Source of the DNA: an uncultured Pseudomonadales bacterium | Lineage (GTDB): Bacteria; Patescibacteriota; Microgenomatia; UBA1400; PJMF01 | Reading direction: 5' to 3' | NCBI GenBank assembly: GCA_964437755.1 | Contig: CAYTIA010000003.1 | Span: 7,641 to 71,640 of the forward strand | DNA length: 64,000 nt | Part shown: positions 1-64,000 of the stretch, one piece after another | How the letters are laid out: each line of letters opens with the position of its first letter | How positions within the stretch are numbered: position 1 is the stretch's first letter | Position numbers and translations under genes: made by a program | Notes under the pieces: generated by a model | The model's input: the letters and a program-made list of their open reading frames with translations, nothing else | Told to the model about the DNA's origin: nothing | Database searches by the model: none

Positions 1-2168
1 GCCAACTTTTTTTCATTTTCCTTATTTAAGCCTTCCTCAAAACTTTTTATTGTTTTCCATACATAATAAGAATTTTCAAGAATCGTTAATCTTGCTAGCT
101 CGTTTGTTTTCTGATAACTACTAATTCTATTATTATCAAAATATTCATAATTATTATTGATCTCACTAAAAAACCAGTTAAAGAGTTCATACGAAGATAT
201 GCCTGAAACATCTTTTATAACATATATTAGAAGTTGAGCTTCTTCATGACTCAATTGCTCTACACCATCTCTTGCTAAATATTTCATTAAGTATTCGGAC
301 CAAAGCATTCTGTTATTTCCCCATTGGTTTTTATCAATTTTTATTAACTTTAAAATTATGCTATTATTAAAATTTTCATAATCTTTTTGAGAAACAAAAA
401 TAGGCAATAATTTACTAAATGCCCAATCATCAAGTTTGCTCGCCATGAAATAAAAGTTTCCTGCCTTTTCATACTCGTGTTTATTAAAGTAATAATCAGC
501 CAACTGAATATAATTATTTGCCAAAACCTCTCGCTGTGTATCAAAAAGAGAGTGATAATTTTCTTTACCTTTCCAATTTTTTTCCAGTAGATCGATCATT
601 AATTGTTCTGCTCTCGTGCTAGCTAGCTCCAACTTATTGTCCTCAATTAACTCCCCTAGCATGTTTGTGGTCATCCAAAGCCATGGCTCACTATTTAATC
701 TTAAGACCAATAATTGATTGTCCTTATTTAAGCTTCCTTTCTTAGTTGCTTGCAGAAGAAAGCTTGAGTCAGCTTGATAAATTGAGAATAATTTTTCTGA
801 AGGCACTTCTTCAAAATATATGTATTTATGCCACAGGATATATGGAAATAGATTAAATGCCTTATCTGGGTATCCAGATAAAATAAAAACTTCTAGAATT
901 ATGTACAAACATGCCATGAGAATAAGAAGTGCTGAACACAATTTGTAAAAAAATTGAAATATAAATAGGTACAGATCGCTTAAGATTTTTTGTGTGCTCG
1001 ATTTATTTTGATAAATCAAGCCAAAACCAAGTATTGTTACATAAAATATTAATGAGTAATTCCAATCATAATCAAACAATGCGTTAACTGATAAAGAGAT
1101 CAAGCTAATTAATAGCGCATAAGAAATACTGTGCTTATTTATATTATTTTTTATGGAAGAAATTACTAAAGAAACAGCCAATCCCAGAAATGAAATTCCG
1201 CCTAAAAAACCAATCTCTGCAAAAAACTCTAGATATGAATTATGCGCATGAGCCGTATTTGTTAAAGGACTAACCAATGATTCTCGAATAGACAAGGGAT
1301 ATGTTCCAATGCCAGAGCCAAAATAGGGATTCTTAATAAATACTGTCCATGCTTGAATCCAATATGAAACTCTGTCTAATAAATAAAAGTCTTTGCTAAT
1401 TTTATTTCTAAAAGAAAAATATCTTTCGAAAAACAAAGATAATTCTGGAAATCTTTGTGATAACAGAAAAGTTGAAAATGAAATAATTGAAATCGAAAAT
1501 AGGGAAATGAAAATTATTATTTCCTTTTTGCTCAGCTCCTTTTTAAAAACAGTATAGAAAAGTAATAGCTGGATAAAACCTAAGAAAATTCCAAATCTTC
1601 CAAAACAAAGAAATAATAATAAATAGTTAGCTACAGAAAAAATATGAATTCTTTTATTTTTATTGATAGAAAGCCAAAGTAATAAGGGATTGATTAATAA
1701 AATCCAAGAGGCAAAATGGCTATGACCATGGCCTAAATAAAGAAGATTTGATTCAAGAAAGAAATTTGGTATAAAAATACCCGATATATAGATAATATAA
1801 AGAAGGGAAATAATTGCATGAAAACACAACGAAATGCAAATATATTCTTTTAAAAAAGCTCTCTTATTTTTTAAAGAACTAGCCCAATAAAAACTAATGA
1901 AGGAAAATAGATACATAGAGATTTTATCCAAAGACAAGGGTAAATTAATTGAAAAAGAAAGTGATAATACAGAAGTAATGATAAAAACAATCCAGAGTAT
2001 TAAAATGGTTTTATCTTTAAATTTCTCTTTAAGATTAACCATTCCTCTAAAATAATAGTATCCACCCAATCCAAAGGCATACACAACCCATTTTAAATAT
2101 GTGTTGCCAAAAAATAATAAGAAAAGTAATAAAACAATTAAAAAAAGATCAAATAATAAGTGCTTCAT
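1..2168 (-). CDS. O-antigen ligase (Wzy_C)-domain polytopic membrane protein with a C-terminal soluble TPR-like extension; partial, C-terminus beyond the window start
   Basis: Hand translation of the minus strand from ATG (rc of 2166-2168) shows a continuous hydrophobic multi-TM protein. It contains 'AHAHNSYLEFFAEIGFLGG' (rc of about 1205-1260), the classic Wzy_C/O-antigen-ligase signature. No complete ORF is reported here by the track because the frame runs off the window edge. Confidence 0.6.
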   Translation of the reverse strand, partial: MKHLLFDLFLIVLLLFLLFFGNTYLKWVVYAFGLGGYYYFRGMVNLKEKFKDKTILILWIVFIITSVLSLSFSINLPLSLDKISMYLFSFISFYWASSLKNKRAFLKEYICISLCFHAIISLLYIIYISGIFIPNFFLESNLLYLGHGHSHFASWILLINPLLLWLSINKNKRIHIFSVANYLLLFLCFGRFGIFLGFIQLLLFYTVFKKELSKKEIIIFISLFSISIISFSTFLLSQRFPELSLFFERYFSFRNKISKDFYLLDRVSYWIQAWTVFIKNPYFGSGIGTYPLSIRESLVSPLTNTAHAHNSYLEFFAEIGFLGGISFLGLAVSLVISSIKNNINKHSISYALLISLISLSVNALFDYDWNYSLIFYVTILGFGLIYQNKSSTQKILSDLYLFIFQFFYKLCSALLILMACLYIILEVFILSGYPDKAFNLFPYILWHKYIYFEEVPSEKLFSIYQADSSFLLQATKKGSLNKDNQLLVLRLNSEPWLWMTTNMLGELIEDNKLELASTRAEQLMIDLLEKNWKGKENYHSLFDTQREVLANNYIQLADYYFNKHEYEKAGNFYFMASKLDDWAFSKLLPIFVSQKDYENFNNSIILKLIKIDKNQWGNNRMLWSEYLMKYLARDGVEQLSHEEAQLLIYVIKDVSGISSYELFNWFFSEINNNYEYFDNNRISSYQKTNELARLTILENSYYVWKTIKSFEEGLNKENEKKL

Positions 2169-2177
2169 AAACTTTAA

Positions 2178-3317
2178 CTAAAAAAAATACTTAAGATAGG
2201 CTTTTGCGGAATCATCCCAGCTTCTATAACCAATACTATCATTCTTACTGGTTGTTTTGCTCCTTGCAGATTTATCGATAGCTACCAAAGCATCTCTTAG
2301 CCAATATTTTTTGTTAATATTTGCTTTAAAAATTAAGTCATGATTTTCAAATTCTTCATCTAGCCAATTTTGACTAACTATACATCTTTTACCAAGACTA
2401 ATAGCTTCATAAAGAACAACAGGGTTACCCTCTAAAAAAGAGGGTAATACCATTGCATAACAATTTTCAATTAAATTTTGTTTTCTTCTACCAAAAACGT
2501 ATCCCAATCTTATAATATCCGAGTTTTTTTTTGATAATTTTACTATTTTTTCTTCATAATCACCCATATTCAAAGATCCTCCTGCTAACACCAGTTTAAA
2601 ACTTATTTTTTCTCCTGAATTTCTTAATAAAATAAATTCTTTTATCAAACCCTCAATATTCTTTTCTGGAACAAATCTTCCTAGAAATAATAGATATTTA
2701 TCTTGAATCACTGTTTCTGATATAAAATTTCTTTTTAAGTTATCAGTTGCTCGCAACGGAAAACTATCATATCCTGGCTTGATTATTTCAATCTTTTTAT
2801 TTAAATAGTTTTCTATCAAATAACTCTCTATTTTTGAAGACACTACAACTAATTGATAATATTTTCTTCTTAAAATTTCTAAGCTAATTTTTTTAAAAAT
2901 ATAATTTTGAAATGAATCCCACTTTTTTCTTTCCCAATCCAAAGAATGAACTGTAATTAGAATTTTTTTTCCTCTTAAGTGAGGAATCCATGACCAAATA
3001 GCCATGCCTAAACCCTGGTACCACACCGTGGTAGAATCATCAAAAAAACAGTACATAGATGATAAAAACCCATATATAACAGATTCAAATATTTTTGAAA
3101 TAAAAGTGAACACGATTTTTAACTCGACATTATTTTGAATTTTTAAATTACTTGGGTTAGATTTACTTTGATAACAACTTTTTACATATACTTTGAAATT
3201 ATATTGTTTTAATGAGCTACTAATAATTATTTTTTGAACATAAGCTTCTACTCCACTAGTCCCAACAAAATCTGATGGGAAAGCCCTCAAGCCAATAATA
3301 CTAATTATCTTGCTCAT
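2178..3317 (-). CDS. Glycosyltransferase family 4 (GT-B, retaining)
   Basis: C-terminal 'PSFLEGNPVVLYEAISLGKRCIVS' matches the E-x7-E GT4 donor-binding motif. Stop/start overlap with the next gene. Confidence 0.7.
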   Translation of the reverse strand: MSKIISIIGLRAFPSDFVGTSGVEAYVQKIIISSSLKQYNFKVYVKSCYQSKSNPSNLKIQNNVELKIVFTFISKIFESVIYGFLSSMYCFFDDSTTVWYQGLGMAIWSWIPHLRGKKILITVHSLDWERKKWDSFQNYIFKKISLEILRRKYYQLVVVSSKIESYLIENYLNKKIEIIKPGYDSFPLRATDNLKRNFISETVIQDKYLLFLGRFVPEKNIEGLIKEFILLRNSGEKISFKLVLAGGSLNMGDYEEKIVKLSKKNSDIIRLGYVFGRRKQNLIENCYAMVLPSFLEGNPVVLYEAISLGKRCIVSQNWLDEEFENHDLIFKANINKKYWLRDALVAIDKSARSKTTSKNDSIGYRSWDDSAKAYLKYFF

Positions 3318-4443
3318 TGCTGTTGATTTTTTTTAACAATAACAACTCTATCTTTTTCTTAAACTCTTCTTTAGAAAATTGTTGTGACTGCTTAATAATT
3401 TTATCTTTCTTCCACTTAATTGATTCAAAAACTTGTAGCCGAGAATACAAAGATTTTTCATCATAATTGTCAAAAAATAATCCAGTCACTCCATCTATAA
3501 CTGACTCTCTCACTCCTCCTTGATTAAACGCTAATACCGGAACTCCAAAGCTCATTGCTTCTACCGGAACTAACCCAAAATCTTCTTGCTGAGAACAATA
3601 AATTAAACCTCTTGCATTTTTATAAATTCTTTCCACTTGATCATCTTCAAGCCATCCATTGAAGTGGACTGTTTCCCCGGCAATTTTTTTAAGATCATTC
3701 TCTAAGTATCCTTTTCCAATAACTTCCAGTTTTATATTATATTTTGAACACACTTTTATAACCAATTCTGGGCCTTTCTGTTTTACCAATCTTGAGTGAA
3801 ACACATAATACCCCTCCCCATTATTTAGATTTTTTGTTTTTTTCGCTGCATAAATATTTGCTGGAGGATATATCACTACCGAGTCTCTATGATAAATATT
3901 GCACACCAATCCCTGAATAAACTTAGAGTCAGAAACTAAAACCGATGGTTTTTGAGCTGAGTATTGATCAATTTTCCTTAAAAATAGTTTAAAAGGAAAA
4001 AATAAAATGTTAATCGGAAATCGATTAACGCACCCCACCTCATTTTTTAAACCGTAAAGATATCTTGGAACGGTATATAAATATGCCATATGAAGTTGGT
4101 GGGGATGACTAGACACGATTTTAGAGTTATATGAATGACTTGAAGAAATAATTAGGTCATAATGTTTCAAATCTAAAAATAGAAAAAACAACCATGAAAA
4201 AAGTTTTGCAATTGAGAACAAAGAATTTAGTTTTGACACGCTCTGGATTTTTGTAAAAATTGAACTTTTTTTTATATATGGAATAAATCTTGATAACTCA
4301 CTTTTTTTAATATCAACAAAAAAGGTATATAAATCAGCCTGAGGGAATAATTCTAAAAATACTTCCAGAGTTCTTTCTGCTCCACCATAATCAAGTAATA
4401 TATCGTGAATAATAGCAACTTTATAATTTTTTATATTTACCAT
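3301..4443 (-). CDS. Glycosyltransferase family 4
   Basis: N-term 'KVAIIHDILLDYGGAERTLE' and C-term 'CSQQEDFGLVPVEAMSFGVPVLAF..GGVRESV' are typical GT4 motifs. Confidence 0.7.
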   Translation of the reverse strand: MVNIKNYKVAIIHDILLDYGGAERTLEVFLELFPQADLYTFFVDIKKSELSRFIPYIKKSSIFTKIQSVSKLNSLFSIAKLFSWLFFLFLDLKHYDLIISSSHSYNSKIVSSHPHQLHMAYLYTVPRYLYGLKNEVGCVNRFPINILFFPFKLFLRKIDQYSAQKPSVLVSDSKFIQGLVCNIYHRDSVVIYPPANIYAAKKTKNLNNGEGYYVFHSRLVKQKGPELVIKVCSKYNIKLEVIGKGYLENDLKKIAGETVHFNGWLEDDQVERIYKNARGLIYCSQQEDFGLVPVEAMSFGVPVLAFNQGGVRESVIDGVTGLFFDNYDEKSLYSRLQVFESIKWKKDKIIKQSQQFSKEEFKKKIELLLLKKINSNEQDN

Positions 4444-5426
4444 ATATACAAACCATGATAAGTACGAAAAGCGTGCCGATTAAGCACATCCTCAAAGGAA
4501 GGGGTTAGATCATATCGACTCAAAGTGTTATTTCGATACTTGAGTATAGTTTTTATATTTTTAATCGTTAATAAAATGACTGAAAAATAAAGTTTTGGAC
4601 CATAATTTATAGTGCTAAAAAAGATTGTCCAAAGTTGAACTAAAATAATTTTTCCAATATTTTTTAAAATAGTCCCTATTGGCCAAGTTAAAAGTATTGT
4701 CCAAATAACATTTTTATATGTATTAAACATTGAGAAGTAGCTTTTTTTTCCACTAGTTGTTGATCCAAAGTGGAAAGCTTTCATGTTTTTTTCTTTTTTT
4801 ATAGAAACGCCAACCATTAGTGCCCTAATACAAAGCTCAACATCTTCTAAATAATAATCATATAAAGGATTAAAAATGTAACCATAAGTTTGAATAATTC
4901 TTTTCAGGGAGCCAATTGTGGCAACCAAGCAAGAAGCAGAGGCTAAAGTTGTTTTGTCTTCTAAATTTGTAGAGTTTTTAGCATAGCCTGAAGAAAAGTA
5001 TTGAACTCCAAACGAATCAGTTGCCGAACCATTTGAATTCAAGATATGTGGAGAAATAAATATTTGCTCATCAAGATTATAACTTGATAAAAAAGAGAAA
5101 AAATTATCTGCTACACTAGCATCATCATTTATAAAAAGAACAGCTCCAATTTTTCTATATTCATTACTCGATAAAACTATATTCAAAACACTATTATTCA
5201 AAACTGAAAATTTATTCATTTCTGAACTCAACCTCATTAGTTTAATCTTGTTTTTATTTAAATAAATTTCAATCTCATTTGGAACATTATTATTTGAGGT
5301 TACAACAATAATTTGATGTGAAAGACTAGATCTTTTTATAGAATGGTTTAAACTTTCAATACACATCGACAGTTTTTCAAAAATATCTTCTGTGCACGAA
5401 CTTGGTACAATACATACTATATCCAT
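4437..5426 (-). CDS. Glycosyltransferase family 2-like (GT-A)
   Basis: N-terminal 'MDIVCIVPS...' and a 'FINDDASV' DxD-like region. Weaker than the GT4 calls. Confidence 0.45.
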   Translation of the reverse strand: MDIVCIVPSSCTEDIFEKLSMCIESLNHSIKRSSLSHQIIVVTSNNNVPNEIEIYLNKNKIKLMRLSSEMNKFSVLNNSVLNIVLSSNEYRKIGAVLFINDDASVADNFFSFLSSYNLDEQIFISPHILNSNGSATDSFGVQYFSSGYAKNSTNLEDKTTLASASCLVATIGSLKRIIQTYGYIFNPLYDYYLEDVELCIRALMVGVSIKKEKNMKAFHFGSTTSGKKSYFSMFNTYKNVIWTILLTWPIGTILKNIGKIILVQLWTIFFSTINYGPKLYFSVILLTIKNIKTILKYRNNTLSRYDLTPSFEDVLNRHAFRTYHGLYIW

Positions 5427-6578
5427 ATGACTACCATTATAATTGCGGAGGAAACAAACTGTGGCGGAGAATCAATTGCTACTCAGTATTTTGTCAAGGA
5501 ACTAAAAAAAAAGTTTTTCATCTCTACATTTCCGTTAGAGGGTATCTTAAAAACTAATTTCTTTGATTTTTTCCTCTGGCATATTCAAACATTTTTTTAT
5601 TCACTCAAAAAAACTATTAGTTTATCTAGGAGGAATCCTGATAAAATAATTTTATACTCCACAAGCTATTTGCCTGGATTAAGTGCAATTATTCTCAATA
5701 AATTTAAAATTTTGAATCTAAAAACCTGCTTCCATTATCATGGCAATAGAATCCCTGATTACCCCCAAACAAACTTTGGACTTATTAAGAGAGGTAGTCA
5801 GTTATTTAAATACAAGTTTGTTAAAACCCTACACCAATATTTAGTTAATAACTCAGATTTATTAATTTTTACTAGCGAATCATCAAAAAAAACCTTTTTT
5901 AATAATTTCAGCAAATCTTTATTAAATAACAGCATTATTGTCCCTAATGGAGTTAATGTTAATAAATTTACACCTTGTACAGATCATAAAAAGAAAATAT
6001 TAAAAAAAGAATTCGAAATTAATTCTAAACAAGTAGTTTCTTTAGTCGGCTCATTAAATAGTAGAAAAAATCTTCTGATTTTCCTTAACTCCCTCAAGTT
6101 TCTTAAAAATCAAGACACCACATACATAATAGCTTTTCCAAAACCAAAAAATGAGTTTGAAAATGTATATTTACAAAAGGTAAATAAATATTTATCAGAA
6201 AACTTAATCAAAAAAACACAAATACGATTATTTCAAGATTATCCACAAATTGAACACATCTACCAAGTAAGCAATTGCAGCGTCATCATCTCTTCAAGAG
6301 AAGAATTCCCTCTCTGTTTATTGGAGTCATTGGCATGTGGAACTCCTGTTATTACCTCTACTCAAGGTTTAGCTAGAAATCTAGTTCAAAAAGAGATATC
6401 AAAAAAACTCATAGTTCATCACCTCAGCTCAGTTAATCTCGCTAAAAAAATAAATACCTTTTTTATGATGAAATCCCCAGAACTCAATAGCATTATCGAT
6501 AAATCCATCAAAGTATCTAACAAATTTACTTGGGAGAAATCTGCCAAACTACTGATAAAAGAGCTTAGCTTAATTTAA
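5427..6578 (+). CDS. Glycosyltransferase family 4
   Basis: 'SREEFPLCLLESLACGTPVITS' GT4 C-terminal motif. The start codon abuts the divergent gene start (CATATG at 5424-5429). Confidence 0.65.
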   Translation: MTTIIIAEETNCGGESIATQYFVKELKKKFFISTFPLEGILKTNFFDFFLWHIQTFFYSLKKTISLSRRNPDKIILYSTSYLPGLSAIILNKFKILNLKTCFHYHGNRIPDYPQTNFGLIKRGSQLFKYKFVKTLHQYLVNNSDLLIFTSESSKKTFFNNFSKSLLNNSIIVPNGVNVNKFTPCTDHKKKILKKEFEINSKQVVSLVGSLNSRKNLLIFLNSLKFLKNQDTTYIIAFPKPKNEFENVYLQKVNKYLSENLIKKTQIRLFQDYPQIEHIYQVSNCSVIISSREEFPLCLLESLACGTPVITSTQGLARNLVQKEISKKLIVHHLSSVNLAKKINTFFMMKSPELNSIIDKSIKVSNKFTWEKSAKLLIKELSLI

Positions 6579-7379
6579 TTCAAAATCCGTAACCATCGGA
6601 AAAACGCTAACCTTTTTAAAATTTAGCGGCAAACTTGTTCCAATGGTTAATGGCTCTTTATCAAAAATAAAAAGGGTATTATTAACCTCTTTAGCACTAA
6701 TCACTAAAGTTAAAAACAAGTCTTTATATACTGGACTATATCTAAGAAGAGGGTCTCCTTGATTATTTGTTGTTACTATTTCAGCAGGCAAAACTTCTTT
6801 TTTAACTATTCGCACTAACTCATTCCCTTTTGAATCTAGTATTACGTCATCAATATTAATCGCTTGTGCCAAAGAAGGCTCAACATGTCTTCCTATGGCA
6901 GCTACTTTTACTTTTTTGATAATTACTTGGTTATCATTTTCATAATTTGGATATTGTACTATATGTCCATCAAAAGTAATGTTGTCAAAGTTAAATCTCA
7001 TCGGAGCTCCATAGGCCAACTTTTTTCCCCTGGCAATAAATGTTTCAGTTCTTTTATTGTGAGTTGCCTTAAGTCTTAGATCTAGATAAACTATACTTTC
7101 TTTTGGATTAACTTTAATAGATTCAACTGCAATAATTTCAGCAATAACTTTTCCAATAGAGTCTCTTTCTACCTCTCCAACCCTAAATTGATTGGCATAC
7201 CATAAATCTGGATTACTTTTTGCGTAAAGTACCTCTTGATCAGTTACTCTCACTCTTACAATTACATCCATTTCCTCTCTTTTAAAAAAGAAGTATAGAA
7301 ATATTATAGAAAAAAGGAAAATAAAACCTAAAAAAATATCAATTTTATTAATTTTTTTTAAGTTAAGGGTTTTTTTCAT
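6570..7379 (-). CDS. Hypothetical N-terminally membrane-anchored protein
   Basis: ORF with one N-terminal TM helix. The likely true start is the internal 'MKKTLNL' at 7379, which avoids overlap with the upstream gene. No recognizable motif. Confidence 0.4.
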   Translation of the reverse strand: MKKTLNLKKINKIDIFLGFIFLFSIIFLYFFFKREEMDVIVRVRVTDQEVLYAKSNPDLWYANQFRVGEVERDSIGKVIAEIIAVESIKVNPKESIVYLDLRLKATHNKRTETFIARGKKLAYGAPMRFNFDNITFDGHIVQYPNYENDNQVIIKKVKVAAIGRHVEPSLAQAINIDDVILDSKGNELVRIVKKEVLPAEIVTTNNQGDPLLRYSPVYKDLFLTLVISAKEVNNTLFIFDKEPLTIGTSLPLNFKKVSVFPMVTDFELN

Positions 7380-8853
7380 ATTTTTTTCTTTCTTCAACAT
7401 AAATTATACCAGCTCCAAGCACTAATCCTAAAAATGGTGCCTCAATCACACCCACATGAGGTAAAAATAAATAATATCCTCCAAAAAGAAATAATCCTGA
7501 TACAAATCTATACAAAAATATTTTTTGATAATGGGTTAAATTTTTTCTTGAAATAAGAAACATTTTTCTTAAAATGTATACAAATGGAAAAAGCAGAAAC
7601 AATAGTCCAAACCAACCAACTTCTAAAACTAACTGTAAATATGCCAAATGAACTGCTGCCGGAAACACTGCCATCAGCCCCAGAGGTTTAAAACTATGCA
7701 AAGTATATTCATTTGTTCCAACACCATATCCAAAAAATGGATTTTGAATAAAAGCTTCCCAACCTTCCTTAATCATTTTAACTCTAATTGGAACGCCAGC
7801 TCCATCATAAAAAGTATTTAGAGATAATAATACTCTCGGGATAATAACAAACGATAAGAAGAAAACAATAACATATAAGATAATCCTTTGTCTGTATCCA
7901 ACATAATTTTTCCAAATTTTTTTACACTGTACTGGAAAAAATAAAACAAAAACCACTAACCCTAATAGAAGCATCAACCAAACAGACCTAGATTGAGTTA
8001 ATACTACAGTTATTAATCCTAAGATAATTAATAAATAATCATCTTTTTGATTTGATTTTAATAAATATGGCAAATAACTCATAACCATAAAAGCGACAAT
8101 CAATGCCAGCTGATTATGAAAACCCATCGTTCCCTGAACTCGAAAGTAGGCATTATTTTCATCTAACCCGGTATAGAAAGCTCCTTGATTCCACTGTTCA
8201 AACGGAAAACCAACCATAGATTTTTTAAAAAACTGCCAAACACTAATAACAAACTGTATTACTATTGAGGCTCGAATTATTTGTTTGAAATATCTATCTG
8301 AAAATTTTTGTTGATAAAAAATGACTAGACCCAATGCAGCAACAAATAACTGACAGTATTGTAAAAGCCACACAACTGATAACTCAATAAATGGTGAGTT
8401 ACTATTAGAAATGAAAAAAGTGGTGAAAAAAAATAAAATTGAGGGCATAATTACATAACTAAATCTTCTAAAAAAAATAATAAAGTTCGCTAAGATCTTT
8501 TCTTTAAAAATTACTAAAAAAAACAGTAACCAATAAATATTGGCTATATGGACTCCATAGCCAAGCCAATAACCAGTGTTATACTCTGGCAGTAGTAATT
8601 CATAGCCTCTAATAACTTCTATCGAGGAGTATCTGTTTGGAATTAAAAACTGAGAAAGAAAAAAGGATATTGAAAAAAGAGTGGTTAACAAATTTTTGGT
8701 ACAATAATAAACCGCAACGAACAGCGCAAAAGATGCTACAAGAAAAAATTTAAAAGATCCTATTTTAAAAAGAGCTATAAATATGGTAAACAGAAATATG
8801 ATCAGAGCAAGGCCATTATTTTTCCAATTTTTTTTAAAATGATAAAAAATCAT
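7363..8853 (-). CDS. O-antigen ligase / Wzy-like polysaccharide polymerase family membrane protein
   Basis: About 12 TM segments and a 'GTMGFHNQLALIVAF' HN-type motif resembling Wzy_C. The first ATG is at 8853; the track starts at a TTG at 8871. Confidence 0.5.
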   Translation of the reverse strand: MIFYHFKKNWKNNGLALIIFLFTIFIALFKIGSFKFFLVASFALFVAVYYCTKNLLTTLFSISFFLSQFLIPNRYSSIEVIRGYELLLPEYNTGYWLGYGVHIANIYWLLFFLVIFKEKILANFIIFFRRFSYVIMPSILFFFTTFFISNSNSPFIELSVVWLLQYCQLFVAALGLVIFYQQKFSDRYFKQIIRASIVIQFVISVWQFFKKSMVGFPFEQWNQGAFYTGLDENNAYFRVQGTMGFHNQLALIVAFMVMSYLPYLLKSNQKDDYLLIILGLITVVLTQSRSVWLMLLLGLVVFVLFFPVQCKKIWKNYVGYRQRIILYVIVFFLSFVIIPRVLLSLNTFYDGAGVPIRVKMIKEGWEAFIQNPFFGYGVGTNEYTLHSFKPLGLMAVFPAAVHLAYLQLVLEVGWFGLLFLLFPFVYILRKMFLISRKNLTHYQKIFLYRFVSGLFLFGGYYLFLPHVGVIEAPFLGLVLGAGIIYVEERKKYEKNP

Positions 8854-9993
8854 AGGATAATTTTTCTCCAAACTTTACCGTGGAACTGGACAGCTGATTT
8901 TCAAAAACAAACTGCTAGCATTTTAAGTAAAAATAATCTCATTATTGTATATTCTGTCAATAATCAACAGTCAGCAATAAGATTCATTATATCCTTATTT
9001 AAAAAAATATATCTCTTAAATCACTCTCAAAATAATATTATCTTTCATAATCAAGTTATTTTTTTTCCGAATAAAAGATTTACTTTATTAAAAAAACTTA
9101 ACTCTTGGATAAACTATCTATACTTGTTTACGGTATATAAACCCAGTTTTTTGTGGACTTCTGATCCAAGGACTTATATACCCTATAAACTTATCAATCT
9201 ATTTAGACAGAATAAACTACTATATGACTGTAGCGATTATCACTGGCATCCAAACCCTAGAGAAGATCAATTAATCAAGACTAATGAAAAAAAATTAATT
9301 GAAGAATCAAATTTTTTTATTGTTAACTCATACTCATTACATGAACTTCATAAAAAAATAAAAACTCCAGATGCAGTAGTACCCCAAGGATTTGCTGTAG
9401 ATAATTTTTCTAAAGAAAAATTATCTACCCTTGTTAGTCAAATAAATAAAACTCCTACTCTCGGTTTTATTGGAGGCATCAATTATCGCTTGGATATATC
9501 TCTTATTAGCAATTTAATTAATAATAATCCTAACTGGAACTTTGTTTTTGTTGGTCCAAAACAACTCAATCAAATACCTGGAGATCAGAAAGTTTTTCAA
9601 CAACTAGACAAATTATTTGAAAGAAGCAATGTCAAGTATATTGATAGTATCCCAAGAGAAGAAATTGGCAATTATATCCAATCATTTGACATAGGATTTA
9701 TTCCTTACGACATATCTTATAGATTCAACCTATATTGCTATCCAATGAAGTTATTTGAGTATTTTTACTTTGGGAAACCAGTTATTAGTTCTCCAATTAA
9801 GGAGTTAATGCTTCCAAAATTTAAAGACCTTGTCTATATAGCAAATGATGTTTTAGAGTGGGAAAAACATATTAAAATATTAATATCTGCTCAATGGGGA
9901 CAGGACAAAAAATCTAAACAAAAAAAGATGGCTGTTGACAATAGTTGGGAAAGAAAAGTGAAGGCTATCTGTGATATAGTTAGCCCCAATTAA
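8839..9993 (+). CDS. Glycosyltransferase (GT1/GT4-like C-terminal domain)
   Basis: 'PMKLFEYFYFGKPVISS' resembles the GT-B C-terminal EX7E-region motif. Its start overlaps the divergent gene by 15 nt. Confidence 0.45.
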   Translation: MIKNHRIIFLQTLPWNWTADFQKQTASILSKNNLIIVYSVNNQQSAIRFIISLFKKIYLLNHSQNNIIFHNQVIFFPNKRFTLLKKLNSWINYLYLFTVYKPSFLWTSDPRTYIPYKLINLFRQNKLLYDCSDYHWHPNPREDQLIKTNEKKLIEESNFFIVNSYSLHELHKKIKTPDAVVPQGFAVDNFSKEKLSTLVSQINKTPTLGFIGGINYRLDISLISNLINNNPNWNFVFVGPKQLNQIPGDQKVFQQLDKLFERSNVKYIDSIPREEIGNYIQSFDIGFIPYDISYRFNLYCYPMKLFEYFYFGKPVISSPIKELMLPKFKDLVYIANDVLEWEKHIKILISAQWGQDKKSKQKKMAVDNSWERKVKAICDIVSPN

Positions 9994-10019
9994 AAACAGG
10001 TAGAAACGATAAAAATTGC

Positions 10020-11012
10020 ATGTCAAAAGTAAAAATATTTGTTGTAATACCCACCATTAGAGACGTGGAGATGTTAAAGAAGTGGAAGAATCAAATTAAA
10101 GATTGCCATGTCATTATTTGTGAAGACCATCATGAAAAAACAGTAAAAGTTCCAGAAGTTGGCAGAAAGACTTACCATTATTCTTGGAAAGAGATTGATG
10201 AGGACCTTGGAGAAAATAGTTGGATTATTCCCAGAAGAGTTTCTGGTATTCGTAATTACGGATTTCTAAAAGCATTCCAAATGAAAGCTGACATCATAAT
10301 TACTCTAGACGATGACTGTTACCCCGTTAAAAACCATAATTTAATCCAACAACACCTGCAAAATTTAAGCATCTCAGTTCCCAAGAAATGGGTCAACACA
10401 TATCCTGATTCTCGCCATCTATATACACGAGGTATGCCCTATCTTAATAGAACAGAACAGCAGGTGATGATAAGCCATGGCTTATGGACAAACGTTCTAG
10501 ATTTTGATGGAGCAACTCACCTCCAAAAACTCCAGTTTCAGGCTGAATTTGCTCAACATTTCTTACAAATTATTCCCCATGGAGCTTATTACCCAATGTG
10601 CTCGATGAATTTGGCATTTGATGCAAAGATTACTCCAATAATGTATTTTCCATTAATGGGAGAAGATTCTCTAGGTAACAAGTGGGGCTATGATCGTTTT
10701 GATGATATCTGGGCCGGCATCTTTTCAAAAAAGATTATGGATCACCTAGGTTATGCAGTAATCAATGGCTCTCCTTTTGTTAAACACAACAAAGCTTCCG
10801 ACCCGTTTAAAAATTTACAGAAAGAAGCTCTTGGGATAGAAGCAAACGAGGAACTGTGGAAATTAGTGGATCAAGTACACCTTACCTCTTCTTCTCCAGT
10901 TCAGTGTTACTTAGAACTTGCAAATAAAATTAAATGGCCAAAAGAAAAGTATTTTTCAAAAGATTTAAAAAAGGCAATGATTATTTGGGCTTCTCTCTTC
11001 CCAAAAACATAA
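10020..11012 (+). CDS. Reversibly glycosylated polypeptide (RGP) / UDP-L-arabinopyranose mutase-family protein (PF03214-like)
   Basis: Recalled plant RGP/UAM motifs are matched along the whole length: 'VIPTIR', 'ITLDDDCYP', 'SHGLWTNVLDFDGATH', 'PMCSMNLAFD', 'RFDDIWAGIF', 'HNKASDPFKNLQKE'. Confidence 0.65.
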   Translation: MSKVKIFVVIPTIRDVEMLKKWKNQIKDCHVIICEDHHEKTVKVPEVGRKTYHYSWKEIDEDLGENSWIIPRRVSGIRNYGFLKAFQMKADIIITLDDDCYPVKNHNLIQQHLQNLSISVPKKWVNTYPDSRHLYTRGMPYLNRTEQQVMISHGLWTNVLDFDGATHLQKLQFQAEFAQHFLQIIPHGAYYPMCSMNLAFDAKITPIMYFPLMGEDSLGNKWGYDRFDDIWAGIFSKKIMDHLGYAVINGSPFVKHNKASDPFKNLQKEALGIEANEELWKLVDQVHLTSSSPVQCYLELANKIKWPKEKYFSKDLKKAMIIWASLFPKT

Positions 11013-11067
11013 AGTCTAAATTTAAAATACAAAATATTACCAATCAGGGTTACTTTATTTAGAAAAA

Positions 11068-12207
11068 GTGAAGTCAATATCTAAACAAATTTCTGTATCA
11101 CTTCTATTAAAAAGTGAGGTTGGACAGATTAGCGAGAATGAGCTTGCGGGTACCGAACAAGTTTTTCTAAAAGATATCTCTGCACTAAATAAATTTTGCA
11201 ACATAAAAGCTTACGCTAGATTTTGTAATAACAACCCGAGAGTTAGAACTTTGTTCTTTTCAAAAAGAGTGCTAAATACTCGTTTCTCGTTTATTCATGA
11301 ACTTTTCTACCACATTCAGTTTGTATTACTTAACCAAAAGAGCGATATATTAATAGGTTATTCTACACCGTTACTAGCTCTCTTCTCGAACAAAAATACC
11401 ATAGTTTTTCTTCATAATAATCATCCTTTTCCCCTATACAAAAAGTTTAAGCAAAAATATCAGAAAGCCACTTATGTTTTTTGCTCAAAAGCATTAAAAA
11501 ATGAGGTAATCAAAAAAAACAAACTTAACTTGCCAAAAACTTTTGTCTTGCACAATTCAATTGACACTAACATTTTTAATTGTAATCATAAGAAGGCTAT
11601 CGATTCGGAAAAAACAAGTAAACTTAAAATTCTCTTTTGCAGCGCATGGACTCAAGAAAAAGGGTTAAATGTTCTCTTGAAAGCAATTCTCCTTCTTCCA
11701 AAAGAATTGAGGCAAAAAATCTCACTAACTATCTCAAGTAGTCCAAAATTATGGTATTCAGATAATCCAGAGTTAAGAAGAACATATACTGAAGAATCCT
11801 TAGCATTATTAAGAAAAATAAAAGGCGTTCATCTATTAAATGGTGTTGATCATGCAGAACTATCTAAACTCTATTTTCAAAATGAGTTCACAGTTTTTCC
11901 CTCTATCTGGGATGAGCCTTTTGGCTTAGTATGTCTTGAATCGATTGCTTGTGGAACAAAAGTAATAAGCTTCTCGAACCCATCTACTACAGAAATTTTA
12001 GATAAAAACAATTCCATAATTGTTTTAGGGAAAAAAGCCTCATCATTAAAAAATTGTTTAGTCAAATTAATTAAGAGTCATAAAATTAAAAAAGGAAATA
12101 AAAGAAGTCTTTTAACCAAAAAAAATTCACTTATGATCGATAGTAGAAGGATGAATAAATTCAAAGAAATTATTAATCAGGTAGTTATAGAAGATGTATC
12201 GAGATGA
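11068..12207 (+). CDS. Glycosyltransferase family 4
   Basis: 'FPSIWDEPFGLVCLESIACGTKVISF' GT4 motif. GTG start; translationally coupled (ATGA overlap) to the next gene. Confidence 0.65.
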   Translation: MKSISKQISVSLLLKSEVGQISENELAGTEQVFLKDISALNKFCNIKAYARFCNNNPRVRTLFFSKRVLNTRFSFIHELFYHIQFVLLNQKSDILIGYSTPLLALFSNKNTIVFLHNNHPFPLYKKFKQKYQKATYVFCSKALKNEVIKKNKLNLPKTFVLHNSIDTNIFNCNHKKAIDSEKTSKLKILFCSAWTQEKGLNVLLKAILLLPKELRQKISLTISSSPKLWYSDNPELRRTYTEESLALLRKIKGVHLLNGVDHAELSKLYFQNEFTVFPSIWDEPFGLVCLESIACGTKVISFSNPSTTEILDKNNSIIVLGKKASSLKNCLVKLIKSHKIKKGNKRSLLTKKNSLMIDSRRMNKFKEIINQVVIEDVSR

Positions 12208-13199
12208 TAAAAAATAATAACAATTACCAAACCAACTCCACTTCTAAAACAGTTAAGGGTTTTAATAAAATTAATTTTATATCAATTGGCATCTGTACTA
12301 AAAATAACTACAAATTACTTAATAAGTGTTTAAAATCAATTAATAATCTGGTCATACCCAACAATCTTAAGGTTGAGATAGTCGTGATTGATCAAAGTGA
12401 CAATCAATTAAAACTTGACTCTTCAAAATTCAAAAGGTTAGTTTTCAAACAGTTCTTTTCTAAACACGCTGGTATTTCATTTGCGAGAAATGAGCTATTT
12501 AAGTTCGCAAGTGGAGACATACTATTTATCACCGATGATGACACTATCGTTAGCAATAACTGGATTACGTCTACCATCGATTTATTTTCTCAAAACAATA
12601 GGGTAGGAATAATAGGTGGAAAAATAAAACAATTAAACAAAACACCAAATTCTTTCTCAAACACTCTAAAAGAGTTGGATTACAACAAAAATTTTTGGCC
12701 ATATGCTTTACTTGATTTAGGAGAAAAAGTTAAAACTATCGACAAAGACACTCACTACCCCTGTTTTGCTAACATGGCGATAAGGAAAAAGGTTTATAAA
12801 AATGTTAAGATTGACACCGACTTTGGAAATCAAGAAAGTTTTTTTAAAATCTTTGGAGGAGAAGACCCCGCATTTGTCGAAGAAGTAAAAAAAACTTACT
12901 CCCTTCTTTATAACCCCAACATGCTTGTTTGGCATTATATAAAACCTCACAAATTCTCAAAAAAATATTTCATTTGGAGATATTTTGAATGGGGAAAAGA
13001 AAGAGCTTTGTTGAAAACAAAATACAACATTCCCTTCAACATTACCCTCAATCAATTATTTAAGAATATTATCAATTTAATTAGGAATATAAAAAACGGC
13101 AGAACTTATCTTAACGAACTATTATATATAGTACCTGCACTGAGTTTTTCATCAACCATTTTTTTCTTAAAAGTATCCAATATTCCAAAAAAGTCATAA
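12204..13199 (+). CDS. Glycosyltransferase family 2
   Basis: 'ISIGICTKNNYKLLNKCLKSI' GT2 N-terminus and a 'FITDDDTIV' DxD motif. Confidence 0.6.
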   Translation: MIKNNNNYQTNSTSKTVKGFNKINFISIGICTKNNYKLLNKCLKSINNLVIPNNLKVEIVVIDQSDNQLKLDSSKFKRLVFKQFFSKHAGISFARNELFKFASGDILFITDDDTIVSNNWITSTIDLFSQNNRVGIIGGKIKQLNKTPNSFSNTLKELDYNKNFWPYALLDLGEKVKTIDKDTHYPCFANMAIRKKVYKNVKIDTDFGNQESFFKIFGGEDPAFVEEVKKTYSLLYNPNMLVWHYIKPHKFSKKYFIWRYFEWGKERALLKTKYNIPFNITLNQLFKNIINLIRNIKNGRTYLNELLYIVPALSFSSTIFFLKVSNIPKKS

Positions 13200-13205
13200 T
13201 TTTTT

Positions 13206-14336
13206 ATGAAAAAAAGTATTTTATTTATTTCCGACAGATATCATATTGGAGGTGTTTCATCTTCAATTAAAACCTACATCTCAGCTCTTGATGAAAATTA
13301 CAAAGTTATTCTTATAGCTCGAGAAGATAATTTAACTAACTCTCAAGATTTTTTTAAAAACTGTACTCCTGTTACTGTAAGTGGAAAGGTTAGATTCTCA
13401 TTAATTGGTAGATTGCTTGACTCTTTTCAGTATCTTAAAGAGCTTCATAAGATTTACATGAAATATCAACCAGAAGTGGTACATTTTTCAACTACTTGGT
13501 CCTCTCTCTACTCTTTTCTTCATCCATTAACATGGAGAAAAAAACGAGTTATTACTTTCCACGGAGCCTTTGATTTAGAAGAAATAAGCAGCAATCAATC
13601 CAGTTCAAAGATAGATTTAAAACTCAAAAAAACACTTCAAAAATTCTCTCTGCAAAGCTCTCACAAGATAATAGTTTTTAGTCAATTCGCTAAAAAATTA
13701 GTTCTAACTCACTTCGGAGATAAGCTTAATGAAAAGATTTTATTGATTCCTGGCTCTACTCAGACTAAACAAATAAAACATCTTAAAAATAAAGAGCTTA
13801 CACTTGTTAATTTTGGGAGGGCTGAGCCACGAAAAGGCCTGGATCTTATTTTTGTGGCAGTTAGTGAGCTATTAAAGAGAGGAATAAAAACAAAATTATA
13901 TCTTGCCTCCCCAGTAGAGTTTTACTATTACACTGATTTGTTGAAGGTTTATCAAGAAAACAACCTTTTTTTGTCAGTTCATCTAACACATTTGGTTTCA
14001 AGTGAGCAAAAAGAACATTTGTTACAGATGGCAGATTTATTTATTATGCCATCAGTTGAACTTGAAACATTTGGATTAACAGTTATTGAAAGTCTTGCGC
14101 ACGGAGTTCCAGTAATTGGCAGTGATTGTGGAGCAATCCCAGAAATATTAAGCAAGGTTAATAAACAATTAATATTTTCGAAGAAATCACCGGAGTCATT
14201 AGTTGAAAAAATTACTTGGTATAGTCAACTTAGCAATGAGGAGAAGCAAAAAATTAGAATAAAATGCATTCGGACTGTAGAACAGTATTATTCTGTTGAA
14301 AAGAATAAGCAGAAAATAATGAGTATTTATGGATAA
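13206..14336 (+). CDS. Glycosyltransferase family 4 (tandem duplicate copy 1)
   Basis: 'MPSVELETFGLTVIESLAHGVPVIGSDCGAIPEI' GT4 motif. It is 100% identical to the next gene from residue about 21 onward. Confidence 0.7.
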   Translation: MKKSILFISDRYHIGGVSSSIKTYISALDENYKVILIAREDNLTNSQDFFKNCTPVTVSGKVRFSLIGRLLDSFQYLKELHKIYMKYQPEVVHFSTTWSSLYSFLHPLTWRKKRVITFHGAFDLEEISSNQSSSKIDLKLKKTLQKFSLQSSHKIIVFSQFAKKLVLTHFGDKLNEKILLIPGSTQTKQIKHLKNKELTLVNFGRAEPRKGLDLIFVAVSELLKRGIKTKLYLASPVEFYYYTDLLKVYQENNLFLSVHLTHLVSSEQKEHLLQMADLFIMPSVELETFGLTVIESLAHGVPVIGSDCGAIPEILSKVNKQLIFSKKSPESLVEKITWYSQLSNEEKQKIRIKCIRTVEQYYSVEKNKQKIMSIYG

Positions 14337-14375
14337 AATTAGGGATTCTTAAAAAAGTTACTCTAGAAAAATTTT

Positions 14376-15509
14376 ATGAAAATAAAAACAATATTATTCA
14401 CCATTGATAATTATCACATCGGAGGTATCACCTCCTTCATTAAAACCTACATCTCAGCTCTTGATGAAAATTACAAAGTTATTCTTATAGCTCGAGAAGA
14501 TAATTTAACTAACTCTCAAGATTTTTTTAAAAACTGTACTCCTGTTACTGTAAGTGGAAAGGTTAGATTCTCATTAATTGGTAGATTGCTTGACTCTTTT
14601 CAGTATCTTAAAGAGCTTCATAAGATTTACATGAAATATCAACCAGAAGTGGTACATTTTTCAACTACTTGGTCCTCTCTCTACTCTTTTCTTCATCCAT
14701 TAACATGGAGAAAAAAACGAGTTATTACTTTCCACGGAGCCTTTGATTTAGAAGAAATAAGCAGCAATCAATCCAGTTCAAAGATAGATTTAAAACTCAA
14801 AAAAACACTTCAAAAATTCTCTCTGCAAAGCTCTCACAAGATAATAGTTTTTAGTCAATTCGCTAAAAAATTAGTTCTAACTCACTTCGGAGATAAGCTT
14901 AATGAAAAGATTTTATTGATTCCTGGCTCTACTCAGACTAAACAAATAAAACATCTTAAAAATAAAGAGCTTACACTTGTTAATTTTGGGAGGGCTGAGC
15001 CACGAAAAGGCCTGGATCTTATTTTTGTGGCAGTTAGTGAGCTATTAAAGAGAGGAATAAAAACAAAATTATATCTTGCCTCCCCAGTAGAGTTTTACTA
15101 TTACACTGATTTGTTGAAGGTTTATCAAGAAAACAACCTTTTTTTGTCAGTTCATCTAACACATTTGGTTTCAAGTGAGCAAAAAGAACATTTGTTACAG
15201 ATGGCAGATTTATTTATTATGCCATCAGTTGAACTTGAAACATTTGGATTAACAGTTATTGAAAGTCTTGCGCACGGAGTTCCAGTAATTGGCAGTGATT
15301 GTGGAGCAATCCCAGAAATATTAAGCAAGGTTAATAAACAATTAATATTTTCGAAGAAATCACCGGAGTCATTAGTTGAAAAAATTACTTGGTATAGTCA
15401 ACTTAGCAATGAGGAGAAGCAAAAAATTAGAATAAAATGCATTCGGACTGTAGAACAGTATTATTCTGTTGAAAAGAATAAGCAGAAAATAATGAGTATT
15501 TATGGATAG
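14376..15509 (+). CDS. Glycosyltransferase family 4 (tandem duplicate copy 2)
   Basis: Identical protein to copy 1 except the first about 21 aa. The DNA is identical over about 1070 bp (13266-14335 vs 14439-15508). Confidence 0.7.
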   Translation: MKIKTILFTIDNYHIGGITSFIKTYISALDENYKVILIAREDNLTNSQDFFKNCTPVTVSGKVRFSLIGRLLDSFQYLKELHKIYMKYQPEVVHFSTTWSSLYSFLHPLTWRKKRVITFHGAFDLEEISSNQSSSKIDLKLKKTLQKFSLQSSHKIIVFSQFAKKLVLTHFGDKLNEKILLIPGSTQTKQIKHLKNKELTLVNFGRAEPRKGLDLIFVAVSELLKRGIKTKLYLASPVEFYYYTDLLKVYQENNLFLSVHLTHLVSSEQKEHLLQMADLFIMPSVELETFGLTVIESLAHGVPVIGSDCGAIPEILSKVNKQLIFSKKSPESLVEKITWYSQLSNEEKQKIRIKCIRTVEQYYSVEKNKQKIMSIYG

Positions 15510-15520
15510 ATTACAAAACA

Positions 15521-16399
15521 ATGAAGAAAATCATAAATAAATCCTTTCTATACAATTTATTTAAAAATACTAATCTTAAATATAAATATTTGTTGGCAGT
15601 AACCAAAATACTAAAAACAAAATCTATAATAGTAAGAAAAAAATCTAATGTCGTCGTCTCTTGCGTAACATCCAAAAAAGATTATGTTTTTCTAATTCTT
15701 GCTATAAAGAGTTTTTTTTCACACATAAATACAAATTTTTCATTAATAATTTTTGATGATGGATCATTATCAGAGAAACACGTAAAAACTCTTAAAAAAC
15801 ATTTAATAAACTCCATAATTATTAATAAAAAGCAATATGTTAAAAAAGTTAAAAAAATTTATGGCAAAAATCACGTATTTTTTCAAAAAAAAGACATTCC
15901 TTATGTAATGAAAAAATTAGGTCCTGTTTTATTTACCTCTTGTAAGAAGATAATATTTTTAGATAGTGATGTTTTATTTTTTAAAAATGATTCAATAATT
16001 GATAACTGGATTCAGAATAAATACGATGCATTTTTTATTCAAGATCATCAGGATGCATATTTTCTCTCTCAAATTGAATCAAGGAAAATTTTTGGGGTTA
16101 ATTTATTACCCAAGCTAAATTCTGGTTTCTTAGGCATTAACAGAAAAGATATTAATCTTACTATCTTTAAAAAACTTTTAGAAACATATGAACAATTAAG
16201 TGTATATAGACCGTGGCAATTTCAAACTTTTTTCGCAATAGCACTATCAAGAAAAAAATGTTTAGTATTGCCAAGAAATTACTTAATTAGCGAAAAAAAA
16301 AGTATTAATTCCGCAACAGTTTGTTGTCATTATGTAAGAACCATTAGACACAAAATGTATAATGATGCTCAAATTGTTTTAAATAATCTTAATTTATAA
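15521..16399 (+). CDS. Putative nucleotide-diphospho-sugar transferase (GT-A fold, DxD)
   Basis: 'LIIFDDGS' and 'IIFLDSDVLFF' DxD-type motifs. The family assignment (GT8/GT77-like) is uncertain. Confidence 0.4.
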   Translation: MKKIINKSFLYNLFKNTNLKYKYLLAVTKILKTKSIIVRKKSNVVVSCVTSKKDYVFLILAIKSFFSHINTNFSLIIFDDGSLSEKHVKTLKKHLINSIIINKKQYVKKVKKIYGKNHVFFQKKDIPYVMKKLGPVLFTSCKKIIFLDSDVLFFKNDSIIDNWIQNKYDAFFIQDHQDAYFLSQIESRKIFGVNLLPKLNSGFLGINRKDINLTIFKKLLETYEQLSVYRPWQFQTFFAIALSRKKCLVLPRNYLISEKKSINSATVCCHYVRTIRHKMYNDAQIVLNNLNL

Positions 16400-16419
16400 A
16401 ACCATATACTAAATAAGTA

Positions 16420-17163
16420 CTAAAAATCGGCAAAACTTTTTTCATACTCTGAAATTAAAATTTTATCTCCACTTTTTTTTAATTTTCCGTTTTCTATCCA
16501 TACTATTCTGTTACAGCTACTTCTTAAATAATCCAACCAGTGAGATGCAAGAATAACAGTTTTCCCAGAATTAAAAAATTGCTTTATTTTTTCTGATATT
16601 TTTTTATTAAAATCTTCGTCTCCAGCCACCACACCTTCGTCAAGTAATAAAATATCTGGATCGCTGTGAATAGCGATGCTAAAACCTAACCTCAAATTCA
16701 TTCCAGCAGAATAAGTATAAAGTGGGCTATCAATAAACTTGCCAATATCCGCAAACTCAACTATCTGATTAAATTTACTTTTTATTTCCTTTTTAGACAT
16801 TCCAATTAGTAAACCATTTAGAAAAATGTTCTCTTCTCCTGTTAATTCGGGATGAAATCCGGCTGACACATCTATTAATGAAACAACTTTTCCATTGACT
16901 TGTACTTTTCCTGCTGTTGGTGCGGTAATTCCTGCAATTAACTTTAATATTGTTGTCTTGCCAGCCCCATTGGCTCCAATAATACCAACCTTTTCTCCTT
17001 TATTGATTTCAAGGTTAAAATTATTAATGGCGATAAATTTTTCTCGATAACCTCTTTTTATAATATTCTCCACAAAAGTGGGCTTTTCATGATGAAGAAT
17101 GTACTCTTTTTTTACATTTTTTAGAGATATTGCTACAGCTTTTTTTATTGTTTTTTTACTCAT
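16420..17163 (-). CDS. ABC transporter ATP-binding protein, polysaccharide/teichoic-acid export type (Wzt/TagH-like)
   Basis: Walker A 'GIIGANGAGKTT', an ABC signature region and a Walker B 'ILLLDE'. Adjacent to an ABC-2 permease. Confidence 0.8.
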   Translation of the reverse strand: MSKKTIKKAVAISLKNVKKEYILHHEKPTFVENIIKRGYREKFIAINNFNLEINKGEKVGIIGANGAGKTTILKLIAGITAPTAGKVQVNGKVVSLIDVSAGFHPELTGEENIFLNGLLIGMSKKEIKSKFNQIVEFADIGKFIDSPLYTYSAGMNLRLGFSIAIHSDPDILLLDEGVVAGDEDFNKKISEKIKQFFNSGKTVILASHWLDYLRSSCNRIVWIENGKLKKSGDKILISEYEKSFADF

Positions 17164-17192
17164 AAAGATTTCTTAAATTCTTTTGAAGATTC

Positions 17193-17993
17193 TTACATCC
17201 AGTCATCAAAAGTTGACGACCCTTTTCTAAAGACCCAAACTCCAAAGAAAAAAAATACAACTGAAGTTACCACACCAATCACAAGTGTGCTTACAAACTC
17301 ATTTCCAGTAACCGCTTGCTCAAGATATCCCAGGCTTCCAAAACGAAACAGAGCAATTAAGCCAGTCATTGGATTTAAATAAAAAAGGTTTTTAATTGAT
17401 TCTGGAATAAGTGTTAGAGAATATACAACTGGTGTGGTATAAAACCACAAAGGCATAATTGCCTGCACCACAAAATTGACATCTCGATATTTAACATTCA
17501 GACTTGAAAACAACAAAGACATTCCAGACGTAAGTATAAGTAGCCATAGTAAAGCTGGCAACAAAACCAACCAATTAATCAAATTTCCCATTCCAAATAA
17601 TAACGCTATTGGTAAAAACAACATTAAAGAGATGGCAAGATGAAAGAAATTAGACAAAACAATTGAAATTATTATGCTTTCTCTTGGGAATTTAGCTTTT
17701 TGAATTAAGCTTCTTTCGTATACAAACATTGGAGTGGTTTTGGTAATACTCATCGAAAAAAAATTCCATGGTAACAGTCCTGAAAAAAGAAAGAGAAAAT
17801 AGTTATCGGTTTGAACTGGCACGAAGAATTGAAAAACAAAACCTATAACCAACATTTGTAAAAGTGGATTTAATAATACCCATAAAAAACCTAAGGATGC
17901 GTGTTTATATCTTGCTTTTATTTCCTTCTCAGTCATTGCTAATAAAAAATCTGACCAGTAACTAAGTCGTTTTTGTATTTTATTTTGATTCAT
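17193..17993 (-). CDS. ABC-2 type transporter permease (Wzm-like)
   Basis: Six predicted TM helices, of ABC-2 family size, with the typical N-terminal 'EIKARYK' region. It sits upstream of its ATPase partner. Confidence 0.7.
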   Translation of the reverse strand: MNQNKIQKRLSYWSDFLLAMTEKEIKARYKHASLGFLWVLLNPLLQMLVIGFVFQFFVPVQTDNYFLFLFSGLLPWNFFSMSITKTTPMFVYERSLIQKAKFPRESIIISIVLSNFFHLAISLMLFLPIALLFGMGNLINWLVLLPALLWLLILTSGMSLLFSSLNVKYRDVNFVVQAIMPLWFYTTPVVYSLTLIPESIKNLFYLNPMTGLIALFRFGSLGYLEQAVTGNEFVSTLVIGVVTSVVFFFFGVWVFRKGSSTFDDWM

Positions 17994-18205
17994 GGGTGTG
18001 AGTGATAATAAAACAAAGAGGTGTTAATGGCAATTTGCAGATTTCTTCACCGTACTCTTTCAAAAATTAAAATTGCCATTTGACACACAAACATTTTTTA
18101 GAGTATTCTATATATCAGGACAGGTTGTGTTCGCTTGTTGTTATTTGTTCAAAAACTGTATACTAAAATAAAATATATATATTTCGCCAAATCAATCTAA
18201 CATCA

Positions 18206-19999
18206 ATGCAGTCAAACTACAACAATATCGATCAGAACACTAATAGTATGGACACAAATAATAGTGAGAGCACAAATATCAATACAAATTCTTCAGGAAT
18301 TAAACTCCTTCAAAATAAAAGGTTTCAATCAAAAAAAGCTAAGTTAATTGCGGGCGGACTTTTTGTATTATTTCTAGTAGTTGCTTTAGGAGCTGGATAT
18401 TTTTTAACTCAAATGGGTCAAGATTTAAGACAACAAGCAGCAGCAGGTGATTATCCAGGTACTTGTTATCCTGGTTCTTGCCCAGCAGGTTGGGAACCAG
18501 CAAATACTGGCATGTGTTATCCAGAATGTGGTGGTAGCCAAGTTTGTTGTATACTAAGCACAAGTTGTTCAGATTATCAAGCTGGCTCTTCTTCATGCCC
18601 CGTCCATTCAAATTTAGCAACTGCTTGCCCAAATTGGGCTAATAAAGGCACGTGTACTAGATGGCTAAATGGACAGTGTCACCCTGTTTATGGTTTGGTT
18701 TGTAGCGATGGTTCATGGGGGGTACCTTGTACAGCGGGTGATGCCGGCTGTCAATACTGCTCTGTGTGTGGTAATTATGAGAGATGTCCAGAAGTTACAC
18801 CAACTCCATCAACATACAATTCACCTACACCAACTCCACCAACATACAATTCGCCAACTCCAACTCCTCCTCTTGTTGAAAGAACTTTATCAGGAAGAGT
18901 GTTTTGTCAAGATATTGGAGATAATCCAGCTGCTCCAAGAGGAACACTGTATCCAATTAGCAACTTTTCTCTAGAAGAATCAACATGGACTCCCGGAGGG
19001 CTTGGAGTAACAGTATCGCTTCCAGTTGGCGCTGACGGTAATTTCAATACTAGCTTAACCACTACCGCAGAACTTTTTGCTGTGCGACTACCATTAATTG
19101 GTGGTGAAAGAAGACTTCCAGATGGAACTTTAAGCAATGGCCAGCCATACAGTGAAATGGTGGGTCCAGTCATTGAGGTATTTGACTATTGTAGATATGT
19201 GGGCAATCCTATTGGTTATGAGTCTTGTATTGTTTCAGCAAGAACAAATCATGTTAACTTTAATTTCAAGTATGAAAATTGTTCTCCAGGAGTTACCATT
19301 ACTCCAACTCCAACTCCCCAAGCTTCACCAACTCCTGTTCAAGTCTATCCTCAGTGTCTTTCGATAGTGATGACTGAACCAGACCAAACTCCAATTCCAA
19401 ATCCAGAAATGGCAGATATTGGTCAATTGGTAAGATTTAGCTGTATGGCAAGCGATCCAACTTTGGTAGCTTGGTATGAATTTAGAACTGCTAAGAGAGT
19501 TCCTACTAGCGTATCACCAATTATTGAAAATTTGGCCTCAGATCCAGCTGGGTCAAATGTTTCAGTTTTATATGAAATTTTGCCTGGAGAATACGTAGCT
19601 CAGTGTAGGGTGTGCTCAATCAATGCTCAACCAGGTGTCTGTGACACGCAGTGGGAGCCAATCATTTGGCCTGAACAACCAGTTGTTCCAACAGCAATTC
19701 CAACCTCAGAACCTATTTCATGTAATCCCGATGGTTCAGTCAGTATGATGATGAATTCCATTGGAGAAGGAATAGAAATTGCTGTTCAATCACTAACCCC
19801 ATTTACTAATGTTGAGCTTAGAATCGTCACCTCAACAAATCAAACCCTTGTTTATAGAGATCCAGAGGTATCGGGTTCTTACGTATGGACATGGATAATA
19901 AGTAATGTTCACCCTAATCAAATCAATGATGTTTATTTTTTTGTAAATACTGATCCTAGTAATCCTGGTTATGGAGGAACTTGTATTGGAATGATTTAA
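18206..19999 (+). CDS. Cys-rich multi-domain surface protein with N-terminal N/T-rich tail, a single TM anchor and Pro/Thr-rich linkers (hypothetical)
   Basis: Polar N-tail, then TM 'LIAGGLFVLFLVVALGAGYFL', a domain with more than 20 Cys, the 'TPTPSTYNSPTPTPPTYNSPTPTPP' linker, and two further domains separated by a 'TPTPTPQASPTP' linker. GC is noticeably above the flanks. Confidence 0.5.
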   Translation: MQSNYNNIDQNTNSMDTNNSESTNINTNSSGIKLLQNKRFQSKKAKLIAGGLFVLFLVVALGAGYFLTQMGQDLRQQAAAGDYPGTCYPGSCPAGWEPANTGMCYPECGGSQVCCILSTSCSDYQAGSSSCPVHSNLATACPNWANKGTCTRWLNGQCHPVYGLVCSDGSWGVPCTAGDAGCQYCSVCGNYERCPEVTPTPSTYNSPTPTPPTYNSPTPTPPLVERTLSGRVFCQDIGDNPAAPRGTLYPISNFSLEESTWTPGGLGVTVSLPVGADGNFNTSLTTTAELFAVRLPLIGGERRLPDGTLSNGQPYSEMVGPVIEVFDYCRYVGNPIGYESCIVSARTNHVNFNFKYENCSPGVTITPTPTPQASPTPVQVYPQCLSIVMTEPDQTPIPNPEMADIGQLVRFSCMASDPTLVAWYEFRTAKRVPTSVSPIIENLASDPAGSNVSVLYEILPGEYVAQCRVCSINAQPGVCDTQWEPIIWPEQPVVPTAIPTSEPISCNPDGSVSMMMNSIGEGIEIAVQSLTPFTNVELRIVTSTNQTLVYRDPEVSGSYVWTWIISNVHPNQINDVYFFVNTDPSNPGYGGTCIGMI

Positions 20000-20048
20000 C
20001 TTACGTAATAATATACAGACTAGTATCCTTAACTTGTAATAATCAATA

Positions 20049-21332
20049 ATGCACATCACTAACAATAATCAATCGCCAACAAATCAGAATAATAATATGA
20101 CTGATTTTTCTAAGACTCAAAGTATGGATTCCAATCCACAAAATAATAGTGGTAAGATTGATTTATCTGGTGCCGGTGCAGCATTTAAACCTGTATCTAG
20201 TGGAGGAACTATTTCTAATACAACCCCAACAACCTTAAGAAAATCACCAACCAAGAAAAAAACTTCTTGGATTATTGCTGGATTTTTAGCACTAGCGTTA
20301 GTTGTAGGTGGATTTTTCTTTTTACAAGAATCAACTGAAAAAAAAGAGGTGCCGACTGCCCCAATTTCAGAGCCATCAGCAGATGAAGAGTATCCCTGTT
20401 CATTATATTTTTCAAACTTTTACACCTGTGGCGAGTTTGGTTGCATAAGTCATGACGATTGTGAAGGAGATTTAATTTGCGCTATCTCTGGAGATAATGA
20501 AAGAGGATACTGCAGTGAGCCCCCACACGTTGATGCTTGTTTGGCTGAACCAAGTTATGAGTCATGCTGTGAATCAATCGATATATCGATTACTCCATCT
20601 CCAACTCCAACTGGTGAACCTGAAGAGCTTACATGCGGAGACTATGGATGCTTTGAAGATAGTGATTGCGAAGAGGAATTAATATGTACTAGACCAGAAA
20701 CTAGCACTTCACCAGGATATTGTAGTGAGCCACCTTATGTTGATGCTTGTTTGGCTGAGCCAAGTTATGAGTCATGCTGTGAGGAGCAATTAACTCCAAC
20801 ACCAACTCCAACCGGAACCCTTACGCCAACAGCTACACCTACTGCTACGCCAACGCCAACAGCTACACCTACTGCTACGCCAACAAGTACTCCAGGACCA
20901 ACAAGTACTCCGGGGCCTACACCAACAGATTCGCCTTTGGCTACGCCAACAACACCAGTAATTGCAACAGCTACTCCAGTAGTCGTCACTTCAACAACTT
21001 CGCCAGTTGCGCCTACAAGTCCACCTTATGCTACACCTCAACCAACTGTACCAGGTCAACCACCTATCTATATTGTTGACACCAGAGCTGAATGTAATGA
21101 TGTGTGTAGCACTAACGAGGATTGCAATAACATAAGTCACATCTGTTACAACGGTCGATGTAGGCTAGACATTAATCCAGAAGATGAGTTCTGTAGAACT
21201 CCTGCTGGAGAAACATATGTTGAAAGAATTGTAGAACAACCAGTAACTGGACCTAGCGATTGGCTCAATTTCCTCAAGATTGGAGTTGGCGCAATCGGAG
21301 CTGGAATACTACTCTTCATACTTCTACTCTAA
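20049..21332 (+). CDS. Cys-rich repeat surface protein with N-terminal TM anchor, long Pro/Thr/Ala linker and a C-terminal hydrophobic anchor (hypothetical)
   Basis: Two about 70-aa Cys modules each end in 'GYCSEPP[HY]VDACLAEPSYESCCE' (DNA repeats at about 20511-20572 and 20721-20782). A 'TPTPTPTGTLTPTATPTATPTPTATPTATPTSTPGPTSTPGPTPT' linker follows. The C-terminus is 'PVTGPSDWLNFLKIGVGAIGAGILLFILLL'. Confidence 0.5.
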   Translation: MHITNNNQSPTNQNNNMTDFSKTQSMDSNPQNNSGKIDLSGAGAAFKPVSSGGTISNTTPTTLRKSPTKKKTSWIIAGFLALALVVGGFFFLQESTEKKEVPTAPISEPSADEEYPCSLYFSNFYTCGEFGCISHDDCEGDLICAISGDNERGYCSEPPHVDACLAEPSYESCCESIDISITPSPTPTGEPEELTCGDYGCFEDSDCEEELICTRPETSTSPGYCSEPPYVDACLAEPSYESCCEEQLTPTPTPTGTLTPTATPTATPTPTATPTATPTSTPGPTSTPGPTPTDSPLATPTTPVIATATPVVVTSTTSPVAPTSPPYATPQPTVPGQPPIYIVDTRAECNDVCSTNEDCNNISHICYNGRCRLDINPEDEFCRTPAGETYVERIVEQPVTGPSDWLNFLKIGVGAIGAGILLFILLL

Positions 21333-21358
21333 AACTCAACGAGGTTAAAAACTGAATA

Positions 21359-21387
21359 CCACCTAGCTAAGCTAGGTGGTTTTTTTT
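21359..21387 (+). terminator. Rho-independent terminator downstream of the Cys-rich protein gene
   Basis: Hairpin ccacctagc-taa-gctaggtgg followed by an 8-nt T run. Confidence 0.7.
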
Positions 21388-21471
21388 ATTATCATTGTTG
21401 ATGATATAATTACTAACAATCTGCTGTTTTCGTTAATTGCATTCAGTTAATCTACCCAGCAGTCTGTTATT

Positions 21472-21545
21472 GCGCGCGTAGCTCAATTGGTTAGAGCACC
21501 AAGCTTATACCTTGGCGGTTCTTGGTTCGAGTCCAAGCGCGCGCA
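21472..21545 (+). tRNA. tRNA with anticodon UAU (tRNA-Ile decoding AUA by anticodon; identity needs confirmation)
   Basis: Hand-folded cloverleaf: acceptor GCGCGCG/CGCGCGC, D-arm GCTC-AATTGGTTA-GAGC, anticodon arm CCAAG-CTTATAC-CTTGG, variable loop CGGTT, T-arm CTTGG-TTCGAGT-CCAAG, discriminator A. No CCA is encoded. Confidence 0.7.
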
Positions 21546-21583
21546 CTCTTTAAATTACATAGTTATATTTAATCCGGAAACTT

Positions 21584-22648
21584 ATGTTATTTGTAAAACT
21601 ACTAACATTTATTAAAAAACAAAAATTTAAGCTGTTAATTGCTTTGTTACTGGCCCTTTTCATCAGTTGGAGAGTATTTGCAAATCAACAAACCAATAAA
21701 ACTGAGTTGGTTTTTGCACACCCAGAGTATCGAAATCTTGTAAGAACCCTAGAGTTAACAGGCTCGGTTGATGCTAAGAAAAAAGCTCGACTTCGGTTTT
21801 TGGCAGGTGGCAAAATCGTTTATTTGGGTGCGGAAGAGGGAGATCAAGTTAAACAATGGCAAACCATCGCAACCATTGATCAAAGAGACCTTCAAAAACG
21901 TCTTGAAAGATCTCTAAATAACTATATGCAACAACGATGGGATTGGGAAGATTTGCAAGATGATATTAAGGACGAGCTTCTTGACACCAGTGAACAAAGA
22001 TCTGTTGATAAACAACAGTGGACATTAGACAACACAGTCATCGATGTAGAGCTTCAAGATATAGCTATATCACAATCAGTTATGAGCTCCCCTTTTACTG
22101 GAATTCTTGTTTCCAGTCCTGTTAATTCAACTCACACTCAAGTAACAGCTACTGACTATTTTGAAATTATTGATCCACAATCACTAGTATTTAGAGCAGA
22201 AATCAATGAAGAAGACGTGCCTCTTGTAAAACTTGATCAAGCTGCAATTATTGAATTAGATGCTTATCCAAATCAATCTCTTGAAAGTCAAGTTAGCTAT
22301 ATTTCGTATCAAAGCTTAATCAAGTCAAGTGGAACGGTCTTTTTAATCGAATTACCTCTTATTAATGAAGATGCTAATAATCTCGAAACTGGAAAAACTA
22401 TGTTAGACAAGTATAGACTTGGCATGAATGGAGATGTAAGCCTAGAACTTGAAAAAAAAGATAATGTTTTAAGCGTTCCTCTCATCTCTATTAAACAAAG
22501 AGATGACCAAAACTATGTTGAGATAAAATCAGCTGATGGAAAAACTGAAGAGAGGCTTGTCGAAATTGGGCTTGAAACAGAAGAGTTCGTTGAAATTATT
22601 TCAGGATTGTCTCAAGAAGATTTAATTGTGATTCCAAGCTTTAATTAA
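21584..22648 (+). CDS. Efflux transporter periplasmic adaptor subunit (HlyD/MacA family)
   Basis: N-terminal TM, coiled-coil middle and a beta-barrel C-terminus. Immediately upstream of an ABC ATPase and an FtsX-like permease. Confidence 0.6.
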   Translation: MLFVKLLTFIKKQKFKLLIALLLALFISWRVFANQQTNKTELVFAHPEYRNLVRTLELTGSVDAKKKARLRFLAGGKIVYLGAEEGDQVKQWQTIATIDQRDLQKRLERSLNNYMQQRWDWEDLQDDIKDELLDTSEQRSVDKQQWTLDNTVIDVELQDIAISQSVMSSPFTGILVSSPVNSTHTQVTATDYFEIIDPQSLVFRAEINEEDVPLVKLDQAAIIELDAYPNQSLESQVSYISYQSLIKSSGTVFLIELPLINEDANNLETGKTMLDKYRLGMNGDVSLELEKKDNVLSVPLISIKQRDDQNYVEIKSADGKTEERLVEIGLETEEFVEIISGLSQEDLIVIPSFN

Positions 22649-22684
22649 TATATAGAAGTTTGCCCATAGTAGTTCTCAATCCAA

Positions 22685-23437
22685 ATGAAAAAAGTGGTTA
22701 AAAATTCAAAAAAAAACGCTTCAGGCCGCTCTGAAAAAAGCGATGTTATTCTAGAGTTAAAAAACGTCTGCAAGATTTATTATGTTGGTACGCAGATAAT
22801 AAAAGCTTTGGAGTGCATGGATTTTTCAATTAAACGAGGTGAGTTTGTTGCAGTAATTGGTTCTTCAGGATCTGGAAAGTCAACTTTTTTACAAGTTGCC
22901 AGCATGCTATCAGAGCCTAGCAAAGGAACCATTTTTCTTAATGGAAAGGATGTAACAAAGTACAATGAAGTTGAAAGAGCTAAGCTTAGAAATAAAGAGA
23001 TTGGTTTTATTTTTCAGCAATTTAATTTATTAGCTCGAACTAAAGCAGTTGATAATGCTTCTCTTCCTCTCGTTTATGCCGGCGTAAACCAATCTGAAAG
23101 AGAAAAAAGAGCTAAAGAGCTTTTAATTAAGCTTGGACTAGAAGATAGATTAAACAATAAACCAAATGAGTTATCTGGTGGGCAACAACAACGAGTTGCA
23201 ATCGCTAGAGCCTTAATTAATAACCCTAGTGTTATCTTTGCTGATGAACCTACTGGGAATCTTGATTCAAAAAGTGGCGATGAAGTAGAAAAAATCTTAA
23301 AAGATTTGCACAAACAAGGAACGACCATTATCTTAGTAACGCATGAAAAAAGACTAGCAAAAATCGCTCAGAGAGTAATTGAGCTCAAGGATGGTAAACT
23401 TCTGGCCGAACACAAACCTCCTTTTAAAAAACTCTAA
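22685..23437 (+). CDS. ABC transporter ATP-binding protein (MacB/LolD-type)
   Basis: Walker A 'GSSGSGKSTFL', signature 'LSGGQQQRVAIARAL', Walker B 'IIFADEPTGNLD'. Confidence 0.85.
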   Translation: MKKVVKNSKKNASGRSEKSDVILELKNVCKIYYVGTQIIKALECMDFSIKRGEFVAVIGSSGSGKSTFLQVASMLSEPSKGTIFLNGKDVTKYNEVERAKLRNKEIGFIFQQFNLLARTKAVDNASLPLVYAGVNQSEREKRAKELLIKLGLEDRLNNKPNELSGGQQQRVAIARALINNPSVIFADEPTGNLDSKSGDEVEKILKDLHKQGTTIILVTHEKRLAKIAQRVIELKDGKLLAEHKPPFKKL

Positions 23438-23446
23438 GAAACAAAA

Positions 23447-24661
23447 ATGAATATCGCCAATACTACCACCATCGCTTTAAGAGCCATCTTTTCAAACAAA
23501 GTAAGAAGCTTATTAACCATGCTGGGCGTAATTATTGGCGTTAGTTCAGTGGTGATGCTTATTTCACTTGGAAGAGGACTCGAAGCATTCGTCACTCAGT
23601 CTTTTGAAGACCTGGGCTCAAACAACATCTTCGTTTCTCCAGGAAATGTTTTTTCAGAAGACGGAGGATTTAATTCTTTCCAAGATCAAGGCTTAAGCGC
23701 AATGACAAATAGTTTTAATAAGTCTGATGTTAAGGAGATTTCTCGCCTAAGAGAGCATGTTTTGAAAGTGGCTTATTATTCAGCTCAGTCAGATACTTTG
23801 AAATTTATGAATAACTCAGAAAAGTCAACTATTCTTGGTACCAACTCAGACTACAACCAGGTATTAATAACAAAGCTTGAAAAAGGAAGATGGTTTAATA
23901 ACTCTGAAGGAGAATCTGGAGATAGAGTGGTGGTTTTAGGATATAAAATCGCTGAAGAGCTATTTGGAGAGGTCGATCCAATCCATAAAAAAATAAGAGT
24001 GGGAAATGTGACCTTTACAGTTGTGGGAGTAGCAGAAGAAAAAGGCAGTGGATTTGGAGGCCCTTCTTTTGACAGCTACACCTATATTCCCTATGAAACA
24101 CTTTCTAGAATTTATAACACTAACAACATTATGGATATTGTGGTTAAAGCTAGAGATGATACAAAAATACCTGATGCTATCTCAGCAGTTGAAAAAACAC
24201 TTGAGAAAAAATATAAGGATGACGAATTTTCTGTTTATGATCAAGCAGAATTGCTCAAGGTGATTCAAGATATATTGGGAATGTTGACTATAGCTTTGGG
24301 GGGAATTGCCGCTATCTCGTTGTTAGTTGGAGGAATTGGCATTATGAACATTATGCTTGTTTCCGTTACAGAAAGAACCAAAGAGATCGGTTTAAGAAAA
24401 GCCTTAGGAGCCACTCCAAGCGCCATTTTAGGACAGTTTCTTGTTGAGGCCGCCTTCTTATCGATTTTAGGAGGAGTTGTTGGCTTGGGTATTGCCTATG
24501 CTGGATCTTTAGCAATTCAACCTTTCTTTCCCGCCAAGGTAACAACTGAGGCTGTATTGCTTGCGTTTGGCGTATCAACTGTAGTTGGATTAGTTTTTGG
24601 AGCAGCACCCGCACGCCGCGCTTCTCTTCTTTCTCCAATCGAGGCATTACGTTACGAGTAA
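23447..24661 (+). CDS. ABC transporter permease, FtsX-like (MacB periplasmic-domain type)
   Basis: N-terminal TM, a large periplasmic domain and a C-terminal 3-TM FtsX-like region with 'GGIGIMNIMLVSVTERTKEIGLRKALGA'. Confidence 0.8.
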   Translation: MNIANTTTIALRAIFSNKVRSLLTMLGVIIGVSSVVMLISLGRGLEAFVTQSFEDLGSNNIFVSPGNVFSEDGGFNSFQDQGLSAMTNSFNKSDVKEISRLREHVLKVAYYSAQSDTLKFMNNSEKSTILGTNSDYNQVLITKLEKGRWFNNSEGESGDRVVVLGYKIAEELFGEVDPIHKKIRVGNVTFTVVGVAEEKGSGFGGPSFDSYTYIPYETLSRIYNTNNIMDIVVKARDDTKIPDAISAVEKTLEKKYKDDEFSVYDQAELLKVIQDILGMLTIALGGIAAISLLVGGIGIMNIMLVSVTERTKEIGLRKALGATPSAILGQFLVEAAFLSILGGVVGLGIAYAGSLAIQPFFPAKVTTEAVLLAFGVSTVVGLVFGAAPARRASLLSPIEALRYE

Positions 24662-24677
24662 ATGCTATACTAGTTTA

Positions 24678-25025
24678 ATGAAACTAGTTAAGAATGTTTT
24701 TCTTTTTGGTCTAATCATCATTGTAGTTCTGTTTGGTATATCTTTTGCCAACAGCAAGGGCTTGCTAAAAAACACACCCTTAGAGCAAATAAATATCAAT
24801 GAACTTGACCTTTTCTCTCAAGAAAATATTAAACAAACTCAGGTTTTATCAGACAGAGCTAAAGAAACATCAGCTCATATTCAACAGATTTTAGGAGATA
24901 AAATTGAGGTTGATGAACAATCTCACGAAGATCAAAAAGAAAAAGCCATTCATGAAAAAACTGTTGAGTATGTACGCTACCTGTATTGCAAACAAGTTGT
25001 TGAAGATTGGGAAGCAAATCATTAA
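24678..25025 (+). CDS. Small membrane-anchored hypothetical protein
   Basis: The ATG at 24678 avoids overlap with the upstream permease. One N-terminal TM helix. No homology recognized. Confidence 0.35.
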   Translation: MKLVKNVFLFGLIIIVVLFGISFANSKGLLKNTPLEQININELDLFSQENIKQTQVLSDRAKETSAHIQQILGDKIEVDEQSHEDQKEKAIHEKTVEYVRYLYCKQVVEDWEANH

Positions 25026-25042
25026 AAATAGTAATCTAAGTC

Positions 25043-26290
25043 CTACAAAAAAAACTTACCTTGTTCTTCTCCCGTATAAACGCAGTGGATAATTTCGGCT
25101 AAATATTTTGCCACCGACACAATCTCAATTTTTTTTGAATTTTTTACCTCAAGTGGTTGTTCAATTGAATCAGTAATAACTAATTTATCAATTGCATCAC
25201 AAGCTTCTAACTTATCCAAAGCTCCTCCGACTAATAATCCGTGCGTAACAATTACTGTGACCGTTCCCGCTCCTTGTCTTTTAGCATTTTCTGCTTGCAA
25301 AAGCATGGTGCCACAAGTAGCAGCCATATCATCGATCATAATAATATCTGATCCTGGCACAATTCCCGACTCAGTTGAAGAAAGCGATGTAAGTTCCCCA
25401 CTCTCAGAATTTCTATCTTTTAACAGATCAACAACCCTCAGCCTTCCTTCTTTCTCCCCAAAAATCATGCGCGCATATTTGAGAGTTCTTTTCATTGACC
25501 CAGCATCTGGTGATAAAAAGTAAGTATTAGACAAATCTGGAAACATTCTTTTTATCTCAGGTACCAATACATAGCTAGCAAAGATTGTGTTAACTGGAAT
25601 ATCAACGCTACCTTGAGCAACTTGCTCATTATGCACATCAAGAATAGTGATGGTGGAAGCTCCAGCAAACTCAAGCATCTTCATAAAAAGTGCTGCCGCA
25701 ATCGGTGATTTTGGAGCATCTTTTCGATCTGATCTCATATATGGAGCATATGGCAGAATTATATGAATCTCTTTAGCTCCTGCAAGTTTGGCAGCATTTA
25801 TCATCAGAAAAAGCTCCATAATTCTGTCATTTATTCCTGTAGTCTCATCGAGCTGTCCATCTTCAGTAATTCTAGTTGGAGTAAATGACTAAATAATAAA
25901 GACTATTTTATTTCTCAAACCAGTCCGAGATTCAACGGCACTAAATTTTGGTCTTAGCTCATAGTCTGGAAATATAGTCCTGTCACGTGAAGATAAAGGC
26001 CTCATTGTCTCACACAACTCTCCTCTAAAACCATACATTATTTTGTAGTTTTCAGCGATTTCTCTAGCTAGAGGTGCATTACCCAACCCACAGGCTAAAA
26101 TTAAGTCTTCTTCTGGAGAACTAAGAACTTCTGGGCTAATACCATCTGCGAAAACTCGTAATCTTGAGGATAAAAACAAACGAAGTCCATTAAAAAATCT
26201 TAATTTATCTTTTTGACCCTCATCACCAAGCTGTGGTTTTTCTTTGAGCCTCATCTCCAACTTAATTAAATAATTGATTGAAGCAATCAA
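25043..26290 (-). pseudogene. prs: Ribose-phosphate pyrophosphokinase (PRPP synthetase) interrupted by a single in-frame TAG at a conserved Gln codon
   Basis: The 25043..25819 ORF matches the C-terminal two-thirds of Prs ('HIILPYAPYMRSDRKD', 'MIDDMAATCGTM'). The 25889..26290 ORF carries the N-terminal Prs domain in the same frame. They are separated only by TAG (stop at 25889-25891) exactly where Prs has Q in 'YIIQS' (here 'VFII*SF'). The upstream ORF also has an about 55-aa non-homologous N-terminal extension, so the true start is probably internal. Confidence 0.6.
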
Positions 26291-26365
26291 ATCATATCAT
26301 TTATCTAGAAAAAGAACAGTTGTCTTAGTAATCCATTAAATAAAGTGCGGATATAATTAGAACCA

Positions 26366-27784
26366 ATGAAACTTACTCCTCATTCACAAAATCGTTTCTA
26401 CTCTTCATTTTTAAAGAAAGTTTTTGTTTTTTTATCAATCTTAATATTTTTAACCTACAAACTAACTTCACTTGAATATCGATTCGGAGACCAAAACGCC
26501 TACTTTTACATGGCGAGAGCAATATTGGAAGGAAATATTCCCTATCGTGACTTTATATTAGCTGACCCTCCATTGCTAGTTTATTTACTGTCCATTACAA
26601 AAAAAATAATTGGTGATAATGTTCTTTTGTTTTCGGCTTTACCACCATTATTCGATGTTCTTAGCAGTTTCATTTTATATATATATTTAACACGAAAAAA
26701 AATTTCATTTTCTTTTCTGGCACCAGCAATTTATCTGTTTTCATTTTTAATACTTTCTACCAGCGATTACGTAACCGGATTACATCTTGTGTTGTTCCTG
26801 ATAAATTTAGCTTTGTTGTATGAAAAAAAGCCTAAAGTAGCTGGAATTTTTTGGGGCTTAGCCACACTTATAAAGCTTTACTCTATTCCAGGATTCATGA
26901 TTTTTTTTATTTGGTCTTTTAAAAATAAAAACCGTAAGTATTTTTTAAAACTATTAATTAGTTATTGCCTAACTGGATTAGCTGTTATGTTACCCTTTTT
27001 ACTAATTTCTCCAGAGCACGTCATTGACCAGATTATTGTTCACCAGTTTAATAGACCAGCAGGAATCGCAAAATTAAATGTTTTTTACTTCTTTTTTATT
27101 CAAGATTTTCCATTAATTATTTTTGGGGTAACGGGACTGATTTGGAAAAAAAACTGGCAAATTTTAATACTATTTTTATCCTGGATACTTTTCTACTTAA
27201 TTTTCAAAGACCTCTATTATGTGTATCTTGGAATATTAACTCCCTGGCTGACAATTGGACTTATTAACTTCTTGGAGGCTCTCAAAAATAAGTGGCATAT
27301 TAACAATATGGGTCACAAACTATCAATAAGTTTAATCTTATTAATCTTTATGAGTCACCTACCCGCCCTGCACTTCTACCAAACAAAAATTAAACTAGAT
27401 GGTAAGTTTATCCAAGCAAAAGAAGTTTCACAGTTTGTTAATAATCTTGAGCCAGCTCTACCTTTATATGGATCTCATGAGGTAGCTCCGCTAATAGCCC
27501 TGCTAACGAATAAGCCTCTTTTTAATAATTATCTTGATACCAATGCTCAAATTTTTGCTTCTGGAGCACTGGATAAAAAAAAGGTTTCACTCGAAACTGT
27601 CGAGAGTGGAATTTATTTACTGACTAAAGTAACTAATCTCCCCATAAATGCCAAGCTAGATTCTGGGCATGAAGGTTATTTTGATTCAGAAATATTTGAA
27701 AAATACTGTCAAAGATTGACGATAATTAACGGTCTGCAAGTTGAACTTTTTTCTGATGTGGCAATTTATCGTTGTCAAAAATAA
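26366..27784 (+). CDS. Polytopic membrane protein, putative GT-C-fold glycosyltransferase (ArnT/PMT-like)
   Basis: About 11 TM helices. The first extracytoplasmic loop 'LEYRFGDQNAYFYMARAILEG' carries acidic residues. The C-terminal soluble domain is about 140 aa. Confidence 0.35.
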   Translation: MKLTPHSQNRFYSSFLKKVFVFLSILIFLTYKLTSLEYRFGDQNAYFYMARAILEGNIPYRDFILADPPLLVYLLSITKKIIGDNVLLFSALPPLFDVLSSFILYIYLTRKKISFSFLAPAIYLFSFLILSTSDYVTGLHLVLFLINLALLYEKKPKVAGIFWGLATLIKLYSIPGFMIFFIWSFKNKNRKYFLKLLISYCLTGLAVMLPFLLISPEHVIDQIIVHQFNRPAGIAKLNVFYFFFIQDFPLIIFGVTGLIWKKNWQILILFLSWILFYLIFKDLYYVYLGILTPWLTIGLINFLEALKNKWHINNMGHKLSISLILLIFMSHLPALHFYQTKIKLDGKFIQAKEVSQFVNNLEPALPLYGSHEVAPLIALLTNKPLFNNYLDTNAQIFASGALDKKKVSLETVESGIYLLTKVTNLPINAKLDSGHEGYFDSEIFEKYCQRLTIINGLQVELFSDVAIYRCQK

Positions 27785-27788
27785 ATTT

Positions 27789-30122
27789 CTATAATTTCGC
27801 CCTGATCTGCATCTCCTCTTCAATAAGAGCTCTGTCTTTTCCGTATTTAAGCCTAGACAACTCCTTAATCATTTCAGCTAATTTTGGATTCATTTGTGCC
27901 TCAATCTTGTCCATATCTTTTTCAAGAGATACGCTAAAAGGTGGAACTGGCTCATTATTCACAATCGTTTTCATGTACACATGATATTTTTCAATGTTTG
28001 TTAAATCTGCTTCATTAAAGGTTGGCACAAATTCATGTTGCAAGAAATTTGCATCAGTCACACCAACTCTAAAAGAAACCATGGTGCCTACATTACCAAA
28101 AACGGCATTTTTTACATCTTCTTCTATTTGACCGACATACTGATTGGCAACTATTAGGTTTAGTTTGTATTTTCTTGCCTCAGACAAAATCACAGCAAAG
28201 TCTTCGGTTGCATAATTCTGAAACTCATCAACGTATAAAAAGAAGTCATGTCGTTGATCTTGAGGTACATCAGCTCTACTCATGGCAGCGGTTAAGATTT
28301 TTGGTACCAGAATCAATCCCAAGAATTTGGCATCTTCCTCTCCCAAAACACCTTTTGAAAGATTACAAAGAAGAATTTTCTTTTCGTCCATTGCTTTTCT
28401 AAAGTCAAAAGCGCTCTGAGTTTGACCAATAATATTACGCATCACTTTGTTGGTCACAAAACGACCAAATTTTGAAACAATATAGTCCAATACTTCCGAC
28501 TTATGAAAATCGCTCGTTTGCGCAATTTGATCAGTCCAGTATCTTTTAACAACTGGATCTTTAATATAAGGTAACATCTCTTTAACAAAGTTTTCATCTG
28601 TGAGAATTCTCACCACTTCGATAAATGTTGAGTTTTCCCTACTCATAACTGATAGCATTGCATTTCTAATAGCATGCTCGAAACGAGGTCCAATAATACC
28701 TGTGCGGTGCGGATCATACAGCTTATACATTAAGGAAATAATAGAACCTACAACAAAATGTCTTTGGTCCTCATTGTAGGCCTCCATGATGTTAAGGCCC
28801 ATTGGACGCTCCTTATCTGATGGATTGAAGTAAATCACGTCCTCAGCTCTCTCCGCAGGCATTAGCTGCATCACATCCTCCACAAACTCTCCGTGCGGAT
28901 CAATGGCAGCAACCCCATGACCGTTTTCAATATCCTGCAAGATCATCTGCTTAAGAAATTCGGATTTACCCGTACCGGTTTTACCAACAATATACATGTG
29001 ACGCCTGCGATCCTTAAGGCTCATATACACTTTTCGCGTTTCACCTCGATAATGAGATTCTCCTATAAATAATCCTGACTGAGGAATTTCGTGTGGAGCC
29101 GGTGCGTTTTTAGCCGTTAACCACTTAATGTGATGAGTCTCAACCGTTTTGTTAGGAAAATGAAAGATGGTAGCTAGCTCAGATGTATTAAAAACACTAG
29201 TACCCTTATTAAAAAGAGGCATATAGCGATAAATAAAATCAATCATAAATAAGTGCTTTAAAAAAATGCGAACTTTTTTAAATGAGTTGTGAGCTGAAAC
29301 AAACTGAGAAAAAGAGCCTTTCACATTTTCAACATGAAGTTTTGCCATCTCTTCATTTTGAGCTGAAACTACAACTCTAATAGATGTTCTAAAACCAGGC
29401 CTAGAAATCTTGTCGCTAATAGCTTCCATTTCTTTAGGATCGTGAGTGTATGAGGCCTTTTCAGGATCTGCTTCCTTTTTCTTTTGCTTACTCATATAAG
29501 AATTTCCTCTTTTTTGCCAACGACCACCGATGGGTTGAATCAGTATCTGCAACACTCCTCCCTCGCCTGTTTGCATTTTTGATAAAGATGATGTGATTAA
29601 GGACAGTCCATCTGTCGGTAAATCCTTATAAGTTTGAATTGGATAATAGGTTGGTTTTTCAAGCTTAATTGCCCCAAAAGCAACCTTACCCTCTTCGTTA
29701 AAAATATTCACCTCATCAACCTCTTTAATTACGGCTTGAGGATAGGCGCCATTAATTTGTTTCTCAACGATGTCTTGAATTTTTTTGGAGCAACTTACAT
29801 AAAATCCAAGCTCTTCTTGTAATGACACTATTTCAAAAGCTATTGTTTCTTGTCTTTTTGTAAAAGAAAAAAAACCACTTTTATGCAAAGAATAAAGACC
29901 AGCAAACATCTGTTCGGCCGCATCGATCTTGATTTCATTGTCTTTAGGAAGTTTGACCAGGAGAGTTACAAAATTAATAGCATAATCTTCTCTTTTTAAA
30001 TGCTTTAGCCATTGGGCAAACATATAAATAAATACCCCAATCAACAGAATAATTAGCACAAATAAAAGGATACCTGCAAAAACTGCAAAAAGTTGGTTTA
30101 CTAGTTGATTAATTGAGTCCAT
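27789..30122 (-). CDS. FtsK/HerA-superfamily secretion ATPase, VirB4/TraC-like (DUF87-type)
   Basis: N-terminal TM, an about 350-aa N-domain, Walker A 'GKTGTGKSEF', 'AAIDPHGE', Walker B 'FFLYVDEFQNY', and 'RKYKLNLIVANQYVGQI' (the RKYG..ATQ motif of VirB4/VirD4/HerA). Confidence 0.55.
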   Translation of the reverse strand: MDSINQLVNQLFAVFAGILLFVLIILLIGVFIYMFAQWLKHLKREDYAINFVTLLVKLPKDNEIKIDAAEQMFAGLYSLHKSGFFSFTKRQETIAFEIVSLQEELGFYVSCSKKIQDIVEKQINGAYPQAVIKEVDEVNIFNEEGKVAFGAIKLEKPTYYPIQTYKDLPTDGLSLITSSLSKMQTGEGGVLQILIQPIGGRWQKRGNSYMSKQKKKEADPEKASYTHDPKEMEAISDKISRPGFRTSIRVVVSAQNEEMAKLHVENVKGSFSQFVSAHNSFKKVRIFLKHLFMIDFIYRYMPLFNKGTSVFNTSELATIFHFPNKTVETHHIKWLTAKNAPAPHEIPQSGLFIGESHYRGETRKVYMSLKDRRRHMYIVGKTGTGKSEFLKQMILQDIENGHGVAAIDPHGEFVEDVMQLMPAERAEDVIYFNPSDKERPMGLNIMEAYNEDQRHFVVGSIISLMYKLYDPHRTGIIGPRFEHAIRNAMLSVMSRENSTFIEVVRILTDENFVKEMLPYIKDPVVKRYWTDQIAQTSDFHKSEVLDYIVSKFGRFVTNKVMRNIIGQTQSAFDFRKAMDEKKILLCNLSKGVLGEEDAKFLGLILVPKILTAAMSRADVPQDQRHDFFLYVDEFQNYATEDFAVILSEARKYKLNLIVANQYVGQIEEDVKNAVFGNVGTMVSFRVGVTDANFLQHEFVPTFNEADLTNIEKYHVYMKTIVNNEPVPPFSVSLEKDMDKIEAQMNPKLAEMIKELSRLKYGKDRALIEEEMQIRAKL

Positions 30123-30131
30123 ATTTTTCTT

Positions 30132-30827
30132 TTATTCTTTTGATGAATTTTCTAAGTAAACAACCTTGCCCGCAAACATTTTAATAATCTTTTGACTCCA
30201 TTCTACCAACCACCTAATGCTGTATTTTGGACTTTTCCTCTTTCCTTTTTTTTGAATCTCTGGTGTAATCGGTAAAACAATAACTGGTTCAGATACAAAC
30301 TGGTTTTGAGTTGGCAAATTAGCTATCTCATCCACAATTGCAATTTCCTTCGGAGCTTGATCTTTATCATCGTGAACTTCCTGAAGATATTTCTCAACTT
30401 CTGGAGATAATTCGGGACTTTTTTCGACCTCAACCACTTGGACACTTGCTCCTTGCTCAACAGATGACTGAATCGAGCCCTCAACTTCTTTTTTTACAGA
30501 AGAAATTGGAGATTGATCTAGAGGAGGGAGATTAATTCCAGGTTTTTTTAATGGTGATTGATCTGATAAATCTGAGTCAGTTTGCTGAAGAAGAACAACT
30601 TGCCTTTCTTGCTCGACTTCATCTATTGCTTTTTCCAATAGGATTAAGGCGTCTAGTTGAGAAAGCTTTTCTGAATTCAAGTTATTAGCTGAGTTAGCTT
30701 CGGCTACATCTGCTATCACATCCTGATTGCTACCCACTATTTTTTTGACTGTTGGACTAGATAAGGCCGAACTCTGCTTGGTGCGATATTTGTTCAAAAG
30801 ACTTGATGGCGTAAATTGGGCAGACAT
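30132..30827 (-). CDS. Acidic Ser/Pro/Gln-rich low-complexity protein (hypothetical), immediately upstream of the VirB4-like ATPase
   Basis: ORF only. Low-complexity composition with a basic C-terminal end 'KKGKRKSPKY'. Confidence 0.3.
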   Translation of the reverse strand: MSAQFTPSSLLNKYRTKQSSALSSPTVKKIVGSNQDVIADVAEANSANNLNSEKLSQLDALILLEKAIDEVEQERQVVLLQQTDSDLSDQSPLKKPGINLPPLDQSPISSVKKEVEGSIQSSVEQGASVQVVEVEKSPELSPEVEKYLQEVHDDKDQAPKEIAIVDEIANLPTQNQFVSEPVIVLPITPEIQKKGKRKSPKYSIRWLVEWSQKIIKMFAGKVVYLENSSKE

Positions 30828-30932
30828 ATTTTAGTACTCAAATATCAACAGGTCATAATTAGACACAGGTCTATCTTACTAGGAATATGCTTGAGAATAA
30901 AGTATCTATATAAGTTAGTTAATAATGCCTAC

Positions 30933-31496
30933 TCAATAAATCGCTTCATAAATTGTTTCATTACATACCAGCCTATCCCCGATATTGATGTTCTTCTCCT
31001 CTACAAAACCCTCATTCACCTCAATTAAAATATCTATAGGAACAGATGGAGAATAAGTTGGCAATGTTTCAAGAGCTTCGTAGTTTAAAGGAGCCTGTAA
31101 TCCATAGGTTATGTCAACAACCTCTCCATCAACTATCCAAATTAGATCAATGTTGAACTTCATCTCTTTCATCCAAATACTGTGGAAATCTTTTTTGTTA
31201 AAAACAAATAGTAAGCCATCACTCCCGATTTCGTCTCTGCCGCTTAACCCCAGAATTCTACTTGTCGAACTATTTACTATTTCAAAAAAATAACTCTTTT
31301 CACCAAGAGAAAAGCTTAATTTCGAACCATCCTTAACCTGCCTTAATTTCTCCACTAGCTCACTCTTTGTTAAATTTTTATTATTGAAGATGTTTTTTTC
31401 TCCAATTAACACTGCTATCAAACTTATAAATAGAACTAAAAAAACGATGTTTGATATTTTTTTTAACGATTTTTTCATTTCATTAAAGCTGACCAA
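30933..31496 (-). CDS. Secreted DUF192-like protein
   Basis: N-terminal signal/TM, then 'FNIDLIWIVDGEVVDI', typical of the DUF192 (COG1430) fold. Confidence 0.4.
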   Translation of the reverse strand: MVSFNEMKKSLKKISNIVFLVLFISLIAVLIGEKNIFNNKNLTKSELVEKLRQVKDGSKLSFSLGEKSYFFEIVNSSTSRILGLSGRDEIGSDGLLFVFNKKDFHSIWMKEMKFNIDLIWIVDGEVVDITYGLQAPLNYEALETLPTYSPSVPIDILIEVNEGFVEEKNINIGDRLVCNETIYEAIY

Positions 31497-31960
31497 ATGC
31501 TAATTAACAAAAAATAGAATGTTGCAACAATAACCAATAGCTCTATTTGTGATGGGTCCAAACTTTTTTTTAATTGAGATAAAAATCTTTTTTGAAAGAG
31601 AATTACATTTTTCTTGAGTAACCACATCTCTTGGACTAATCCAAGCAATATACCTAACACAAACCCTTTTCCTAGGGCCCCACTTGTTGATGAAACAACA
31701 AAAAATGACAAAGGAACTAACAAAAGTAAAAAAAGCGTCGATCTTGATATTAAAACACTGTCTGCAAATTGGTCATCTTGTTGAGATTTTTCAGCGTAAT
31801 ATTTTAAGAGATATTTCTCATCAGCTATTAACAAAACTATTCCAAAAATGACTCCTGCTACAAACAACACCATTCTCAGCCATGAATCAATCATTAACAA
31901 AAAAGGTAAACAGTACAATATTGAAACTAGTAGTTTGTTGTTACTTAGTTTATTGATCAT
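31475..31960 (-). CDS. Hypothetical membrane protein (about 4 TM)
   Basis: ORF with hydrophobic segments only. Confidence 0.3.
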   Translation of the reverse strand: MINKLSNNKLLVSILYCLPFLLMIDSWLRMVLFVAGVIFGIVLLIADEKYLLKYYAEKSQQDDQFADSVLISRSTLFLLLLVPLSFFVVSSTSGALGKGFVLGILLGLVQEMWLLKKNVILFQKRFLSQLKKSLDPSQIELLVIVATFYFLLISIWSALMK

Positions 31961-33230
31961 GATGAATTTTTTTAACTGCTAATATTTTTATAAGACTTTC
32001 ATTAACCTTTTTTGCAAACTCTTCATCTTGCTCGTAATGAGCAGAAAGTTCTTTAACTACTTTCGTTAATTGATTAGCCTCAACTCCAGAACCAAACACC
32101 AAAACATTATTGCCCGCCATTATTGCCTGATAAGAAAGAACTGAAAGTTTCTCTTCTTGCAAAAGACTCGTTTTACTCAAAGTATTTCCATCAGAAACAT
32201 CTAGTTCTAAAAATGAAAAATTTTTCACAAAATCATTTGCTGAGCTGTTTAAAGCTCCCATTTCAAGAGCGTCAGTAAACAAAATAACTAGTGGCATTTT
32301 ATTATTAAAAACAGAAAGACATTCTTCACTCATAGAACAGGGTTTCCCCTCAAGCATATCTTTAATTTGTACATGTGAACTCATTACTCCAATATTGGGA
32401 TAAATATCAAGAACTTTTGAAAATATTAAGGTATCGTTTTCGTTTAATTGGATTGAGTCAGGAAACTTGTGTAAGTCTTTTGATGTTTGTCCTAATCCAG
32501 GAAAATGCTTGATAACTGGCAAAATTTGCTGATCTCCAAACACCTTTATAAACTCGATCGAGGTTATTAACAATGAATCATAATCGGAACAACTTCGATC
32601 ACCCAACACCTTGCTATCGATATCGAGAACTGGAGCAAAAATAATATTTACTCCTAGATCACTTAGTTCTTTTGCAGACGAAAATAATTGCTGTTGTAAA
32701 TCATATTTATCAGCATCACACATCTCTTTTAATGATGGCAGCTGAGTAAAACCTTCACCAGATAATCTTTGGACCGATCCCCCCTCATGATCTACGGCAA
32801 TTAGAGGCTGAAGAGCCTTATTGTTGAATAACTCTTTTATTTGCTTTAAATGAGAAGATGCGTTGTCAAAAGAAACATTTGACCCAAATAAGGTAATAAT
32901 TCCCGGATCAAGTTTGGTTAACTCAGCCGAGCTTGTTGAACTAAGACCCACAGTCTTTGAATCTTTTGCTTCATTAGAGTCATCCAACTCCGAATTGATC
33001 ACTAACGAATAAGCAATTAATTGTGAAATTTTTTGCTCTGTTGTGAGCTCATTTAGAATTTTTAACCTCTCATCAATATAATTTTCTGCTAACTCAGCAT
33101 TAACTTCCTCCTTAACTTCTTCAACAACCGTGTCGACACTTAGAAACGGTTTTGCAAAGTAGTTATAACCCATTAAAACTGCAATAAAAAACAGTATTAG
33201 AACAAATATTTGAGTTGAGCGATTGGTCAT
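31950..33230 (-). CDS. Glycoside hydrolase family 3 N-terminal-domain protein (beta-N-acetylhexosaminidase NagZ-like), membrane-anchored
   Basis: 'PLIAVDHEGGSVQRL' and 'KHFPGLGQT' GH3 motifs, with an N-terminal TM. Confidence 0.6.
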   Translation of the reverse strand: MTNRSTQIFVLILFFIAVLMGYNYFAKPFLSVDTVVEEVKEEVNAELAENYIDERLKILNELTTEQKISQLIAYSLVINSELDDSNEAKDSKTVGLSSTSSAELTKLDPGIITLFGSNVSFDNASSHLKQIKELFNNKALQPLIAVDHEGGSVQRLSGEGFTQLPSLKEMCDADKYDLQQQLFSSAKELSDLGVNIIFAPVLDIDSKVLGDRSCSDYDSLLITSIEFIKVFGDQQILPVIKHFPGLGQTSKDLHKFPDSIQLNENDTLIFSKVLDIYPNIGVMSSHVQIKDMLEGKPCSMSEECLSVFNNKMPLVILFTDALEMGALNSSANDFVKNFSFLELDVSDGNTLSKTSLLQEEKLSVLSYQAIMAGNNVLVFGSGVEANQLTKVVKELSAHYEQDEEFAKKVNESLIKILAVKKIHHDQ

Positions 33231-33260
33231 AAATTATACATATAATACCCTAAAACAGTT

Positions 33261-33611
33261 TCAAGAATTATTTTTTAAGTTATCGCTTTTTACGAGCTCT
33301 TCTTTTAATTGCTTGAGTTTCCACATAAAAAGCGCTCCTTTATTTTTAGCATTTGAATCTGAAACAAAGCTTAAAGCTCTTTCTAACAAGCCACGATTCT
33401 CCTTTTTTGCTAATTTTATATATAGGCTTTTATGCTTTAGATCATCTAGTTCAAGCGCCAATCTATAACCGTAATCTTGAAATTCTTGAGAGATATACCC
33501 CTTTCCATCTTTAATCTGATAATGAGAAAATAAATCTCCTAGTGGTTGAAAAGTTGGATCGTCTTTTTTTGTTGAAGAACTTGGTTTTTTGTCGTTTTTG
33601 TGTGAAATCAT
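33261..33611 (-). CDS. Hypothetical small basic protein
   Basis: ORF only. Confidence 0.3.
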   Translation of the reverse strand: MISHKNDKKPSSSTKKDDPTFQPLGDLFSHYQIKDGKGYISQEFQDYGYRLALELDDLKHKSLYIKLAKKENRGLLERALSFVSDSNAKNKGALFMWKLKQLKEELVKSDNLKNNS

Positions 33612-33623
33612 AACTTAAAGAAT

Positions 33624-34847
33624 TTACTCTTTTTCTTCCTGTATTAATAAGCTCATGAGAGCTCCTAAAGACCCAAGTAGGAATAATCCTGTCCATCCAA
33701 CTGGAAAGACGAAAAAGAATATTAATAAAACCGCCCAAAACAACGCAGCGGCCATAGCTCTATTGAATGCATAGTAAACAAAATATGAAAACTCTTGATC
33801 TCCTTTTCCTCTTCTAAACAGAATGCTGTCGTTAAATAACCAGTGAAAATTGCCAACCACTCTGCTACAAGCGTCAACTGCAACCACTCCCCAAACATTT
33901 ATTACCGCCAATCTCAAAAGTGACAAAGTAGAAAGAAATCCACCAGAAAAATAAAAGGGCTTATTTGATTTTCTTTTTTTATCAAGTAAATTTCCAACAA
34001 ACAGATTTATAACCATCGCGACGAAAAGAGAGATGCTATAAACATAACCAACCTTTTCAACATCTCCTAACAAGAGATAAACATACAAAGGCCAAAGAGT
34101 AATACTCATGTCATAAAAATACCTACCAGATTGAGAAGTGGTAAGTTTAATGAAGCTTTTTTCCTTCATCCATTCGAAGTACTCCTTAAGATTAACCTCA
34201 TCTTTTTCTTGAGGAAGATCAAGCTTAAAAAGACCCATCAGTGAAATTAGCAACAAAACAATGCTTATGTAAAAAAGATAGTTATATCCAAAAAATAATA
34301 TAATTAATCCTCCTACTGCTGGAGCTATCATTGAAGTAAAGTTTGAAATAAATCCAAATCTTCCTAGATTTTTTCCCATGCTCTTCTTAAATGAAAGTCT
34401 AGCAATCAAAGTATTGTAAGAAGGCCAATAAAAAACTAGCTGAAGACCAGCTAAAAATGATCCAACTAAAAGAAACAATGGCGATTTACCAGCACCTGAA
34501 AAACTAACTAAAAACAACATATAAGATAACGTGCCCATAATCATTGACCACTCATGACCAACTTTAATGGAAAAAGCTGCCTGAATCATACAAAAAATAG
34601 CACTTACAACTCTTTCAATAAAATAAAAAGCCGCAATAAGTACCATGCCTTTTTGGATGGAATTCAATTCCCATCCCCACCAACCCAGTTGTTGAGCTTG
34701 ATGAAAAAGAAATAGAGGTAAATAAAAAAAACTTAAATTTCCAGCAAGTTGTCTAAACATATAACTAAATGAAAGCCAAACTCGATTTTTCTTTCTTCTG
34801 GTAAATCTTTTTTCTACTGAGTTCAATATTTCTTTTACATTGGGCAT
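33624..34847 (-). CDS. MFS-type transporter (12 TM)
   Basis: Two 6-TM halves, an N-terminal 'FSYMFRQLAGNLSFFYLPLFL' region and a 'GRFGF' loop. Confidence 0.5.
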   Translation of the reverse strand: MPNVKEILNSVEKRFTRRKKNRVWLSFSYMFRQLAGNLSFFYLPLFLFHQAQQLGWWGWELNSIQKGMVLIAAFYFIERVVSAIFCMIQAAFSIKVGHEWSMIMGTLSYMLFLVSFSGAGKSPLFLLVGSFLAGLQLVFYWPSYNTLIARLSFKKSMGKNLGRFGFISNFTSMIAPAVGGLIILFFGYNYLFYISIVLLLISLMGLFKLDLPQEKDEVNLKEYFEWMKEKSFIKLTTSQSGRYFYDMSITLWPLYVYLLLGDVEKVGYVYSISLFVAMVINLFVGNLLDKKRKSNKPFYFSGGFLSTLSLLRLAVINVWGVVAVDACSRVVGNFHWLFNDSILFRRGKGDQEFSYFVYYAFNRAMAAALFWAVLLIFFFVFPVGWTGLFLLGSLGALMSLLIQEEKE

Positions 34848-34860
34848 AGATTTTATATAG

Positions 34861-35421
34861 TTAGAAACTTAATATTTTTCGTTCAATAAGTTGAGCGACA
34901 ATTTTTTCAAAGACCTCCTCAAGAACTCTTAATTGAACTGACTCTAGACTTTGCAACACATATTTTTCTGATGGAATTTGCCTATTCCCATCTCGATCAT
35001 CTGAGCCTATTCTTATGTGCCAAAAATCCATAGTGTTCAAGTGTTGATAAATAGAACTAAGACCGTTGTGATCCTTTGGTCCCGTAGCGAGCTGAATCTT
35101 AAACTCTCCAAACTTTATATCAAGATCATCATGAGCCACAAACAAATACTCATTTGCTAATTGAGCCATGCTGGATCCCGAGTCTCCATAAAAGTTTAAT
35201 ACTTTTGAAACCGCTTCGCCAGACAAATTCATAAATGTTTGTGGTTTAACTAACACTAAGTTTGAATTTATTGATAGTTCAGTCTGAAGCTTATTTTTAA
35301 AGGAAAATTGCTCCAGATGATATTTCAGAAGCAGAAAATCCAAAAACATAAAGCCTAAGTTGTGTCTGGTTAATTGGTATTTTTCCCCTGGATTACCTAA
35401 ACCGACTAATATATTTTTCAT
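34861..35421 (-). CDS. pth: Peptidyl-tRNA hydrolase
   Basis: 'MKNILVGLGNPGEKYQLTRHNLGFM' Pth N-terminal signature. The start was chosen at the internal ATG (35421) rather than the track start. Confidence 0.8.
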   Translation of the reverse strand: MKNILVGLGNPGEKYQLTRHNLGFMFLDFLLLKYHLEQFSFKNKLQTELSINSNLVLVKPQTFMNLSGEAVSKVLNFYGDSGSSMAQLANEYLFVAHDDLDIKFGEFKIQLATGPKDHNGLSSIYQHLNTMDFWHIRIGSDDRDGNRQIPSEKYVLQSLESVQLRVLEEVFEKIVAQLIERKILSF

Positions 35422-35521
35422 AAATACCATTCTATCAACATCAGATATAATTACCATGCGATAATCCTAGCGCACAAAACAATACCTTTGACAAAATTAT
35501 CAAATCATTAAAAAAAATAAT

Positions 35522-36379
35522 ATGGTCCGCTCTTTTTCAATAATTATTCCAACTCTTAACGAAGAAAAGTACCTTCCCAATCTACTAGAAGACCTTTCTA
35601 ATCAGAATTATAAAAATTTTGAAGTCATAGTAGTTGATGGTAGTTCTAAAGATAAAACTTTAGAAAAAGCTAAAACATTCTCTTCAAAACTAGATCTAGC
35701 AATCATTGATTCAAAACAAAGAGACGTTGGATATCAAAGAAATAGTGGAGCTAAGCGTGCAAGCAGTGATTGGTTAATATTTATGGATGCTGATAATCGA
35801 GTTCCGAACTCATTTTTAGCCGATCTTAAAAAAGTCTTGGACAATGATAAAAAAATAGATGCATTTTCTTGTTGGATAAAGGTTGATGAATACCCAGTAA
35901 TTCATAGACCCACGGTTAGATTTATTAATTTTAGCTTTAGCTTACTTGGTACTGAGGCTATGGGAGCAATGATTGGAATAAAAAAAGATATCTTCTCCAA
36001 ACTTGAGTTTGCAGAAGGTCAAATATATGAAGATGCTGATTTAATAAAAAGACTCTCAAAAGCTGGCTACAAATACAAGTATCTTCAAAAACCCTCTTAT
36101 ATTTACTCATTTAGAAGATTTGAAAAAGAGGGAACCCTGAAACTAGCCTCCATTGCAATAGAGGGCAGAATTCGCATGCTTTTAAACAAATCTGTTAAAG
36201 ACTATGATAAATATCCAATGATTGGAGGTGAATATTATGATGGAAGCCAGTCATTCAACTTAATAAAGCAAATGGATAAAATTGAAAACTACTTTAAAAA
36301 AGCAACAAAGAAACAAATTGAAAAAGCAAAAAAAATTTGGTCAATTCTTATTGAAGATGAACTAGCTTCAAAAGATTAA
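35522..36379 (+). CDS. Glycosyltransferase family 2 (dolichyl/polyprenyl-phosphate sugar transferase-like)
   Basis: 'FSIIIPTLNEEKYLPNLLEDL...VIVVDGSSKDKT' and 'IFMDADN' motifs. Confidence 0.7.
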   Translation: MVRSFSIIIPTLNEEKYLPNLLEDLSNQNYKNFEVIVVDGSSKDKTLEKAKTFSSKLDLAIIDSKQRDVGYQRNSGAKRASSDWLIFMDADNRVPNSFLADLKKVLDNDKKIDAFSCWIKVDEYPVIHRPTVRFINFSFSLLGTEAMGAMIGIKKDIFSKLEFAEGQIYEDADLIKRLSKAGYKYKYLQKPSYIYSFRRFEKEGTLKLASIAIEGRIRMLLNKSVKDYDKYPMIGGEYYDGSQSFNLIKQMDKIENYFKKATKKQIEKAKKIWSILIEDELASKD

Positions 36380-38160
36380 CTAACCACAATATTTTTTAGC
36401 TCGTCAAAAGTTGTAATCTGCTCCAGTTTTTTGTCATCTCTAAACTTGATAAGACGAGGAAAGCGAAGAGCTTTTCCAGCAGTATGGAGAGGAGAGTTGG
36501 TTAATTCATCGGCTGCTATTTCAACAACGATATTCGGATCCAGCCAGACATCTGGAAATAGTTCTTTCGGCACGTCATAGTTAACAGGTTTATTTTTTGT
36601 TTGAGAAATATCTGCTCTACTCTTTAAATCAATAAATTGATCATCTGATAATCCTGTGCCAATCTTTGCCACTGTTTTTATTTCTCCATTTTTGGCTAAA
36701 ACACCCACTAAAAATGCTCCTACTCCAAATTTGGTTCTTTTTCCTTTTCCTAAGTAATAACCCATAACTATACAATCAAGAGAATCACTTAGCTTTCCTC
36801 TTTCACCCTCTTGCTCTTTAATCTTCACCCAACTCCAGCCCTTTCTTCCCGCCCGATAGCGCGAACCAACTCGCTTGATCACCGCACCCTCCAAACCCTT
36901 CTGAAGTTGTAGCGTATGATACCTGTGTACTTGATCAGCATTAGAAGTAACTATAAAGTCTGTTATTTGCACTGTTTGATTATGAGTTACAACATTGGCT
37001 AATTTTGCTTTTCTTTCAACTAAAGGAACATCAATTAGCGAGTTTCCATCTAAAAACAACAGGTCGAATAGATAAAATCTAATTGGTGTATTGCCAGATT
37101 GCTCTTGAATATTGTGCTTACGCTTGCGAGTAATGGTTTGTTGAAATGGCAATAACTCATCTGAAACCGAGTCATAACCAATAGCTTCCGCATCAAAAAT
37201 GCAGCTTTCTGCTTTAATTTGTTTTAATAACTCATCAGCTTCAGGAAACATGTGAGTTACATCCTCCAAGCTTCTGGTATATATCTTAATAGGTGATTCT
37301 TGTTCATGCCTATTGATATGAATTTGTGCACGCAACCCATCATACTTTGGCTCCACTATTACTTCGCCCATTTTTTCTATTATTTCTTGAGCAGAGTTTA
37401 ATCTTTGACATAAAGCCGGCAACACAGGAACTCCTGACTCTAATTCATAACTTTTTAAAAAATTGTACCTATCTTCTTTTGAGGCAGATTCCAAATATCC
37501 TTGAGCAAGTTTGCCTATATCTGCTTTTTTTTGATAAGCTTCTTCAATTATTGAGCTATCAGTTTTATCTCCATTCGCAAACCAAGATAAAGCATCAATT
37601 ATTGTCATTGTTGAAAAACCAAGCCTGATTTTTCCCAAAATAATTCTGGCAACAAACTTTGCAGAAACATGATCAAGCCCTGAAGCTAAGATTGAAACTT
37701 GTTCAACTTTTCTATCTTGAGATCCATCTCCATTATCTTTGGCAACTAACTCCAAATGATTATAAACCTCAAGAATAGATGGGTTTGATGTTTCAGCCTG
37801 ATCTTTTAAAAGCAACTCTATGCTTAGTCCAAGATCTCCGGTTTGTTTATAAGATTGCTCAATTGTTTTTAAATAAAAACTATCGTCTTGTTGATTAAAA
37901 AGGTTTGAGGTTGGCAAACTTCCATCAAGACTAACCTCTGCTAGAACTTTAGCAAAAGCCCTCATTAACAACTTTTCACTCATCTGAAACTCTAGCGATT
38001 TGTAAATAGGCACCAACCTTCCCTGCATCAAATAACAAGCAATTGCAATTTCATTAGACTCTAGTTCTTTAAATATTTCAGCTAATTGAGCTGTCATCTC
38101 CAATCGAGAACTAGTGTTCTCTAATTTCTGCAGGTAGGTACTAAATTGAGAGAAATTCAT
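36376..38160 (-). CDS. ATP-dependent DNA ligase
   Basis: Motif I 'EPKYDGLRAQIH' (KxDGxR) with the adenylation and OB domain layout. 594 aa. Confidence 0.75.
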   Translation of the reverse strand: MNFSQFSTYLQKLENTSSRLEMTAQLAEIFKELESNEIAIACYLMQGRLVPIYKSLEFQMSEKLLMRAFAKVLAEVSLDGSLPTSNLFNQQDDSFYLKTIEQSYKQTGDLGLSIELLLKDQAETSNPSILEVYNHLELVAKDNGDGSQDRKVEQVSILASGLDHVSAKFVARIILGKIRLGFSTMTIIDALSWFANGDKTDSSIIEEAYQKKADIGKLAQGYLESASKEDRYNFLKSYELESGVPVLPALCQRLNSAQEIIEKMGEVIVEPKYDGLRAQIHINRHEQESPIKIYTRSLEDVTHMFPEADELLKQIKAESCIFDAEAIGYDSVSDELLPFQQTITRKRKHNIQEQSGNTPIRFYLFDLLFLDGNSLIDVPLVERKAKLANVVTHNQTVQITDFIVTSNADQVHRYHTLQLQKGLEGAVIKRVGSRYRAGRKGWSWVKIKEQEGERGKLSDSLDCIVMGYYLGKGKRTKFGVGAFLVGVLAKNGEIKTVAKIGTGLSDDQFIDLKSRADISQTKNKPVNYDVPKELFPDVWLDPNIVVEIAADELTNSPLHTAGKALRFPRLIKFRDDKKLEQITTFDELKNIVVS

Positions 38161-38196
38161 AAAAATATCTTATCATCACACGCTTAAACATTAAGC

Positions 38197-39297
38197 TTAT
38201 TTATTCACCAAACTATAAGTTACACCTTTTGTGACACCATATTTTTTAACAACGCCTTTTTCAATTAAATCCTTAAGATCCCTAAGCACTGTGTCAACTG
38301 AAACATTGGGCAAAATCTCCTGAGCATCAGTTGAGGTTATCTCTCCCTGATCTTGCAACAATTCTAGCAAGATAATTTGTCTCTCTGACAAAGCCACTTG
38401 TCGACCCAGTTCTTTCTTTAGTTTTAAGTCTTTCGAAAGTTTTAAAACCTTTTCTTTAACCTTATCGACCTCTATAGCCAACCCATAACAAAAATATTCA
38501 AGCCAATAAGTCATCTCAGCACTTTCGTTTTGCTGTACTGACTGAAGCGCGCTGTAATAACTTTCAACATCACCATCAAAATACTCTTCTAAAGAAAAAA
38601 ATCTTTTAAAGTCGTAACCTGTTCCATAAAGAATTAAAGAGGCCATTGCTCTTGCCGTTCTACCATTTCCTTCTATAAAAGGGTGAATAAAAACTAACTG
38701 ATAATGGGTGATTGCCGCTCTAAAAATTGGGTGAATTTTTTTTGTTTCAGGAGAATTAAGCCAGTCGAAAAACTCCTCAACCATAAATGGAACCTCAACC
38801 GAAATTGGTGGTCTAAATACAATTTTTCCCGCACTATCTCCAGCTCCTTTTACAATTACTTGTTTTCTTCGATAATGACCAATTTGGTCTTCAACAAGTA
38901 GCCGATCCATTGTTAATGAGTGTAAGCTTTTTAAAGTTTTTTCCGAAAATAGATTGGGTGTTAAAGATGGATCTTGTTCATCAATCCATTTAATGACATT
39001 TCTGTAGTTTAGAACTTCCTGAATATCACGCTCTCTGGCAATAATTCCCGCTCTTTTTGCAGCTTCTTCTGGATCATCTATCAGTTCAAGCCTGGATATT
39101 TTTTGAGCTTGGTCTTGAGTTAAATCATTGCCTTCAATCTTAGTTCCGAAATGAATCGTCCTTGCCATTGCATCTTTTTTAAACTTTGCCTCCCAGGCTG
39201 GAACAAGAGGTGAATGGTCGATTAGCGCTTTTGCTGATTCAATAGAACTAATATATGTCAATAAATTATTAGTAAGATTGAAGTTTGGTTTATACAT
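38197..39297 (-). CDS. Fic/DOC family protein with C-terminal winged-HTH
   Basis: Canonical Fic motif 'HPFIEGNGRTARAM'. The C-terminal 'LSERQIILLELLQDQGEITSTDAQEIL' is an HTH. Confidence 0.8.
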   Translation of the reverse strand: MYKPNFNLTNNLLTYISSIESAKALIDHSPLVPAWEAKFKKDAMARTIHFGTKIEGNDLTQDQAQKISRLELIDDPEEAAKRAGIIARERDIQEVLNYRNVIKWIDEQDPSLTPNLFSEKTLKSLHSLTMDRLLVEDQIGHYRRKQVIVKGAGDSAGKIVFRPPISVEVPFMVEEFFDWLNSPETKKIHPIFRAAITHYQLVFIHPFIEGNGRTARAMASLILYGTGYDFKRFFSLEEYFDGDVESYYSALQSVQQNESAEMTYWLEYFCYGLAIEVDKVKEKVLKLSKDLKLKKELGRQVALSERQIILLELLQDQGEITSTDAQEILPNVSVDTVLRDLKDLIEKGVVKKYGVTKGVTYSLVNK

Positions 39298-39424
39298 TTT
39301 TTACTATAATTTTTTGTTGATCTTCGTCTGAATTCAGTCAATGCATTGTAATCGATTTTTGCAAATTTTGCAGAATTAATTTCTTCACATCTCCTTTAAA
39401 TATCATTTATAATGATTTCAAATT

Positions 39425-39712
39425 ATGTCAAAAATACAAACACCAGAAAACATTGATGAACTTCCATTGGCTGTCATCAAAAATATTATTTCTCTTTCTA
39501 CAAGTGGCTTTGGACTTGTGGTTGCCCTGGCATGGAATGAGTTAATTCGCTCAACTGTTCAAACATATTTAACTCCAATTTTGGGTGAAGGTGGAGGATT
39601 AATTTCATTGTTGATTTATTCTTTAGTCGTTACTACTCTTGCAGTTTTAGTAACTATGGAGTTAGCCAAGATTCAAAAAAAACTTGAAAAGGAAGAAAAC
39701 GAGAAAAGTTAA
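39425..39712 (+). CDS. Small 2-TM membrane protein (hypothetical)
   Basis: ORF with two hydrophobic helices and a charged C-terminus. Confidence 0.35.
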   Translation: MSKIQTPENIDELPLAVIKNIISLSTSGFGLVVALAWNELIRSTVQTYLTPILGEGGGLISLLIYSLVVTTLAVLVTMELAKIQKKLEKEENEKS

Positions 39713-39715
39713 TAA

Positions 39716-40603
39716 ATGCCAACTCTTATTACCCACAGCCAAATTATTTCTTTTCTTAAGCAAATCAGCCTACCCAAAAAAAATTCTCGCAAAGGAGATA
39801 ATGGAAAGTTATTAATCATTGGTGGATCTCATCTTTTTCATGCAGCTAGTCGTTGGAGTCTAGACATAAGTTCAAAATTTGTTGACATGGTTTTTTATGC
39901 CTCAGTACCAAGTAACAATCAATTAATTCATGAAGCAAAATCAAATTTTTGGAACGGAATAGTTATTCAAAGAAATCAAATAGAAGACTACCTAGATGAA
40001 GCAGACTGCATCTTAATTGGCCCAGGAATGGAGAGAGTGTTAAATGAAACAAATGACATCCTCAATACCACCGAGTCCTACGTTAATCACCTCCCCACTG
40101 ATAAAGACTGGGAAGAAAATACTCAGACCATTGTAAATTACCTACTGGCAAAATACCCAACAAAAAAGTGGGTTATTGATGCTGGTGCTTTGCAGATGAT
40201 TGATCCAATACTCTTAACTTCTAGCTGTATTATCACACCACATCAAAAAGAGATGGAAATCTTGCTTGGTAAATGCAAAACAGAAAACCAAAGAATCAAT
40301 CTAAATAAATCAACAGTTTTGCTTAAAGGAGAAGTTGACAAAGTAATTCACAATCAAGAAGAATATTTAATTCCTGGAGGCAATCCCGGTATGACAAAGG
40401 GAGGTACGGGAGATGTGCTCGCTGGTCTAGTTGCTGGTCTTTACACAAACAATCAAATTTTGCCCTCTACAATAGTGTCAAGTCACGTGAATAAAAAAAC
40501 AGGAGATTTGCTTTACAAAAAAAATGGACCATTTTTTAACGCAACTGACTTGGTTAACAAAATACCTCAGGTTTTATGGAGCGAGATAACGGCTAGAGAT
40601 TAA
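39716..40603 (+). CDS. ADP-dependent NAD(P)H-hydrate dehydratase (YjeF C-terminal/carbohydrate-kinase family)
   Basis: 'GDNGKLLIIGGS' and 'GGNPGMTKGGTGDVLAGLVAG' motifs. Confidence 0.75.
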   Translation: MPTLITHSQIISFLKQISLPKKNSRKGDNGKLLIIGGSHLFHAASRWSLDISSKFVDMVFYASVPSNNQLIHEAKSNFWNGIVIQRNQIEDYLDEADCILIGPGMERVLNETNDILNTTESYVNHLPTDKDWEENTQTIVNYLLAKYPTKKWVIDAGALQMIDPILLTSSCIITPHQKEMEILLGKCKTENQRINLNKSTVLLKGEVDKVIHNQEEYLIPGGNPGMTKGGTGDVLAGLVAGLYTNNQILPSTIVSSHVNKKTGDLLYKKNGPFFNATDLVNKIPQVLWSEITARD

Positions 40604-41708
40604 CAACTTGAGCCGATTTAAGCCGATCCTTGATTTCATTGATCAGACTGTTGTCTGCCGTGGTAATAATTGTTTGTTCACCATCCACAAGCTCTAATAC
40701 TCTCTTTCTGTTCGCTTCATCAAGCTCAGATAGAATATCGTCGAGTAGCAAAATTGGCGATAACCCCGATTCTTGTTTTAAAAATGCAAGTTCTGCTTTT
40801 TTAAGCCACAATACCCCCATTCTTTTTTGTCCTCTTGATCCATACGCGTTTAATGATCTGAGCTCATTATTATTATCCAGCCCTTCGTTTAAAAGAAACT
40901 GAACTTCAAAATCATCTTTGTGCGGCCCAATTAAACTAAACCCCGCTGCAATTTCCGCATCAGAACGCTCAAGCAACCTTTTTTCAGTAATAACTGATGG
41001 CAAATACTTAAACTTAAAAGATAAAGAGGATTCAACGGTTACGTTAACAAACTCAGCAAAACTTTTTCGCGATTCTTGTATTTTCTTCCCATGCTTGATT
41101 AAGCTCATGTTCCAATATGTTAACGCTTGGTGTGGTTGAGTGCCTTCTCTCACCTGAAAAAGCAATCTATTGCGTCTTTTTAATGTTTTTTCATATTGCT
41201 GTAAGGACTGAACATATTCTTGATTCACCTGAGACAAAGCTAAGTCAAGATAATCTCTTCTTCTTGACGGAGATCCCTCAATGAGTCGCATGTCCTCTGG
41301 CCTAAAAACCACAACTAATAAATTTCCAACAAAGTCTTTTTTCCGTCTCTTGTTATCATTCACTGAAAAGTGTTGTCTTTGAGTTCTTTTGCCATTAACC
41401 AATCCCCTTGTTAAAAGTATGGCAAGTTGTGTTTCGTCAATGACGCCTAAATCTTGTGTTTCATTTAACAACTCAATATCAGGAATAATTTTTGCTTTTA
41501 TTTGAGCAATTTCAGCATCTAAAGCCACCATCTCATCAACCTTGCTTGCTCTAAAACTTTTCCCTGTAGCTAGAAGGTGAATTGACTCGACAACAGTACT
41601 TTTTCCGCCAGCATTTGAGGCAACAAAAACTGTTATCTGATTTTGAAACTCAAATATTTTTTGAGAGAAGAGCCTAAAGTCCTTCAATAATAGTTTGTGT
41701 AAAAACAT
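40593..41708 (-). CDS. recF: DNA replication and repair protein RecF
   Basis: N-terminal Walker A 'ASNAGGKSTVVESIHLLATGKSFR' and a C-terminal 'LLLDDILSELD' signature/D-loop. Confidence 0.8.
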   Translation of the reverse strand: MFLHKLLLKDFRLFSQKIFEFQNQITVFVASNAGGKSTVVESIHLLATGKSFRASKVDEMVALDAEIAQIKAKIIPDIELLNETQDLGVIDETQLAILLTRGLVNGKRTQRQHFSVNDNKRRKKDFVGNLLVVVFRPEDMRLIEGSPSRRRDYLDLALSQVNQEYVQSLQQYEKTLKRRNRLLFQVREGTQPHQALTYWNMSLIKHGKKIQESRKSFAEFVNVTVESSLSFKFKYLPSVITEKRLLERSDAEIAAGFSLIGPHKDDFEVQFLLNEGLDNNNELRSLNAYGSRGQKRMGVLWLKKAELAFLKQESGLSPILLLDDILSELDEANRKRVLELVDGEQTIITTADNSLINEIKDRLKSAQVVNL

Positions 41709-41735
41709 TTTTTACCTTAAGCTTTGTTAGCGAAT

Positions 41736-42089
41736 TTATTTTTTACCATCAAAAGCCAGCTTAAATCTTACCAGTAAATAAAAAAGCATCGCTTGCCAGT
41801 AAATAATAAAAACCGTTGCCCAAGTTGACAAAAATGAATAATAAATGTCTAGTTCTAAAGAACTATCCTTAAAAATTGCGATCAACAACGATAAAACTAT
41901 TTTTTTCCAAACTACAGTTAAAATTCCTAAAATTAGAGTTGGAAGTAGTGTTAACCAAACGAAAACTTTCTGTTCAACTAACAGCTGCATGGTCTGATAC
42001 GGATGAACTAATAGCCCCAACGAAAATCTTCCCAAAGCATACAAAAATGATATCAACCAATTATTCATATAGTTTTTAGAGCAATCCAA
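41736..42089 (-). CDS. Hypothetical membrane protein
   Basis: ORF with 3 TM. Downstream of the sigma/anti-sigma candidate pair. Confidence 0.3.
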   Translation of the reverse strand: MDCSKNYMNNWLISFLYALGRFSLGLLVHPYQTMQLLVEQKVFVWLTLLPTLILGILTVVWKKIVLSLLIAIFKDSSLELDIYYSFLSTWATVFIIYWQAMLFYLLVRFKLAFDGKK

Positions 42090-42267
42090 TAAGTATTGTT
42101 GTAATAAATGATAGGAGCAAAATTGAAAGCCAGGGATAATACATTATCAACCTTATAAGCTTTCCAAGATCCCTGGGTAAAATTCTACTTTTTTCCAACT
42201 GAGCTTGGCGTTTGGCCTCTAGTTGCAACTGATTTATTAAGTCAATGTTTATTTTTTTATTGAGCAT
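42076..42267 (-). CDS. Small single-pass membrane protein, candidate minimal anti-sigma factor
   Basis: 63 aa. A cytoplasmic N-terminal helix plus a C-terminal TM. Its start immediately follows the ECF sigma stop (42267/42269). Confidence 0.3.
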   Translation of the reverse strand: MLNKKINIDLINQLQLEAKRQAQLEKSRILPRDLGKLIRLIMYYPWLSILLLSFITTILIGLL

Positions 42268-42268
42268 T

Positions 42269-42823
42269 CTATGTTAACCGTGTATCACTAATTTGAGCAT
42301 AAATTTTTTTAAATGAGTCCTTTGAGCGCCATAACTCAGACTCCACTGATTTAAGGGTCTTACCTACTTTCTTAGCTATTTCTCTAATTTTTAATCCATC
42401 AACATATTTCATTAGAAGTAATGATTTTCTATACGTTCCCATTCTAGAAAGAGTGAGTCTTACTACATCATTAACCACCCGACTATCAGCAATTGGTTTA
42501 TCTAAAAGATACTTACCAAGCGGTACCACGCTGATCGCTTTTTTCGCGTATTTTTTTCTATAATAGTCAGCAATTTCGTGTCTTAATATAGTATTCATCC
42601 AGGTTCTTAGGCTTGATTCTTCTCTAAAAATTTGAATCTGGCGAAGAGAATTAATCATTGTTTCTTGAACAACATCTTCCGCGTCTTTTGGATTAGATAT
42701 CTTCAAATTTGCCAATGAAAGAAGCTTTGGATGATAAAAATCAAACCATTTTTTCACAGCCAAAGAATCACCACGTTTGAGTTTTTTTACCAGCTCCTTT
42801 TCTTGTTTTATGCTTAAGTTCAT
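42269..42823 (-). CDS. RNA polymerase sigma-70 family ECF-type sigma factor
   Basis: Region 2 'DAEDVVQETMINSLRQIQIFREESSLRTWMNTILRHEIADYYRK' and region 4 'LLLMKYVDGLKIREIAKKVGKTLKSVESELWR'. Confidence 0.8.
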   Translation of the reverse strand: MNLSIKQEKELVKKLKRGDSLAVKKWFDFYHPKLLSLANLKISNPKDAEDVVQETMINSLRQIQIFREESSLRTWMNTILRHEIADYYRKKYAKKAISVVPLGKYLLDKPIADSRVVNDVVRLTLSRMGTYRKSLLLMKYVDGLKIREIAKKVGKTLKSVESELWRSKDSFKKIYAQISDTRLT

Positions 42824-42847
42824 TTTTGCTGATAAGACTAAATATTT

Positions 42848-42867
42848 ATAGAATAAGTTTATTCTAT
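42848..42867. promoter_or_regulatory. Perfect 20-bp palindrome (9-2-9) in the divergent promoter region between the ECF sigma gene and the pilin array
   Basis: ATAGAATAA-GT-TTATTCTAT, 25 nt upstream of the sigma gene start codon. An extended -10 'TGTTATAAT' at about 42974-42982 faces the pilin genes. Confidence 0.5.
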
Positions 42868-42984
42868 CACTTACTAGATCATTTATTCACAATCTTGTCA
42901 TTAAAATCAATTTATGTATATAGTCGATAAAAATGGTTCTCAGATAAGAAAAGGCTACAAAATTGCTTTCAAGTGTTATAATAT

Positions 42985-43386
42985 TTGCTACTAGAGATGT
43001 TTAATCAACTTTACTTCTTAATCAACGGCTTTAATTCGTTTGCTCCAAAAGCAAACACTGGTTTAAATTTGTCTGATTATTTAAGAGTTCAAGATAAACA
43101 AGGAAATTCCTCATCAATCGCTGAAGTTTACAACAGTCCCTCAGTTTTCGTAAATCTGATAGTGAGTAATCTTTTTATAATTGCAGGAATAATCATTTTT
43201 TTTATGGTTATTGGAGCTGGATTTAGCTATCTAAAAGATTCTGATAAAGGAAAGGATGATGCAAAAAATCTCGCAACTGGAGCTGTTCTTGGATTTCTTG
43301 TGATGTTTGCAGCCTATTGGATTGTCCAAATTGTAAAGTTATTAACTGGAGCTGATATTCCAATTGATGGGGCTGGCCCAATTTAA
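42985..43386 (+). CDS. VirB2/TrbC-like T4SS pilin-family small membrane protein, paralog 1
   Basis: Hydrophobic helix, polar loop 'YLKDSDKGKDDAKN', second hydrophobic helix. Same architecture as paralogs 2-7. The likely true start is the ATG at 42997. Confidence 0.45.
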   Translation: MLLEMFNQLYFLINGFNSFAPKANTGLNLSDYLRVQDKQGNSSSIAEVYNSPSVFVNLIVSNLFIIAGIIIFFMVIGAGFSYLKDSDKGKDDAKNLATGAVLGFLVMFAAYWIVQIVKLLTGADIPIDGAGPI

Positions 43387-43434
43387 AAAATTACTAACTT
43401 TATACTCAACATATTCATATACAATAAAGCCCAC

Positions 43435-43890
43435 ATGATTAAAAAATTTATTAGTCACAAGCCTTTATTATCTTTTCTCTCAATTGCAACCACACTGTTG
43501 TCACAGCTATTTTTTCCTTTAAGAATATTTGCTCAAACAACCGATCCTTTATTTGGCACCATTGAGCCTCCTGTAGGAGTTGACAAATATCAAGATCAAA
43601 TCGGCCCAGGAGAAATCGGTATTATTTTATTTGTTTCAAATCTAATTAGACTTGTTACAATAGTGGCTGGTATCTGGACCATGCTAAACTTCATCTTAGC
43701 AGGATGGTTATATATAACCTCTTCCGGAGATTCGGACACTGGATCAAAAGTTTCTACAAAAATGATCAATAGTGTTATGGGATTTGCCATTATTGCTCTT
43801 TCCTACACCATAGCAGCTTTAGTTGGACTACTTATTTTTGGAGACGCCTCTTATATTATTAATCCGCAGCTAACATCAGTTTTAAATTAA
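43435..43890 (+). CDS. VirB2/TrbC-like pilin-family protein, paralog 2
   Basis: Signal peptide, TM, loop 'WLYITSSGDSDTGSKVSTKM', TM. Confidence 0.45.
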   Translation: MIKKFISHKPLLSFLSIATTLLSQLFFPLRIFAQTTDPLFGTIEPPVGVDKYQDQIGPGEIGIILFVSNLIRLVTIVAGIWTMLNFILAGWLYITSSGDSDTGSKVSTKMINSVMGFAIIALSYTIAALVGLLIFGDASYIINPQLTSVLN

Positions 43891-43897
43891 ATTTTTA

Positions 43898-44335
43898 TTG
43901 AAACAGAACATGTTAAACTCGACAAAAACAATTTTTAAAATCATTTTTAATCTAGTTAATGCGAGTCCTGTTAGCGCTCAATTTAATCGAGGAATTGAGC
44001 CACCAAGTGATTCTCCTTATCTAGATATCGTTAGTGGCAGCGGTGATGTAGAGCCACTCCCTGCTTTTGTTTTATTTTTGTCAAACTTAATTGGGTTAAT
44101 TACCCTGGTTGGAGGGCTCTTTTTCATCGTTTATTTTTTTATGGGAGCTTTTAACTGGGTTACTGGAGGCGAAGATTCTGGTAAAGTAGAAAAAGCGCGA
44201 CAAAAAATGATGCATGGAGTACTTGGCCTTGTTGTTTTGGTAATGAGCTATTCACTAATTGGTATTGTTGGCACTATTGTTGGCATTGATCTAATAAACC
44301 TAGAAGAAACTATTATGAGGATCGTTCCTCAATAA
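43898..44335 (+). CDS. VirB2/TrbC-like pilin-family protein, paralog 3
   Basis: Signal peptide, TM, loop 'FNWVTGGEDSGKVEKARQKM', TM. Confidence 0.5.
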   Translation: MKQNMLNSTKTIFKIIFNLVNASPVSAQFNRGIEPPSDSPYLDIVSGSGDVEPLPAFVLFLSNLIGLITLVGGLFFIVYFFMGAFNWVTGGEDSGKVEKARQKMMHGVLGLVVLVMSYSLIGIVGTIVGIDLINLEETIMRIVPQ

Positions 44336-44350
44336 TTATAATATTGAAAA

Positions 44351-44719
44351 ATGTTTAACACCTTTTCATCACTAATACTCAAAGCACAGGCTACATTAAC
44401 CAATCCAATTGTTGGCAATTGGGGAGCTGATGCCGAAGAAGCCACAAGCGGCAGCTTATTTTTTTCTTATGCTTTAAGAATGTGGAGAGTTGGAATGTAT
44501 GCGGGATCTTTAATTGTTTTGGTATATTTTGTATGGGCCGGTGTTGAGTGGATAACTAGCGGAAATGATACTAAAGGAGTGGAAAGCGCAAAAAAAAGAC
44601 TAACCAATGCTGCTATAGGCTTAGTACTAATGGTTTGTTCATTTGCAATAATAGCCTATCTTAATGAATTATTATTTGAAGGTGAATTTGATCTGCTCGA
44701 GTTCACCATACCTGGATAA
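44351..44719 (+). CDS. VirB2/TrbC-like pilin-family protein, paralog 4
   Basis: TM, loop 'VEWITSGNDTKGVESAKKRL', TM. Confidence 0.5.
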   Translation: MFNTFSSLILKAQATLTNPIVGNWGADAEEATSGSLFFSYALRMWRVGMYAGSLIVLVYFVWAGVEWITSGNDTKGVESAKKRLTNAAIGLVLMVCSFAIIAYLNELLFEGEFDLLEFTIPG

Positions 44720-44726
44720 TCCATAT

Positions 44727-45083
44727 ATGCTATCAACTCTTTTAGCCGACATTAGTATTAATCTTCGAGACAAAGCTGTTGAAGAGGATCTTCCTTTCGC
44801 TGCTGAGGCTGCAGAAACTGGTGGAGCAGAAAACATCTTTACCAGGTTTATTGAACGATTTTTAAGTATAGCTATGTTTCTTGGAGCTTTAATATTACTG
44901 GGAAATTTAGTGTTTGGAGGAGTGGAATGGATTATGGCTGGAGGAGACAGTGGAAAAATTGAAAAAGCTAGAAACAGAATGACTCAATCCGTTGTTGGTA
45001 TTATTGTTCTTTCAGCATCAGTTGCTATATTTATGGTAATCAATGATTTCCTTGGAAATCCTCTTGATATCACTCTGACTTAA
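44727..45083 (+). CDS. VirB2/TrbC-like pilin-family protein, paralog 5
   Basis: Start set at the internal ATG 44727, because the track ORF overlaps paralog 4. TM, loop 'VEWIMAGGDSGKIEKARNRM', TM. Confidence 0.5.
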   Translation: MLSTLLADISINLRDKAVEEDLPFAAEAAETGGAENIFTRFIERFLSIAMFLGALILLGNLVFGGVEWIMAGGDSGKIEKARNRMTQSVVGIIVLSASVAIFMVINDFLGNPLDITLT

Positions 45084-45096
45084 TAATTAACATTTT

Positions 45097-45126
45097 TTGA
45101 CTTTTATCGGTCACTCTTGCTATAAT
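45097..45126 (+). promoter_or_regulatory. Sigma70-like promoter of pilin paralog 6
   Basis: TTGACT, an 18-nt spacer, TATAAT. A strong SD 'AAGGAG' at 45163-45168 sits 5 nt before ATG 45174. Confidence 0.55.
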
Positions 45127-45173
45127 ACTAATACTTGATATAAACTAAGAGCATTATTTAATAAGGAGACATT

Positions 45174-45575
45174 ATGAACAAAATTCAAAAAACATTTGCT
45201 GGAGTCGGTGCTTCTTTGACCACATTGGCACTTAGCGCAACACAGGCCAGCGCTCAGATTGGAACAATCAATGTTCCTGAAAGAGGATTCGCTACAAGCA
45301 TCGGAGGACTCATTAACAGTGGTTTAAACCTCGTTATGTTGCTTGCAGCCATTCTGGTTTTTGGATATTTAATTTGGGGAGGAATTGAGTGGATTACTTC
45401 TGGTGGTGATAAGGGTCAAACTGAAAAGGCAAGAAACAAAATTACAGCTGCTATTGTTGGACTTGTTGTCCTAGCTGCTTCATATGCAATACTACAACTT
45501 GCTTTAAGTTTCCTAGGCTTTTCAGGAGGAATTCAGGAAGTATTTAACACAGGTATTGTACCAATTAACAATTAA
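45174..45575 (+). CDS. VirB2/TrbC-like pilin-family protein, paralog 6 (candidate major pilin)
   Basis: Signal peptide with an 'ASA-Q' cleavage site, TM, loop 'IEWITSGGDKGQTEKARNKI', TM. It is the only paralog with its own consensus promoter, a strong SD and a terminator. Confidence 0.55.
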   Translation: MNKIQKTFAGVGASLTTLALSATQASAQIGTINVPERGFATSIGGLINSGLNLVMLLAAILVFGYLIWGGIEWITSGGDKGQTEKARNKITAAIVGLVVLAASYAILQLALSFLGFSGGIQEVFNTGIVPINN

Positions 45576-45598
45576 CCAGTTAATTTATAAAAAGTTAA

Positions 45599-45626
45599 AA
45601 CCCCCGTTTATGCGGGGGTTTTTTAT
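45599..45626 (+). terminator. Rho-independent terminator after pilin paralog 6
   Basis: aaaaCCCCCG-tttatg-CGGGGGtttttt: a GC-rich hairpin followed by a T run. Confidence 0.75.
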
Positions 45627-45653
45627 ATTAATTTGATGTTATAATTTCATTTA

Positions 45654-46142
45654 ATGAAAAGCAATAATTTGACTAAATTGAGTTTATTTCTTTATAAAAC
45701 AAGAAGTTTGATTCTCTTGTTTCTTATTTTAACCATTTCATTTTTTAACACCCAAATAGTTAATGCTCAAACCGTTGACTGGAATACCCGCGAAGCTGAG
45801 TTGGGAGTTGTCTGCTCAGTAAATGGGGTTGCCACAATTCAGGGAATTATGTGCTTGCTTGCAAACGTGATATCTGTTTTTCTAACACTAGTAGGATTGG
45901 CAGGTTTTGTAATGTTAGTTTTTGGCTCAATCAAGTGGTTAATGTCTGGTGGAAATTCTCAGTCTCTGGAAAGCTCAAAAAAAATTATTACTTTCGCTTT
46001 TATAGGATTGTTTTTAGCTCTTGGTTCCGTACTAATCATCAACATAATTGCAAGCTTCACTGGAATTAACGTGATAGAAAGGTTTTTCATTCCCTCAAGC
46101 GATACTGGAGTCAATAGTCTAGATGAGTGGGATAGTATTTAG
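45654..46142 (+). CDS. VirB2/TrbC-like pilin-family protein, paralog 7
   Basis: Signal peptide, TM, loop 'IKWLMSGGNSQSLESSKKII', TM, with a longer C-terminal tail. Confidence 0.45.
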   Translation: MKSNNLTKLSLFLYKTRSLILLFLILTISFFNTQIVNAQTVDWNTREAELGVVCSVNGVATIQGIMCLLANVISVFLTLVGLAGFVMLVFGSIKWLMSGGNSQSLESSKKIITFAFIGLFLALGSVLIINIIASFTGINVIERFFIPSSDTGVNSLDEWDSI

Positions 46143-46855
46143 TGACCAAATCTTCTCTCTCTTCTTTTATATTCGTCTAAAGCCTTGTCTAGCTCATCTT
46201 CATCAAAATCAGGCATTAGTACATCGGAAAAGTATAGTTCTGAGTAAACACTCTGCCATGGTAAAAATCCAGAAAGTCTTTGCTCTCCCCCAGTTCTGAT
46301 AATCAGATCGGGATCTGGTAAAAAACTAGTATCTAAGTTTTGTGATATTTTTTCTTCAATTTGCTTGATAGTCAATCCAGTCAAATCATCTAGGTCAGCA
46401 ATTTTTTTTACTGTTCGAGCAATCTCATCTCTTCCTCCATAGTTAATTGCCAAAGTAACTGTAATGCTGTCATTGTTTTTACTTGATTCCCTTAATTTAT
46501 TTAGGCCTTCCTGAATATCTTTAGGAAATCTTGAGGTATCGCCAATGGTCATAAATCTTACTTTCTTTTTAATCATGGGCTCAAAACCCTTGATAAAAAG
46601 AGTTCTCATAAGATTTAGGATTGCATTAACCTCTTGTTCTTCTCTCTTCCAATTTTCAGTACTGAAAGCCCACAAAGTTAAGTAAGAAACTCCTCTTTTT
46701 ATACAGTGGTCGGTGATTTTTTCGAAACCCTCTGTGGCCACTTTTTCATGACCTTTAAAAATTTTTAACTTGTTTTTTCTTGCCCAACGACGATTTCCGT
46801 CCATGATAATAGCAATGTGAGATAAGCTGTTAGAGTTTGTTTTCATAAACATCAC
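46139..46855 (-). CDS. uppS: Undecaprenyl-diphosphate synthase (isoprenyl transferase)
   Basis: 'HIAIIMDGNRRWARKNKL' and 'LTLWAFSTENWKR' signatures. Confidence 0.85.
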   Translation of the reverse strand: MMFMKTNSNSLSHIAIIMDGNRRWARKNKLKIFKGHEKVATEGFEKITDHCIKRGVSYLTLWAFSTENWKREEQEVNAILNLMRTLFIKGFEPMIKKKVRFMTIGDTSRFPKDIQEGLNKLRESSKNNDSITVTLAINYGGRDEIARTVKKIADLDDLTGLTIKQIEEKISQNLDTSFLPDPDLIIRTGGEQRLSGFLPWQSVYSELYFSDVLMPDFDEDELDKALDEYKRRERRFGH

Positions 46856-47421
46856 AGTTCTTTAATAAAATTATTTATCTCTTTTGAGATATGTTCGTCA
46901 CCTAATAGAATGTTTACCCATGGAGCATACTTACTCTCGTCATTCTTTAATTGAGATAATAGCTCATCCCAATTTATATACTCATAATCACTAACTTCTT
47001 TTTTATTAAAATCTGGCTTCTTAGAAAACTGCCCCACAAACACTGTATCAATCTCATTCTCGCTATACCCATTATTAAACTCATAAAAATATCTAACTGT
47101 TCCAATTTTTTTTAGTTGGACGCCAGCAATATTCAGCTCTTCCATCAATCTTCTAAGAGCACACTCCAAATGAGTTTCTCCCTGCCTAACATTACCGCAG
47201 GCAGTATTGGCCCAAAGTTCCGCTGCTACAATTTTATGAATACTTCTTTTTTGAATTAGCAACTGCCCCAAACTATTAAATAAAAACACGCTTATTGCTC
47301 GATGAAGGTTTCCTTTTCCCATATGAGCTTTATCTTTTCCCATCTGACCAATCACCTGGTTCTTTTCATTAACAATAATCACTTTATCTAGGTTTGTTGA
47401 GTCCATCGCTCCCATTTCCAC
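46852..47421 (-). CDS. idi: Isopentenyl-diphosphate delta-isomerase, type 1 (Nudix)
   Basis: 'HRAISVFLFNSLGQLLIQKRSIHK' and the Nudix box 'ETHLECALRRLMEELNI'. Confidence 0.75.
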   Translation of the reverse strand: MEMGAMDSTNLDKVIIVNEKNQVIGQMGKDKAHMGKGNLHRAISVFLFNSLGQLLIQKRSIHKIVAAELWANTACGNVRQGETHLECALRRLMEELNIAGVQLKKIGTVRYFYEFNNGYSENEIDTVFVGQFSKKPDFNKKEVSDYEYINWDELLSQLKNDESKYAPWVNILLGDEHISKEINNFIKEL

Positions 47422-47542
47422 TAATTAATTTAAGGTAGTATACCATCTCGAAAGATGAAAATTGCTTGAATGATAATTAACAAAAATTCCGACTAATTAT
47501 TTACTTGTTATTACAAGAATTTTTTATTAAACAAATGTATTT

Positions 47543-48406
47543 ATGCCAATTGAAATAATTGTCGCCCAGCCTCATGGATTTTGTGGAGACTCAGTTTTTG
47601 GAGTTAGTGCCGCAATCAGCAAAGCTATTGAGGCCAGCAAAGAATATCCAGGCAATACTTTTTTACTTAAAGAAATTGTTCATAACTCTCATGTAGTAAA
47701 CTGGCTTTTTGACAAATATGGTTTAAAAACAGTTTCAAGTTTAGAAGAAATTCCGGAAGGCTCTGTTGTTGTTCTGAGATCTCATGGTTCATCTCCAGAA
47801 ACATATCAACTAGCCAAACAAAGAAACTTAACAATCATTGATACTACCTGTCCCCTAGTTATTGGAGCTCAAAGACAAGCTAAGAAACTCGCCAACAAAG
47901 GAAGAAAAATTATATATCTTGCTAGTGCCAAAGATCATGATGAAGCTATAAGTGTTTACTATCAGGCACCCGATTCAACAACAATTACAACACTTAATGA
48001 AATTCTTGATTTAAAAATAGAAGATCCCGAAAACACCATAATTTTAACCCAAACAACCCTATCAACTCTTGAAACAGCTAAAGTGTTTTCTCAATTGAAA
48101 AAAAGATATCCCATGATTACAATAGTCCCCCACATCTGCCCTGCCACCACCGCTCGACAACAAGCAGTGATTAAGTTGGCAAAAGAGATCGGTTTTGTGA
48201 TTATTGTTGGTCATCCAACCAGCTCTAACTCCAACAGATTAAAAGAGGTTGCAACTGATTCTGGAGCTGAGGCTTATATAGTTGATACGGAAACGGATTT
48301 GCAGAAAAAGTGGTTTATTAACAAAAAGAAAGTAGCTATAAGCTCCGGGGCAAGTACTCCAGACTGGTTGCTCCAGAGAGTTATAGATAAAATCAAGGAA
48401 ATCTAG
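47543..48406 (+). CDS. ispH: 4-hydroxy-3-methylbut-2-enyl diphosphate reductase
   Basis: 'AQPHGFCGDSVFGV', 'EIVHNSHVV' and a C-terminal 'VGHPTSSNSNRL' region with conserved Cys. Confidence 0.8.
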   Translation: MPIEIIVAQPHGFCGDSVFGVSAAISKAIEASKEYPGNTFLLKEIVHNSHVVNWLFDKYGLKTVSSLEEIPEGSVVVLRSHGSSPETYQLAKQRNLTIIDTTCPLVIGAQRQAKKLANKGRKIIYLASAKDHDEAISVYYQAPDSTTITTLNEILDLKIEDPENTIILTQTTLSTLETAKVFSQLKKRYPMITIVPHICPATTARQQAVIKLAKEIGFVIIVGHPTSSNSNRLKEVATDSGAEAYIVDTETDLQKKWFINKKKVAISSGASTPDWLLQRVIDKIKEI

Positions 48407-48418
48407 ATAGATTAGTTT

Positions 48419-49552
48419 ATGAAAAGAATTGCAATTCTTGGTTCAACTGGACAAATTGGAACTCAAGCGCTTGAGGTTATTTCACACCACCCTGATGAAT
48501 TAAGCGTTGTCAGTTTAGTCTGCAATAATCCATCGAAATTGTTTTTAGAACAAGTCAAAAAATTTTCTCCCAAACACGCAATTGCTGCTTCAAGAGACGG
48601 AGATGAGGCTGTTGTTGCTGCCACAATTGATCCAGAAGTAGATTTAGTAATTGTAGCGGTTGTTGGTACTGCAGGAGTTCTTCCAACCCTTGAAGCAATT
48701 AGACACAATAAAACAATCGCTTTGGCAACAAAAGAGGTTTTAGTACTGGCCGGAGAGATAATAATGGATGAAGCATTAAAATATCATTCCTCAATAATTC
48801 CTCTAGATAGTGAACACTCAGCAATTTTTTCTTTAATCAATCAAACAAAAAATAAAGAAATTAGGAATATTTACATAACCATGGGAGAAGGACCTATTGC
48901 GAAAATGAGTTCTGAACAACTTTCTAGAGTTACCATTAAAGATGTGAATAATCGCCCAAAGTGGACCATGGGAACAAAAATAGCTGTGGATAGTGCTACC
49001 TGTATAAATAAAACGTTTGAAGTAATAGAAGCACATTGGTTATTTGGGTTAACTCCGAATCAAATAAAGATTGTGGTTCATCCTGAATATTTGTGCCACT
49101 CTCTAGTTGAGTTCGTAGATGGTTCTATTGCAGCAGAAATCGGTACACCAGACATGAAACGCTATATTCACTACGCATTGTTTTATCCTGAAAGAAAAAC
49201 CTCGGGGTTTAGCTCTTATTTAGATTTATATGGCCAGTCACTCTCATTTAAAAAGTCGCCAATTGATAAGTTCCCCTGTCTTGGTTTTGGTCATCGAGTC
49301 ATAGCCGAAGATAAATTAATGCCAGCAGTATTGCACGGTGCAGATCGGGCAGCGGTAGAGGCTTTTGTCAATAAAAAAGCTTTTTTCACCGATATTCCAA
49401 CAATTATTACTAGAACACTAGATTTTTTTAGTAACCAAATTTCAAAAAAATCAACAATCTTATCTAAGGAGAAAGATGTTGATCAAAAACTTAAAATAAT
49501 TCTAGACATTGAGCAATCAGCATACATACAAGCACAACAATATTTAAATTAA
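48419..49552 (+). CDS. dxr: 1-deoxy-D-xylulose 5-phosphate reductoisomerase
   Basis: 'KRIAILGSTGQIGTQALEV' NADPH-binding N-terminus. 'LATKEVLVLAGEI' and 'PLDSEHSAIF' catalytic motifs. Confidence 0.85.
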   Translation: MKRIAILGSTGQIGTQALEVISHHPDELSVVSLVCNNPSKLFLEQVKKFSPKHAIAASRDGDEAVVAATIDPEVDLVIVAVVGTAGVLPTLEAIRHNKTIALATKEVLVLAGEIIMDEALKYHSSIIPLDSEHSAIFSLINQTKNKEIRNIYITMGEGPIAKMSSEQLSRVTIKDVNNRPKWTMGTKIAVDSATCINKTFEVIEAHWLFGLTPNQIKIVVHPEYLCHSLVEFVDGSIAAEIGTPDMKRYIHYALFYPERKTSGFSSYLDLYGQSLSFKKSPIDKFPCLGFGHRVIAEDKLMPAVLHGADRAAVEAFVNKKAFFTDIPTIITRTLDFFSNQISKKSTILSKEKDVDQKLKIILDIEQSAYIQAQQYLN

Positions 49553-49566
49553 ATTAACAAACACGC

Positions 49567-50259
49567 ATGACATCAGCAATTATTACTTGCGCCGGAAACC
49601 ACACAAGATTTGGAACAAATAAATTACTTGCAGATTTATGCGGTAAACCTGTTTTTATTAGAACAATTGAAAGTTTTTCAAAAGTTAGATCAATCTCGGA
49701 AATAATTGTGTCTGTTAGAAAAGAACACTACTCTCTTTATCAAAAACTTGTTCAAGAAAATGGATTATCTAAAGTTATATTAACCGAAGGAGGAAAGGAA
49801 AGATTTTTATCAGCTTTTAACGGTGTAAGAAAGTGTAAGAGCTCAAAAGTATTAATACATGATGGCGCAAGACCGCTTGTTTCTCCAAAATTAATCAAGA
49901 GAGTTGTTCAAGCTATTTCTGAACCATCTACTCATGCAGTTATTACAGCGCTTAGGCCTGTCACTTGTATAAAAAGAGGTCGAGAGTTTCAAGTTGAAGA
50001 GTGTCTCGATCGATCTGCTACTTGGGTAGCACAAACACCCCATGCCTATGATAAAGAGTTAATTCTAAAGGCTTACCAAAGGGCAATTGATAATGATGAT
50101 TTTAATGCGATGGATGATAGTGAGCTTGTATTCGCTTATAAAGTTCCAATAAAAGTTGTCGAGGGCGAAGACCACAATTTAAAAATCACGGTTCCAACAG
50201 ACCTTACCATTGCAAGATGTTTATATCAATCTCTTAATAACTCAGAAAGTAAAAAATGA
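49567..50259 (+). CDS. ispD: 2-C-methyl-D-erythritol 4-phosphate cytidylyltransferase
   Basis: 'AIITCAGNHTRFG' P-loop-like N-terminus and IspD length. 4-nt overlap with ispF. Confidence 0.7.
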   Translation: MTSAIITCAGNHTRFGTNKLLADLCGKPVFIRTIESFSKVRSISEIIVSVRKEHYSLYQKLVQENGLSKVILTEGGKERFLSAFNGVRKCKSSKVLIHDGARPLVSPKLIKRVVQAISEPSTHAVITALRPVTCIKRGREFQVEECLDRSATWVAQTPHAYDKELILKAYQRAIDNDDFNAMDDSELVFAYKVPIKVVEGEDHNLKITVPTDLTIARCLYQSLNNSESKK

Positions 50260-50762
50260 TTAGAGTTGGATTAGGGCAAGACAGCCACCCATTAATAAAA
50301 AAAAGCTCTGCAGATAAGCAAAAAATGCTGACATTGGGAGGAATGGAAATTGAGTGCGATTACTATCTTAAAGCAGATTCTGACGGCGATGTGATTATTC
50401 ACGCTGTTTGTAATGCTCTTTCCACAGCGATTGGAGAGGGCTCTCTAGACACATGGACTGGCAAGATGTTTAGACGAGGAATTACTGACAGCAAAAAGTT
50501 TTTGGAGCCTATTTTAAAAAGAATCAATGATAAAAATTTTCAAATCGCAAACCTATCAATCATGATCGAGGCTTCACAGCCAAAATTAGAAAAATATAGA
50601 GAGAATATTAGTAACTCTTTAGCCAAACTTTTAAACATTTCTCTAGATCAAATCGGCATGGCTTTTACTTCTGGAGAGGGTTTAACAAGTTTTGGTAAGG
50701 GAAAAGCTATCCAGGCTTTTTGTAATGTATTAATTGTACAAAAAAATTCCAATCCAGTTTAA
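50256..50762 (+). CDS. ispF: 2-C-methyl-D-erythritol 2,4-cyclodiphosphate synthase
   Basis: 'IRVGLGQDSHPL' and 'SDGDVIIHAVCNAL' zinc/substrate motifs. Confidence 0.85.
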   Translation: MIRVGLGQDSHPLIKKSSADKQKMLTLGGMEIECDYYLKADSDGDVIIHAVCNALSTAIGEGSLDTWTGKMFRRGITDSKKFLEPILKRINDKNFQIANLSIMIEASQPKLEKYRENISNSLAKLLNISLDQIGMAFTSGEGLTSFGKGKAIQAFCNVLIVQKNSNPV

Positions 50763-50772
50763 AAAAATATTT

Positions 50773-51675
50773 ATGCTGGCAAAACATTTTCTCACCACTC
50801 TATCTCCAGCAAAAGTTAATCTTGGTCTCTCGATTTTAAATAAGTTACCAAATGGTTATCATGAGGTTAAAACCATTTATAGTCAGATCTCATTATTTGA
50901 TGAGCTATCTTTTATATTACTCGATACAGACGATGTGACACTAAAATCTAACTCGTCTGAAATTCCTAAAGATGAAAAAAATTTAGTTATTAAAGTTGCA
51001 AAACTTATCCAAAAACAACTTGGAGTAAACAAAGGCGTTCATATTAAAATTACTAAAAATATTCCCATTGAATCTGGACTTGGTGGAGGCAGCTCCAACG
51101 CAGCTCAAACAATTCTAGCCGTCAATCAGTTATGGAAGTTAAATCTAACTCAATCAGAGATGATTGAGTTAGCAAAAACTATTGGGGCAGATGTAGCGTA
51201 TCAACTAGAGGGAGGTATTAAACTCGAAACCCAAGGAGGAAAGGGTTCTGGTCAATTTGAAAATCTTCCAAACTTACCAAAGTGTTTAATCGTCCTTTGT
51301 TTTCCTGGAGTTAGTATTTCAAGTTTTTTGGCATATGAAGAGTTTGACAGGTTTAAAACTAAAGAATACACAACTCAAGCAAATAATTTAGCACCATTGA
51401 TTGAGGCTATAAAAAAGCAAAACATAAGCCTTATTGGAAGAGGTCTTTTCAACGATTTTGAAACTCTAATATTCAAAAAATATCCTCTATTAAAAGGTAT
51501 TAAAAATCAAATGATAGAATATGGAGCACAAGGAGCACTGCTCAGCGGAAAAGGATCATCGGTTTTTGGTTTATTTTCAAACAAAACAGATGCTCAAAAA
51601 ACCTATGAGAAATTACTTAAAAAATATCCCCATACTTATTTAACAACACCATATGAAAAAGAGGAAAAAAACTAA
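50773..51675 (+). CDS. ispE: 4-diphosphocytidyl-2-C-methyl-D-erythritol kinase
   Basis: 'SPAKVNLGLSIL' N-terminus and a GHMP kinase motif 'PIESGLGGGSSNAA'. Start set at ATG 50773; the track ORF begins at 50734. Confidence 0.8.
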   Translation: MLAKHFLTTLSPAKVNLGLSILNKLPNGYHEVKTIYSQISLFDELSFILLDTDDVTLKSNSSEIPKDEKNLVIKVAKLIQKQLGVNKGVHIKITKNIPIESGLGGGSSNAAQTILAVNQLWKLNLTQSEMIELAKTIGADVAYQLEGGIKLETQGGKGSGQFENLPNLPKCLIVLCFPGVSISSFLAYEEFDRFKTKEYTTQANNLAPLIEAIKKQNISLIGRGLFNDFETLIFKKYPLLKGIKNQMIEYGAQGALLSGKGSSVFGLFSNKTDAQKTYEKLLKKYPHTYLTTPYEKEEKN

Positions 51676-52717
51676 AAAAATTAAGGTTGGAGACATTTAC
51701 ATTGGAGGAGATTCTCCCATTACTGTTCAATCAATGATAAAGGTAGATGCCAGAGATGCTAAGGCTGTTTTAAAACAAATTCACGAGTTAGAAGAGGTTG
51801 GTTGTGAAATCATTAGAATGAACATTCTAGACAATGCTGGACTAGAAACTTTTAAGATTATCTCAAAAAAGGCCCATATTCCTGTGGTAGCAGACATTCA
51901 CTTCGATTATCGATGGGCTATTCAAGCAATGGAGTTTGGAGTTCAAAAAGTAAGAATAAATCCTGGAAATATTGGAGATGAATCAAAAGTCGCAAAAGTT
52001 GTTGAAAAAGCAAAAAAATTTCACGTTCCTATCAGAATCGGGGTAAATTCTGGATCAATAGAAAAAGAGCTTTTGCAAAAATACAAACATCCAACAGCTG
52101 AAGCAATGGTTGAGTCAGCTGCTCGGCACATTGAGATGTTAGAAAAACATGATTTTGATCAAATTATAGTTTCCCTTAAAGCTTCAAATGTTAGACTGAT
52201 GACCGAAGCAAACCGCTTATTTTCAACAAAATATGACTATCCCCTACATTTGGGAGTAACAGAAGCCGGACCAGAAAAACTAGGAACTATTAAATCTAGT
52301 GTAGGCATAGGAAGCTTGCTATTAGACGGCATAGGAGACACAATAAGAGTATCTTTAAGCGGGGATCCTAAAGAAGAAATTTTTGTTGGTAAAGAGTTGC
52401 TGAAATCTCTTGATTTAAGACAAGGCCCAACTCTTATTTCTTGCCCCACTTGTAGCAGAACTCAATATGACATGATTCCTCTAGTTAAAAAAGTAGAAAA
52501 ATACTTAAAAAAAATTGATAAACCAATAAAAGTCGCCATTATGGGCTGTATTGTTAATGGCCCAGGCGAAGCAAGAGAGGCAGATGTAGGAATTGCCGGA
52601 GGTCGAAATTCAGGAGTGTTGTTTATCAAAGGAGAAATTGTGAAAAAAGTTGAGGAAGACAAGATGTATGAAGAACTCATTAACACAGTTGAGTCAATAA
52701 TTAACAAAAATAAGTAG
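51653..52717 (+). CDS. ispG: 4-hydroxy-3-methylbut-2-en-1-yl diphosphate synthase (GcpE)
   Basis: 'KVGDIYIGGDSPITVQSM' N-terminus. 'CPTCSR' and 'AIMGCIVNGPGEA' Fe-S cysteines. Confidence 0.85.
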   Translation: MKKRKKTKKIKVGDIYIGGDSPITVQSMIKVDARDAKAVLKQIHELEEVGCEIIRMNILDNAGLETFKIISKKAHIPVVADIHFDYRWAIQAMEFGVQKVRINPGNIGDESKVAKVVEKAKKFHVPIRIGVNSGSIEKELLQKYKHPTAEAMVESAARHIEMLEKHDFDQIIVSLKASNVRLMTEANRLFSTKYDYPLHLGVTEAGPEKLGTIKSSVGIGSLLLDGIGDTIRVSLSGDPKEEIFVGKELLKSLDLRQGPTLISCPTCSRTQYDMIPLVKKVEKYLKKIDKPIKVAIMGCIVNGPGEAREADVGIAGGRNSGVLFIKGEIVKKVEEDKMYEELINTVESIINKNK

Positions 52718-52773
52718 TTTAGTTCCACTGAGTTGTTCGCCTGTGATAAAATCTTCAAGAAAGAGGATATTTA

Positions 52774-55035
52774 ATGTTACCTAAAAACTATAACCACCAG
52801 CAATACGAGCAAGATATTTATGATCTTTGGGAAAAGAATAACTCCTTTAATCCAGATTACAAAAAATCTTCAAAAAAAACTAACTCACAAACTCCATTTA
52901 CGATAATCATGCCTCCACCAAATGCAAATGATCCTCTTCACGTGGGTCACGCGATGTTTGTGACGGTTGAAGATATTTTAATACGTTTCCACAGAATGCT
53001 TGGAGATGACACCCTCTGGCTTCCTGGCACCGATCACGCCGGAATCGAAACTCAGTTTGTATATGAAAAAAAATTGCAAAAAGAAGACAAGTCTCGTTTT
53101 GATTTTGATCGTGAAACCTTGTACAAAAATATTTGGGATTATGTTCAGGAGAATTCTGATACAGCCGTTTCTCAAATTAAAAAGCTTGGTGCTAGCGCTG
53201 ATTGGTCGAGATTTAAATTTACTTTAGATGAAGATATTGTTAAAACAGTTCTAGAAACTTTTATAAAACTTAACAAAAAAGGATTGATTTATCGAGCAAA
53301 TAGATTAGTAAATTACTGTACAAAATGTGGAACTGGCTTCAGCGAACTTGAGATTAATCATCAAGAACAGCTCTCTTGTCTTTATTATATTAAGTATGGT
53401 CCACTAGTTGTAGCAACCACTCGTCCTGAAACCAAGTTTGCTGATATAGCGCTTGCTGTCCATCCCAATGATAAAAGATATCAAAAATACGTGGGCTCAG
53501 TTTTAGAAATTCCGTGTATTCATCAAACTTTTCATTTACCAGTAATTGCTGACGAGTTTGTTGATCCGAAGTTTGGAACTGGCGTAGTAAAAATCACCCC
53601 ATATCATGATAAAAATGATTTTGATTTCTGGCAAAGACATCAGAACAATCCCCTTCTTAAAAACACCGTTCCTGACACAGCAATTAATTATGATGGAAGA
53701 CTCACAAAACTTGCTGGTCCACTCGAGGGATTAACTGTATTCTCAGGAAGAAAAGAAGTTGTTGCAAAACTTGAAGAAAAAAAGCTTTTAGTAAAAATTG
53801 ATGACAAACACAAAAACAATTTAGCTACTTGCTACAGATGTAAAAGAGCCATTGAACCTCTCCCCTTATCTCAATTTTACATTAAAACTAAACCTCTCAT
53901 CGAACCCGTATTAGAGGCTTTAGAAAACAAAGAGGTGAAAATTTATGGCGCTGGACATGACAAAATTCTTAAGCATTGGCTAGAAATCTTAGACGATTGG
54001 AATATTAGTCGTCAAATTGTTTGGGGAATTCGCATTCCCGTTTGGTATGACACTAATACTAATCCTGACTTGAGAGTTATTTTCTTTGACAAAAACAAAG
54101 AAAAAATTTCCGGAATTATCGGTGAACTAACTCAAAAATATTCTCTTGAGGAGATTAAAAAAGGTCTCCAATCTCTTAGTGCTTCAGCTAAAGCAAACTA
54201 TGAGATTTCATTAACCGAGCCTTCTTCAAACCATATTCAAGAAACCGATACGTTTGATACCTGGTTTTCTTCGAGCCAATGGCCAGTAGCAACGCTTTTA
54301 AACTCAAACGATGATGATTTTGAGCGCTTCTACCCCACTCAGGTAATGGAAACAGCCTATGACATTTTGATGTTTTGGGTAATGAGAATGTTAATGATGG
54401 GGATATTTCTTACAAACAAAGTTCCATTTAAAAATGTTTATCTCCATGGACTGATTAGAGACTCTAAAGGACGAAAGATGAGCAAGAGCGTGGGCAATGT
54501 TATTAATCCGCTTCAAATAACCGAAAAATACGGCGCTGACGCGCTGAGAATGGCGCTTATAATTCGATCGTCGGCCGGTTTAGACAAGTCTGTCGGAGAT
54601 GCTGATTTCAAGGCAGCCAGAAACTTAACCAATAAGCTCTGGAATGCAGCTAGATATATTCTGTTATCAATAGAAGAAAAATCAGATAAATCGATCCAAA
54701 CTGATAAAACTTCAAAGAGTTTTGACAAAATATTTTTAGAAAAACTTGGCTTAATCACTAACGATATAACTAACCAGCTTGATAAGTTTCAAATCGGTTT
54801 AGCAGCCGATACAGTTTATTCAGAATTTTGGCACTGGTTCTGCGATATCTGTATTGAAGAGAATAAAAAAGGTAATTTATCTGACTACTTGTTACTTGAG
54901 GGACTTGCAACATTTTTAAAACTATTCCACCCATTTATTCCTTTTGTAACGGAACAGCTTTGGCAAACTCTTTTCGAAATGGAATTAGTCTCAGAACCAT
55001 TGTTAATTTTAAGTTCCTGGCCAAAGAATCTTTAA
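52774..55035 (+). CDS. valS: Valyl-tRNA synthetase (short form lacking the C-terminal coiled-coil)
   Basis: 'PPPNANDPLHVGHA' (PPPN..HxGH), 'GTDHAGIETQ' and 'KMSKSVGN'. 753 aa. Confidence 0.7.
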   Translation: MLPKNYNHQQYEQDIYDLWEKNNSFNPDYKKSSKKTNSQTPFTIIMPPPNANDPLHVGHAMFVTVEDILIRFHRMLGDDTLWLPGTDHAGIETQFVYEKKLQKEDKSRFDFDRETLYKNIWDYVQENSDTAVSQIKKLGASADWSRFKFTLDEDIVKTVLETFIKLNKKGLIYRANRLVNYCTKCGTGFSELEINHQEQLSCLYYIKYGPLVVATTRPETKFADIALAVHPNDKRYQKYVGSVLEIPCIHQTFHLPVIADEFVDPKFGTGVVKITPYHDKNDFDFWQRHQNNPLLKNTVPDTAINYDGRLTKLAGPLEGLTVFSGRKEVVAKLEEKKLLVKIDDKHKNNLATCYRCKRAIEPLPLSQFYIKTKPLIEPVLEALENKEVKIYGAGHDKILKHWLEILDDWNISRQIVWGIRIPVWYDTNTNPDLRVIFFDKNKEKISGIIGELTQKYSLEEIKKGLQSLSASAKANYEISLTEPSSNHIQETDTFDTWFSSSQWPVATLLNSNDDDFERFYPTQVMETAYDILMFWVMRMLMMGIFLTNKVPFKNVYLHGLIRDSKGRKMSKSVGNVINPLQITEKYGADALRMALIIRSSAGLDKSVGDADFKAARNLTNKLWNAARYILLSIEEKSDKSIQTDKTSKSFDKIFLEKLGLITNDITNQLDKFQIGLAADTVYSEFWHWFCDICIEENKKGNLSDYLLLEGLATFLKLFHPFIPFVTEQLWQTLFEMELVSEPLLILSSWPKNL

Positions 55036-55050
55036 TTTTATAACTTAAGT

Positions 55051-55509
55051 GTGAAAAAAAATATAAAGAATTATCTCTTTGCTCTCAAAATCTTGTTGGG
55101 AATTGCTCAGTCACTTTTCTCTTTTTCTTTTTCCCTCTTCTCTTCTCAGATTAACAAAAATCTTGCCCTAATGATCGCTTATTTTTTGATCTTTACTCAA
55201 GTAATTATTATTTTTTCATACTACAACCAAACAAGAATTGAACAAAAAAGTTCTTTAGCAACCTATAATACTATCGTTAGTGATGGGTTTAACTTAAGCA
55301 GGATCAATACAATTGAAGTTTTTTCAACAGACAATGTTGATTGTAGCCATGAACTTGTAGACAAGCCAATAAATAGCTCTCTATTATCAAGAGATTTTAT
55401 TATTAACTGTGCATTTAAACACCTGGCTTCTGGAAACGAAGAGCAATATTTAAAAAATATCGAGCTCGCCAAACAAATAGATCCAAACTGGATTGGTTGG
55501 AAAAAATAA
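55051..55509 (+). CDS. Hypothetical membrane-anchored protein
   Basis: ORF with N-terminal hydrophobic segments only. GTG start. Confidence 0.3.
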   Translation: MKKNIKNYLFALKILLGIAQSLFSFSFSLFSSQINKNLALMIAYFLIFTQVIIIFSYYNQTRIEQKSSLATYNTIVSDGFNLSRINTIEVFSTDNVDCSHELVDKPINSSLLSRDFIINCAFKHLASGNEEQYLKNIELAKQIDPNWIGWKK

Positions 55510-55538
55510 ATTCGTTAACTAAAGAAAAAAAACAGCAA

Positions 55539-56219
55539 TTATTTACTACTCTCCTCTTCTGATTTGTTTCCTTTATCCTTAGAGCTGTCTTTTGTTTCAT
55601 CTTCCTCATCTTTTTCTTTTTCACCAATTATCTCTGTTTCTAGTTCTTCAGTCTCTTCCTCTACTTCTTCCCTAACTTCCTGAACAAGAATAATAGGTGC
55701 CTCTTCACCCTCTTCTCCAATAATCAGCTTTACCTTGTTTCTATCAAAAACCAGATCAGCTAAAGTAATTGATTGACCTATCTCAGTTAAAGACTCAATG
55801 TTAATCTCAAAATGTTCAGGTAAATCTGTTGGAAGGGCTTCTACTTCAATTTCATCTCTAACGGTTACAAGTACTGCATCAGGAACATCAAATTTCCCAA
55901 CCAAAACCACCGGAATAAGAGCTTCTGTTTTTTGTTTAAGGTCTACAGCCCTGAATGAAACATGAACTGGAGTATCTTTTGTGGGGTGCCACTGAACCTC
56001 CTCAATCATAACGGGAATCTCAGTTTTATCTAATGATAGATACGCCACAGCCGACTCACCAACAACAGAATACATTGATAAAAAATCCTTTGTATTAATA
56101 ACTATTGACCTCGATTCCTTGTTTGATTGAAAAATGTTTGCAGGAACGCCTGTTTTTCTAATCTTATTTAAATTTTCTTTTACAGCTCTTAATTGAACGT
56201 TATAAATGTTTTTTTTCAT
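55539..56219 (-). CDS. rplY: 50S ribosomal protein L25 / general stress protein Ctc, with an acidic C-terminal tail
   Basis: 'NVQLRAVKENLNKIRKTGVPANIF' L25 N-terminus, a beta-barrel region 'HPTKDTPVHVSFRAV', and an E/D-rich C-terminus. Confidence 0.7.
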   Translation of the reverse strand: MKKNIYNVQLRAVKENLNKIRKTGVPANIFQSNKESRSIVINTKDFLSMYSVVGESAVAYLSLDKTEIPVMIEEVQWHPTKDTPVHVSFRAVDLKQKTEALIPVVLVGKFDVPDAVLVTVRDEIEVEALPTDLPEHFEINIESLTEIGQSITLADLVFDRNKVKLIIGEEGEEAPIILVQEVREEVEEETEELETEIIGEKEKDEEDETKDSSKDKGNKSEEESSK

Positions 56220-56439
56220 ATAAATGTGTCGTTAGCTAATCATTGTTAATTAGTCTTAAAAAATTGTAAATTATTTATTAACTTTCTAAGCGGGACATTG
56301 TATCAGATATGAAGCATTGTGTAAAAGAGCACTCTTACAGTATAGGAGAGATGTATTTATACACATTTTATATGTATTTTTCACGTGCTGTTATTACACA
56401 TCTTTGTATATTGATATACATAGGTTGGCTTTAATATAT

Positions 56440-59400
56440 TTAATTTTGAGCAAATTTTATTGCAATAAACCCAGATCCCATGTCGCTAGTTACCACAATC
56501 TGATTCTCATTAACCTCAACTAATGGAGAGATTAGTTCTGATCTTAGTTTTTCGGAATGATTGACGCTGATTGAAGATAATCTATTCTTAACACCAGGCT
56601 GAGGTTGCTCAAAATAGAAATATGAGCCACCCTTTTTAACGACGTGAGGAGTAGAGTAGAGTAGAGTAACGGTTTTTTCCGATCCTGCTGGAATATCCAC
56701 CAACATTCCCACAACAGTTCGTCCATGTTGTTGATATAATTTTATAAATTCTCTAGGTACTTCTCCTCCATCAATTAGTATCTTTTCTAGAACGGCTGAT
56801 TTATTAATATAAAACCTAATATATGTCTTGTAGTTCCCAAGCGGCCAAACATTTGAGTGAGATTTATTATTATATTTAATCTGTCTTTCATGAAATACCC
56901 CCTGGTCTTTAATATTTATTGTGTGATTAATTTGACTGGTTACATACTGATTAACTTTATTGACACCGACATTTGCTTCAACTTGATAAAGATAATCTGT
57001 TTCACAATTATCACTAAATCTAGTGGGGCAGCTTGGTTCTAGTATTGAGCCGGTCCAGCCAAGTTTATTTATAGAACTATTGAGAAGAGAGCTTGAAAAA
57101 TATAAGCCTGTTTGTTGATTTTTTAATGATTCATAGAACACATCTTGAACCTTTATTATTTCATCGTCTGACGCATTTTTTATCTTATTTAAAACTGCGT
57201 CTAAAATAGCTGTGTGAAAACTTTTTTCTAGATTATATTCTTTTTCTTCATGAGCCTTTTGTTCTAACCTAGAAAATAAATTTGAAGAAGTAATGGTTTC
57301 GCCATACTCTTCAAGATGTATTTCTCCAAAAATAATTAATAATTCTCTGATTATGTCGTAATTAATTGTTATTATTCCATCAATAGGTTGATTAATTGAC
57401 TCTTTAAGAAACCAGGAAATTTGAGAGGCTGATGTACTTAAATCTGGATCCCAGTTAGCATCCCTAAGATGTAGTCTGGGTTCTCCCAAATATTCTTCTA
57501 CTTCTGGTATAGATGCTATGTCACCAAGAACTTTTGAGTCTAACCATCCTGTTGTATATATTTGTTGATCCACCAATCTTCCTTCCTCGAGAGTTAATGC
57601 TGCAATAGCTTGAATAAAGCCACCAGTTGGTCTAAGCTCCTGGTTATCTTGGAGAAGAATATAGTATTTTTTTCTATCATTTACTGCCAGTAGATCTGGT
57701 AATAGCGAGCCCAGCTGTGTACTTGATTGCAATTTGTTATTAATTATTCTTAAGTTTTCTATTTGTTGTTCTGTGCCTGCCTGGATTTGTGTGTCCAAGC
57801 TTTGCAGGTTAATATTTTTAATTTCAGCCTGAAAAACCAATATTTGCTCCGATAATCTTTCAACCATCTCTTGGTAATCGTTTAACAGTTGGAAGTAGTC
57901 TCCCTTTTGCAAAAGTTTTCCCTCACCCTGTGGGTTGATACTAAAAATTTGTCTATATATATTTATTGATTGAAGGTTTAAAGCCTTAGACAGAGTGGAG
58001 GTTTGTGCAAGCAGGTGATTTAATTCAGATAAGTCTCTACTTTTGTCTATTAATTGAATATCAAAAAATTTATCCAAGAAATTTGCCTGCCAATCAAGTG
58101 TTGAAATATTTGATACATCATCATATTCTTTATTATTAAAAGCCAATAAATTTTGATTTGTTAGACGCTGAGCTCTATGATAATTTATGGCCAAACCCAT
58201 TATTGAAAATGCAATCACCACTCCAAAAATAAAAACAATTAAGCCAATAAAAAAAATGGCTTGTTTGTTTTTGCTTTTTTTCTTAATTCTAGAGATTATA
58301 TTTACCTTTTCCGATCGGCGAGTGGTTTTTTGTTCAGCTCTTTTTTGAGAAAAGAGTTTACTTATTTGATTATCTGAAATATTTTCTTTTATTTTAGGGT
58401 TTTGATTATTTTTTAGTAATTTCTTTTTATTTTCTTTAATTGATATATCATAATTTTTTATGGTTTCTTGCGCATTTGTTTTTTCCAAAACTTGACTTTT
58501 ATTTAAATAGTCTTGAGAAATGTTTGCTCCTATTGGTTCAAATTTAAAATCTGCCCCAGAGCTTTTAAATGGCTTTGATAGCTGAGTTTGAAAAGAGTGG
58601 GAAGTTTTCTTTATTTCTACTATTTTTTGGGGGTTTATTCCAAGTTTCTCTATGTTTATGTTTTCTGTTAAGTGTAAAGCAATTTTTTCAATGTCTGAAG
58701 GAACTGTCACTTCAATAAGTTTCTCGCACCCAACAAACCTTGAGTCTGATAAAGATACTGTTTCGAGATCAAGGTTTACTAAATCTTTACCATATATTTC
58801 TTTATATTTTAGCCCCACCTTTAATAACAACTCCTCTGAACTTACATAAGACCCCCTCACCAAATAGCTGCTTGTGTCTGGATTAATCAACTCTTTTGCA
58901 ATCGTTTTAAAATAGTCAGCCTCTTCAATGGGAGAAAGTTCTGTTTGAGGATCTAATAAATATCCGTTTGGGATTGCTTGGAAAAGTGTCTGATAAGGCT
59001 GAGTAAAAGAATTGTTTTCTACAATTACATCTTGTCCTATTAATACTTTTGATTTTTGAAACTCGTTAATTGTCTTATTAATAAAACAGTCCTCATGTTC
59101 CAGTTGTTTTTTCCATACACTTAAACTGTCTTCATTCGTGTTAATTCTTGATGAGATTCTAACAACAAAAATTATTGGTATATCAATTTTTTTTAAATAA
59201 TTTAGTAACTCAATATTTTCTTGTATTCCACAATCAAACTGTTGCTCAAAATTAGCAACTACAATTATTTTAAAAAACTGGTTTTGTTGTAAGAGTGAAT
59301 TAATAAAGTTACTACTATTCAGATGAAAAAGGGGAGTGGTTACAACAGCAATTTGTTTAGTATATAAATACTCGACAATTCTTCTGGATAAAGAGGATTC

Positions 59401-59460
59401 CTGAGCTACTAAAAGTATTTTTAATTCTTGATCAAATGATTCAACTTGAAGGACAGACAT
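56440..59460 (-). CDS. Large bitopic membrane protein with DUF4012-like extracytoplasmic domain (hypothetical)
   Basis: About 400-aa cytoplasmic N-domain, one TM 'AIFFIGLIVFIFGVVIAFSIMGLAI', then an about 580-aa outside domain containing 'LLQDNQELRPTGGFIQAIA' (recalled DUF4012 signature). Confidence 0.4.
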   Translation of the reverse strand: MSVLQVESFDQELKILLVAQESSLSRRIVEYLYTKQIAVVTTPLFHLNSSNFINSLLQQNQFFKIIVVANFEQQFDCGIQENIELLNYLKKIDIPIIFVVRISSRINTNEDSLSVWKKQLEHEDCFINKTINEFQKSKVLIGQDVIVENNSFTQPYQTLFQAIPNGYLLDPQTELSPIEEADYFKTIAKELINPDTSSYLVRGSYVSSEELLLKVGLKYKEIYGKDLVNLDLETVSLSDSRFVGCEKLIEVTVPSDIEKIALHLTENINIEKLGINPQKIVEIKKTSHSFQTQLSKPFKSSGADFKFEPIGANISQDYLNKSQVLEKTNAQETIKNYDISIKENKKKLLKNNQNPKIKENISDNQISKLFSQKRAEQKTTRRSEKVNIISRIKKKSKNKQAIFFIGLIVFIFGVVIAFSIMGLAINYHRAQRLTNQNLLAFNNKEYDDVSNISTLDWQANFLDKFFDIQLIDKSRDLSELNHLLAQTSTLSKALNLQSINIYRQIFSINPQGEGKLLQKGDYFQLLNDYQEMVERLSEQILVFQAEIKNINLQSLDTQIQAGTEQQIENLRIINNKLQSSTQLGSLLPDLLAVNDRKKYYILLQDNQELRPTGGFIQAIAALTLEEGRLVDQQIYTTGWLDSKVLGDIASIPEVEEYLGEPRLHLRDANWDPDLSTSASQISWFLKESINQPIDGIITINYDIIRELLIIFGEIHLEEYGETITSSNLFSRLEQKAHEEKEYNLEKSFHTAILDAVLNKIKNASDDEIIKVQDVFYESLKNQQTGLYFSSSLLNSSINKLGWTGSILEPSCPTRFSDNCETDYLYQVEANVGVNKVNQYVTSQINHTINIKDQGVFHERQIKYNNKSHSNVWPLGNYKTYIRFYINKSAVLEKILIDGGEVPREFIKLYQQHGRTVVGMLVDIPAGSEKTVTLLYSTPHVVKKGGSYFYFEQPQPGVKNRLSSISVNHSEKLRSELISPLVEVNENQIVVTSDMGSGFIAIKFAQN

Positions 59461-59508
59461 GAAACAATAATAACCTATCCATAAATACTAGTCGACAGCA
59501 GGAACTCA

Positions 59509-59958
59509 CTAACTATCTGATGCTAAATCAATAGCTTGATTGGCCAATCTATCTGCCTCTTGATTCAAATCTCTCTCTACATGAACAAACTTAGTCTGAA
59601 TCCCCATCTCTTGAATTTGTTTTTTACACTTAGTTGCCAAACCCATCATTCTTTCGTCCTTAATTTTCCAGCGATCTGACATTTGTTCAACAACAAGCTT
59701 TGAGTCTAAATAAAATATTACTTGTGAGCTTGCTATTTGCTCAGTGCTCAGTTTTTTATTAATTAGTTGATGAAGATGACGAGTCGCCAGCAAAAGAGCT
59801 AAATATTCAGCTTCATTGTTTGTTTTTTTTCCTAAAAATACTGAAAGGGAGTGAGTGTTGGAAAAAAGATTAATTAAAACTCCCGCTCCTGCTAAACCAG
59901 GATTTCCTCTGGAAGCTCCATCTGTAAAAACCTCAATAAGATTACTATTTTCGATCAT
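59509..59958 (-). CDS. rnhA: Ribonuclease HI
   Basis: 'IEVFTDGASRGNPGLAGAGVLI', 'NNEAEYLALL' and a 'LDSKLVVEQM' DEDD catalytic residue context. Confidence 0.8.
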   Translation of the reverse strand: MIENSNLIEVFTDGASRGNPGLAGAGVLINLFSNTHSLSVFLGKKTNNEAEYLALLLATRHLHQLINKKLSTEQIASSQVIFYLDSKLVVEQMSDRWKIKDERMMGLATKCKKQIQEMGIQTKFVHVERDLNQEADRLANQAIDLASDS

Positions 59959-59980
59959 ATATACAATCTATTAAAATCCA

Positions 59981-60466
59981 TTAACTATTCTCTTCGTTTT
60001 CCGGAAGATCTTCTTTTAAACAAATTGTTAAATATCGATGTGGACCCACCGAGGTAGAGTAAGATCCCACTTTTTCAAACTCTTTATTTTCTGCAATGGC
60101 TGAATGAATTAAATATCTTTCGTAAGAGTTAAGATCATATAGGGTTTGTGGTTGACCTGTTTCTGCAACGGTATTAACAACCTCAATTGCCTGATCAATT
60201 AATAATTGCTCTTTTTCTTTTAAATAGTTATTAATATCAAAAACCAGTCTTTTTCCTTCAAGTTCTTCAAAAAAGGTTGTATTAAGAATTGATCGTATTG
60301 CTCTCAATCCCTGTCCCCTGGAGCCAATAAATAAGCTTTCTTTTTCTTTAGGAATATTTAAAAGAATCTCTACTCGAGACTCTCCTTCATCGCTTTTAAC
60401 TTCAATTTCATCTTCTTCCAAACCCATAAAATAACAAAGTTTAATTAAATATTCTTGTATTGTCAT
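59981..60466 (-). CDS. jag: Jag/KH-R3H domain RNA-binding protein
   Basis: R3H region 'LYDLNSYERYLIHSAIAE'. Located downstream of yidC, as in the conserved rpmH-rnpA-yidC-jag cluster. Confidence 0.7.
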   Translation of the reverse strand: MTIQEYLIKLCYFMGLEEDEIEVKSDEGESRVEILLNIPKEKESLFIGSRGQGLRAIRSILNTTFFEELEGKRLVFDINNYLKEKEQLLIDQAIEVVNTVAETGQPQTLYDLNSYERYLIHSAIAENKEFEKVGSYSTSVGPHRYLTICLKEDLPENEENS

Positions 60467-61245
60467 TTTTTTGCTTTCTTTAATGATTTATTATGATTAA
60501 TTCTTAATAGCAACAAACCTCTCTCCCAATAGGTTTTCAATCCTCCGGGACCAGATACAACATACTGCTGGATAATTGCAAATATATTAGCGACAACCCA
60601 ATAAACTGCTAGTCCGGAAGGAAATCTTAATGCTATGAAAGCTGTCATAAAAGGCATCATGAAAATCATCTGTTTTTGCATGCTTCCAGCCATACTTGCC
60701 ATATCTTCCTCTTTTTTGTTTTCTTCTTGGATTTTTTTACTTTTTGATTTATTAGGAACAATATCTCTTACTTCACCACCTGGCGAAATCATTATTGACA
60801 TTACAAACTGAGACAATCCCGCCAATATTGGAAGGATGTAAATTGGATCTGGTTGAGTTAAGTCTAGCCATAAAAATGAGGTATTTATTTGAATTCCATC
60901 TATTGTTCCATTAACTAAAAAAGTGTTTAAAGATCTATATAGTCCCAATAAGATAATAATCATCAATATCTGGGGTAAACAACCCGATAGAGGATTAATA
61001 TTATATTTTTTATAAAGCTCAAGCTGAGCTTGTTGCAAGCCCTTTTGATCATTTTTGAATTTTTTCTTTAATTTATTCAGTTCGGGAGAAATATCTCTCA
61101 TTTTCTTTTGAGCTTTAATACTTGGTAAGGAAACAGGAAGAATTAAGCTTTTAATAATAACCGTCATCGCAATAATTGAAAAACCCAGGTTTCCCAGAAC
61201 TGAATATAAAGAGGTGAGTATTAAGGTAAAAAATTGTTCTAACAT
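60463..61245 (-). CDS. yidC: Membrane protein insertase YidC (short form)
   Basis: 'LYKKYNINPLSGCLPQILMIIILLGLYRS' YidC/Oxa1 signature, with 5 TM. Confidence 0.85.
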   Translation of the reverse strand: MLEQFFTLILTSLYSVLGNLGFSIIAMTVIIKSLILPVSLPSIKAQKKMRDISPELNKLKKKFKNDQKGLQQAQLELYKKYNINPLSGCLPQILMIIILLGLYRSLNTFLVNGTIDGIQINTSFLWLDLTQPDPIYILPILAGLSQFVMSIMISPGGEVRDIVPNKSKSKKIQEENKKEEDMASMAGSMQKQMIFMMPFMTAFIALRFPSGLAVYWVVANIFAIIQQYVVSGPGGLKTYWERGLLLLRINHNKSLKKAKK

Positions 61246-61305
61246 ATTCTTATTTTAGTTAATATATCAAAAACTCGGCTCATTTTTTTTAAATAAACTT
61301 ATTAA

Positions 61306-61509
61306 TCAGCTACCAAAACCAATACATAAAATAATTCTTTTTAATCCCATGAAAAGTCCGAGTAGTCCTTTCATTTTAATACTTTCAGCCATATAGACGC
61401 TGCAAGTAGGGGTATGTTTACATGGTGTAATAAACCCAAAATTAGCAACTAAAATTTGATCTTTGGCCTCCCTTAAGTAGTAATAGACTTTTTTAACGAG
61501 ATTATTCAT
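61306..61509 (-). CDS. yidD: Membrane protein insertion efficiency factor YidD
   Basis: 'CKHTPTCSVYMAESIKMKGLLGLFMGLKRIILC' matches the YidD 'C.F.PTCS.Y...A....G...G..L...RI.RC' pattern. Confidence 0.75.
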   Translation of the reverse strand: MNNLVKKVYYYLREAKDQILVANFGFITPCKHTPTCSVYMAESIKMKGLLGLFMGLKRIILCIGFGS

Positions 61510-61515
61510 TTATTA

Positions 61516-61863
61516 CTAAAAATTTTGTTTAAATAAAGAATTTAAAACTCCAGTTAGTTCTTCTTTAAAAAACTGTTTGTTTTCTCCAGTTGTTTTAAAG
61601 TCTTTCGTTGTAACAATTAACAGTTCTATTTTTTTGCTTAATATTTGGTGAGATTCTAAAACAGAATAGATAATTCTTTTTATTTTATTTCTTCTAGAAG
61701 CCTTTAAAACATTCTTTTTAGGAATAGACGTTCCAAACTTAAACAAGTTACTTAATGATTTTCTTGAGTAAGCAGCAAAGTGTTTTGTTTCAATCGCTCT
61801 ATGTCTAAAAATAAATCTGTCAGTAGGTTCACTTAAATTTAGTCTTTGACTCTTGGGGAGCAT
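61516..61863 (-). CDS. rnpA: Ribonuclease P protein component
   Basis: 'LPKSQRLNLS...FIFRHRAIETKHFAAY' with a basic 'RRNKIKRIIYSV' region. Follows rpmH. Confidence 0.8.
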   Translation of the reverse strand: MLPKSQRLNLSEPTDRFIFRHRAIETKHFAAYSRKSLSNLFKFGTSIPKKNVLKASRRNKIKRIIYSVLESHQILSKKIELLIVTTKDFKTTGENKQFFKEELTGVLNSLFKQNF

Positions 61864-61871
61864 TATCTAAA

Positions 61872-62033
61872 TTACTTATATCTTTTATTAATAGTCTTTG
61901 TTAGCTCTTTTCTTTGTTTATTTCTTCTCTTTTTTACTACTTTTAATCCTCCAATTTTATCTCTTACTCTTGCAAAAAAGCCGTGAGTTCTAATTCTTTT
62001 TCTTTTTTTAGGCTGATATGTTCTTTTTGTCAT
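61872..62033 (-). CDS. rpmH: 50S ribosomal protein L34
   Basis: '[23 protein letters not shown]' L34 signature. Start at the internal ATG (rc 62031-62033) of the track ORF. Confidence 0.8.
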
Positions 62034-62158
62034 ATGTGTTTTTTTTTTATAAAAAATTATCTTAGTAATCAAAAGAGGTTGAATTATAAGATACATTCAT
62101 ATATTTATCAATCACTCCTTATAATTTTAGATTTAGTATTTTAATTTAAAAAATATTT

Positions 62159-63334
62159 TTATTGATTAACTCTAAAAGGCATCACTATATATTTAAAACT
62201 ATCATTACCATTGATTAGGAACATTGCTGGTTTTAAGCTGTCATTTAATCTCATCTCAACAATCCCAGGCTTACAACTGTTTAAAAAATCTAAAATATAA
62301 TTTACATTAAAAGCAATCTGAAAAAAGTCGCTAGCATTTGCTAGCAAAGGCAGTTTTCCCACGTAGCTACCTTTTGACATAGAATTTGATTCTATCTCGA
62401 TGTTTGAATAATCTTGTTTTATTTCACTATTTTTGTCTGAAAGGGATTCATTTTTTACAACTACAATGTTTGAAGCTTCTTTGGCTAAAATAGCAGCTCT
62501 CTTTAATTCTTCCTGAAATCCTTCTCCATCAAAAGAGATGCTCATTAAGAAACTCTCAGGAACAATTTTTTCATAAGGAGGATACTCTCCCTCAACTAAT
62601 CTGACATAAACATCACTCTCACCAACCTCAAATCTTAGCTGTTTTAATTCTTCTTCAGCAAAAATTGTTATTTTCTCCACCTCAGACTGAAGAGCAATTT
62701 TATAAACCTCAGAAAAATACCTAGATGGAACCAATATTTCTTCTTCAGATTTTGATTCACTTACAACATTTGGTAGATCTAAAATAGCTAGCCTAAATCC
62801 ATCAGTAGCAACAGCTTTCAAACCTTTATTTGTTAATTTTATTAGTAGTGTAGTAAGAATTGGTCTAGCTTGATCAATCCCCGCGGCGAAACAAACAAAC
62901 TTATCAATTTTACTCATTGTATCTAGATCAAGAACCATTTTTTTAGAATCTATTTTAGGAAAATCTGGATAATCTTTTGGATCCTGAATTGGTATAAGAG
63001 CAGTGCTTCCATTTGAGTTGATCTTCATCTTTCCTTCTTCTATAACAATATCTAATGTTTCTGATTTTAATGAGTTAACTATGTCTTTAAACACATGTCC
63101 TGGTATAGCAGCATTTAATTCTTCTTTTGCTGAGGTAATAACTCTAGACTGAATTCCAAAATATAAATCTGTAGAACTAAGTAATAACTTTCCTTTTTCA
63201 AGTTTTAATAATACTGATGAAAGAATTGGTAATTGAGGATTGTTGGGAACAATCTTTTGAACAAATCTAAGAGCTTTTAACAAAGACTCTCTTTGAAGCT
63301 TAATTATTGTTAATTTACTATTTATAGACGGCAT
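62159..63334 (-). CDS. dnaN: DNA polymerase III subunit beta (sliding clamp)
   Basis: 'LKALRFVQKIVPNNPQLPILSSVLLKLEKGKLLLSSTDLYFGI' clamp N-terminus and three-domain length. Immediately downstream of dnaA. Confidence 0.85.
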   Translation of the reverse strand: MPSINSKLTIIKLQRESLLKALRFVQKIVPNNPQLPILSSVLLKLEKGKLLLSSTDLYFGIQSRVITSAKEELNAAIPGHVFKDIVNSLKSETLDIVIEEGKMKINSNGSTALIPIQDPKDYPDFPKIDSKKMVLDLDTMSKIDKFVCFAAGIDQARPILTTLLIKLTNKGLKAVATDGFRLAILDLPNVVSESKSEEEILVPSRYFSEVYKIALQSEVEKITIFAEEELKQLRFEVGESDVYVRLVEGEYPPYEKIVPESFLMSISFDGEGFQEELKRAAILAKEASNIVVVKNESLSDKNSEIKQDYSNIEIESNSMSKGSYVGKLPLLANASDFFQIAFNVNYILDFLNSCKPGIVEMRLNDSLKPAMFLINGNDSFKYIVMPFRVNQ

Positions 63335-63726
63335 TATTTTTTTTTATCTTAGTTGTATTTAGGAAACTTAATAGTTTATCTTATCACGATTAATATAATT
63401 TAAGAAAAATAAGAACTATAAAATTTTATTTATTTATTTCTTTATATAAATTTATATTAATAAAAAGTAATAGTAGTAATAGGCTGTGTGTAAATGTGAA
63501 TAAAAGTTATCTAATAGCCTTTAAAAATGTTAATTTTGAAGTTAATAAATGTAACTAAAATGTTAATATTTAAGTATATAAACTGTTAATACTAAAGTGG
63601 AAAAAATAAGTTGTTAACAATTATTATTTTTTCTTCACAATGTTTTCGATATGTTATTAACAAAGTTATTTACATACTTTTCCACAATTGTGAATAAATC
63701 ATTGTTTATTTTGTTAAAAATCTAAT
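63335..63726. other. Candidate chromosomal replication origin (oriC) between dnaA and dnaN
   Basis: 392-bp AT-rich non-coding gap holding DnaA-box-like 9-mers with 1-2 mismatches to TTATCCACA: TGTGAATAA 63494-63502, TTCTTCACA 63630-63638, TTTTCCACA 63677-63685, TGTGAATAA 63688-63696. An AT-only tract lies at about 63421-63470. Confidence 0.5.
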
Positions 63727-64000
63727 TTATTTTGATATAGCAAGTAATTCTTTTCTAAGCTCTTGATAATCATTAAGAATGAGTTCGTCGTTCTTTAAAG
63801 ACTCTTCAATTTTTTCTCTTGCATGCATTATTGATGTATGGTCTCTATTAGAAAACCACCTACCAATTTCAACATATGACATGTCTAAATCATTCTTTAG
63901 AATATACATAGCCATGTGTCTAGCTTCGATAATTTCTTTATTTCTTCTTTTACCCTTAATGGCTGCTTGATTAACTTGGTAATGTGAACAAACCTTTTTA
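63727..64000 (-). CDS. dnaA: Chromosomal replication initiator protein DnaA (C-terminal domain IV only; gene continues past the window end)
   Basis: 'KGKRRNKEIIEARHMAMYILKNDLDMSYVEIGRWFSNRDHTSIMHAREKIEE' matches the DnaA domain IV helix-turn-helix/signature. The frame stays open to position 64000. Confidence 0.85.
   Translation of the reverse strand, partial: KKVCSHYQVNQAAIKGKRRNKEIIEARHMAMYILKNDLDMSYVEIGRWFSNRDHTSIMHAREKIEESLKNDELILNDYQELRKELLAISK

Follow-up and report, generated by a model that had tools for sequence, protein, structure and literature searches.

The window, by which is meant the whole 64-kb stretch of DNA that was analysed, opens within a gene for a large membrane protein (3-2168, minus strand, cut by the window start) that clusters (c8) with O-antigen-ligase/IctB-like proteins; a representative of this cluster matches IctB weakly in NCBIfam, and its members adjoin RGP in other lineages, being RGP-adjacent in 8 loci. 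It is followed by two GT4 genes (2178-3317 and 3301-4443) and a gene for an unassigned 329-aa protein (4437-5426), all on the minus strand, and by a GT4 gene on the plus strand (5427-6578), and the gene order from 2178 to 6578 is shared with a related locus (L001). Genes for a DUF4330 protein (6570-7400, minus; DUF4330 44 bits) and for a Wzy_C-domain membrane protein of the O-antigen ligase/polymerase family (7363-8871, minus; Wzy_C 60.8 bits) come next. The latter is divergent from an operon that begins with a gene for a TuaH-like GT4-type (GT-B) glycosyltransferase (8839-9993, plus; Glycos_transf_1 30.8 bits, and 115.9 bits to the NCBIfam TuaH model, which is below the cut-off). This gene ends 26 nt upstream of a plus-strand open reading frame (10020-11012) that runs from ATG to stop, encodes 330 aa and is predicted to specify an NDP-sugar pyranose-furanose mutase of the GT75/RGP family.

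The mutase gene is followed after 55 nt by a GT4 gene (11068-12207; Glycos_transf_1 67.8 bits), a GT2 gene that overlaps it by 4 nt (12204-13199; Glycos_transf_2 56.9 bits), a tandem pair of GT4 copies with 98% amino acid and 99.3% nucleotide identity (13206-14336, matching Glycos_transf_1 with 84.2 bits and also Glyco_transf_4, and 14376-15509) and a gene for an unassigned 292-aa protein (15521-16399), all on the plus strand. From 8839 to 16399 the genes lie on the same strand with short spacers; terminator-like sites were absent from the intergenic gaps of this stretch, and a promoter/terminator scan found promoter-like sites to be fewer than in shuffles. Two minus-strand genes lie beyond it, one for a 247-aa Wzt/TagH-like ABC ATPase consisting of the nucleotide-binding domain only (16420-17163; ABC_tran 82.6 bits) and one for a Wzm/TagG-like ABC-2 permease (17193-17993; ABC2_membrane 60 bits). 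Seven GT4-type genes, one GT2 gene, Wzy_C and Wzm/Wzt make this an envelope-glycan cluster with ABC-type glycan export genes; its host is an ultra-small bacterium of the Patescibacteria (CPR), probably of Microgenomates type. The Pfam matches bear out the earlier note, which had described a surface-glycan locus with GT4/GT2 genes and a Wzm/Wzt exporter.

The mutase had also been said to sit next to a DxD GT-A protein, namely the 292-aa protein of 15521-16399 (GC 0.233). The DxD motif is present (IIFLDSDVLF, together with an IFDDGS motif), but the gene is the fifth downstream of the mutase, and a GT-A fold was supported neither by HMM searches nor by hhalign nor by modelling. The protein has no match in Pfam or NCBIfam, hhalign gave a probability of 16% against a GT2 family, over the DxD segment only, and of 0.4% against RGP, the PDB profile search returned glycogenin-2 at E 0.46, and a single-sequence AlphaFold model had a pLDDT of 36.9. 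The protein may nevertheless be a GT-A transferase.

The product of 10020-11012 is confirmed as a GT75/RGP-family protein. It matches PF03214 (RGP, CAZy GT75) with 183.1 bits (E 1.1e-53) against a gathering cut-off of 23.8 bits, and the match is full-length, protein residues 5-327 being aligned to positions 5-337 of the 342-position profile; NCBIfam, which lacks a model of this protein, gave noise matches only. The motifs from which the family had first been recognised were all found, namely VIPTIR (residues 9-14), DDDC (97-100), SHGLWTNVLDFDGAT (152-166), PMCSMNLAFD (192-201), DDIWAG (228-233) and HNKASDPFKNLQKE (256-269), the only correction being that the two-letter gap written into the SHGLW motif is really four residues long. 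Run against the PDB, a profile built from 76 homologs matched nothing but UAM (E 1.6e-53) and MtdL (E 5e-42), and the best single-sequence PDB match was rice UAM2 (8cid, E 2.6e-23). Identity is 36% to plant class-1 UAM and 26% to MtdL. The AlphaFold model (pLDDT 95.7, pTM 0.94) was matched by Foldseek to 8cid with a TM score of 0.85 and to MtdL with one of ~0.72, and the next-best GT-A matches were well separated from these (E 1e-6, TM below 0.4). The model shows the same parts as MtdL and OsUAM2: a Rossmann-like region of GT-A type at the N-terminus, a core specific to the family and a helical C-terminus. Profile match, key residues and predicted fold thus all agree with the RGP/UAM assignment of the earlier note.

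Studies of characterised members allow the active site to be read residue by residue. Mutagenesis has shown that D111, R159, D195, D260, H287 and R257 of MtdL and R158, D182, D246 and H273 of the plant enzymes are essential (PMC9937993). The key residues of the mutase are P11, D36, R78, D97-D98-D99-C100, R137, D161, S195-M196-N197, R226, D229, H256, K258 and S260; of these D99, R137, D161, D229, H256 and R226 correspond one-to-one to the six MtdL residues, and R137, D161, D229, H256 and R226 to plant R158, D182, D246, H273 and R243. All residues on which MtdL or AtRGP2 depends by mutagenesis are kept. D99, R137, D161, D229 and H256 never vary across the alignment of 76 homologs, and conservation is at least 90% for R226, D97, D98, R78, D36 and P11. 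R137, which lies within the motif YTRGMPY, is the predicted glycosylated nucleophile, so that the catalytic arginine singled out for checking in the earlier note is both present and invariant; D229 is the predicted base, and D99 and H256 are the predicted Mn ligands. Since D99, H256, R137, D229, D161 and R226 are all kept, the mutase resembles the active class-1 enzymes and not the inactive class-2 proteins, and judged by its residues it is apparently a catalytically competent GT75 mutase.

The resemblance to the plant class-1 UAM/RGP proteins (OsUAM1, AtRGP1-3) goes further. They share the GT75/PF03214 family and the predicted fold at ~36% identity, are soluble and of about 330-360 aa, and agree not only in the catalytic residues and the DDD-C motif but also in M196-N197, K258, S260, S75 (plant S91) and P11 (plant P27). 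There are differences too: the mutase has V74 and H37/H38 where the plants have D90 and D54, S195 in place of G216, and DFD as its third DxD motif (DLD in the family consensus) where the plants have DYD. It also belongs to a separate prokaryotic clade and lies in a bacterial envelope-glycan operon that lacks nearby genes for UDP-Xyl/UDP-Ara supply.

Phylogenetic analysis was by neighbour joining with 100 bootstraps, by which deep nodes are unresolved. Plant class-2 sequences were gathered with the 8cid sequence as bait, which returned class-2 proteins only, and class-1 sequences came from a second search with an AtRGP1 bait, the tree drawing solely on database entries that this search retrieved. 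Eukaryotic RGPs (class 1, class 2 and eukaryote-type fusions) formed one clade (bootstrap 99), and the Patescibacteria group of the mutase formed a separate one (bootstrap 90); the phylogeny proposed in the earlier note therefore sets the mutase within a prokaryotic clade, outside the eukaryotic RGPs. This separate clade, the bacterial flanking genes and the 104 syntenic or related prokaryotic loci led us to reject both contamination and a recent horizontal acquisition from plants.

The family comprises 2046 clusters at 90% identity, and close relatives of the mutase were found in 48 species-level genomes, mostly Patescibacteria. The statement that the family is uncommon in bacteria thus holds for cultured bacteria, but not for Patescibacteria metagenomes, where it is abundant. 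Among 104 non-redundant related neighbourhoods the TuaH-like glycosyltransferase was the most conserved neighbour of RGP, being immediately adjacent in 19 of them and adjoining RGP in 13 of the 21 loci of the subclade with at least 62% identity in which the upstream gene is visible. A block of the form DUF4330 < Wzy_C < GT > RGP recurs, as does the pair of Wzt-like ATPase and Wzm-like permease, the permease being RGP-adjacent in 10 loci. By gene association the TuaH-like enzyme (8839-9993) is a candidate furanosyltransferase.

The 64-kb window contains no nucleotide-sugar synthesis gene: Ugd, UXS, 4-epimerase and the GME and Gmd/Fcl supply genes were all absent from it, so the question of the substrate rests on relatives 52-70% identical to the mutase, whose loci were viewed within +/-10 kb of each RGP match. 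The only precursor genes that were repeatedly RGP-adjacent across the 104 loci were those for GalE-type 4-epimerases, found in 5 loci in at least three arrangements. In L089 a GalE gene (TIGR01179 343 bits, cut-off 262) overlaps RGP by 8 nt, in L026 a 4-epimerase gene (221 bits to the UDP-Glc 4-epimerase 4zrm) overlaps it by 14 nt, and L095 (259 bits, 7 bp from RGP) and L101 (243 bits) carry GalE-like genes. In L057 a GalE-type gene adjoins an RGP that is 70% identical to the mutase, within a locus of the same architecture as the window. Apart from the GalE of L089 the RGP-adjacent SDRs received no confident NCBIfam assignment, and none was confidently UXS; E. coli ArnA, RmlB, GalE, Gmd and Fcl served to calibrate the motif rule used for SDRs (STSE/STDE/SSxx). 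Homologs of the flavin enzyme Glf were absent from 129 related loci, as was WbbI.

AtRGP2 makes UDP-Galf, requires S91 and tolerates the change G216S (PMC9937993). The RGP-adjacent GalE-type genes, the plant-like residues S75, M196, K258, S260 and P11, this activity of AtRGP2 and the absence of Glf from the 129 loci together lean towards UDP-galactose or UDP-arabinose. Conversion of UDP-D-Galp to UDP-D-Galf ranks first among the individual substrates, as a tentative choice that falls short of an even chance; GDP-L-Galp and UDP-L-Arap follow it about equally. The earlier suggestion of a glycan containing arabinofuranose or a related furanose is in part upheld, a furanose-containing glycan being the best reading, but arabinose specifically is not supported, given that the window lacks Ugd, UXS and 4-epimerase and that GalE-type genes are the most tightly linked across the 104 loci, with GME following more loosely.

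Were the enzyme specifically a UDP-L-arabinopyranose mutase, which seems rather unlikely, it would serve an L-Araf glycan, and its UDP-L-Arap would be made by Ugd, UDP-GlcA decarboxylase and UDP-Xyl 4-epimerase encoded elsewhere. Conversion of UDP-L-Arap to UDP-L-Araf has in its favour that the mutase is closest to the class-1 plant UAMs (36%, against 26% for MtdL), including the sugar-pocket residues S75, M196, K258 and S260, and that an RGP-adjacent 4-epimerase would suit UDP-Xyl 4-epimerase as well as GalE. A fitting set of Ugd and SDR genes does surround RGP in L036, L028/L116 and L122, where a nucleotide-sugar dehydrogenase (TIGR03026, 138 bits) occurs with an SDR whose S-R-E motif contains Glu and with a UXS/UGA-epimerase-like SDR (139 bits to human UXS1), and L028 adds a GalU/GalF-like gene. 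However, this set is confined to a subclade only 43-46% identical to the mutase, and an AsnB-like amidotransferase and TuaC/TuaH-like glycosyltransferases accompany it, so that what is made there may be the uronic acid as such. Moreover, neither Ugd nor a UXS-type SDR was found within +/-10 kb of the five GalE-coupled loci, no SDR was confidently UXS, and the mutase stands outside the eukaryotic clade.

A comparable standing, or one very slightly better, is given to GDP-L-Galp or GDP-L-Fucp as the substrate, although this too we consider unlikely. On this account a mutase like MtdL or Hyg20, fed by GDP-mannose 3,5-epimerase (GME), would supply L-galactofuranose or L-fucofuranose to the glycan. 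MtdL (Marinactinospora thermotolerans, A201A pathway; PDB 7xpr, 7yua and others) and Hyg20 (Streptomyces hygroscopicus) are GDP-L-galactose/GDP-L-fucose mutases and the only characterised bacterial GT75 enzymes (PMC9937993). With these the mutase shares, as a bacterial GT75 protein, the Mn ligands, the arginine nucleophile, the catalytic Asp residues and the beta-phosphate Arg, and some related loci show, loosely, the pairing of GME with a mutase. L009/L064 carry, in the same cluster as RGP, a clear ortholog of GME (Arabidopsis 2c59, 327 bits, E 9e-97), and GME-like genes 46-62% identical to it are present in L006, L057, L060, L038 and L082; still other loci have Fcl-like and Gmd genes. Four of the GME-bearing loci belong to the mutase's own subclade of at least 62% identity, which keeps GDP-L-Gal in play; in L057 the gene lies just past that for the large membrane protein, and the corresponding place here would be just outside the left edge of the window. 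In all, GME is found in 6 of the 104 loci and always 3.5-9 kb (4-9 genes) from RGP, never adjacent to it, whereas the GalE-type genes adjoin or overlap RGP, and the single ManC-like gene seen belongs to a different subclade from the mutase.

The nucleotide-contacting residues also speak against GDP. Of the guanine and L-sugar contacts of MtdL, the mutase has P for T13, H for N42, V for S86, S for D87, M for Q229, K for R289 and S for H292. In MtdL the changes D87S and Q229A abolish activity, T13P weakens GDP binding and S86D abolishes it (PMC9937993). At the positions of MtdL T13, N42 and S86 (the UDP-associated plant P27, D54 and D90) the mutase matches the plant residue with P11 and mismatches it with H37/H38 and V74, and these two mismatches count against a UDP-sugar. 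Proline at position 11 was discarded as a possible sign of UDP specificity: all of the prokaryotic sequences have it, GME-linked copies included, and so it does not discriminate. The mutase is also shorter than MtdL, lacks its insertions and stands in a surface-glycan context rather than an antibiotic gene cluster. Some other substrate altogether is about as probable as UDP-L-Arap.

That the protein is no mutase at all is improbable. It would then be a conventional or self-priming GT-A transferase, an Arg-autoglycosylating primer or an enzyme acting on a lipid-linked glycan. GT75 does have the GT-A fold with a DxD motif, the gene lies amid many glycosyltransferase genes, and in plants such proteins glycosylate themselves with UDP-Glc while showing no mutase turnover (PMC9937993), but the residues conserved in all 76 homologs are exactly the mutase-chemistry set, the protein has no acceptor-binding extension and no hydrophobic segment (maximum KD19 0.96), and recurrent translational coupling to a 4-epimerase suits nucleotide-sugar interconversion better than transfer. 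An inactive scaffold or regulator like the plant class-2 RGPs (OsUAM2, AtRGP5), suggested by 8cid being the best structural and single-sequence PDB match, is hardly credible, as that ranking reflects no more than what has been crystallised and the mutase has DDD in place of the DDN of rice UAM2 and its nearest relative, and keeps P11, the Mn-binding H256 and the Lys/Ser loop with K258 where class-2 proteins have A, R and D and lack that loop's Lys and Ser.

The reading preferred here, in which we have reasonable but far from full confidence, is therefore of a competent GT75 NDP-sugar pyranose-furanose mutase, its likely substrate a UDP-sugar of galacto or arabino configuration supplied by a 4-epimerase. 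From the family, fold, conserved residues and gene context we infer its activity, mechanism, substrate and furanose user. By analogy with MtdL and the plant class-1 UAMs, Mn2+ held by D99 and H256 would bind the diphosphate, and R137, deprotonated by D229, would attack C1 and expel the nucleotide, leaving an Arg-glycosyl enzyme. Ring opening, reclosure through O4 and re-attack by the nucleotide would then release the NDP-furanose, and flavin would take no part. The equilibrium should favour the pyranose, so a furanosyltransferase from a neighbouring gene presumably consumes the furanose as it forms, and the TuaH-like enzyme 26 nt upstream would be the best candidate for this role. The furanose would enter a lipid-linked envelope glycopolymer built by the seven GT4-type enzymes and the one GT2 enzyme, with the Wzm/Wzt-type ABC transporter as its exporter.

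Where surface glycans contain furanoses, the usual source is taken to be the flavoenzyme Glf, and Klebsiella D-galactan I and the mycobacterial galactan are Glf-dependent Galf glycans exported by Wzm/Wzt. Glf/UGM, for example in the glf-wbbI region of the E. coli K-12 rfb cluster, would share with the mutase the role of supplying an NDP-furanose beside glycosyltransferases and Wzm/Wzt, but the two are unrelated in sequence, fold and cofactor, GT75 relying on Mn2+ and an arginine nucleophile and Glf on reduced FAD. It is conceivable, though doubtful and a little less probable than UDP-D-Galp as the substrate here, that Patescibacteria GT75 translationally coupled to GalE is the physiological UDP-galactopyranose mutase, a metal-dependent, flavin-free and non-orthologous replacement of Glf/UGM that makes Galf for an ABC-exported envelope glycan. 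No relevant work that links GT75/RGP to Patescibacteria, or to archaeal or flavin-independent Galf synthesis, turned up in the literature searched, and a paper on the evolution of plant NSEs does not deal with UAM.

To our knowledge the biochemistry of GT75 mutases has been worked out solely for plants and two actinomycete antibiotic pathways. An apparently active GT75 enzyme as a common and conserved part of CPR envelope-glycan loci widens the prokaryotic range of a mostly "plant" family, and the enzyme could serve as an NDP-furanose biocatalyst. The surface chemistry of CPR bacteria is almost wholly unexplored and probably mediates attachment to the host, and a small soluble GT75 enzyme for which four substrates are candidates offers an entry point to it. 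If the mutase is a UDP-Galf synthase, it would represent a second, cofactor-independent route to a sugar absent from mammals, and if GT75 is the UDP-Galp mutase of Patescibacteria, the "plant" arabinose mutase would have descended from a broad prokaryotic family of furanose-making enzymes.

The open reading frame that the earlier note had placed at 10020-11012 (+) was recovered at exactly that position, beginning with ATG and encoding 330 amino acids, and its assignment to the reversibly glycosylated polypeptide (RGP)/UDP-arabinopyranose mutase (UAM) family was borne out by PF03214 (E 1.1e-53; 183.1 bits, gathering score 23.8). The match runs end to end, with residues 5-327 aligned to positions 5-337 of 342, no other Pfam family was matched by the protein, and the six family motifs given in the earlier note are all present, at residues 9-14, 97-100, 152-166, 192-201, 228-233 and 256-269. 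The only two significant sequence relatives in the PDB were the UAM 8cid (E 2.6e-23) and MtdL (7xpr, 7yua and others, labelled 'transglycosylase'; E ~2e-13), and both were also found with a profile of 76 family sequences (E 1.6e-53 and 5e-42, respectively). A model was made with AlphaFold2 from the alignment of these 76 sequences (mean pLDDT 95.7, pTM 0.94). Its nearest PDB structures by Foldseek, at E ~1e-22 to 1e-24, are rice UAM2 8cid (TM 0.85) and, after it, six MtdL entries (TM 0.70-0.73); generic GT-A transferases follow (E >=1e-6, TM <0.4), so that no other GT-A family was a better match. Both in sequence and in its modelled fold the protein has all the defining features of GT75. No hydrophobic segment was found in it, which makes it a soluble cytoplasmic enzyme.

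Work on MtdL identified D111 of the DDD motif and H287 as Mn2+ ligands, R159, the arginine that is autoglycosylated in plant RGPs, as the proposed nucleophile and D260 as the proposed base; activity needs D195, D87, D109, Q229 and R257, and guanine is contacted by T13, N42 and S86, whose plant counterparts are P, D and D (PMC9937993). Residues were mapped onto the mutase from the MtdL and 8cid sequences printed by HMMER together with class-1 (active) plant and algal UAMs from the database; an AtRGP1 sequence was the bait for the latter and only the database proteins returned entered the mapping. The mutase keeps D97-D98-D99-C100, R137, D161, R226, D229, H256, K258 and S260 and also has P11, I13, D36, S75, R78, M196 and N197. 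It agrees with active class-1 plant UAMs at 15 of the 18 mapped positions, the mismatches being V74 (plant D90), H37/H38 (plant D54) and S195 (plant G216), and lacks the GDP/L-sugar contact residues of MtdL. The catalytic arginine, R137, is invariant across the 76-sequence alignment, as are D99, D161, D229 and H256. In inactive class-2 proteins the positions of P11, H256 and K258 are occupied by A, R and D, and rice UAM2 has DDN in place of DDD. All proteins returned by a search seeded with 8cid bear the names 'probable inactive UAM2' or 'UAM5', in keeping with 8cid being a class-2 protein. Because the catalytic arginine and the other active-site residues are kept, the protein looks like an active mutase and not like a class-2 scaffold, a class to which it does not belong.

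In a neighbour-joining tree (165 sequences, 313 columns, Kimura distances, 100 bootstraps) both plant classes, 1 and 2, grouped with long eukaryote-type fusion proteins in a single clade (99% support); the mutase fell outside it, in a separate clade with its Microgenomates relatives (90% support). No deeper node was supported, and the tree thus does not show where the eukaryotic clade arose. The mutase is 36% identical to a class-1 plant UAM and 26% to MtdL; it is 'plant-like' in its residues, yet did not arise by recent transfer from plants. On the RGP model the eukaryote-type fusion proteins reach 394-460 bits, and their partner domains are GT47, GT2_4 or DUF3405. P0197, P0203, P0213 and P0236, in which the RGP is joined to GT2_4, GT47/exostosin or DUF3405, look like mutase-glycosyltransferase fusions and could reveal the cognate furanosyltransferase families of protists or algae. 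Other unusual homologs were P0196 (499 aa), with an HNH endonuclease domain fused N-terminal to the RGP, and P0168 (661 aa), in which a LAGLIDADG-domain intein sits directly in front of the Cys conserved in the active-site motif PMC(G/S)MN (extein junctions '...QYFPL|C...' and '...VVKN|CGMNLAF').

The family had been described as uncommon in bacteria. The GT75 entries in CAZy as of 2019 numbered 9 from bacteria and 43 from archaea (PMC6861824), and the sole characterised bacterial members as of 2023 were MtdL and Hyg20 (PMC9937993). A word-index search found 2046 RGP clusters at 90% identity, the best 120 of which are 54-82% identical to the mutase, with named members among those 120 from Woesebacteria, Pacebacteria, Roizmanbacteria, Gottesmanbacteria or 'Patescibacteria group'. 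An exhaustive search of 50%-identity representatives gave 1377 hits at E<=1e-3, of which 353 had E<=1e-30. In GTDB species genomes, a scan by peptide pattern yielded 48 RGP loci, mostly from Patescibacteria, including Daviesbacteria, Chisholmbacteria and Saccharimonadales, with further loci from a Planctomycetaceae MAG (five copies) and from Methylacidiphilales and Dehalococcoidia MAGs (one each); a metagenome scan added 80 loci. The description is right only for cultured bacteria. In the Planctomycetaceae MAG (CAWGNG01) the copies lie on five contigs (L040-L043, L048), are 36-40% identical to the mutase and are all flanked by the same small conserved ORFs (c24, c41/c55, c25), surroundings that look like a repeated cassette or mobile unit and not a glycan locus.

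The Patescibacteria-type locus is also found in many TPA assemblies under the labels 'Pseudomonadales' or 'Gammaproteobacteria'; for this reason these labels were treated as unreliable, and those of many MAGs as doubtful. Beyond the glycan cluster the window carries bacterial housekeeping genes (MEP pathway, YidC, DnaN, class-I aminoacyl-tRNA synthetase, ATP-dependent DNA ligase, MacB/HlyD) at 27-40% GC, and to judge from the names on homologs the host is a CPR bacterium, probably of Microgenomates type. The ligase (36376-38160, -) has three domains (DNA_ligase_A_N, _M and _C), and no NAD-dependent LigA was seen within the window. The sole tRNA in the window is a tRNA-Ile with anticodon UAU at 21472-21546 (+) (ARAGORN; Rfam tRNA 72.3 bits); AUA is read in most bacteria by a CAU tRNA with a lysidine modification, and a genomic UAU anticodon is thus unusual.

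Placement of the gene in a glycan locus with a Wzm/Wzt exporter was confirmed. Seven same-strand (+) genes spaced by -4 to 55 nt run from 8839 to 16399, in the order TuaH-like GT4-type glycosyltransferase, mutase, GT4, GT2, two GT4s and an unassigned protein. Genes for Wzy_C-domain and DUF4330 proteins diverge from this run, with further GT4 genes more to the left, and Wzt- and Wzm-like ABC transporter genes converge on its right end. The gene order in the locus L001 (83% RGP identity) is identical throughout. GC is 0.297 in the cluster (1-18000) against 0.344 in 18001-64000; the mutase gene is the cluster maximum (0.363) and the gene for the unassigned DxD protein (15521-16399) the minimum (0.233). 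The adjacent GT4 genes at 13206-14336 and 14376-15509 (+) are 98% identical in protein and 99.3% over 1098 nt, and are a very recent tandem duplication, a product of gene conversion or an assembly artefact; a pure artefact is less likely because L001 also has two copies (both c20).

ORFs were called in every fetched locus and grouped or classified by BLAST, with 10 kb to either side seen, and de-duplication at 97% RGP identity left 104 groups. The most frequent immediate neighbour of the RGP gene was the TuaH-like glycosyltransferase (19/104 loci), which in the subclade of at least 62% identity adjoins it in 13 of the 21 loci with the upstream gene visible, often at 2-26 nt. Others were a Bac_transf priming phosphoglycosyltransferase (11 loci), Wzm (10), GT2 (9), a large O-antigen-ligase/IctB-like membrane protein (8) and a WecG/TagA-type glycosyltransferase (4). 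From these recurrent neighbours the RGP gene is judged a stable component of envelope-glycan loci, and by analogy their TuaH/TuaC/TagA/TagGH-like flavour suggests a Gram-positive-style wall glycopolymer. In two Roizmanbacteria-type loci (L014, L030) the intact gene is followed by a repeated series of extra RGP C-terminal fragments (~100-140 aa), between which lie copies of an ATPase-like gene of ~450 aa (c31); this suggests repeated insertion or duplication at the 3' end of the RGP gene. Four other loci (L015, L016, L023, L005) have a distinct accessory set after the RGP (c15, c16, c22), comprising class-I methyltransferase-like, PLP-dependent decarboxylase (histidine/tyrosine decarboxylase-like, 134-141 bits) and QueC-like genes.

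No nucleotide-sugar synthesis genes were found within the 64-kb window, so the substrate was inferred from relatives (43-70% identity), with E. coli K-12 Ugd, Glf, WbbI, RmlABCD, GalF, ManBC, Gmd, Fcl, ArnA and GalE/K/T as references. The 129 related loci contained no Glf or WbbI homologs. The sole precursor enzymes recurring directly beside the RGP were GalE-type 4-epimerases, in five loci. In L089 there is an 8-nt overlap between GalE and the RGP stop, and GalE reaches 343 bits on TIGR01179, the curated GalE equivalog model (cut-off 262.3); those of L095 (7-bp gap) and L101 (beside the RGP) score 259 and 243 bits, that of L026, with a 14-nt overlap at the RGP start, matches UDP-glucose 4-epimerase 4zrm with 221 bits (E 1.6e-64), and that of L057 lies 104 bp downstream of an RGP 70% identical to the mutase, in a locus with the window's own architecture (DUF4330 < Wzy_C < GT > RGP ... 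Wzt < Wzm). Since the epimerase is upstream in one locus and downstream in the remaining ones, and mutual identity is only 28-50%, there are at least three arrangements. UDP-D-Galp was tentatively put first as substrate, tight operonic coupling being weighed above looser co-location.

GDP-L-Galp/Fucp is a somewhat unlikely substrate. GDP-mannose 3,5-epimerase (GME), which is also best known from plants and whose product, GDP-L-galactose, is the physiological substrate of MtdL, occurs in 6 loci (L009, L006, L038, L057, L060, L082), four of them within the mutase's own subclade, always 3.5-9 kb and 4-9 genes from the RGP. The L009 copy (2034-2984, -) matches Arabidopsis GME with 327 bits (E 9e-97), and that of L057 lies just past the large membrane-protein gene, a site equivalent to one just outside the window's left edge. 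Such orthologs would imply L-galactose-derived sugars in the glycans of these patescibacterial clusters.

UDP-L-Arap is unlikely. In a subclade 43-46% identical to the mutase (L036, L028/L116, L122) the RGP is embedded among Ugd/SDR-type genes. One encodes a nucleotide-sugar dehydrogenase (TIGR03026, 138 bits) and two encode SDRs, of which the first has a Glu-containing S-R-E motif and the second is about equally like UDP-GlcA 4-epimerase (148 bits), 4zrm (146) and human UXS1 (139); L028 also has GalE-like and GalU/GalF-like genes. These could form a route from UDP-Glc through UDP-GlcA and UDP-Xyl to UDP-Arap, or could simply make amidated uronic acids, for which an AsnB-like amidotransferase is present. 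Any other substrate is just as unlikely as UDP-L-Arap.

As read from the alignment, active-site residues do not decide the sugar. Every sequence of the prokaryotic set, GME-linked copies included, has Pro at the T13 position; the N42-equivalent position is variable, and V74 differs from both the plant Asp and the MtdL Ser. The sugar-pocket positions S75, M196, K258 and S260 are plant-like; MtdL D87S and Q229A, at the positions of S75 and M196, are dead, and AtRGP2, which converts UDP-Galp to UDP-Galf, needs S91 and retains ~46% activity as G216S (PMC9937993). At these two positions the mutase (S75, S195) has the states of AtRGP2 S91 and G216S. Specificity may differ between RGP subclades.

By analogy with MtdL and plant UAM, a Mn2+-bound NDP-pyranose would sit over R137, D229 would deprotonate the guanidinium and R137 would attack C1, expelling NDP; the Arg-linked sugar would then open its ring and reclose via O4, and NDP would return to release the NDP-furanose. 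The pyranose is favoured at equilibrium in these mutases, so the flux should be drawn forward by a tightly co-expressed furanosyltransferase, for which the upstream TuaH-like glycosyltransferase is, by association, the best candidate. Assembly of the polymer would take place in the cytoplasm on a lipid carrier, followed by export through Wzm/Wzt. Glf-dependent, ABC-exported galactans would be formally analogous, with an unrelated metal-dependent mutase here in place of Glf. A search of the accessible literature found no paper linking GT75 to Patescibacteria, nor one on a physiological prokaryotic GT75 UDP-Galp mutase, and the protein is on these grounds a new, uncharacterised GT75 member in a new biological setting, in which a GT75 mutase might, doubtfully, replace Glf in CPR bacteria.

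Follow-up and report, generated by a model that had tools for sequence, protein, structure and literature searches.

The described proteins closest to those reported here are the surface proteins that Gram-positive bacteria anchor by sortases through an LPXTG-type signal (TIGR01167 and PF00746), which include MSCRAMM-type adhesins and pilins; DUF11 and RrgB-type isopeptide domains are typical of such sortase substrates. Also comparable are the serine-rich-repeat glycoproteins with long signals of the KxYKxGKxW type, which are Gram-positive adhesins, and the small disulfide-knot domains, including the knottins, potato carboxypeptidase A inhibitor (PF02977), colipase/Dickkopf-type domains and DUF7107. 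Patescibacteria (CPR) make up a large share of bacterial diversity and most are thought to be attached to other cells; to our knowledge, their surface proteins are almost unknown. Sortase is reported to be near-ubiquitous in Microgenomates, and MdbA-like oxidoreductase and VKOR to be enriched in CPR (PMC6744442). Here we analyze two adjacent genes, A and B, in a 64-kb stretch of DNA (the window) from an uncultured, ultra-small bacterium of the Patescibacteria (Microgenomates type), the products of which an earlier note had described as paralogous, Cys-rich type II membrane proteins.

Results

Gene pair and base composition

A and B make up a single transcription unit of two genes, with a gap of 49 nt between them and a strong terminator followed by a tRNA gene after B (Table 1). 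Wzm and gene A diverge from an intergenic region of 212 nt, and the promoter-like site within it is a candidate only, since the count of such sites did not exceed the shuffled expectation. The exact 427-aa B product had no entry in the protein collection; its orthologue P0008 begins at the equivalent of Met17.

Table 1. Features of the A-B locus, in window coordinates
Feature	Position	Strand	Basis or remark
Promoter-like site TTGACA-18-TATTCT	18080-18109	+	Consensus scan; candidate only
Gene A	18206-19999	+	ORF, 597 aa
A: hydrophobic helix (aa 43-71) and "type-1 leader" motif QDLRQQA (aa 72-78)	18332-18439	+	
A: Cys-rich head, 17 Cys, aa 87-194	18464-18787	+	Structure prediction of low confidence
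A: linker, 30-nt tandem repeat, 2.4 copies, encoding PTPPTYNS units	18796-18867	+	
A: middle beta domain, aa 226-359 (LSGRVFCQD...SNGQPYSEM...NFNFKYENC)	18881-19282	+	AF2 beta strands
A: "YPQC" beta domain, aa 381-484	19346-19657	+	Sole module common to all A-like proteins
A: C-terminal beta domain, aa 506-597	19721-19996	+	AF2
Gene B	20049-21332	+	ORF, 427 aa; alternative start 20097 (Met17)
B: conserved motif LSGAGAAFKP in cytoplasmic tail, aa 39-48	20163-20192	+	Alignment A1
B: N-terminal hydrophobic helix, aa 71-95, after RKSPTKKK	20259-20333	+	
B: "type-2 leader" stalk PTAPISEPSADEEYPCSLYF, invariant P..P.S.P.A and lone Cys117	20352-20411	+	
B: 8-Cys module 1, aa 125-176	20421-20576	+	AF2 pLDDT about 90
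B: 8-Cys module 2, aa 194-246	20628-20786	+	AF2 pLDDT about 90
B: Pro/Thr spacer, ~90 aa, with 30-nt and 18-nt tandems	20793-21056	+	
B: C-terminal 6-Cys knot CNDVCSTNEDCNNISHICYNGRCRLDINPEDEFC	21093-21194	+	Near-invariant in alignment A1; pLDDT about 85
B: QPVTG (aa 397-401), PSDWLNFLK, hydrophobic helix (aa 405-427), no basic tail	21237-21329	+	
Intrinsic terminator	21358-21390	+	10-bp stem, 6 GC pairs, T-run; closes the A-B unit
tRNA-Ile(UAU)	21472-21546	+	Directly after B
Small conserved membrane protein, 115 aa, one invariant Cys	24678-25025	+	

As the earlier note had it, both products are dense in Cys, which accounts for 4.7% of A and 5.4% of B but only 0.97% of the other long ORFs of the window, and contain Pro/Thr linkers. 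Neither matched a Pfam or NCBIfam family. The reading of both as nonenzymatic and the broader description of exported, modular, Cys-rich surface proteins were upheld. The elevated GC ascribed to the region is real relative to the upstream DNA (0.38 to 0.41 versus 0.27 to 0.31) but marks nothing special. The downstream region also reaches 0.34 to 0.39, and the entire excess resides in codon position 2 (GC of 0.51 to 0.55 in A and B versus 0.30 to 0.38 in their neighbors), GC3 being equal to that of the neighbors at 0.23 to 0.24. This confinement to codon position 2 points to amino acid composition, not to foreign origin.

Architecture of A and B

Protein A starts with an Asn/Gln/Thr-rich tail, a basic cluster (KRFQSKKAK) and a hydrophobic helix that is also helical in the AF2 model. 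It has one helix with positive charge on its N-terminal side, as in type II proteins, and lacks a C-terminal anchor. The QDLRQQA motif also follows the N-terminal helix in 35 of the 166 members of the LPXTG-type family described below. Beyond the Cys-rich head lie three beta-rich domains with Pro/Thr linkers between them. The AF2 prediction was poor (pLDDT 42), a sequence search of the PDB gave no match, and only 7 homologues were present among 5.8 billion sequences. Module content varies even among close relatives: orthologue P0004 carries a different Cys-rich head in place of that of A, and the middle beta domain is missing from orthologues P0002, P0003 and P0005, which are 78 to 87% identical. 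The tandem repeat in the linker after the head of A had not been listed in the earlier note.

Protein B has a similar beginning, with an Asn/Gln/Thr-rich tail, RKSPTKKK and a Gly-rich hydrophobic helix (alignment A1), again helical in AF2. The two 8-Cys modules that follow the stalk had been described as near-identical and 70 aa long; they are in fact 52 to 53 aa long and 62% identical, and only their last 23 residues are nearly the same (22/23). The repeated DNA reported within them was recovered as a direct repeat (20504-20572 and 20714-20782, 90% identical). The C-terminal knot has the spacing C-x3-C-x5-C-x6-C-x4-C-x10-C. DUF7107 matched B weakly, below its cutoff (16.4 versus 24.6 bits), a repeat in the relative P0052 matched PF02977 above the cutoff (34.7 bits versus 25), and the best Foldseek neighbors of the Cys modules were small disulfide knots, without significance (best E value of 0.46). 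Orthologues of B contain 7, 15, 23 or 31 Cys, that is, 1+8n+6, numbers that would fit closed disulfide sets within each module. Proteins bearing the type-2 leader stalk had an odd Cys count in 65 of 66 cases.

The Pro/Thr spacer is predicted to be disordered (AF2 pLDDT below 50 at aa 251 to 332). Both linker tandems previously pointed out were found, a perfect 30-nt tandem at 20823-20884 and an 18-nt tandem (16/18) at 20882-20917. Contig L021, from an independent assembly, is identical to the window except for one missing 30-nt unit (20823-20852), which indicates a linker length polymorphism and bears out the variation in repeat number that the note had thought possible.

Paralogy of the two proteins held only at the level of modules. 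Compared directly over their full length, A and B gave a BLASTP E value of 0.01; however, the middle domain of A was found inside the B orthologue P0010 (E value of 3e-17), and a domain homologous to the C-terminal domain of A was inserted in the B orthologue P0017 (E value of 9e-11). By these matches, the A and B families exchange modules. Similarly, the type II layout proposed for both proteins stood as regards the N/Q/T-rich tail and the single N-terminal helix of each, but the second hydrophobic helix of B, at its C terminus (aa 405 to 427), means that B is not a plain type II protein.

The C terminus of B and its LPXTG-type family

The last 87 aa of B were used in a profile search, which returned 334 clusters at an E value of ≤1e-3 and 171 at ≤1e-10. 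Among the 150 matches listed (proteins of 92 to 1504 aa), the match lay at the extreme C terminus, a few truncated or partial entries excepted. The motifs aligned in these relatives include LPQTG (34), LPETG (23), LPQSG (20) and LPESG (12). In an alignment of 158 sequences, the motif columns held L in 76%, P in 93%, T/S/A in 98% and G in 98%, and QPVTG of B, which stands 26 residues before its end, aligned there, keeping P, T and G and having Q for L. Members of the B clade have [QTPA]PV[TSA]G where their relatives have LPxTG. The helix that follows has a mean Kyte-Doolittle value of 2.4 in B, and AF2 places a helix at 402 to 426.

When 64 family C termini were compared with known models, 30 matched TIGR01167 (LPXTG_anchor; E value of ≤1, best 7e-5), and sortase-signal models were the only other models matched repeatedly. 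The reported bit scores of the relatives were below cutoff (13.6 versus 15.9 for TIGR01167 and 19.3 versus 20 for PF00746), and B itself matched none of the LPXTG models even at an E value of ≤1. A basic tail is largely lacking, with K/R in the last six positions in only 3 of 166 family members; B ends in ...ILLFILLL. The peptide after the motif (GP-x-DW-x-NWLK) and a G-x-G-x-x-G-x-G helix are strongly conserved; ordinary sorting signals show less conservation in the peptide that follows their cleavage site than is seen behind the putative site here. Distant family members carry isopeptide domains of the RrgB type and DUF11. On this profile and alignment evidence, the C terminus of B is a homologue of sortase sorting signals of the LPXTG type, which the earlier note had overlooked. 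Its anchor would be a diverged LPXTG-like type that is common to >300 clusters and has no Pfam or NCBIfam description.

At the other end of these proteins, the first helix has a median position of 51, and very long N-terminal tails and invariant juxtamembrane motifs recur. In both A and B an export signal is present as the basic cluster and helix; it is atypical in having 40 to 70 residues before the helix, and a clear cleavage site was absent from the N-terminal export signals of both. A TLxTC scan and phmmer with an approximate Staphylococcus aureus SrtA query found no sortase gene in the window or the fetched loci.

Synteny

The order A-like gene, B, tRNA-Ile(UAU), small membrane protein is syntenic in about 20 Patescibacteria loci; A and B are thus a core, vertically inherited pair and not a strain-specific island. 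Besides the window, all 17 distinct loci that extend past the stop codon of B have the tRNA gene directly 3' of it. The small membrane protein keeps its synteny with B throughout these loci, coming right after the tRNA gene in the more distant loci, and may be part of the A-B system. A MacB-type ABC transporter with an HlyD/YknX-like adaptor lies downstream of B (21584-24661), and MFP, ABC and MacB genes follow B in the window and 11 other distinct loci. The transporter is absent in L013-L020, L023 and L024, where B and the tRNA gene lead directly to the small protein, and in L003 four unrelated genes intervene between B and the transporter.

The upstream glycan locus already described was confirmed, positions 2 to 17 kb holding 8 GT4, GT2, Wzy_C, RGP and Wzm/Wzt genes. 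Of the 15 loci with enough flank, 10 have the Wzm/Wzt glycan exporter upstream of the pair in divergent orientation (the window, L004, L012, L014, L016, L017, L019, L022, L023 and L024), and PGK/S1 is upstream in the other five (L001, L006, L007, L009 and L025). No mobility genes flank A and B.

Discussion

We consider it probable that B is a sortase-anchored, wall-spanning modular surface protein and that A is its secreted or membrane-tethered partner. The long cytoplasmic tail, basic cluster and N-terminal helix place the rest of each protein outside the cell. Export would be by Sec, and the Cys modules would be oxidized by MdbA/VKOR-type machinery. A sortase would then cut B between T and G and link it to peptidoglycan, and the Pro/Thr spacer would cross the wall and display the Cys modules. 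A, tethered through its N-terminal helix or released, would act alongside B. That no sortase gene turned up in the window or the fetched loci speaks against this scheme. We infer that the two proteins serve binding or envelope structure, and they may act as adhesins or in host interaction.

The main competitor, which we regard as unlikely, is that the N- and C-terminal helices together hold B in the membrane as a hairpin and that sortase never processes it, the motif being a relic and the Gly-rich C-terminal helix packing on another membrane helix. The motif that stands in place of LPxTG in the B clade, the missing basic tail, the failure of B to match any LPXTG model and the Gly-rich character of its N-terminal helix as well all fit this reading; moreover, conservation as strong as that seen after the putative cleavage site could mean that the peptide and helix are a functional membrane segment that is never removed. 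Nevertheless, the B clade has kept P, T/S/A and G at their places in the motif, the homology of B to tails with canonical LPQTG is clear, and motif position 1 varies among known sortase classes. A different possibility is that B-type proteins are a Patescibacteria-specific envelope tether combining an undescribed N-terminal module with a variant sortase signal, for which the odds are decidedly long. Such a module could comprise the long tail with its short motif, a retained helix, the invariant P-x-x-P-x-S-x-P-x-A stalk and the lone unpaired Cys. If this were so, B would bridge membrane and wall, anchored at both ends; the lone Cys would be a site of covalent attachment or processing, for example by a disulfide to the small protein downstream or to a second B; the spacer, being variable in length, would set envelope spacing; and the stalk would be more than a signal anchor, namely an N-terminal signal for sorting or attachment that belongs to a new class.

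The neighboring genes suggest further readings. That the pair is tied to the glycan machinery, with spacers O-glycosylated by it or with both proteins aiding export or attachment of the Wzm/Wzt wall polysaccharide, seems improbable. The long Pro/Thr linkers, the confirmed glycan locus and the divergent Wzm/Wzt genes in the window and nine other loci invite the idea, but PGK/S1 replaces these genes elsewhere and unrelated housekeeping genes are equally syntenic; conservation in this lineage extends to the gene order at large, which makes the adjacency weak evidence. In addition, polymers are the product of cytoplasmic GT4/GT2 enzymes working with an ABC-2 exporter, no protein O-glycosyltransferase came to light, and sequence cannot reveal glycosylation. 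It is very unlikely that A, B or both serve the MacB-type transporter as substrates or accessory components, despite its recurrence after B: their own terminator and the tRNA gene place the pair outside that operon, and the transporter is absent or separated from B by unrelated genes in other loci. Least credible is the acquisition of the region by horizontal transfer, as an adhesin island specific to the strain. The raised GC and the differing domain content of close orthologues speak for it; it is contradicted by a GC3 equal to that of the neighbors and by the unchanged chromosomal location of the pair across about 20 genomes, and flanking mobility genes are lacking.

Under the favored reading of B as a sortase-anchored surface protein, a family of >300 clusters undescribed by Pfam or NCBIfam, defined by a Cys knot with a tail-less LPXTG-like anchor and by two invariant N-terminal leader types, offers a sequence handle for cataloguing the wall-anchored surface proteome of Patescibacteria. 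The motif variants suggest that a Patescibacteria sortase may recognize a noncanonical signal. Fast changes in domain content and in the length of the linkers, within a core syntenic pair, are what one would expect of host- or phage-facing proteins, and the systematically unpaired stalk Cys of B is a concrete, testable oddity. The evidence on A and B demonstrates no new mechanism.

Among known systems, the modules of B resemble disulfide-knot domains in their size (35 to 55 aa), their 6 or 8 Cys and their confident prediction. They differ in being bacterial, in tandem and in putatively wall-anchored proteins, whereas the known ones are free toxins or inhibitors, and in having no significant structural match. 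With Pro/Thr-linker and serine-rich-repeat surface glycoproteins, A and B appear to share low-complexity spacers of variable length arising from tandem DNA repeats and long motif-bearing N-terminal regions before a Gly-containing hydrophobic core. The motifs of the A/B families are LSGAGAAFxP and PAKYLKSK instead of KxYKxGKxW, and neither accessory Sec genes nor dedicated glycosyltransferases were seen to adjoin A and B. The closest likeness is to LPXTG sortase-anchored proteins, with which B shares an export signal, a modular passenger, a Pro-rich spacer and, at its end, a hydrophobic helix behind an LPXTG-like pentapeptide, and whose models are matched by relatives with LPQTG or LPETG. B departs from them in its QPVTG, in the near absence of a basic tail from its family and in scoring under every LPXTG model threshold. 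The B family is further set apart by the conserved GP-x-DW-x-NWLK peptide and Gly-zipper-like helix after the motif, by the conserved 6-Cys knot immediately before it and by very long N-terminal tails with invariant juxtamembrane motifs.

Architecture and composition of proteins A and B

The earlier note had described two adjacent open reading frames, of 597 and 427 aa, for Cys-rich proteins with an Asn/Gln/Thr-rich tail, a hydrophobic helix and Pro/Thr linkers, and both were present with these features, spaced by 49 nt. The pair is a real and well-defined feature, namely predicted sortase-type surface proteins that are specific to Patescibacteria and carry an invariant stalk Cys in B. In both proteins, the N terminus consists of the tail, a Lys/Arg cluster and a single strongly hydrophobic helix (aa 43 to 71 in A and aa 71 to 95 in B, also seen in the AF2 models), and the topology is outside-facing. 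Cysteine accounts for 4.7% of A (28 residues) and 5.4% of B (23 residues), compared with a mean of 0.97% in the window's other long ORFs. A second hydrophobic helix closes B (aa 405 to 427); hence, of the proposed one-helix, type II arrangement, the N-terminal helix was upheld for both proteins but the single helix was not upheld for B. The DNA repeats listed previously were found, together with an extra tandem repeat in A (see the table). The two Cys modules of B, thought to be near-identical and 70 aa long, are indeed two but measure 52 to 53 aa and share 62% identity, only their last 23 residues being near-identical (22/23). Pfam and NCBIfam searches with A and B gave no family above the cutoff. 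Antisense ORFs inside both genes were rejected as composition shadows of Pro/Thr codons.

Features of the A-B region and of other genes in the window
Feature	Position	Strand	Remarks
Glycan gene, RGP family match	10020-11012	+	E 1e-53
GT4 gene	13206-14336	+	
GT4 gene	14376-15509	+	
Gene A	18206-19999	+	ORF call, 597 aa
Type 1 motif in A, QDLRQQA	18419-18439		
30-nt tandem repeat in A	18796-18867		
Gene B	20049-21332	+	ORF call, 427 aa
Type 2 motif in B	20352-20411		
Direct repeat pair in B	20504-20572, 20714-20782		90% identity
Perfect 30-nt tandem repeat in B	20823-20884		
18-nt tandem repeat in B	20882-20917		16/18 identical
Terminator hairpin	21358-21390		10 bp, GC-rich, T-run; 26 nt past B stop
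tRNA-Ile(UAU)	21472-21546	+	Rfam match
Small membrane protein gene	24678-25025	+	115 aa; true start 24678
Gene with weak GT87 match	26366-27784	+	472 aa, E 3e-4
ATPase gene	27789-30122	-	777 aa
Seven tandem paralogues	42985-46142	+	122-162 aa each
DUF4012 protein gene	56440-59460	-	1006 aa

The local GC content was raised as claimed (0.38 to 0.41 at A-B versus 0.27 to 0.31 upstream), but the whole rise was carried by codon position 2 (0.51 to 0.55 in A and B versus 0.30 to 0.38 in neighbouring genes), GC3 (0.23 to 0.24) being at the level of the neighbours. The rise thus follows from the codons for Pro, Thr, Ser, Ala, Gly and Cys and is not a mark of foreign DNA.

The AF2 model of B was confident for the 8-Cys modules (pLDDT about 90), the C-terminal six-Cys knot (about 85) and both helices, with the tail and linkers predicted to be disordered. 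The earlier proposal to model the Cys modules and compare them by Foldseek thus yielded good models but no significant PDB match (best E 0.46), the nearest, nonsignificant neighbours of the B model being colipase/Dickkopf and knottin-type mini-proteins. The knot repeat of one relative matched the knottin family PF02977 above the cutoff. The model of A was poor (pLDDT 42), with three all-beta regions (aa 226 to 357, 384 to 471 and 511 to 579); since the Foldseek matches (tandem FN3/Ig arrays, E about 4e-5) came from this poor model, the regions are taken only as "beta-sandwich-like." Sequence-profile searches of the PDB with the A and B family alignments returned nothing relevant.

Distribution, gene order and module exchange

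A search of 5.8 billion proteins found only 7 homologues of A; those of B numbered 25, the named ones being from Microgenomates or Patescibacteria MAGs. A third homologue search, with the YPQC beta domain of A as the query, gained only one protein, and the alignment of A is therefore shallow. Scanning of species-representative genomes gave 17 loci with labels that include Patescibacteria, Parcubacteria and Candidatus Pacebacteria; "Pseudomonadales" on some of the TPA records is evidently a placeholder.

The terminator hairpin with its T-run, followed by tRNA-Ile (the only Rfam match), indicates that A-B is a separate transcription unit. Downstream lie genes for a YknX/HlyD-like adaptor, an ABC ATPase, a MacB/FtsX permease and a small conserved membrane protein. 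The order A-like gene, B, tRNA-Ile, small membrane protein is common to about 20 related loci, the MacB-type transporter being inserted after the tRNA in the closer clade only and missing in loci L013 to L020, L023 and L024. A divergent Wzm/Wzt glycan exporter lies upstream in 10 loci, including the window, and PGK/S1 in its place in 5. Synteny extends to unrelated housekeeping genes (MFS, Pth, DNA ligase and Fic), and because these are equally syntenic, adjacency is weakly informative on function here.

The tRNA-Ile gene was directly 3' of B in every locus examined, and right behind it were lineage-specific insertions, either the MFP-ABC-MacB genes or, in locus L003, PRiA4/metallophosphatase genes, which fits a tRNA-linked insertion hot spot. 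The small membrane protein, which is always syntenic with B and in distant loci immediately follows the tRNA, has an N-terminal helix, a helical ectodomain, the invariant motif EKAxEYxxYxYCxxVV and exactly one invariant Cys (16/16 orthologues); it is not assigned to any family.

Modules have been exchanged between the A and B families. The middle domain of A is missing from its orthologues P0002, P0003 and P0005 (78 to 87% identity over the shared parts), the Cys head is of a different kind in P0004, and the C-terminal domain is of a different kind in P0005. Two B orthologues contain domains of A, the middle one in P0010 (E 3e-17) and the C-terminal one in P0017 (E 9e-11). The proposed paralogy of A and B was not upheld by direct comparison, the whole-protein alignment being weak (BLASTP E 0.01); the two are related at the level of domains. 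Where P0002 has lost the middle domain it carries the linker string PTPTGTLTPTATPTATPTPT, which is also present in the window's B, suggesting that linker DNA is a route of recombination. The predicted variation in linker length was observed in L021, a 3745-nt contig of an independent ENA assembly, which equals window positions 17487 to 21261 with zero mismatches and a single 30-nt gap of exactly one tandem-repeat unit (20823 to 20852).

The C terminus of B is homologous to LPXTG-type signals

The last ~90 residues of B are near-invariant among orthologues with an overall identity of only 41 to 54%. When a profile built from the final 87 residues was run against 1.84 billion cluster representatives, 334 proteins matched at E<=1e-3, 171 of them at E<=1e-10; among the 150 matches listed, whose proteins range from 92 to 1504 aa in length, the match was at the extreme C terminus save for a few truncated or partial entries. 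More distant relatives carry LPQTG (34), LPETG (23), LPQSG (20) or LPESG (12), and in a 158-sequence alignment the columns aligned to the QPVTG of B contain L (76%), P (93%), T/S/A (98%) and G (98%). When 64 tails were scanned singly against NCBIfam, 30 matched TIGR01167 LPXTG_anchor (best E 7e-5), and the other repeatedly matched models were all for sortase signals (EF0750_LPXTG, 16; SpaH/EbpB, 7; LPxTATN, 5). The tail of B itself matched no LPXTG or sortase-signal model of NCBIfam. Distant members of the family sharing this end contain DUF11 repeats and RrgB-type isopeptide domains.

Two leader types and an unpaired stalk Cys

The N-terminal hydrophobic helix was found in 163 of 166 family members, its first residue at median position 51, which makes for long preceding tails. 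Two motifs are seen just after the helix. A and 35 members have type 1, Q-[DE]-[LV]-R-Q-Q-A, whereas B and 77 members have type 2, P-V-A-P-x-A-P-x-S-x-P-x-A followed after 3 to 7 residues by C-[TS]-L-x-F-x-V, its P, S, P, A, C and F positions being 99 to 100% conserved (67 sequences). The number of Cys residues was odd in 65 of 66 full-length type 2 proteins versus only 10 of 39 of type 1, and B orthologues have 7, 15, 23 or 31, i.e., 1+8n+6. By these counts the stalk Cys, which is Cys117 in B, systematically lacks an intramolecular partner. A lipoprotein-type modification of this residue was rejected, since a lipobox is missing, position -1 varies and Cys117 is ~20 residues past the helix; nor did the stalk show any motif in support of a thioester, pilin-motif or intein-like reading.

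In more distant genomes, A-like (L014, L016, L017 and L018) and distant B-like proteins have PRDFLPAKYKK or PAKYLKSK at the extreme N terminus as a conserved motif, which might be a common targeting signal in the cytoplasm.

Other genes of the window

The upstream 2 to 17 kb is a glycan locus, as the earlier note had stated. Two adjacent GT4 genes in it, with identical Pfam scores, look like a very recent tandem duplication. The RGP match has a homologue in the glycan cluster of locus L022; RGP, the reversibly glycosylated polypeptide or UDP-arabinopyranose mutase-like family, is known chiefly from plants. The weak GT87 match (GT-C type, lipid-linked-sugar glycosyltransferase) makes its product a possible extracytoplasmic glycosyltransferase, but this gene is not syntenic in the other loci. 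The seven paralogues, each with two hydrophobic helices, share G-x-x-W-[IL]-x-[SA]-G-G-D-x-x-x-x-E-K-A-[RK] and look like type IV secretion pilins of the VirB2/TrbC type; Pfam gave no match for the first two. DUF4012 was the sole match of the 1006-aa protein. [quoted passage not shown]

Proposed function and alternatives

We consider it reasonably probable that B is sortase anchored and that A is its partner, with a binding or envelope-structural role as the best guess. Both proteins would be exported by Sec and fold oxidatively, B would then be cut at T|G by sortase and attached to the wall, the Pro/Thr spacer would span the wall, and A would be tethered or released. A sortase family is reported to be near-ubiquitous in Microgenomates, and an MdbA-like disulfide oxidoreductase with VKOR to be enriched in CPR (Méheust et al. 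2019, PMC6744442). A motif scan and phmmer, a weak test with an S. aureus SrtA query, found no sortase gene in the window or in loci L001 to L020. The main rival, in which B would remain an unprocessed two-helix hairpin, agrees with the rarity of a basic tail in the family and is set against the sorting-signal homology of the B end; we regard it as unlikely, though worth retaining.

A tie to the glycan machinery, compatible with sortase anchoring of B, is suggested by the neighbouring locus, but the weak information in adjacency, shared by unrelated housekeeping genes, leaves it doubtful. Membership in an operon with the nearby MacB transporter is contradicted by the intervening terminator and tRNA and by the gene order in distant loci and is very improbable, and a horizontally acquired island, which the raised GC might suggest, is scarcely credible given the neighbour-like GC3 and conserved synteny.

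Literature searches on surface proteins of Patescibacteria/CPR, of the LPXTG or the Cys-rich kind, turned up no account of the B family. Its C-terminal end differs from canonical LPXTG signals in that K or R is found within the last six residues of only 3 of 166 members, the motif is followed by the strongly conserved peptide G-P-x-D-W-x-N-W-L-K-x-G-x-G-x-L-G-x-G, and at least one 6-Cys knot repeat immediately precedes it.

Follow-up and report, generated by a model that had tools for sequence, protein, structure and literature searches.

A seven-gene array of VirB2-like pilin paralogs, probably of the Patescibacteria T4SS type, beside a divergent ECF sigma operon

The analysed stretch of 64 kb (the window) belongs to a Patescibacteria chromosome with Microgenomatia-like relatives and carries seven consecutive ORFs on the + strand (42997-46142; P1 to P7 in Table 1). 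We regard them, with good though not full confidence, as an array of VirB2-like T4SS pilins (PF18895) of the Patescibacteria type near the replication origin: the locus lies ~17-21 kb from dnaA, which is just past the window, and dnaN is inside it. Arrays of VirB2-like pilins are already in the literature, and the present one adds a further example to them. Quinonero-Coronel et al. (2025, PMC12102498) describe 441 arrays, abundant in Microgenomatia, with 2-11 VirB2-like pilins each at a mean of ~25% identity, and report that T4SS genes are often near dnaA. The array of predicted pilins in S. epibionticum is essential (Wang et al. 2023, PMC10633639); a FEMS review gives it as six VirB2-like pilins. 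The present array shares with the published ones (PMC12102498; SEML1_0006-0019 of S. epibionticum ML1, PMC10633639) the tandem, same-strand, chromosomal arrangement of PF18895/PF04956-type pilins, and it agrees with those of PMC12102498 in size (seven genes, within the 2-11 range), in paralog identity (~25%), in its Microgenomatia-like lineage and in its proximity to dnaA. The divergent ECF sigma operon, the positional orthology of the genes, the separate P6 unit and the P4-P5 fusions, all described below, are mentioned in neither PMC12102498 (in which the word 'sigma' occurs 0 times) nor PMC10633639.

Table 1. Features of the array, of the divergent sigma operon and of the ATPase gene, in window coordinates
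Feature	Coordinates	Strand	Length	Remarks
VirD4/TraD-like coupling-protein-type ATPase	27789..30122	-	777 aa	
Membrane protein, third gene of sigma operon	41736..42068	-	110 aa	invariant GLLxHPYQTMQ motif
Anti-sigma candidate	42076..42267	-	63 aa	N-terminal helix, C-terminal TM segment
ECF-type sigma factor	42269..42823	-	184 aa	divergent from array
Inverted repeat ATAGAATAA-GT-TTATTCTAT	42848..42867	.		9-nt arms, 2-nt spacer
Extended -10 TGTTATAAT	42974..42982	+		14 nt before P1 ATG; candidate promoter
P1	42997..43386	+	129 aa	from ATG 42997; longest ORF from TTG 42985
P2	43435..43890	+	151 aa	hydrophobic signal-like N-terminal segment
P3	43898..44335	+	145 aa	from TTG 43898; alternative 141 aa from ATG 43910
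P4	44351..44719	+	122 aa	
P5	44727..45083	+	118 aa	from ATG 44727; longest ORF from 44664 overlaps P4
P6 promoter, sigma-70-type	45097..45126	+		TTGACT, 18 nt, TG-n-TATAAT; sequence match
P6	45174..45575	+	133 aa	best-conserved paralog; candidate major subunit
Intrinsic terminator	45597..45622	+		GC-rich hairpin and T-run directly 3' of P6; terminator scan
Extended -10 TGTTATAAT	45637..45645	+		8 nt before P7 ATG; candidate leaderless promoter for P7
P7	45654..46142	+	162 aa	hydrophobic signal-like N-terminus; longer C-terminal tail

That these same-strand genes have one architecture was the starting claim, and it is borne out, at product sizes of 118-162 aa. By sequence inspection and hydropathy, two hydrophobic segments surround a short polar loop in all seven. 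The signal peptide that had been assigned to every one of them is clear in four (P2, P3, P6, P7), whereas P4 is a doubtful case and P1 and P5 show no evident one. The shared loop, in its best form W-I-T-S-G-G-D-x-G-K-x-E-K-A-R, fits P3-P7 well and P1-P2 loosely. (In P6, the signal peptide ends at ASA, before Q, and is followed by a helix at 43-75, the loop SGGD and a helix at 80-113.) PF18895 (T4SS_pilin) is the sole consistent Pfam match across P1-P7; its cut-off of 26.6 bits is exceeded by P3 (29.0), P4 (35.3), P5 (30.9) and P6, while P1 (17.5), P2 (16.7) and P7 (19.3) remain below it. Comparison by hhalign of profiles built from each paralog's orthologs places all 21 pairs in register at a probability of at least 96% (96-100%, E 4e-9 to 5e-39; P1 against P2-P7, 96-98%; P2, 96-99%; P7 against the other six, 97.6-99.1%). 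In an aligned family of 62, made up of P6 homologs and the window paralogs, PF18895 is matched by every member, T4SS_CagC by six and PF04956 (TrbC/VirB2) by 31, at E up to 0.01. The window proteins themselves do not reach the PF04956 cut-off (P6 scores 13.9 versus 27.9 bits). The hairpin modelled by AF2 has a pLDDT above 90. Its structure matches best a conjugation pilus subunit of solved structure; in the PDB, Foldseek yielded no significant match and sequence search found no pilin. The core reading, in which VirB2/TrbC-like T4SS pilin paralogs form a tandem family beside a divergent ECF sigma gene, is supported.

Better-known pilins resemble P1-P7 in part. The diderm VirB2/TrbC/TraA pilins (PF04956) are likewise small proteins with a leader peptide and two hydrophobic helices around a short charged loop. 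In those systems there is one pilin; here there are seven paralogs in a monoderm host, and they fail the PF04956 cut-off. The Mbov_0395 family of pilin-like proteins from Mycoplasma ICEs (NF045849) gives a weak, in-register match to P3-P6 that spans almost all 80 residues of the model (33.8 bits and E 2e-8 for P6, with all scores under the curated cut-off of 40), but its members are encoded singly on mobile elements and not in a chromosomal seven-gene array. The archaeal Ced/Ted conjugation-like pilins (Aeropyrum pernix pilus, PDB 8dfu) score barely over generic helical hairpins and are not significant by Foldseek; the Ced/Ted systems import DNA.

P6 likely provides the main subunit of the array, a suggestion that comes from its own promoter, strong SD sequence and terminator. 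The P6 promoter is the top promoter match in 41600-46400 (11/12 with TG), AAGGAG at 45163-45168 lies between it and the P6 start, and a hairpin equivalent to the terminator stands 3' of the P6 ortholog in many inspected relatives, where it is visible upstream of P7 orthologs. Among P6 orthologs, a -35 element (at least 5/6 matches) is found in 56 of 80 and an SD-like motif in 64 of 80. P1 orthologs have a -10 element (at least 5/6 matches) no more than 20 nt from the start in 47 of 64 cases and an SD-like motif in one of 64; for P7 orthologs the corresponding counts are 39 and 6 of 79. The extended -10 element ahead of P1 is thus a candidate for generating a near-leaderless transcript of P1 (to P5), and it was the conserved spacing from TGnTATAAT to ATG that decided the choice of P1 start. 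(Other starts also vary with the gene call: P3 is the 141-aa protein in other assemblies (L001), and P5 is called as 118 aa in L001, L002 and L004 and as 139 aa in L003.) Several array genes appear to have -10 elements of their own, and the promoters before the pilin genes resemble those of sigma-70 and not those of ECF sigma factors.

If these are pilins, P1-P7 would reach the membrane by the Sec pathway, with cleavage of those that carry signal peptides, and both termini would face outwards (N-out/C-out), leaving the conserved loop at the cytoplasmic or lumenal face. Genes at other places in the genome would supply a T4SS core (VirB4, TrsD, VirB3-like, VirB6-like), which would extract the proteins and polymerise them into a pilus-like structure or a conduit for host-cell contact. 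P6, monocistronic, best conserved and equipped with a consensus sigma-70 promoter, strong ribosome-binding site and terminator, would be the bulk subunit; P1-P5 and P7, from near-leaderless transcripts, would be accessory subunits of lower abundance that co-assemble in a defined way. The alternative that fares best is that these VirB2-related proteins stay in the membrane as a hetero-oligomeric ring, channel or platform of a translocon or envelope complex, with no extracellular pilus. We consider it unlikely, but there is something to be said for it. Patescibacteria are monoderm, and pili are normally missing from the T4SSs of monoderms (PMC12102498, PMC12857230); no pilus has so far been observed for Patescibacteria T4SSs, according to the literature on these systems; the nearest NCBIfam model is the 'pilin-like' protein of wall-less Mycoplasma; and conservation is highest in the loop and transmembrane helices, not in the exposed ends. 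P4 and P5 orthologs form a single fused ORF in three species (L063, L064, L069), which argues for joint action of at least P4 and P5, and the family includes chains of 6-17 pilin modules with short linkers and one signal peptide. Fusions and chains are easily pictured as a polytopic membrane bundle; polypeptides of 6-17 modules suit an extruded filament no better than an assembly embedded in the membrane. Against this stand the homology to bona fide pilus subunits (PF04956 in half of the aligned members), the identity of the best structural match as a conjugation pilus subunit, and the dedication of a single unit to P6, for which predicted strong expression and a terminator are the pattern of a polymer-forming major subunit.

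The connection of the array with a T4SS comes from pilin-module homology and from the literature. Within the 64-kb window no VirB4, VirB3, VirB6 or VirB8 was recognised, in accord with what had been noted for VirB6 and VirB8, whereas the S. epibionticum array is inside a T4SS cluster. The nearby ATPase had been taken as VirB4-like. It exists, but that assignment must be rejected, since its best matches are coupling proteins: it scores 34.8 bits with TrwB_AAD_bind (cut-off 20.5), also matches DUF87 and TraG-D_C, finds DotL and TrwB in the PDB, and matches the NCBIfam TraD and VirD4-like CD1115 models, both under their cut-offs. VirD4, which it resembles, is the very protein that had been listed as absent. 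None of 80 related loci has a homolog of this ATPase within 10 kb of its array, and it is not demonstrably a member of the system. Pilin genes are apart from virB4 in ~40% of assemblies, and VirB3 and VirB6 of Microgenomatia are dispersed or too divergent for detection (PMC12102498). Failure to find T4SS core genes in 64 kb thus carries little weight, and nothing supports the notion of an unusually minimal machine that is complete in itself.

The T4SSs of Anaplasma, Bartonella and the Rickettsiales likewise have tandem sets of divergent virB2 copies, in organisms dependent on another cell (PMC12102498), and there the copies are read as variation sets. A diversification cassette, supplying alternative pilins per host strain or for evasion, has been suggested for the Patescibacteria arrays too (PMC12102498). 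It would suit the apparent -10 elements of individual genes and the distribution of paralog differences, which are greatest where exposure is expected, in the N-terminal stretch that follows the signal peptide and in the C-terminal tail. For the present array we think it very improbable, because order and identity are fixed and each copy is strongly constrained. In 24 arrays of other species each paralog has a same-position ortholog in 19-24 (P1, at array position 1 of seven-gene arrays, P2 and P7 in all 24, P3 in 21, P4 in 19). Ortholog identity is 41-57%, well over the 29-33% of the best within-window paralog match for most paralogs (P5, the closest paralog of P6, shares 49% with it over 65 aa). 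Array size is stable at seven genes, or 8-10 in a sister group, and P4 is fused to P5 in three species. P1-P7 are under purifying selection: dN/dS versus the closest relative is 0.01-0.10 for all seven, ratios that are approximate because dS is saturated. Strong divergence within the window (18-26% identity to P1, 21-39% to P6) had been taken to mean a paralog family and not recent copies; the comparison of sequences across species bears this out and shows ancient paralogs in fixed order with one-to-one orthologs.

The divergent ECF sigma gene was correctly identified (Sigma70_r2, 51.7 bits; Sigma70_r4_2, 31.0 bits; TIGR02937, 61 bits, over the 42.9 cut-off). Of the related loci, 62 extend far enough upstream; among these, a divergent sigma homolog is present no more than 1.5 kb from the array in 45 and slightly displaced in three more (~77%), an adjacency to which common descent may contribute in part, since the 80 loci were chosen through P6 similarity. 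The sigma-array block is intact though uppS and idi are on opposite sides of it in two genome groups. The ORF proposed as a mini anti-sigma factor is real, beginning 1 nt past the sigma stop, and LQxEAxxQA...LPxxL...WQ and the TM segment are kept in 29 loci; profile searches gave no family match and no anti-sigma domain family, and the protein is a candidate by position. The operon thus recalls ECF sigma/membrane anti-sigma modules in its two-domain sigma factor (regions 2 and 4), 1-nt gap and small single-pass membrane protein, but differs from them in lacking an anti-sigma domain in the 63-aa protein and an ECF-type promoter upstream (GAAC-N15-18-CGT precedes only one of 48 sigma genes), and in having an extra conserved membrane protein with the HPYQTMQ motif. 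Since all promoters look sigma-70-like, control of the array by the adjacent sigma factor is unproven, and its direct transcription of the pilin genes is not indicated. The 20-bp perfect palindrome reported between the two transcription units turns out to have a spacer; on the minus strand it includes TGATAGAAT, which is -10-like, ~36 nt upstream of the sigma ATG. Such repeats are not in excess (eight in the window versus a mean of 3.7 and a maximum of nine in Markov simulations), and this one is not conserved, with the right arm alone kept in L007 and the left arm not conserved in the closest relative; we attach no meaning to it. That the seven are two-helix membrane proteins unrelated to secretion (holin-like, immunity or stress), forming a regulon of this sigma factor, is scarcely credible: short hydrophobic hairpins such as P1 do draw weak matches to many membrane families, Foldseek against the PDB is negative and the operon is tightly linked to the array, but PF18895 is the only family common to all seven (four over threshold), PF04956 and CagC are matched among relatives, searches indicated no PADLOC or holin family, and the promoters look sigma-70-like. 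With the pilin reading, the sigma factor and the 63- and 110-aa membrane proteins would be a conserved partner of the array, most likely an envelope-signal module linked to the apparatus. A reciprocal look-up of two homologs of the 110-aa protein led again to a sigma gene and PF18895 arrays.

P1 to P7, the seven consecutive pilin-like genes of the array, are functional genes of one family and not chance ORFs, as their matching profiles and low dN/dS values show. Profiles of their orthologs recognise each other in 21 of 21 pairings (probability 96-100%, E 4e-9 to 5e-39), with the TM1-loop-TM2 cores in register in the profile-profile alignments; dN/dS against the closest relative (locus L007, whose P6 is 93% identical) is 0.01-0.10 for every array gene, dS being saturated and the ratios approximate. 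Hydropathy analysis places a short polar loop between two long hydrophobic segments in all seven products. The loop motif of the original prediction describes P3-P7 well and P1-P2 only loosely; its claim of a strongly diverged paralog family is borne out by global identities of 18-39%. On inspection, P2, P3, P6 and P7 show signal-like N-termini with A-x-A↓Q sites; that of P4 is weak, and neither P1 nor P5 has an evident one. The shorter, 118-aa form of P5 is called in the assemblies L001, L002 and L004 and a 139-aa form in L003.

Coordinates of the features discussed (window positions unless a related locus, L, is named)
Feature	Location	Strand	Basis or remark
P1 pilin-like paralog	42997-43386	+	ORF call; longest ORF opens at 42985
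P2 pilin-like paralog	43435-43890	+	ORF call
P3 pilin paralog	43898 or 43910-44335	+	ORF call, two possible starts
P4 pilin paralog	44351-44719	+	ORF call
P5 pilin paralog	44727-45083	+	longest ORF from 44664 overlaps P4
Predicted P6 promoter, TTGACT-18-TGcTATAAT	45097-45126	+	best promoter match in region
AAGGAG (SD) before P6	45163-45168	+	sequence
P6 pilin paralog	45174-45575	+	ORF call
GC hairpin and T-run after P6	45597-45622	+	terminator scan
P7 pilin-like paralog	45654-46142	+	ORF call
ECF sigma	42269-42823	-	184 aa
63-aa gene	42076-42267	-	
110-aa gene	41736-42068	-	
DUF5654 protein	39425-39712		95 aa
777-aa ATPase	27789-30122	-	
MEP-pathway run	47543-52717		
dnaN	62159-63334		window ORF
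Two Cys-rich proteins	18206-21332		597 and 427 aa
tRNA-Ile, anticodon TAT (UAU)	21472-21546		
Polysaccharide cluster	1-18000		
GT4 gene	13206-14336		
GT4 gene	14376-15509		
P4-P5 ortholog fusion	L063:9052-9867		one two-module ORF
P4-P5 ortholog fusion	L064:4402-5229		one two-module ORF
P4-P5 ortholog fusion	L069:9015-9809		one two-module ORF
380-510-aa PF18895-ended proteins	L025:1554-3080; L073:88-1341, 1338-2693; L020:5071-6303; L054:5334-6485		
Protein of about 1,100-1,400 aa	L025:11604-14873; L071:11478-15785; L090:1-3114; L091:947-4249		

The observation behind the original prediction is real and its family assignment right, with several of its supporting details in error. The assignment of these proteins as VirB2/TrbC-like T4SS pilins rests mainly on HMM evidence. 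PF18895 (T4SS_pilin, gathering cut-off 26.6 bits) is the one family that matches all seven and it does so above cut-off for P3 (29.0 bits), P4 (35.3), P5 (30.9) and P6 (38.7); P1 (17.5), P2 (16.7) and P7 (19.3) score below, yet in register, and are tied to the remaining paralogs by profile-profile comparison (96-99%). The PF04956 (TrbC/VirB2) cut-off of 27.9 bits is reached by none of the seven, the sole match being P6 at 13.9 bits (E 0.066). Since P6 is sub-threshold while PF04956 is matched at E up to 0.01 (best 2.8e-8) by 31 of the 62 sequences in the family alignment (homologs of P6 and the window paralogs), the relation of the window pilins to VirB2/TrbC is one at superfamily level. The H. 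pylori CagC model matches 6 of the same 62, and the nearest NCBIfam model, with a score under its cut-off, is the Mycoplasma ICE 'pilin-like conjugal transfer protein'. Comparison by hhalign of A4, the family alignment used as profile, with an unverified A. tumefaciens VirB2 sequence gives a weak 15.8% probability and, for both reasons, does not count as evidence. The family is very large: at E up to 1e-3, its profile matches 75,060 representatives (50% clustering). For P6, an AlphaFold2 model made with the 62-sequence alignment (mean pLDDT 80, core >90) predicts a signal-peptide helix followed by helices 43-75 and 80-113 joined by a four-residue turn. A Foldseek search of the PDB with that model yields no match at E up to 0.001, and the PDB sequence profile search with A4 finds a designed protein alone (E 0.64). 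The structural evidence is suggestive, and consistent with the pilin reading.

Arrays of this kind have been described. With PF04956 and PF18895 as queries against 3,035 Patescibacteria genomes, Quinonero-Coronel et al. (2025, PMC12102498) identified 441 tandem arrays in 383 assemblies, each made up of 2-11 pilin genes, with mutual identity averaging 25% and not exceeding 54%; pilin genes were counted as an array when they stood in tandem or had no more than one non-pilin gene between them. P1-P7, seven adjacent genes of low mutual identity, fit that definition, and they share with the published arrays a Patescibacteria host and a position near dnaA. The window is a low-GC (about 27-40%) segment of bacterial chromosome carrying recF, Pth, an ATP-dependent DNA ligase, uppS, MEP-pathway genes, a class I aminoacyl-tRNA synthetase and ribosomal protein L25, together with the origin-proximal set jag/KhpB-yidC-rnpA-dnaN; in assemblies with an identical dnaN, the gene immediately past it is dnaA. 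Where relatives of the window proteins have informative names, these are Pacebacteria, Woesebacteria and Microgenomates MAGs, all Patescibacteria; many other record titles are placeholders or plainly mislabelled. In view of the named relatives and of the gene content we take the title 'uncultured Pseudomonadales bacterium' on many related records to be a labelling artefact. The locus is, then, a further member of a class described in 2023-2025 and not a new kind of system, and its novelty is correspondingly low. In S. epibionticum, the single species tested, a series of predicted pilins within the T4SS cluster is essential (Wang et al. 2023, PMC10633639); the function of Patescibacteria T4SS and pilin arrays has been described as completely unknown (PMC11665869, PMC10633639). 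In contrast to those S. epibionticum pilins, the window array has no VirB4 in its 64 kb.

The ATPase that the original prediction had called VirB4-like matches coupling proteins best. It has the TrwB/TraG-type P-loop domain of type IV coupling proteins (VirD4/TraD/TrwB), scoring 34.8 bits with PF10412 TrwB_AAD_bind (cut-off 20.5) and 18.6 bits, under the cut-off of 22, with TraG-D_C; its PDB matches are DotL (6.9e-5) and TrwB, and the NCBIfam coupling-protein models (TraD, VirD4-like CD1115) all stay below their cut-offs. Of the reported absence of VirB6, VirB8 and VirD4 nearby, the first two stand and the third does not, this protein being VirD4/TraD-like. We reject it as a partner of the array because no homolog lies within 10 kb of any of 80 related arrays. 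VirD4-like genes are, according to the literature, common in Patescibacteria, mostly distant from virB4 and non-essential in S. epibionticum. Pfam and NCBIfam searches of essentially all window ORFs of at least 90 aa recover no VirB4, VirB3, VirB6 or VirB8. That does not imply an "unusually minimal" machine, and the suggestion of one is unsupported, since roughly 40% of the assemblies surveyed have pilin genes away from virB4; in Microgenomatia, VirB3 and VirB6 are dispersed or undetectable (PMC12102498).

Relatives were collected by a pattern scan that used P4-P6 as query and covered a single genome for each GTDB species, giving 80 loci with a P6 relative that is 47-93% identical; their ORFs were called and then searched with HMMs made from the window proteins. 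Arrays are usually of seven genes (26 loci) or of 8-10 genes (29 loci). In 24 other seven-gene arrays, all sigma-linked, the best match falls at the same ordinal position in 24/24 cases for P1, P2, P6 and P7 and in 19-21 of 24 for P3-P5. Median identity between orthologs is 41-57%, as against 29-33% for the best within-window match of most paralogs (P5 and P6, the best local pair, share 49% over a 65-residue core). Positional orthology and low dN/dS together show an old array of fixed order, with members that are not interchangeable.

Relatives also encode larger proteins, which the window does not have. Proteins of 380-510 aa, in which a PF18895 module at the C-terminus follows a large N-terminal portion, are encoded upstream of either the array or the sigma operon; they are candidates for tip or adhesin-type pilins. 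In 37 related loci a protein of about 1,100-1,400 aa follows the array directly on the same strand; the N-terminus is signal-peptide-like in two examples read, GH5-like N-terminal motifs are discernible by eye, and a representative (from L025) that was scanned belongs to no Pfam family. About 4.5 kb downstream, 29 loci encode a polytopic membrane protein of about 600 aa.

P6 is set apart from its neighbors by its own predicted promoter, Shine-Dalgarno sequence and predicted terminator. Its orthologs have a near-consensus -35 element in 56/80 loci and an SD-like motif in 64/80, as compared with 1-21 of 64-79 for SD-like motifs before orthologs of the other paralogs. It is likely that P6 is the major subunit, since it combines this separate expression unit with the best conservation among the paralogs and the best fit to the family model. 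For P1, P7 and possibly P2 there is no SD but a TGnTATAAT element located 8-14 nt ahead of the ATG, which suggests leaderless or near-leaderless mRNAs.

The divergent ECF sigma factor noted beside the array is confirmed by Sigma70_r2 (51.7 bits), Sigma70_r4_2 (31.0 bits) and TIGR02937 sigma70-ECF (61 bits, cut-off 42.9); it comprises regions 2 and 4 only. The next gene starts 1 nt past the sigma stop and encodes a protein of 63 aa that has a helix at its N-terminus and a TM segment at its C-terminus. This protein belongs to no Pfam or NCBIfam family, has no recognisable anti-sigma domain, and is an anti-sigma candidate only on position, size and its single TM segment. The third gene of the operon specifies a 110-aa membrane protein with an invariant GLLxHPYQTMQ...YWQ..L.YLL.RF signature, to which database searches assign no family; a word-indexed search finds at least 12 relatives, and the 110-aa protein follows sigma in 45/47 loci. 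Members of its family always come after the sigma and 63-aa genes. A DUF5654 protein with two hydrophobic segments, encoded 3 kb upstream of the sigma operon, is kept in 16 related loci.

In a sample picked by pilin similarity from one lineage, 62 loci extend far enough upstream to be scored; 45 of these have a divergent sigma homolog within 1.5 kb of the first pilin gene, and in three more it is slightly displaced. The linkage is conserved beyond simple collinearity, because the block of 110-aa gene, 63-aa gene, sigma gene and array stays intact whether uppS and idi are found on the right of the array (one genome group) or on the left of the sigma operon (another), and because a reciprocal start from two distant 110-aa homologs leads again to sigma and a PF18895 array. 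PMC12102498 does not mention 'sigma', and a literature search for Patescibacteria and 'ECF sigma' returned nothing relevant. Direct control of the pilin genes by the adjacent sigma must be regarded as unproven, since the promoters that can be recognised, those of P1, P6, P7 and of the sigma gene, are of sigma-70-like type. A count of dyads in 44 intergenic regions between sigma and P1 finds nothing above shuffles save TATAAT-like elements, and an ECF-like GAAC-N15-18-CGT occurs upstream of only 1/48 sigma genes (the actual consensus of this sigma may differ); these two scans thus lend no support to an ECF promoter. The supposed perfect 20-bp palindrome between sigma and array consists of 9-nt arms and a 2-nt spacer. 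Eight such repeats are observed against 3.7 expected, with a maximum of 9 in simulated sequence, and the closest relative has not kept the left arm; for want of excess and of conservation we reject the palindrome as a regulatory site. The right arm, which reads TGATAGAAT on the sigma strand, is a plausible -10 element.

The array encodes seven homologous two-helix membrane hairpins, PF18895 VirB2-like, ancient, ordered and constrained, near the origin and accompanied by a conserved sigma operon. What they might build can be sketched from what is known of the family. P1-P7 would be inserted into the membrane Sec-dependently, with leader cleavage where there is a leader, in an N-out/C-out topology that would leave the conserved loop facing the cytoplasm or the lumen; a T4SS that is powered by VirB4 and encoded elsewhere would extract and polymerise them, and the assembly would act in interaction with a host cell. 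On this main reading P6 is probably the bulk subunit, the others are probably accessory subunits with defined neighbors (P4 and P5 together), and the sigma trio is a putative associated envelope-signalling unit. We entertain, tentatively and at low confidence, the possibility that all seven are parts of one hetero-oligomeric VirB2-type structure in a cell with no outer membrane. P6 would be the bulk polymer and P1-P5 and P7 obligatory minor subunits with defined neighbors, P4 standing beside P5, the whole being coupled to the sigma trio as a dedicated and previously unreported module that would sense or control it. Classical T4SS pili have a single pilin, in contrast to the seven subunits of such a heteromer, which would be a T4SS filament or conduit of several subunits that has an envelope-signalling unit to itself.

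P4 and P5 probably work as a pair: their orthologs are fused into one ORF in three different species. At the protein level only, a representative library contains polypeptides with 6-17 pilin modules behind one signal peptide (P0133, P0144, P0181, P0214); P0133 has a single signal peptide and then six TM-loop-TM modules joined by short Gly/Ser/Thr linkers. Fusions and multi-module chains argue for side-by-side assembly of different modules. The multi-module fusions, like the monoderm envelope, also lend plausibility to the main rival, a hetero-oligomer of P1-P7 that stays embedded in the membrane and forms no extracellular filament, which we judge to be decidedly unlikely. Fixed order and constraint are difficult to square with the suggestion, made in the literature, of antigenic or host-range variation, and a variation cassette, which fits the data poorly, is highly improbable. 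That the proteins have nothing to do with secretion also fits the data poorly and merits next to no credence. As to function, the new handles offered here are modest: each paralog keeps its position among orthologs, P6 forms an expression unit, P4 and P5 are fused in some species, and the sigma operon is conserved. If they hold, the array copies are a conserved ordered set rather than interchangeable variants, which for this lineage is evidence against the published variation suggestion and turns attention to a possible heteromeric assembly and its regulation.

Elsewhere in the window, the leftmost stretch is a polysaccharide cluster (GC 0.28-0.30) with many GT1/GT2/GT4 glycosyltransferases, a Wzy_C O-antigen-ligase-like protein, an RGP-family protein and an ABC-2 exporter; two of its GT4 genes have identical Pfam scores and therefore look like a recent tandem duplicate. 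Beyond it, in a stretch of higher GC (0.39-0.40 vs 0.29 leftward), are two Cys-rich surface-type proteins with Pro/Thr linkers and a membrane anchor; neither matches a Pfam or NCBIfam family or has a homolog among the 80 loci. The only tRNA of the window is a tRNA-Ile. To the right of the array, a MEP-pathway run (ispH, dxr, ispD, ispF, a GHMP kinase and ispG) lies beside uppS and a NUDIX (idi-like) gene. Only 1/80 related loci shares these MEP-pathway genes; relatives have mevalonate genes (HMG-CoA reductase, HMG-CoA-synthase-like, thiolase, GHMP kinase) beside the same sigma/pilin block, so that related genomes carry genes of different isoprenoid pathways next to it.
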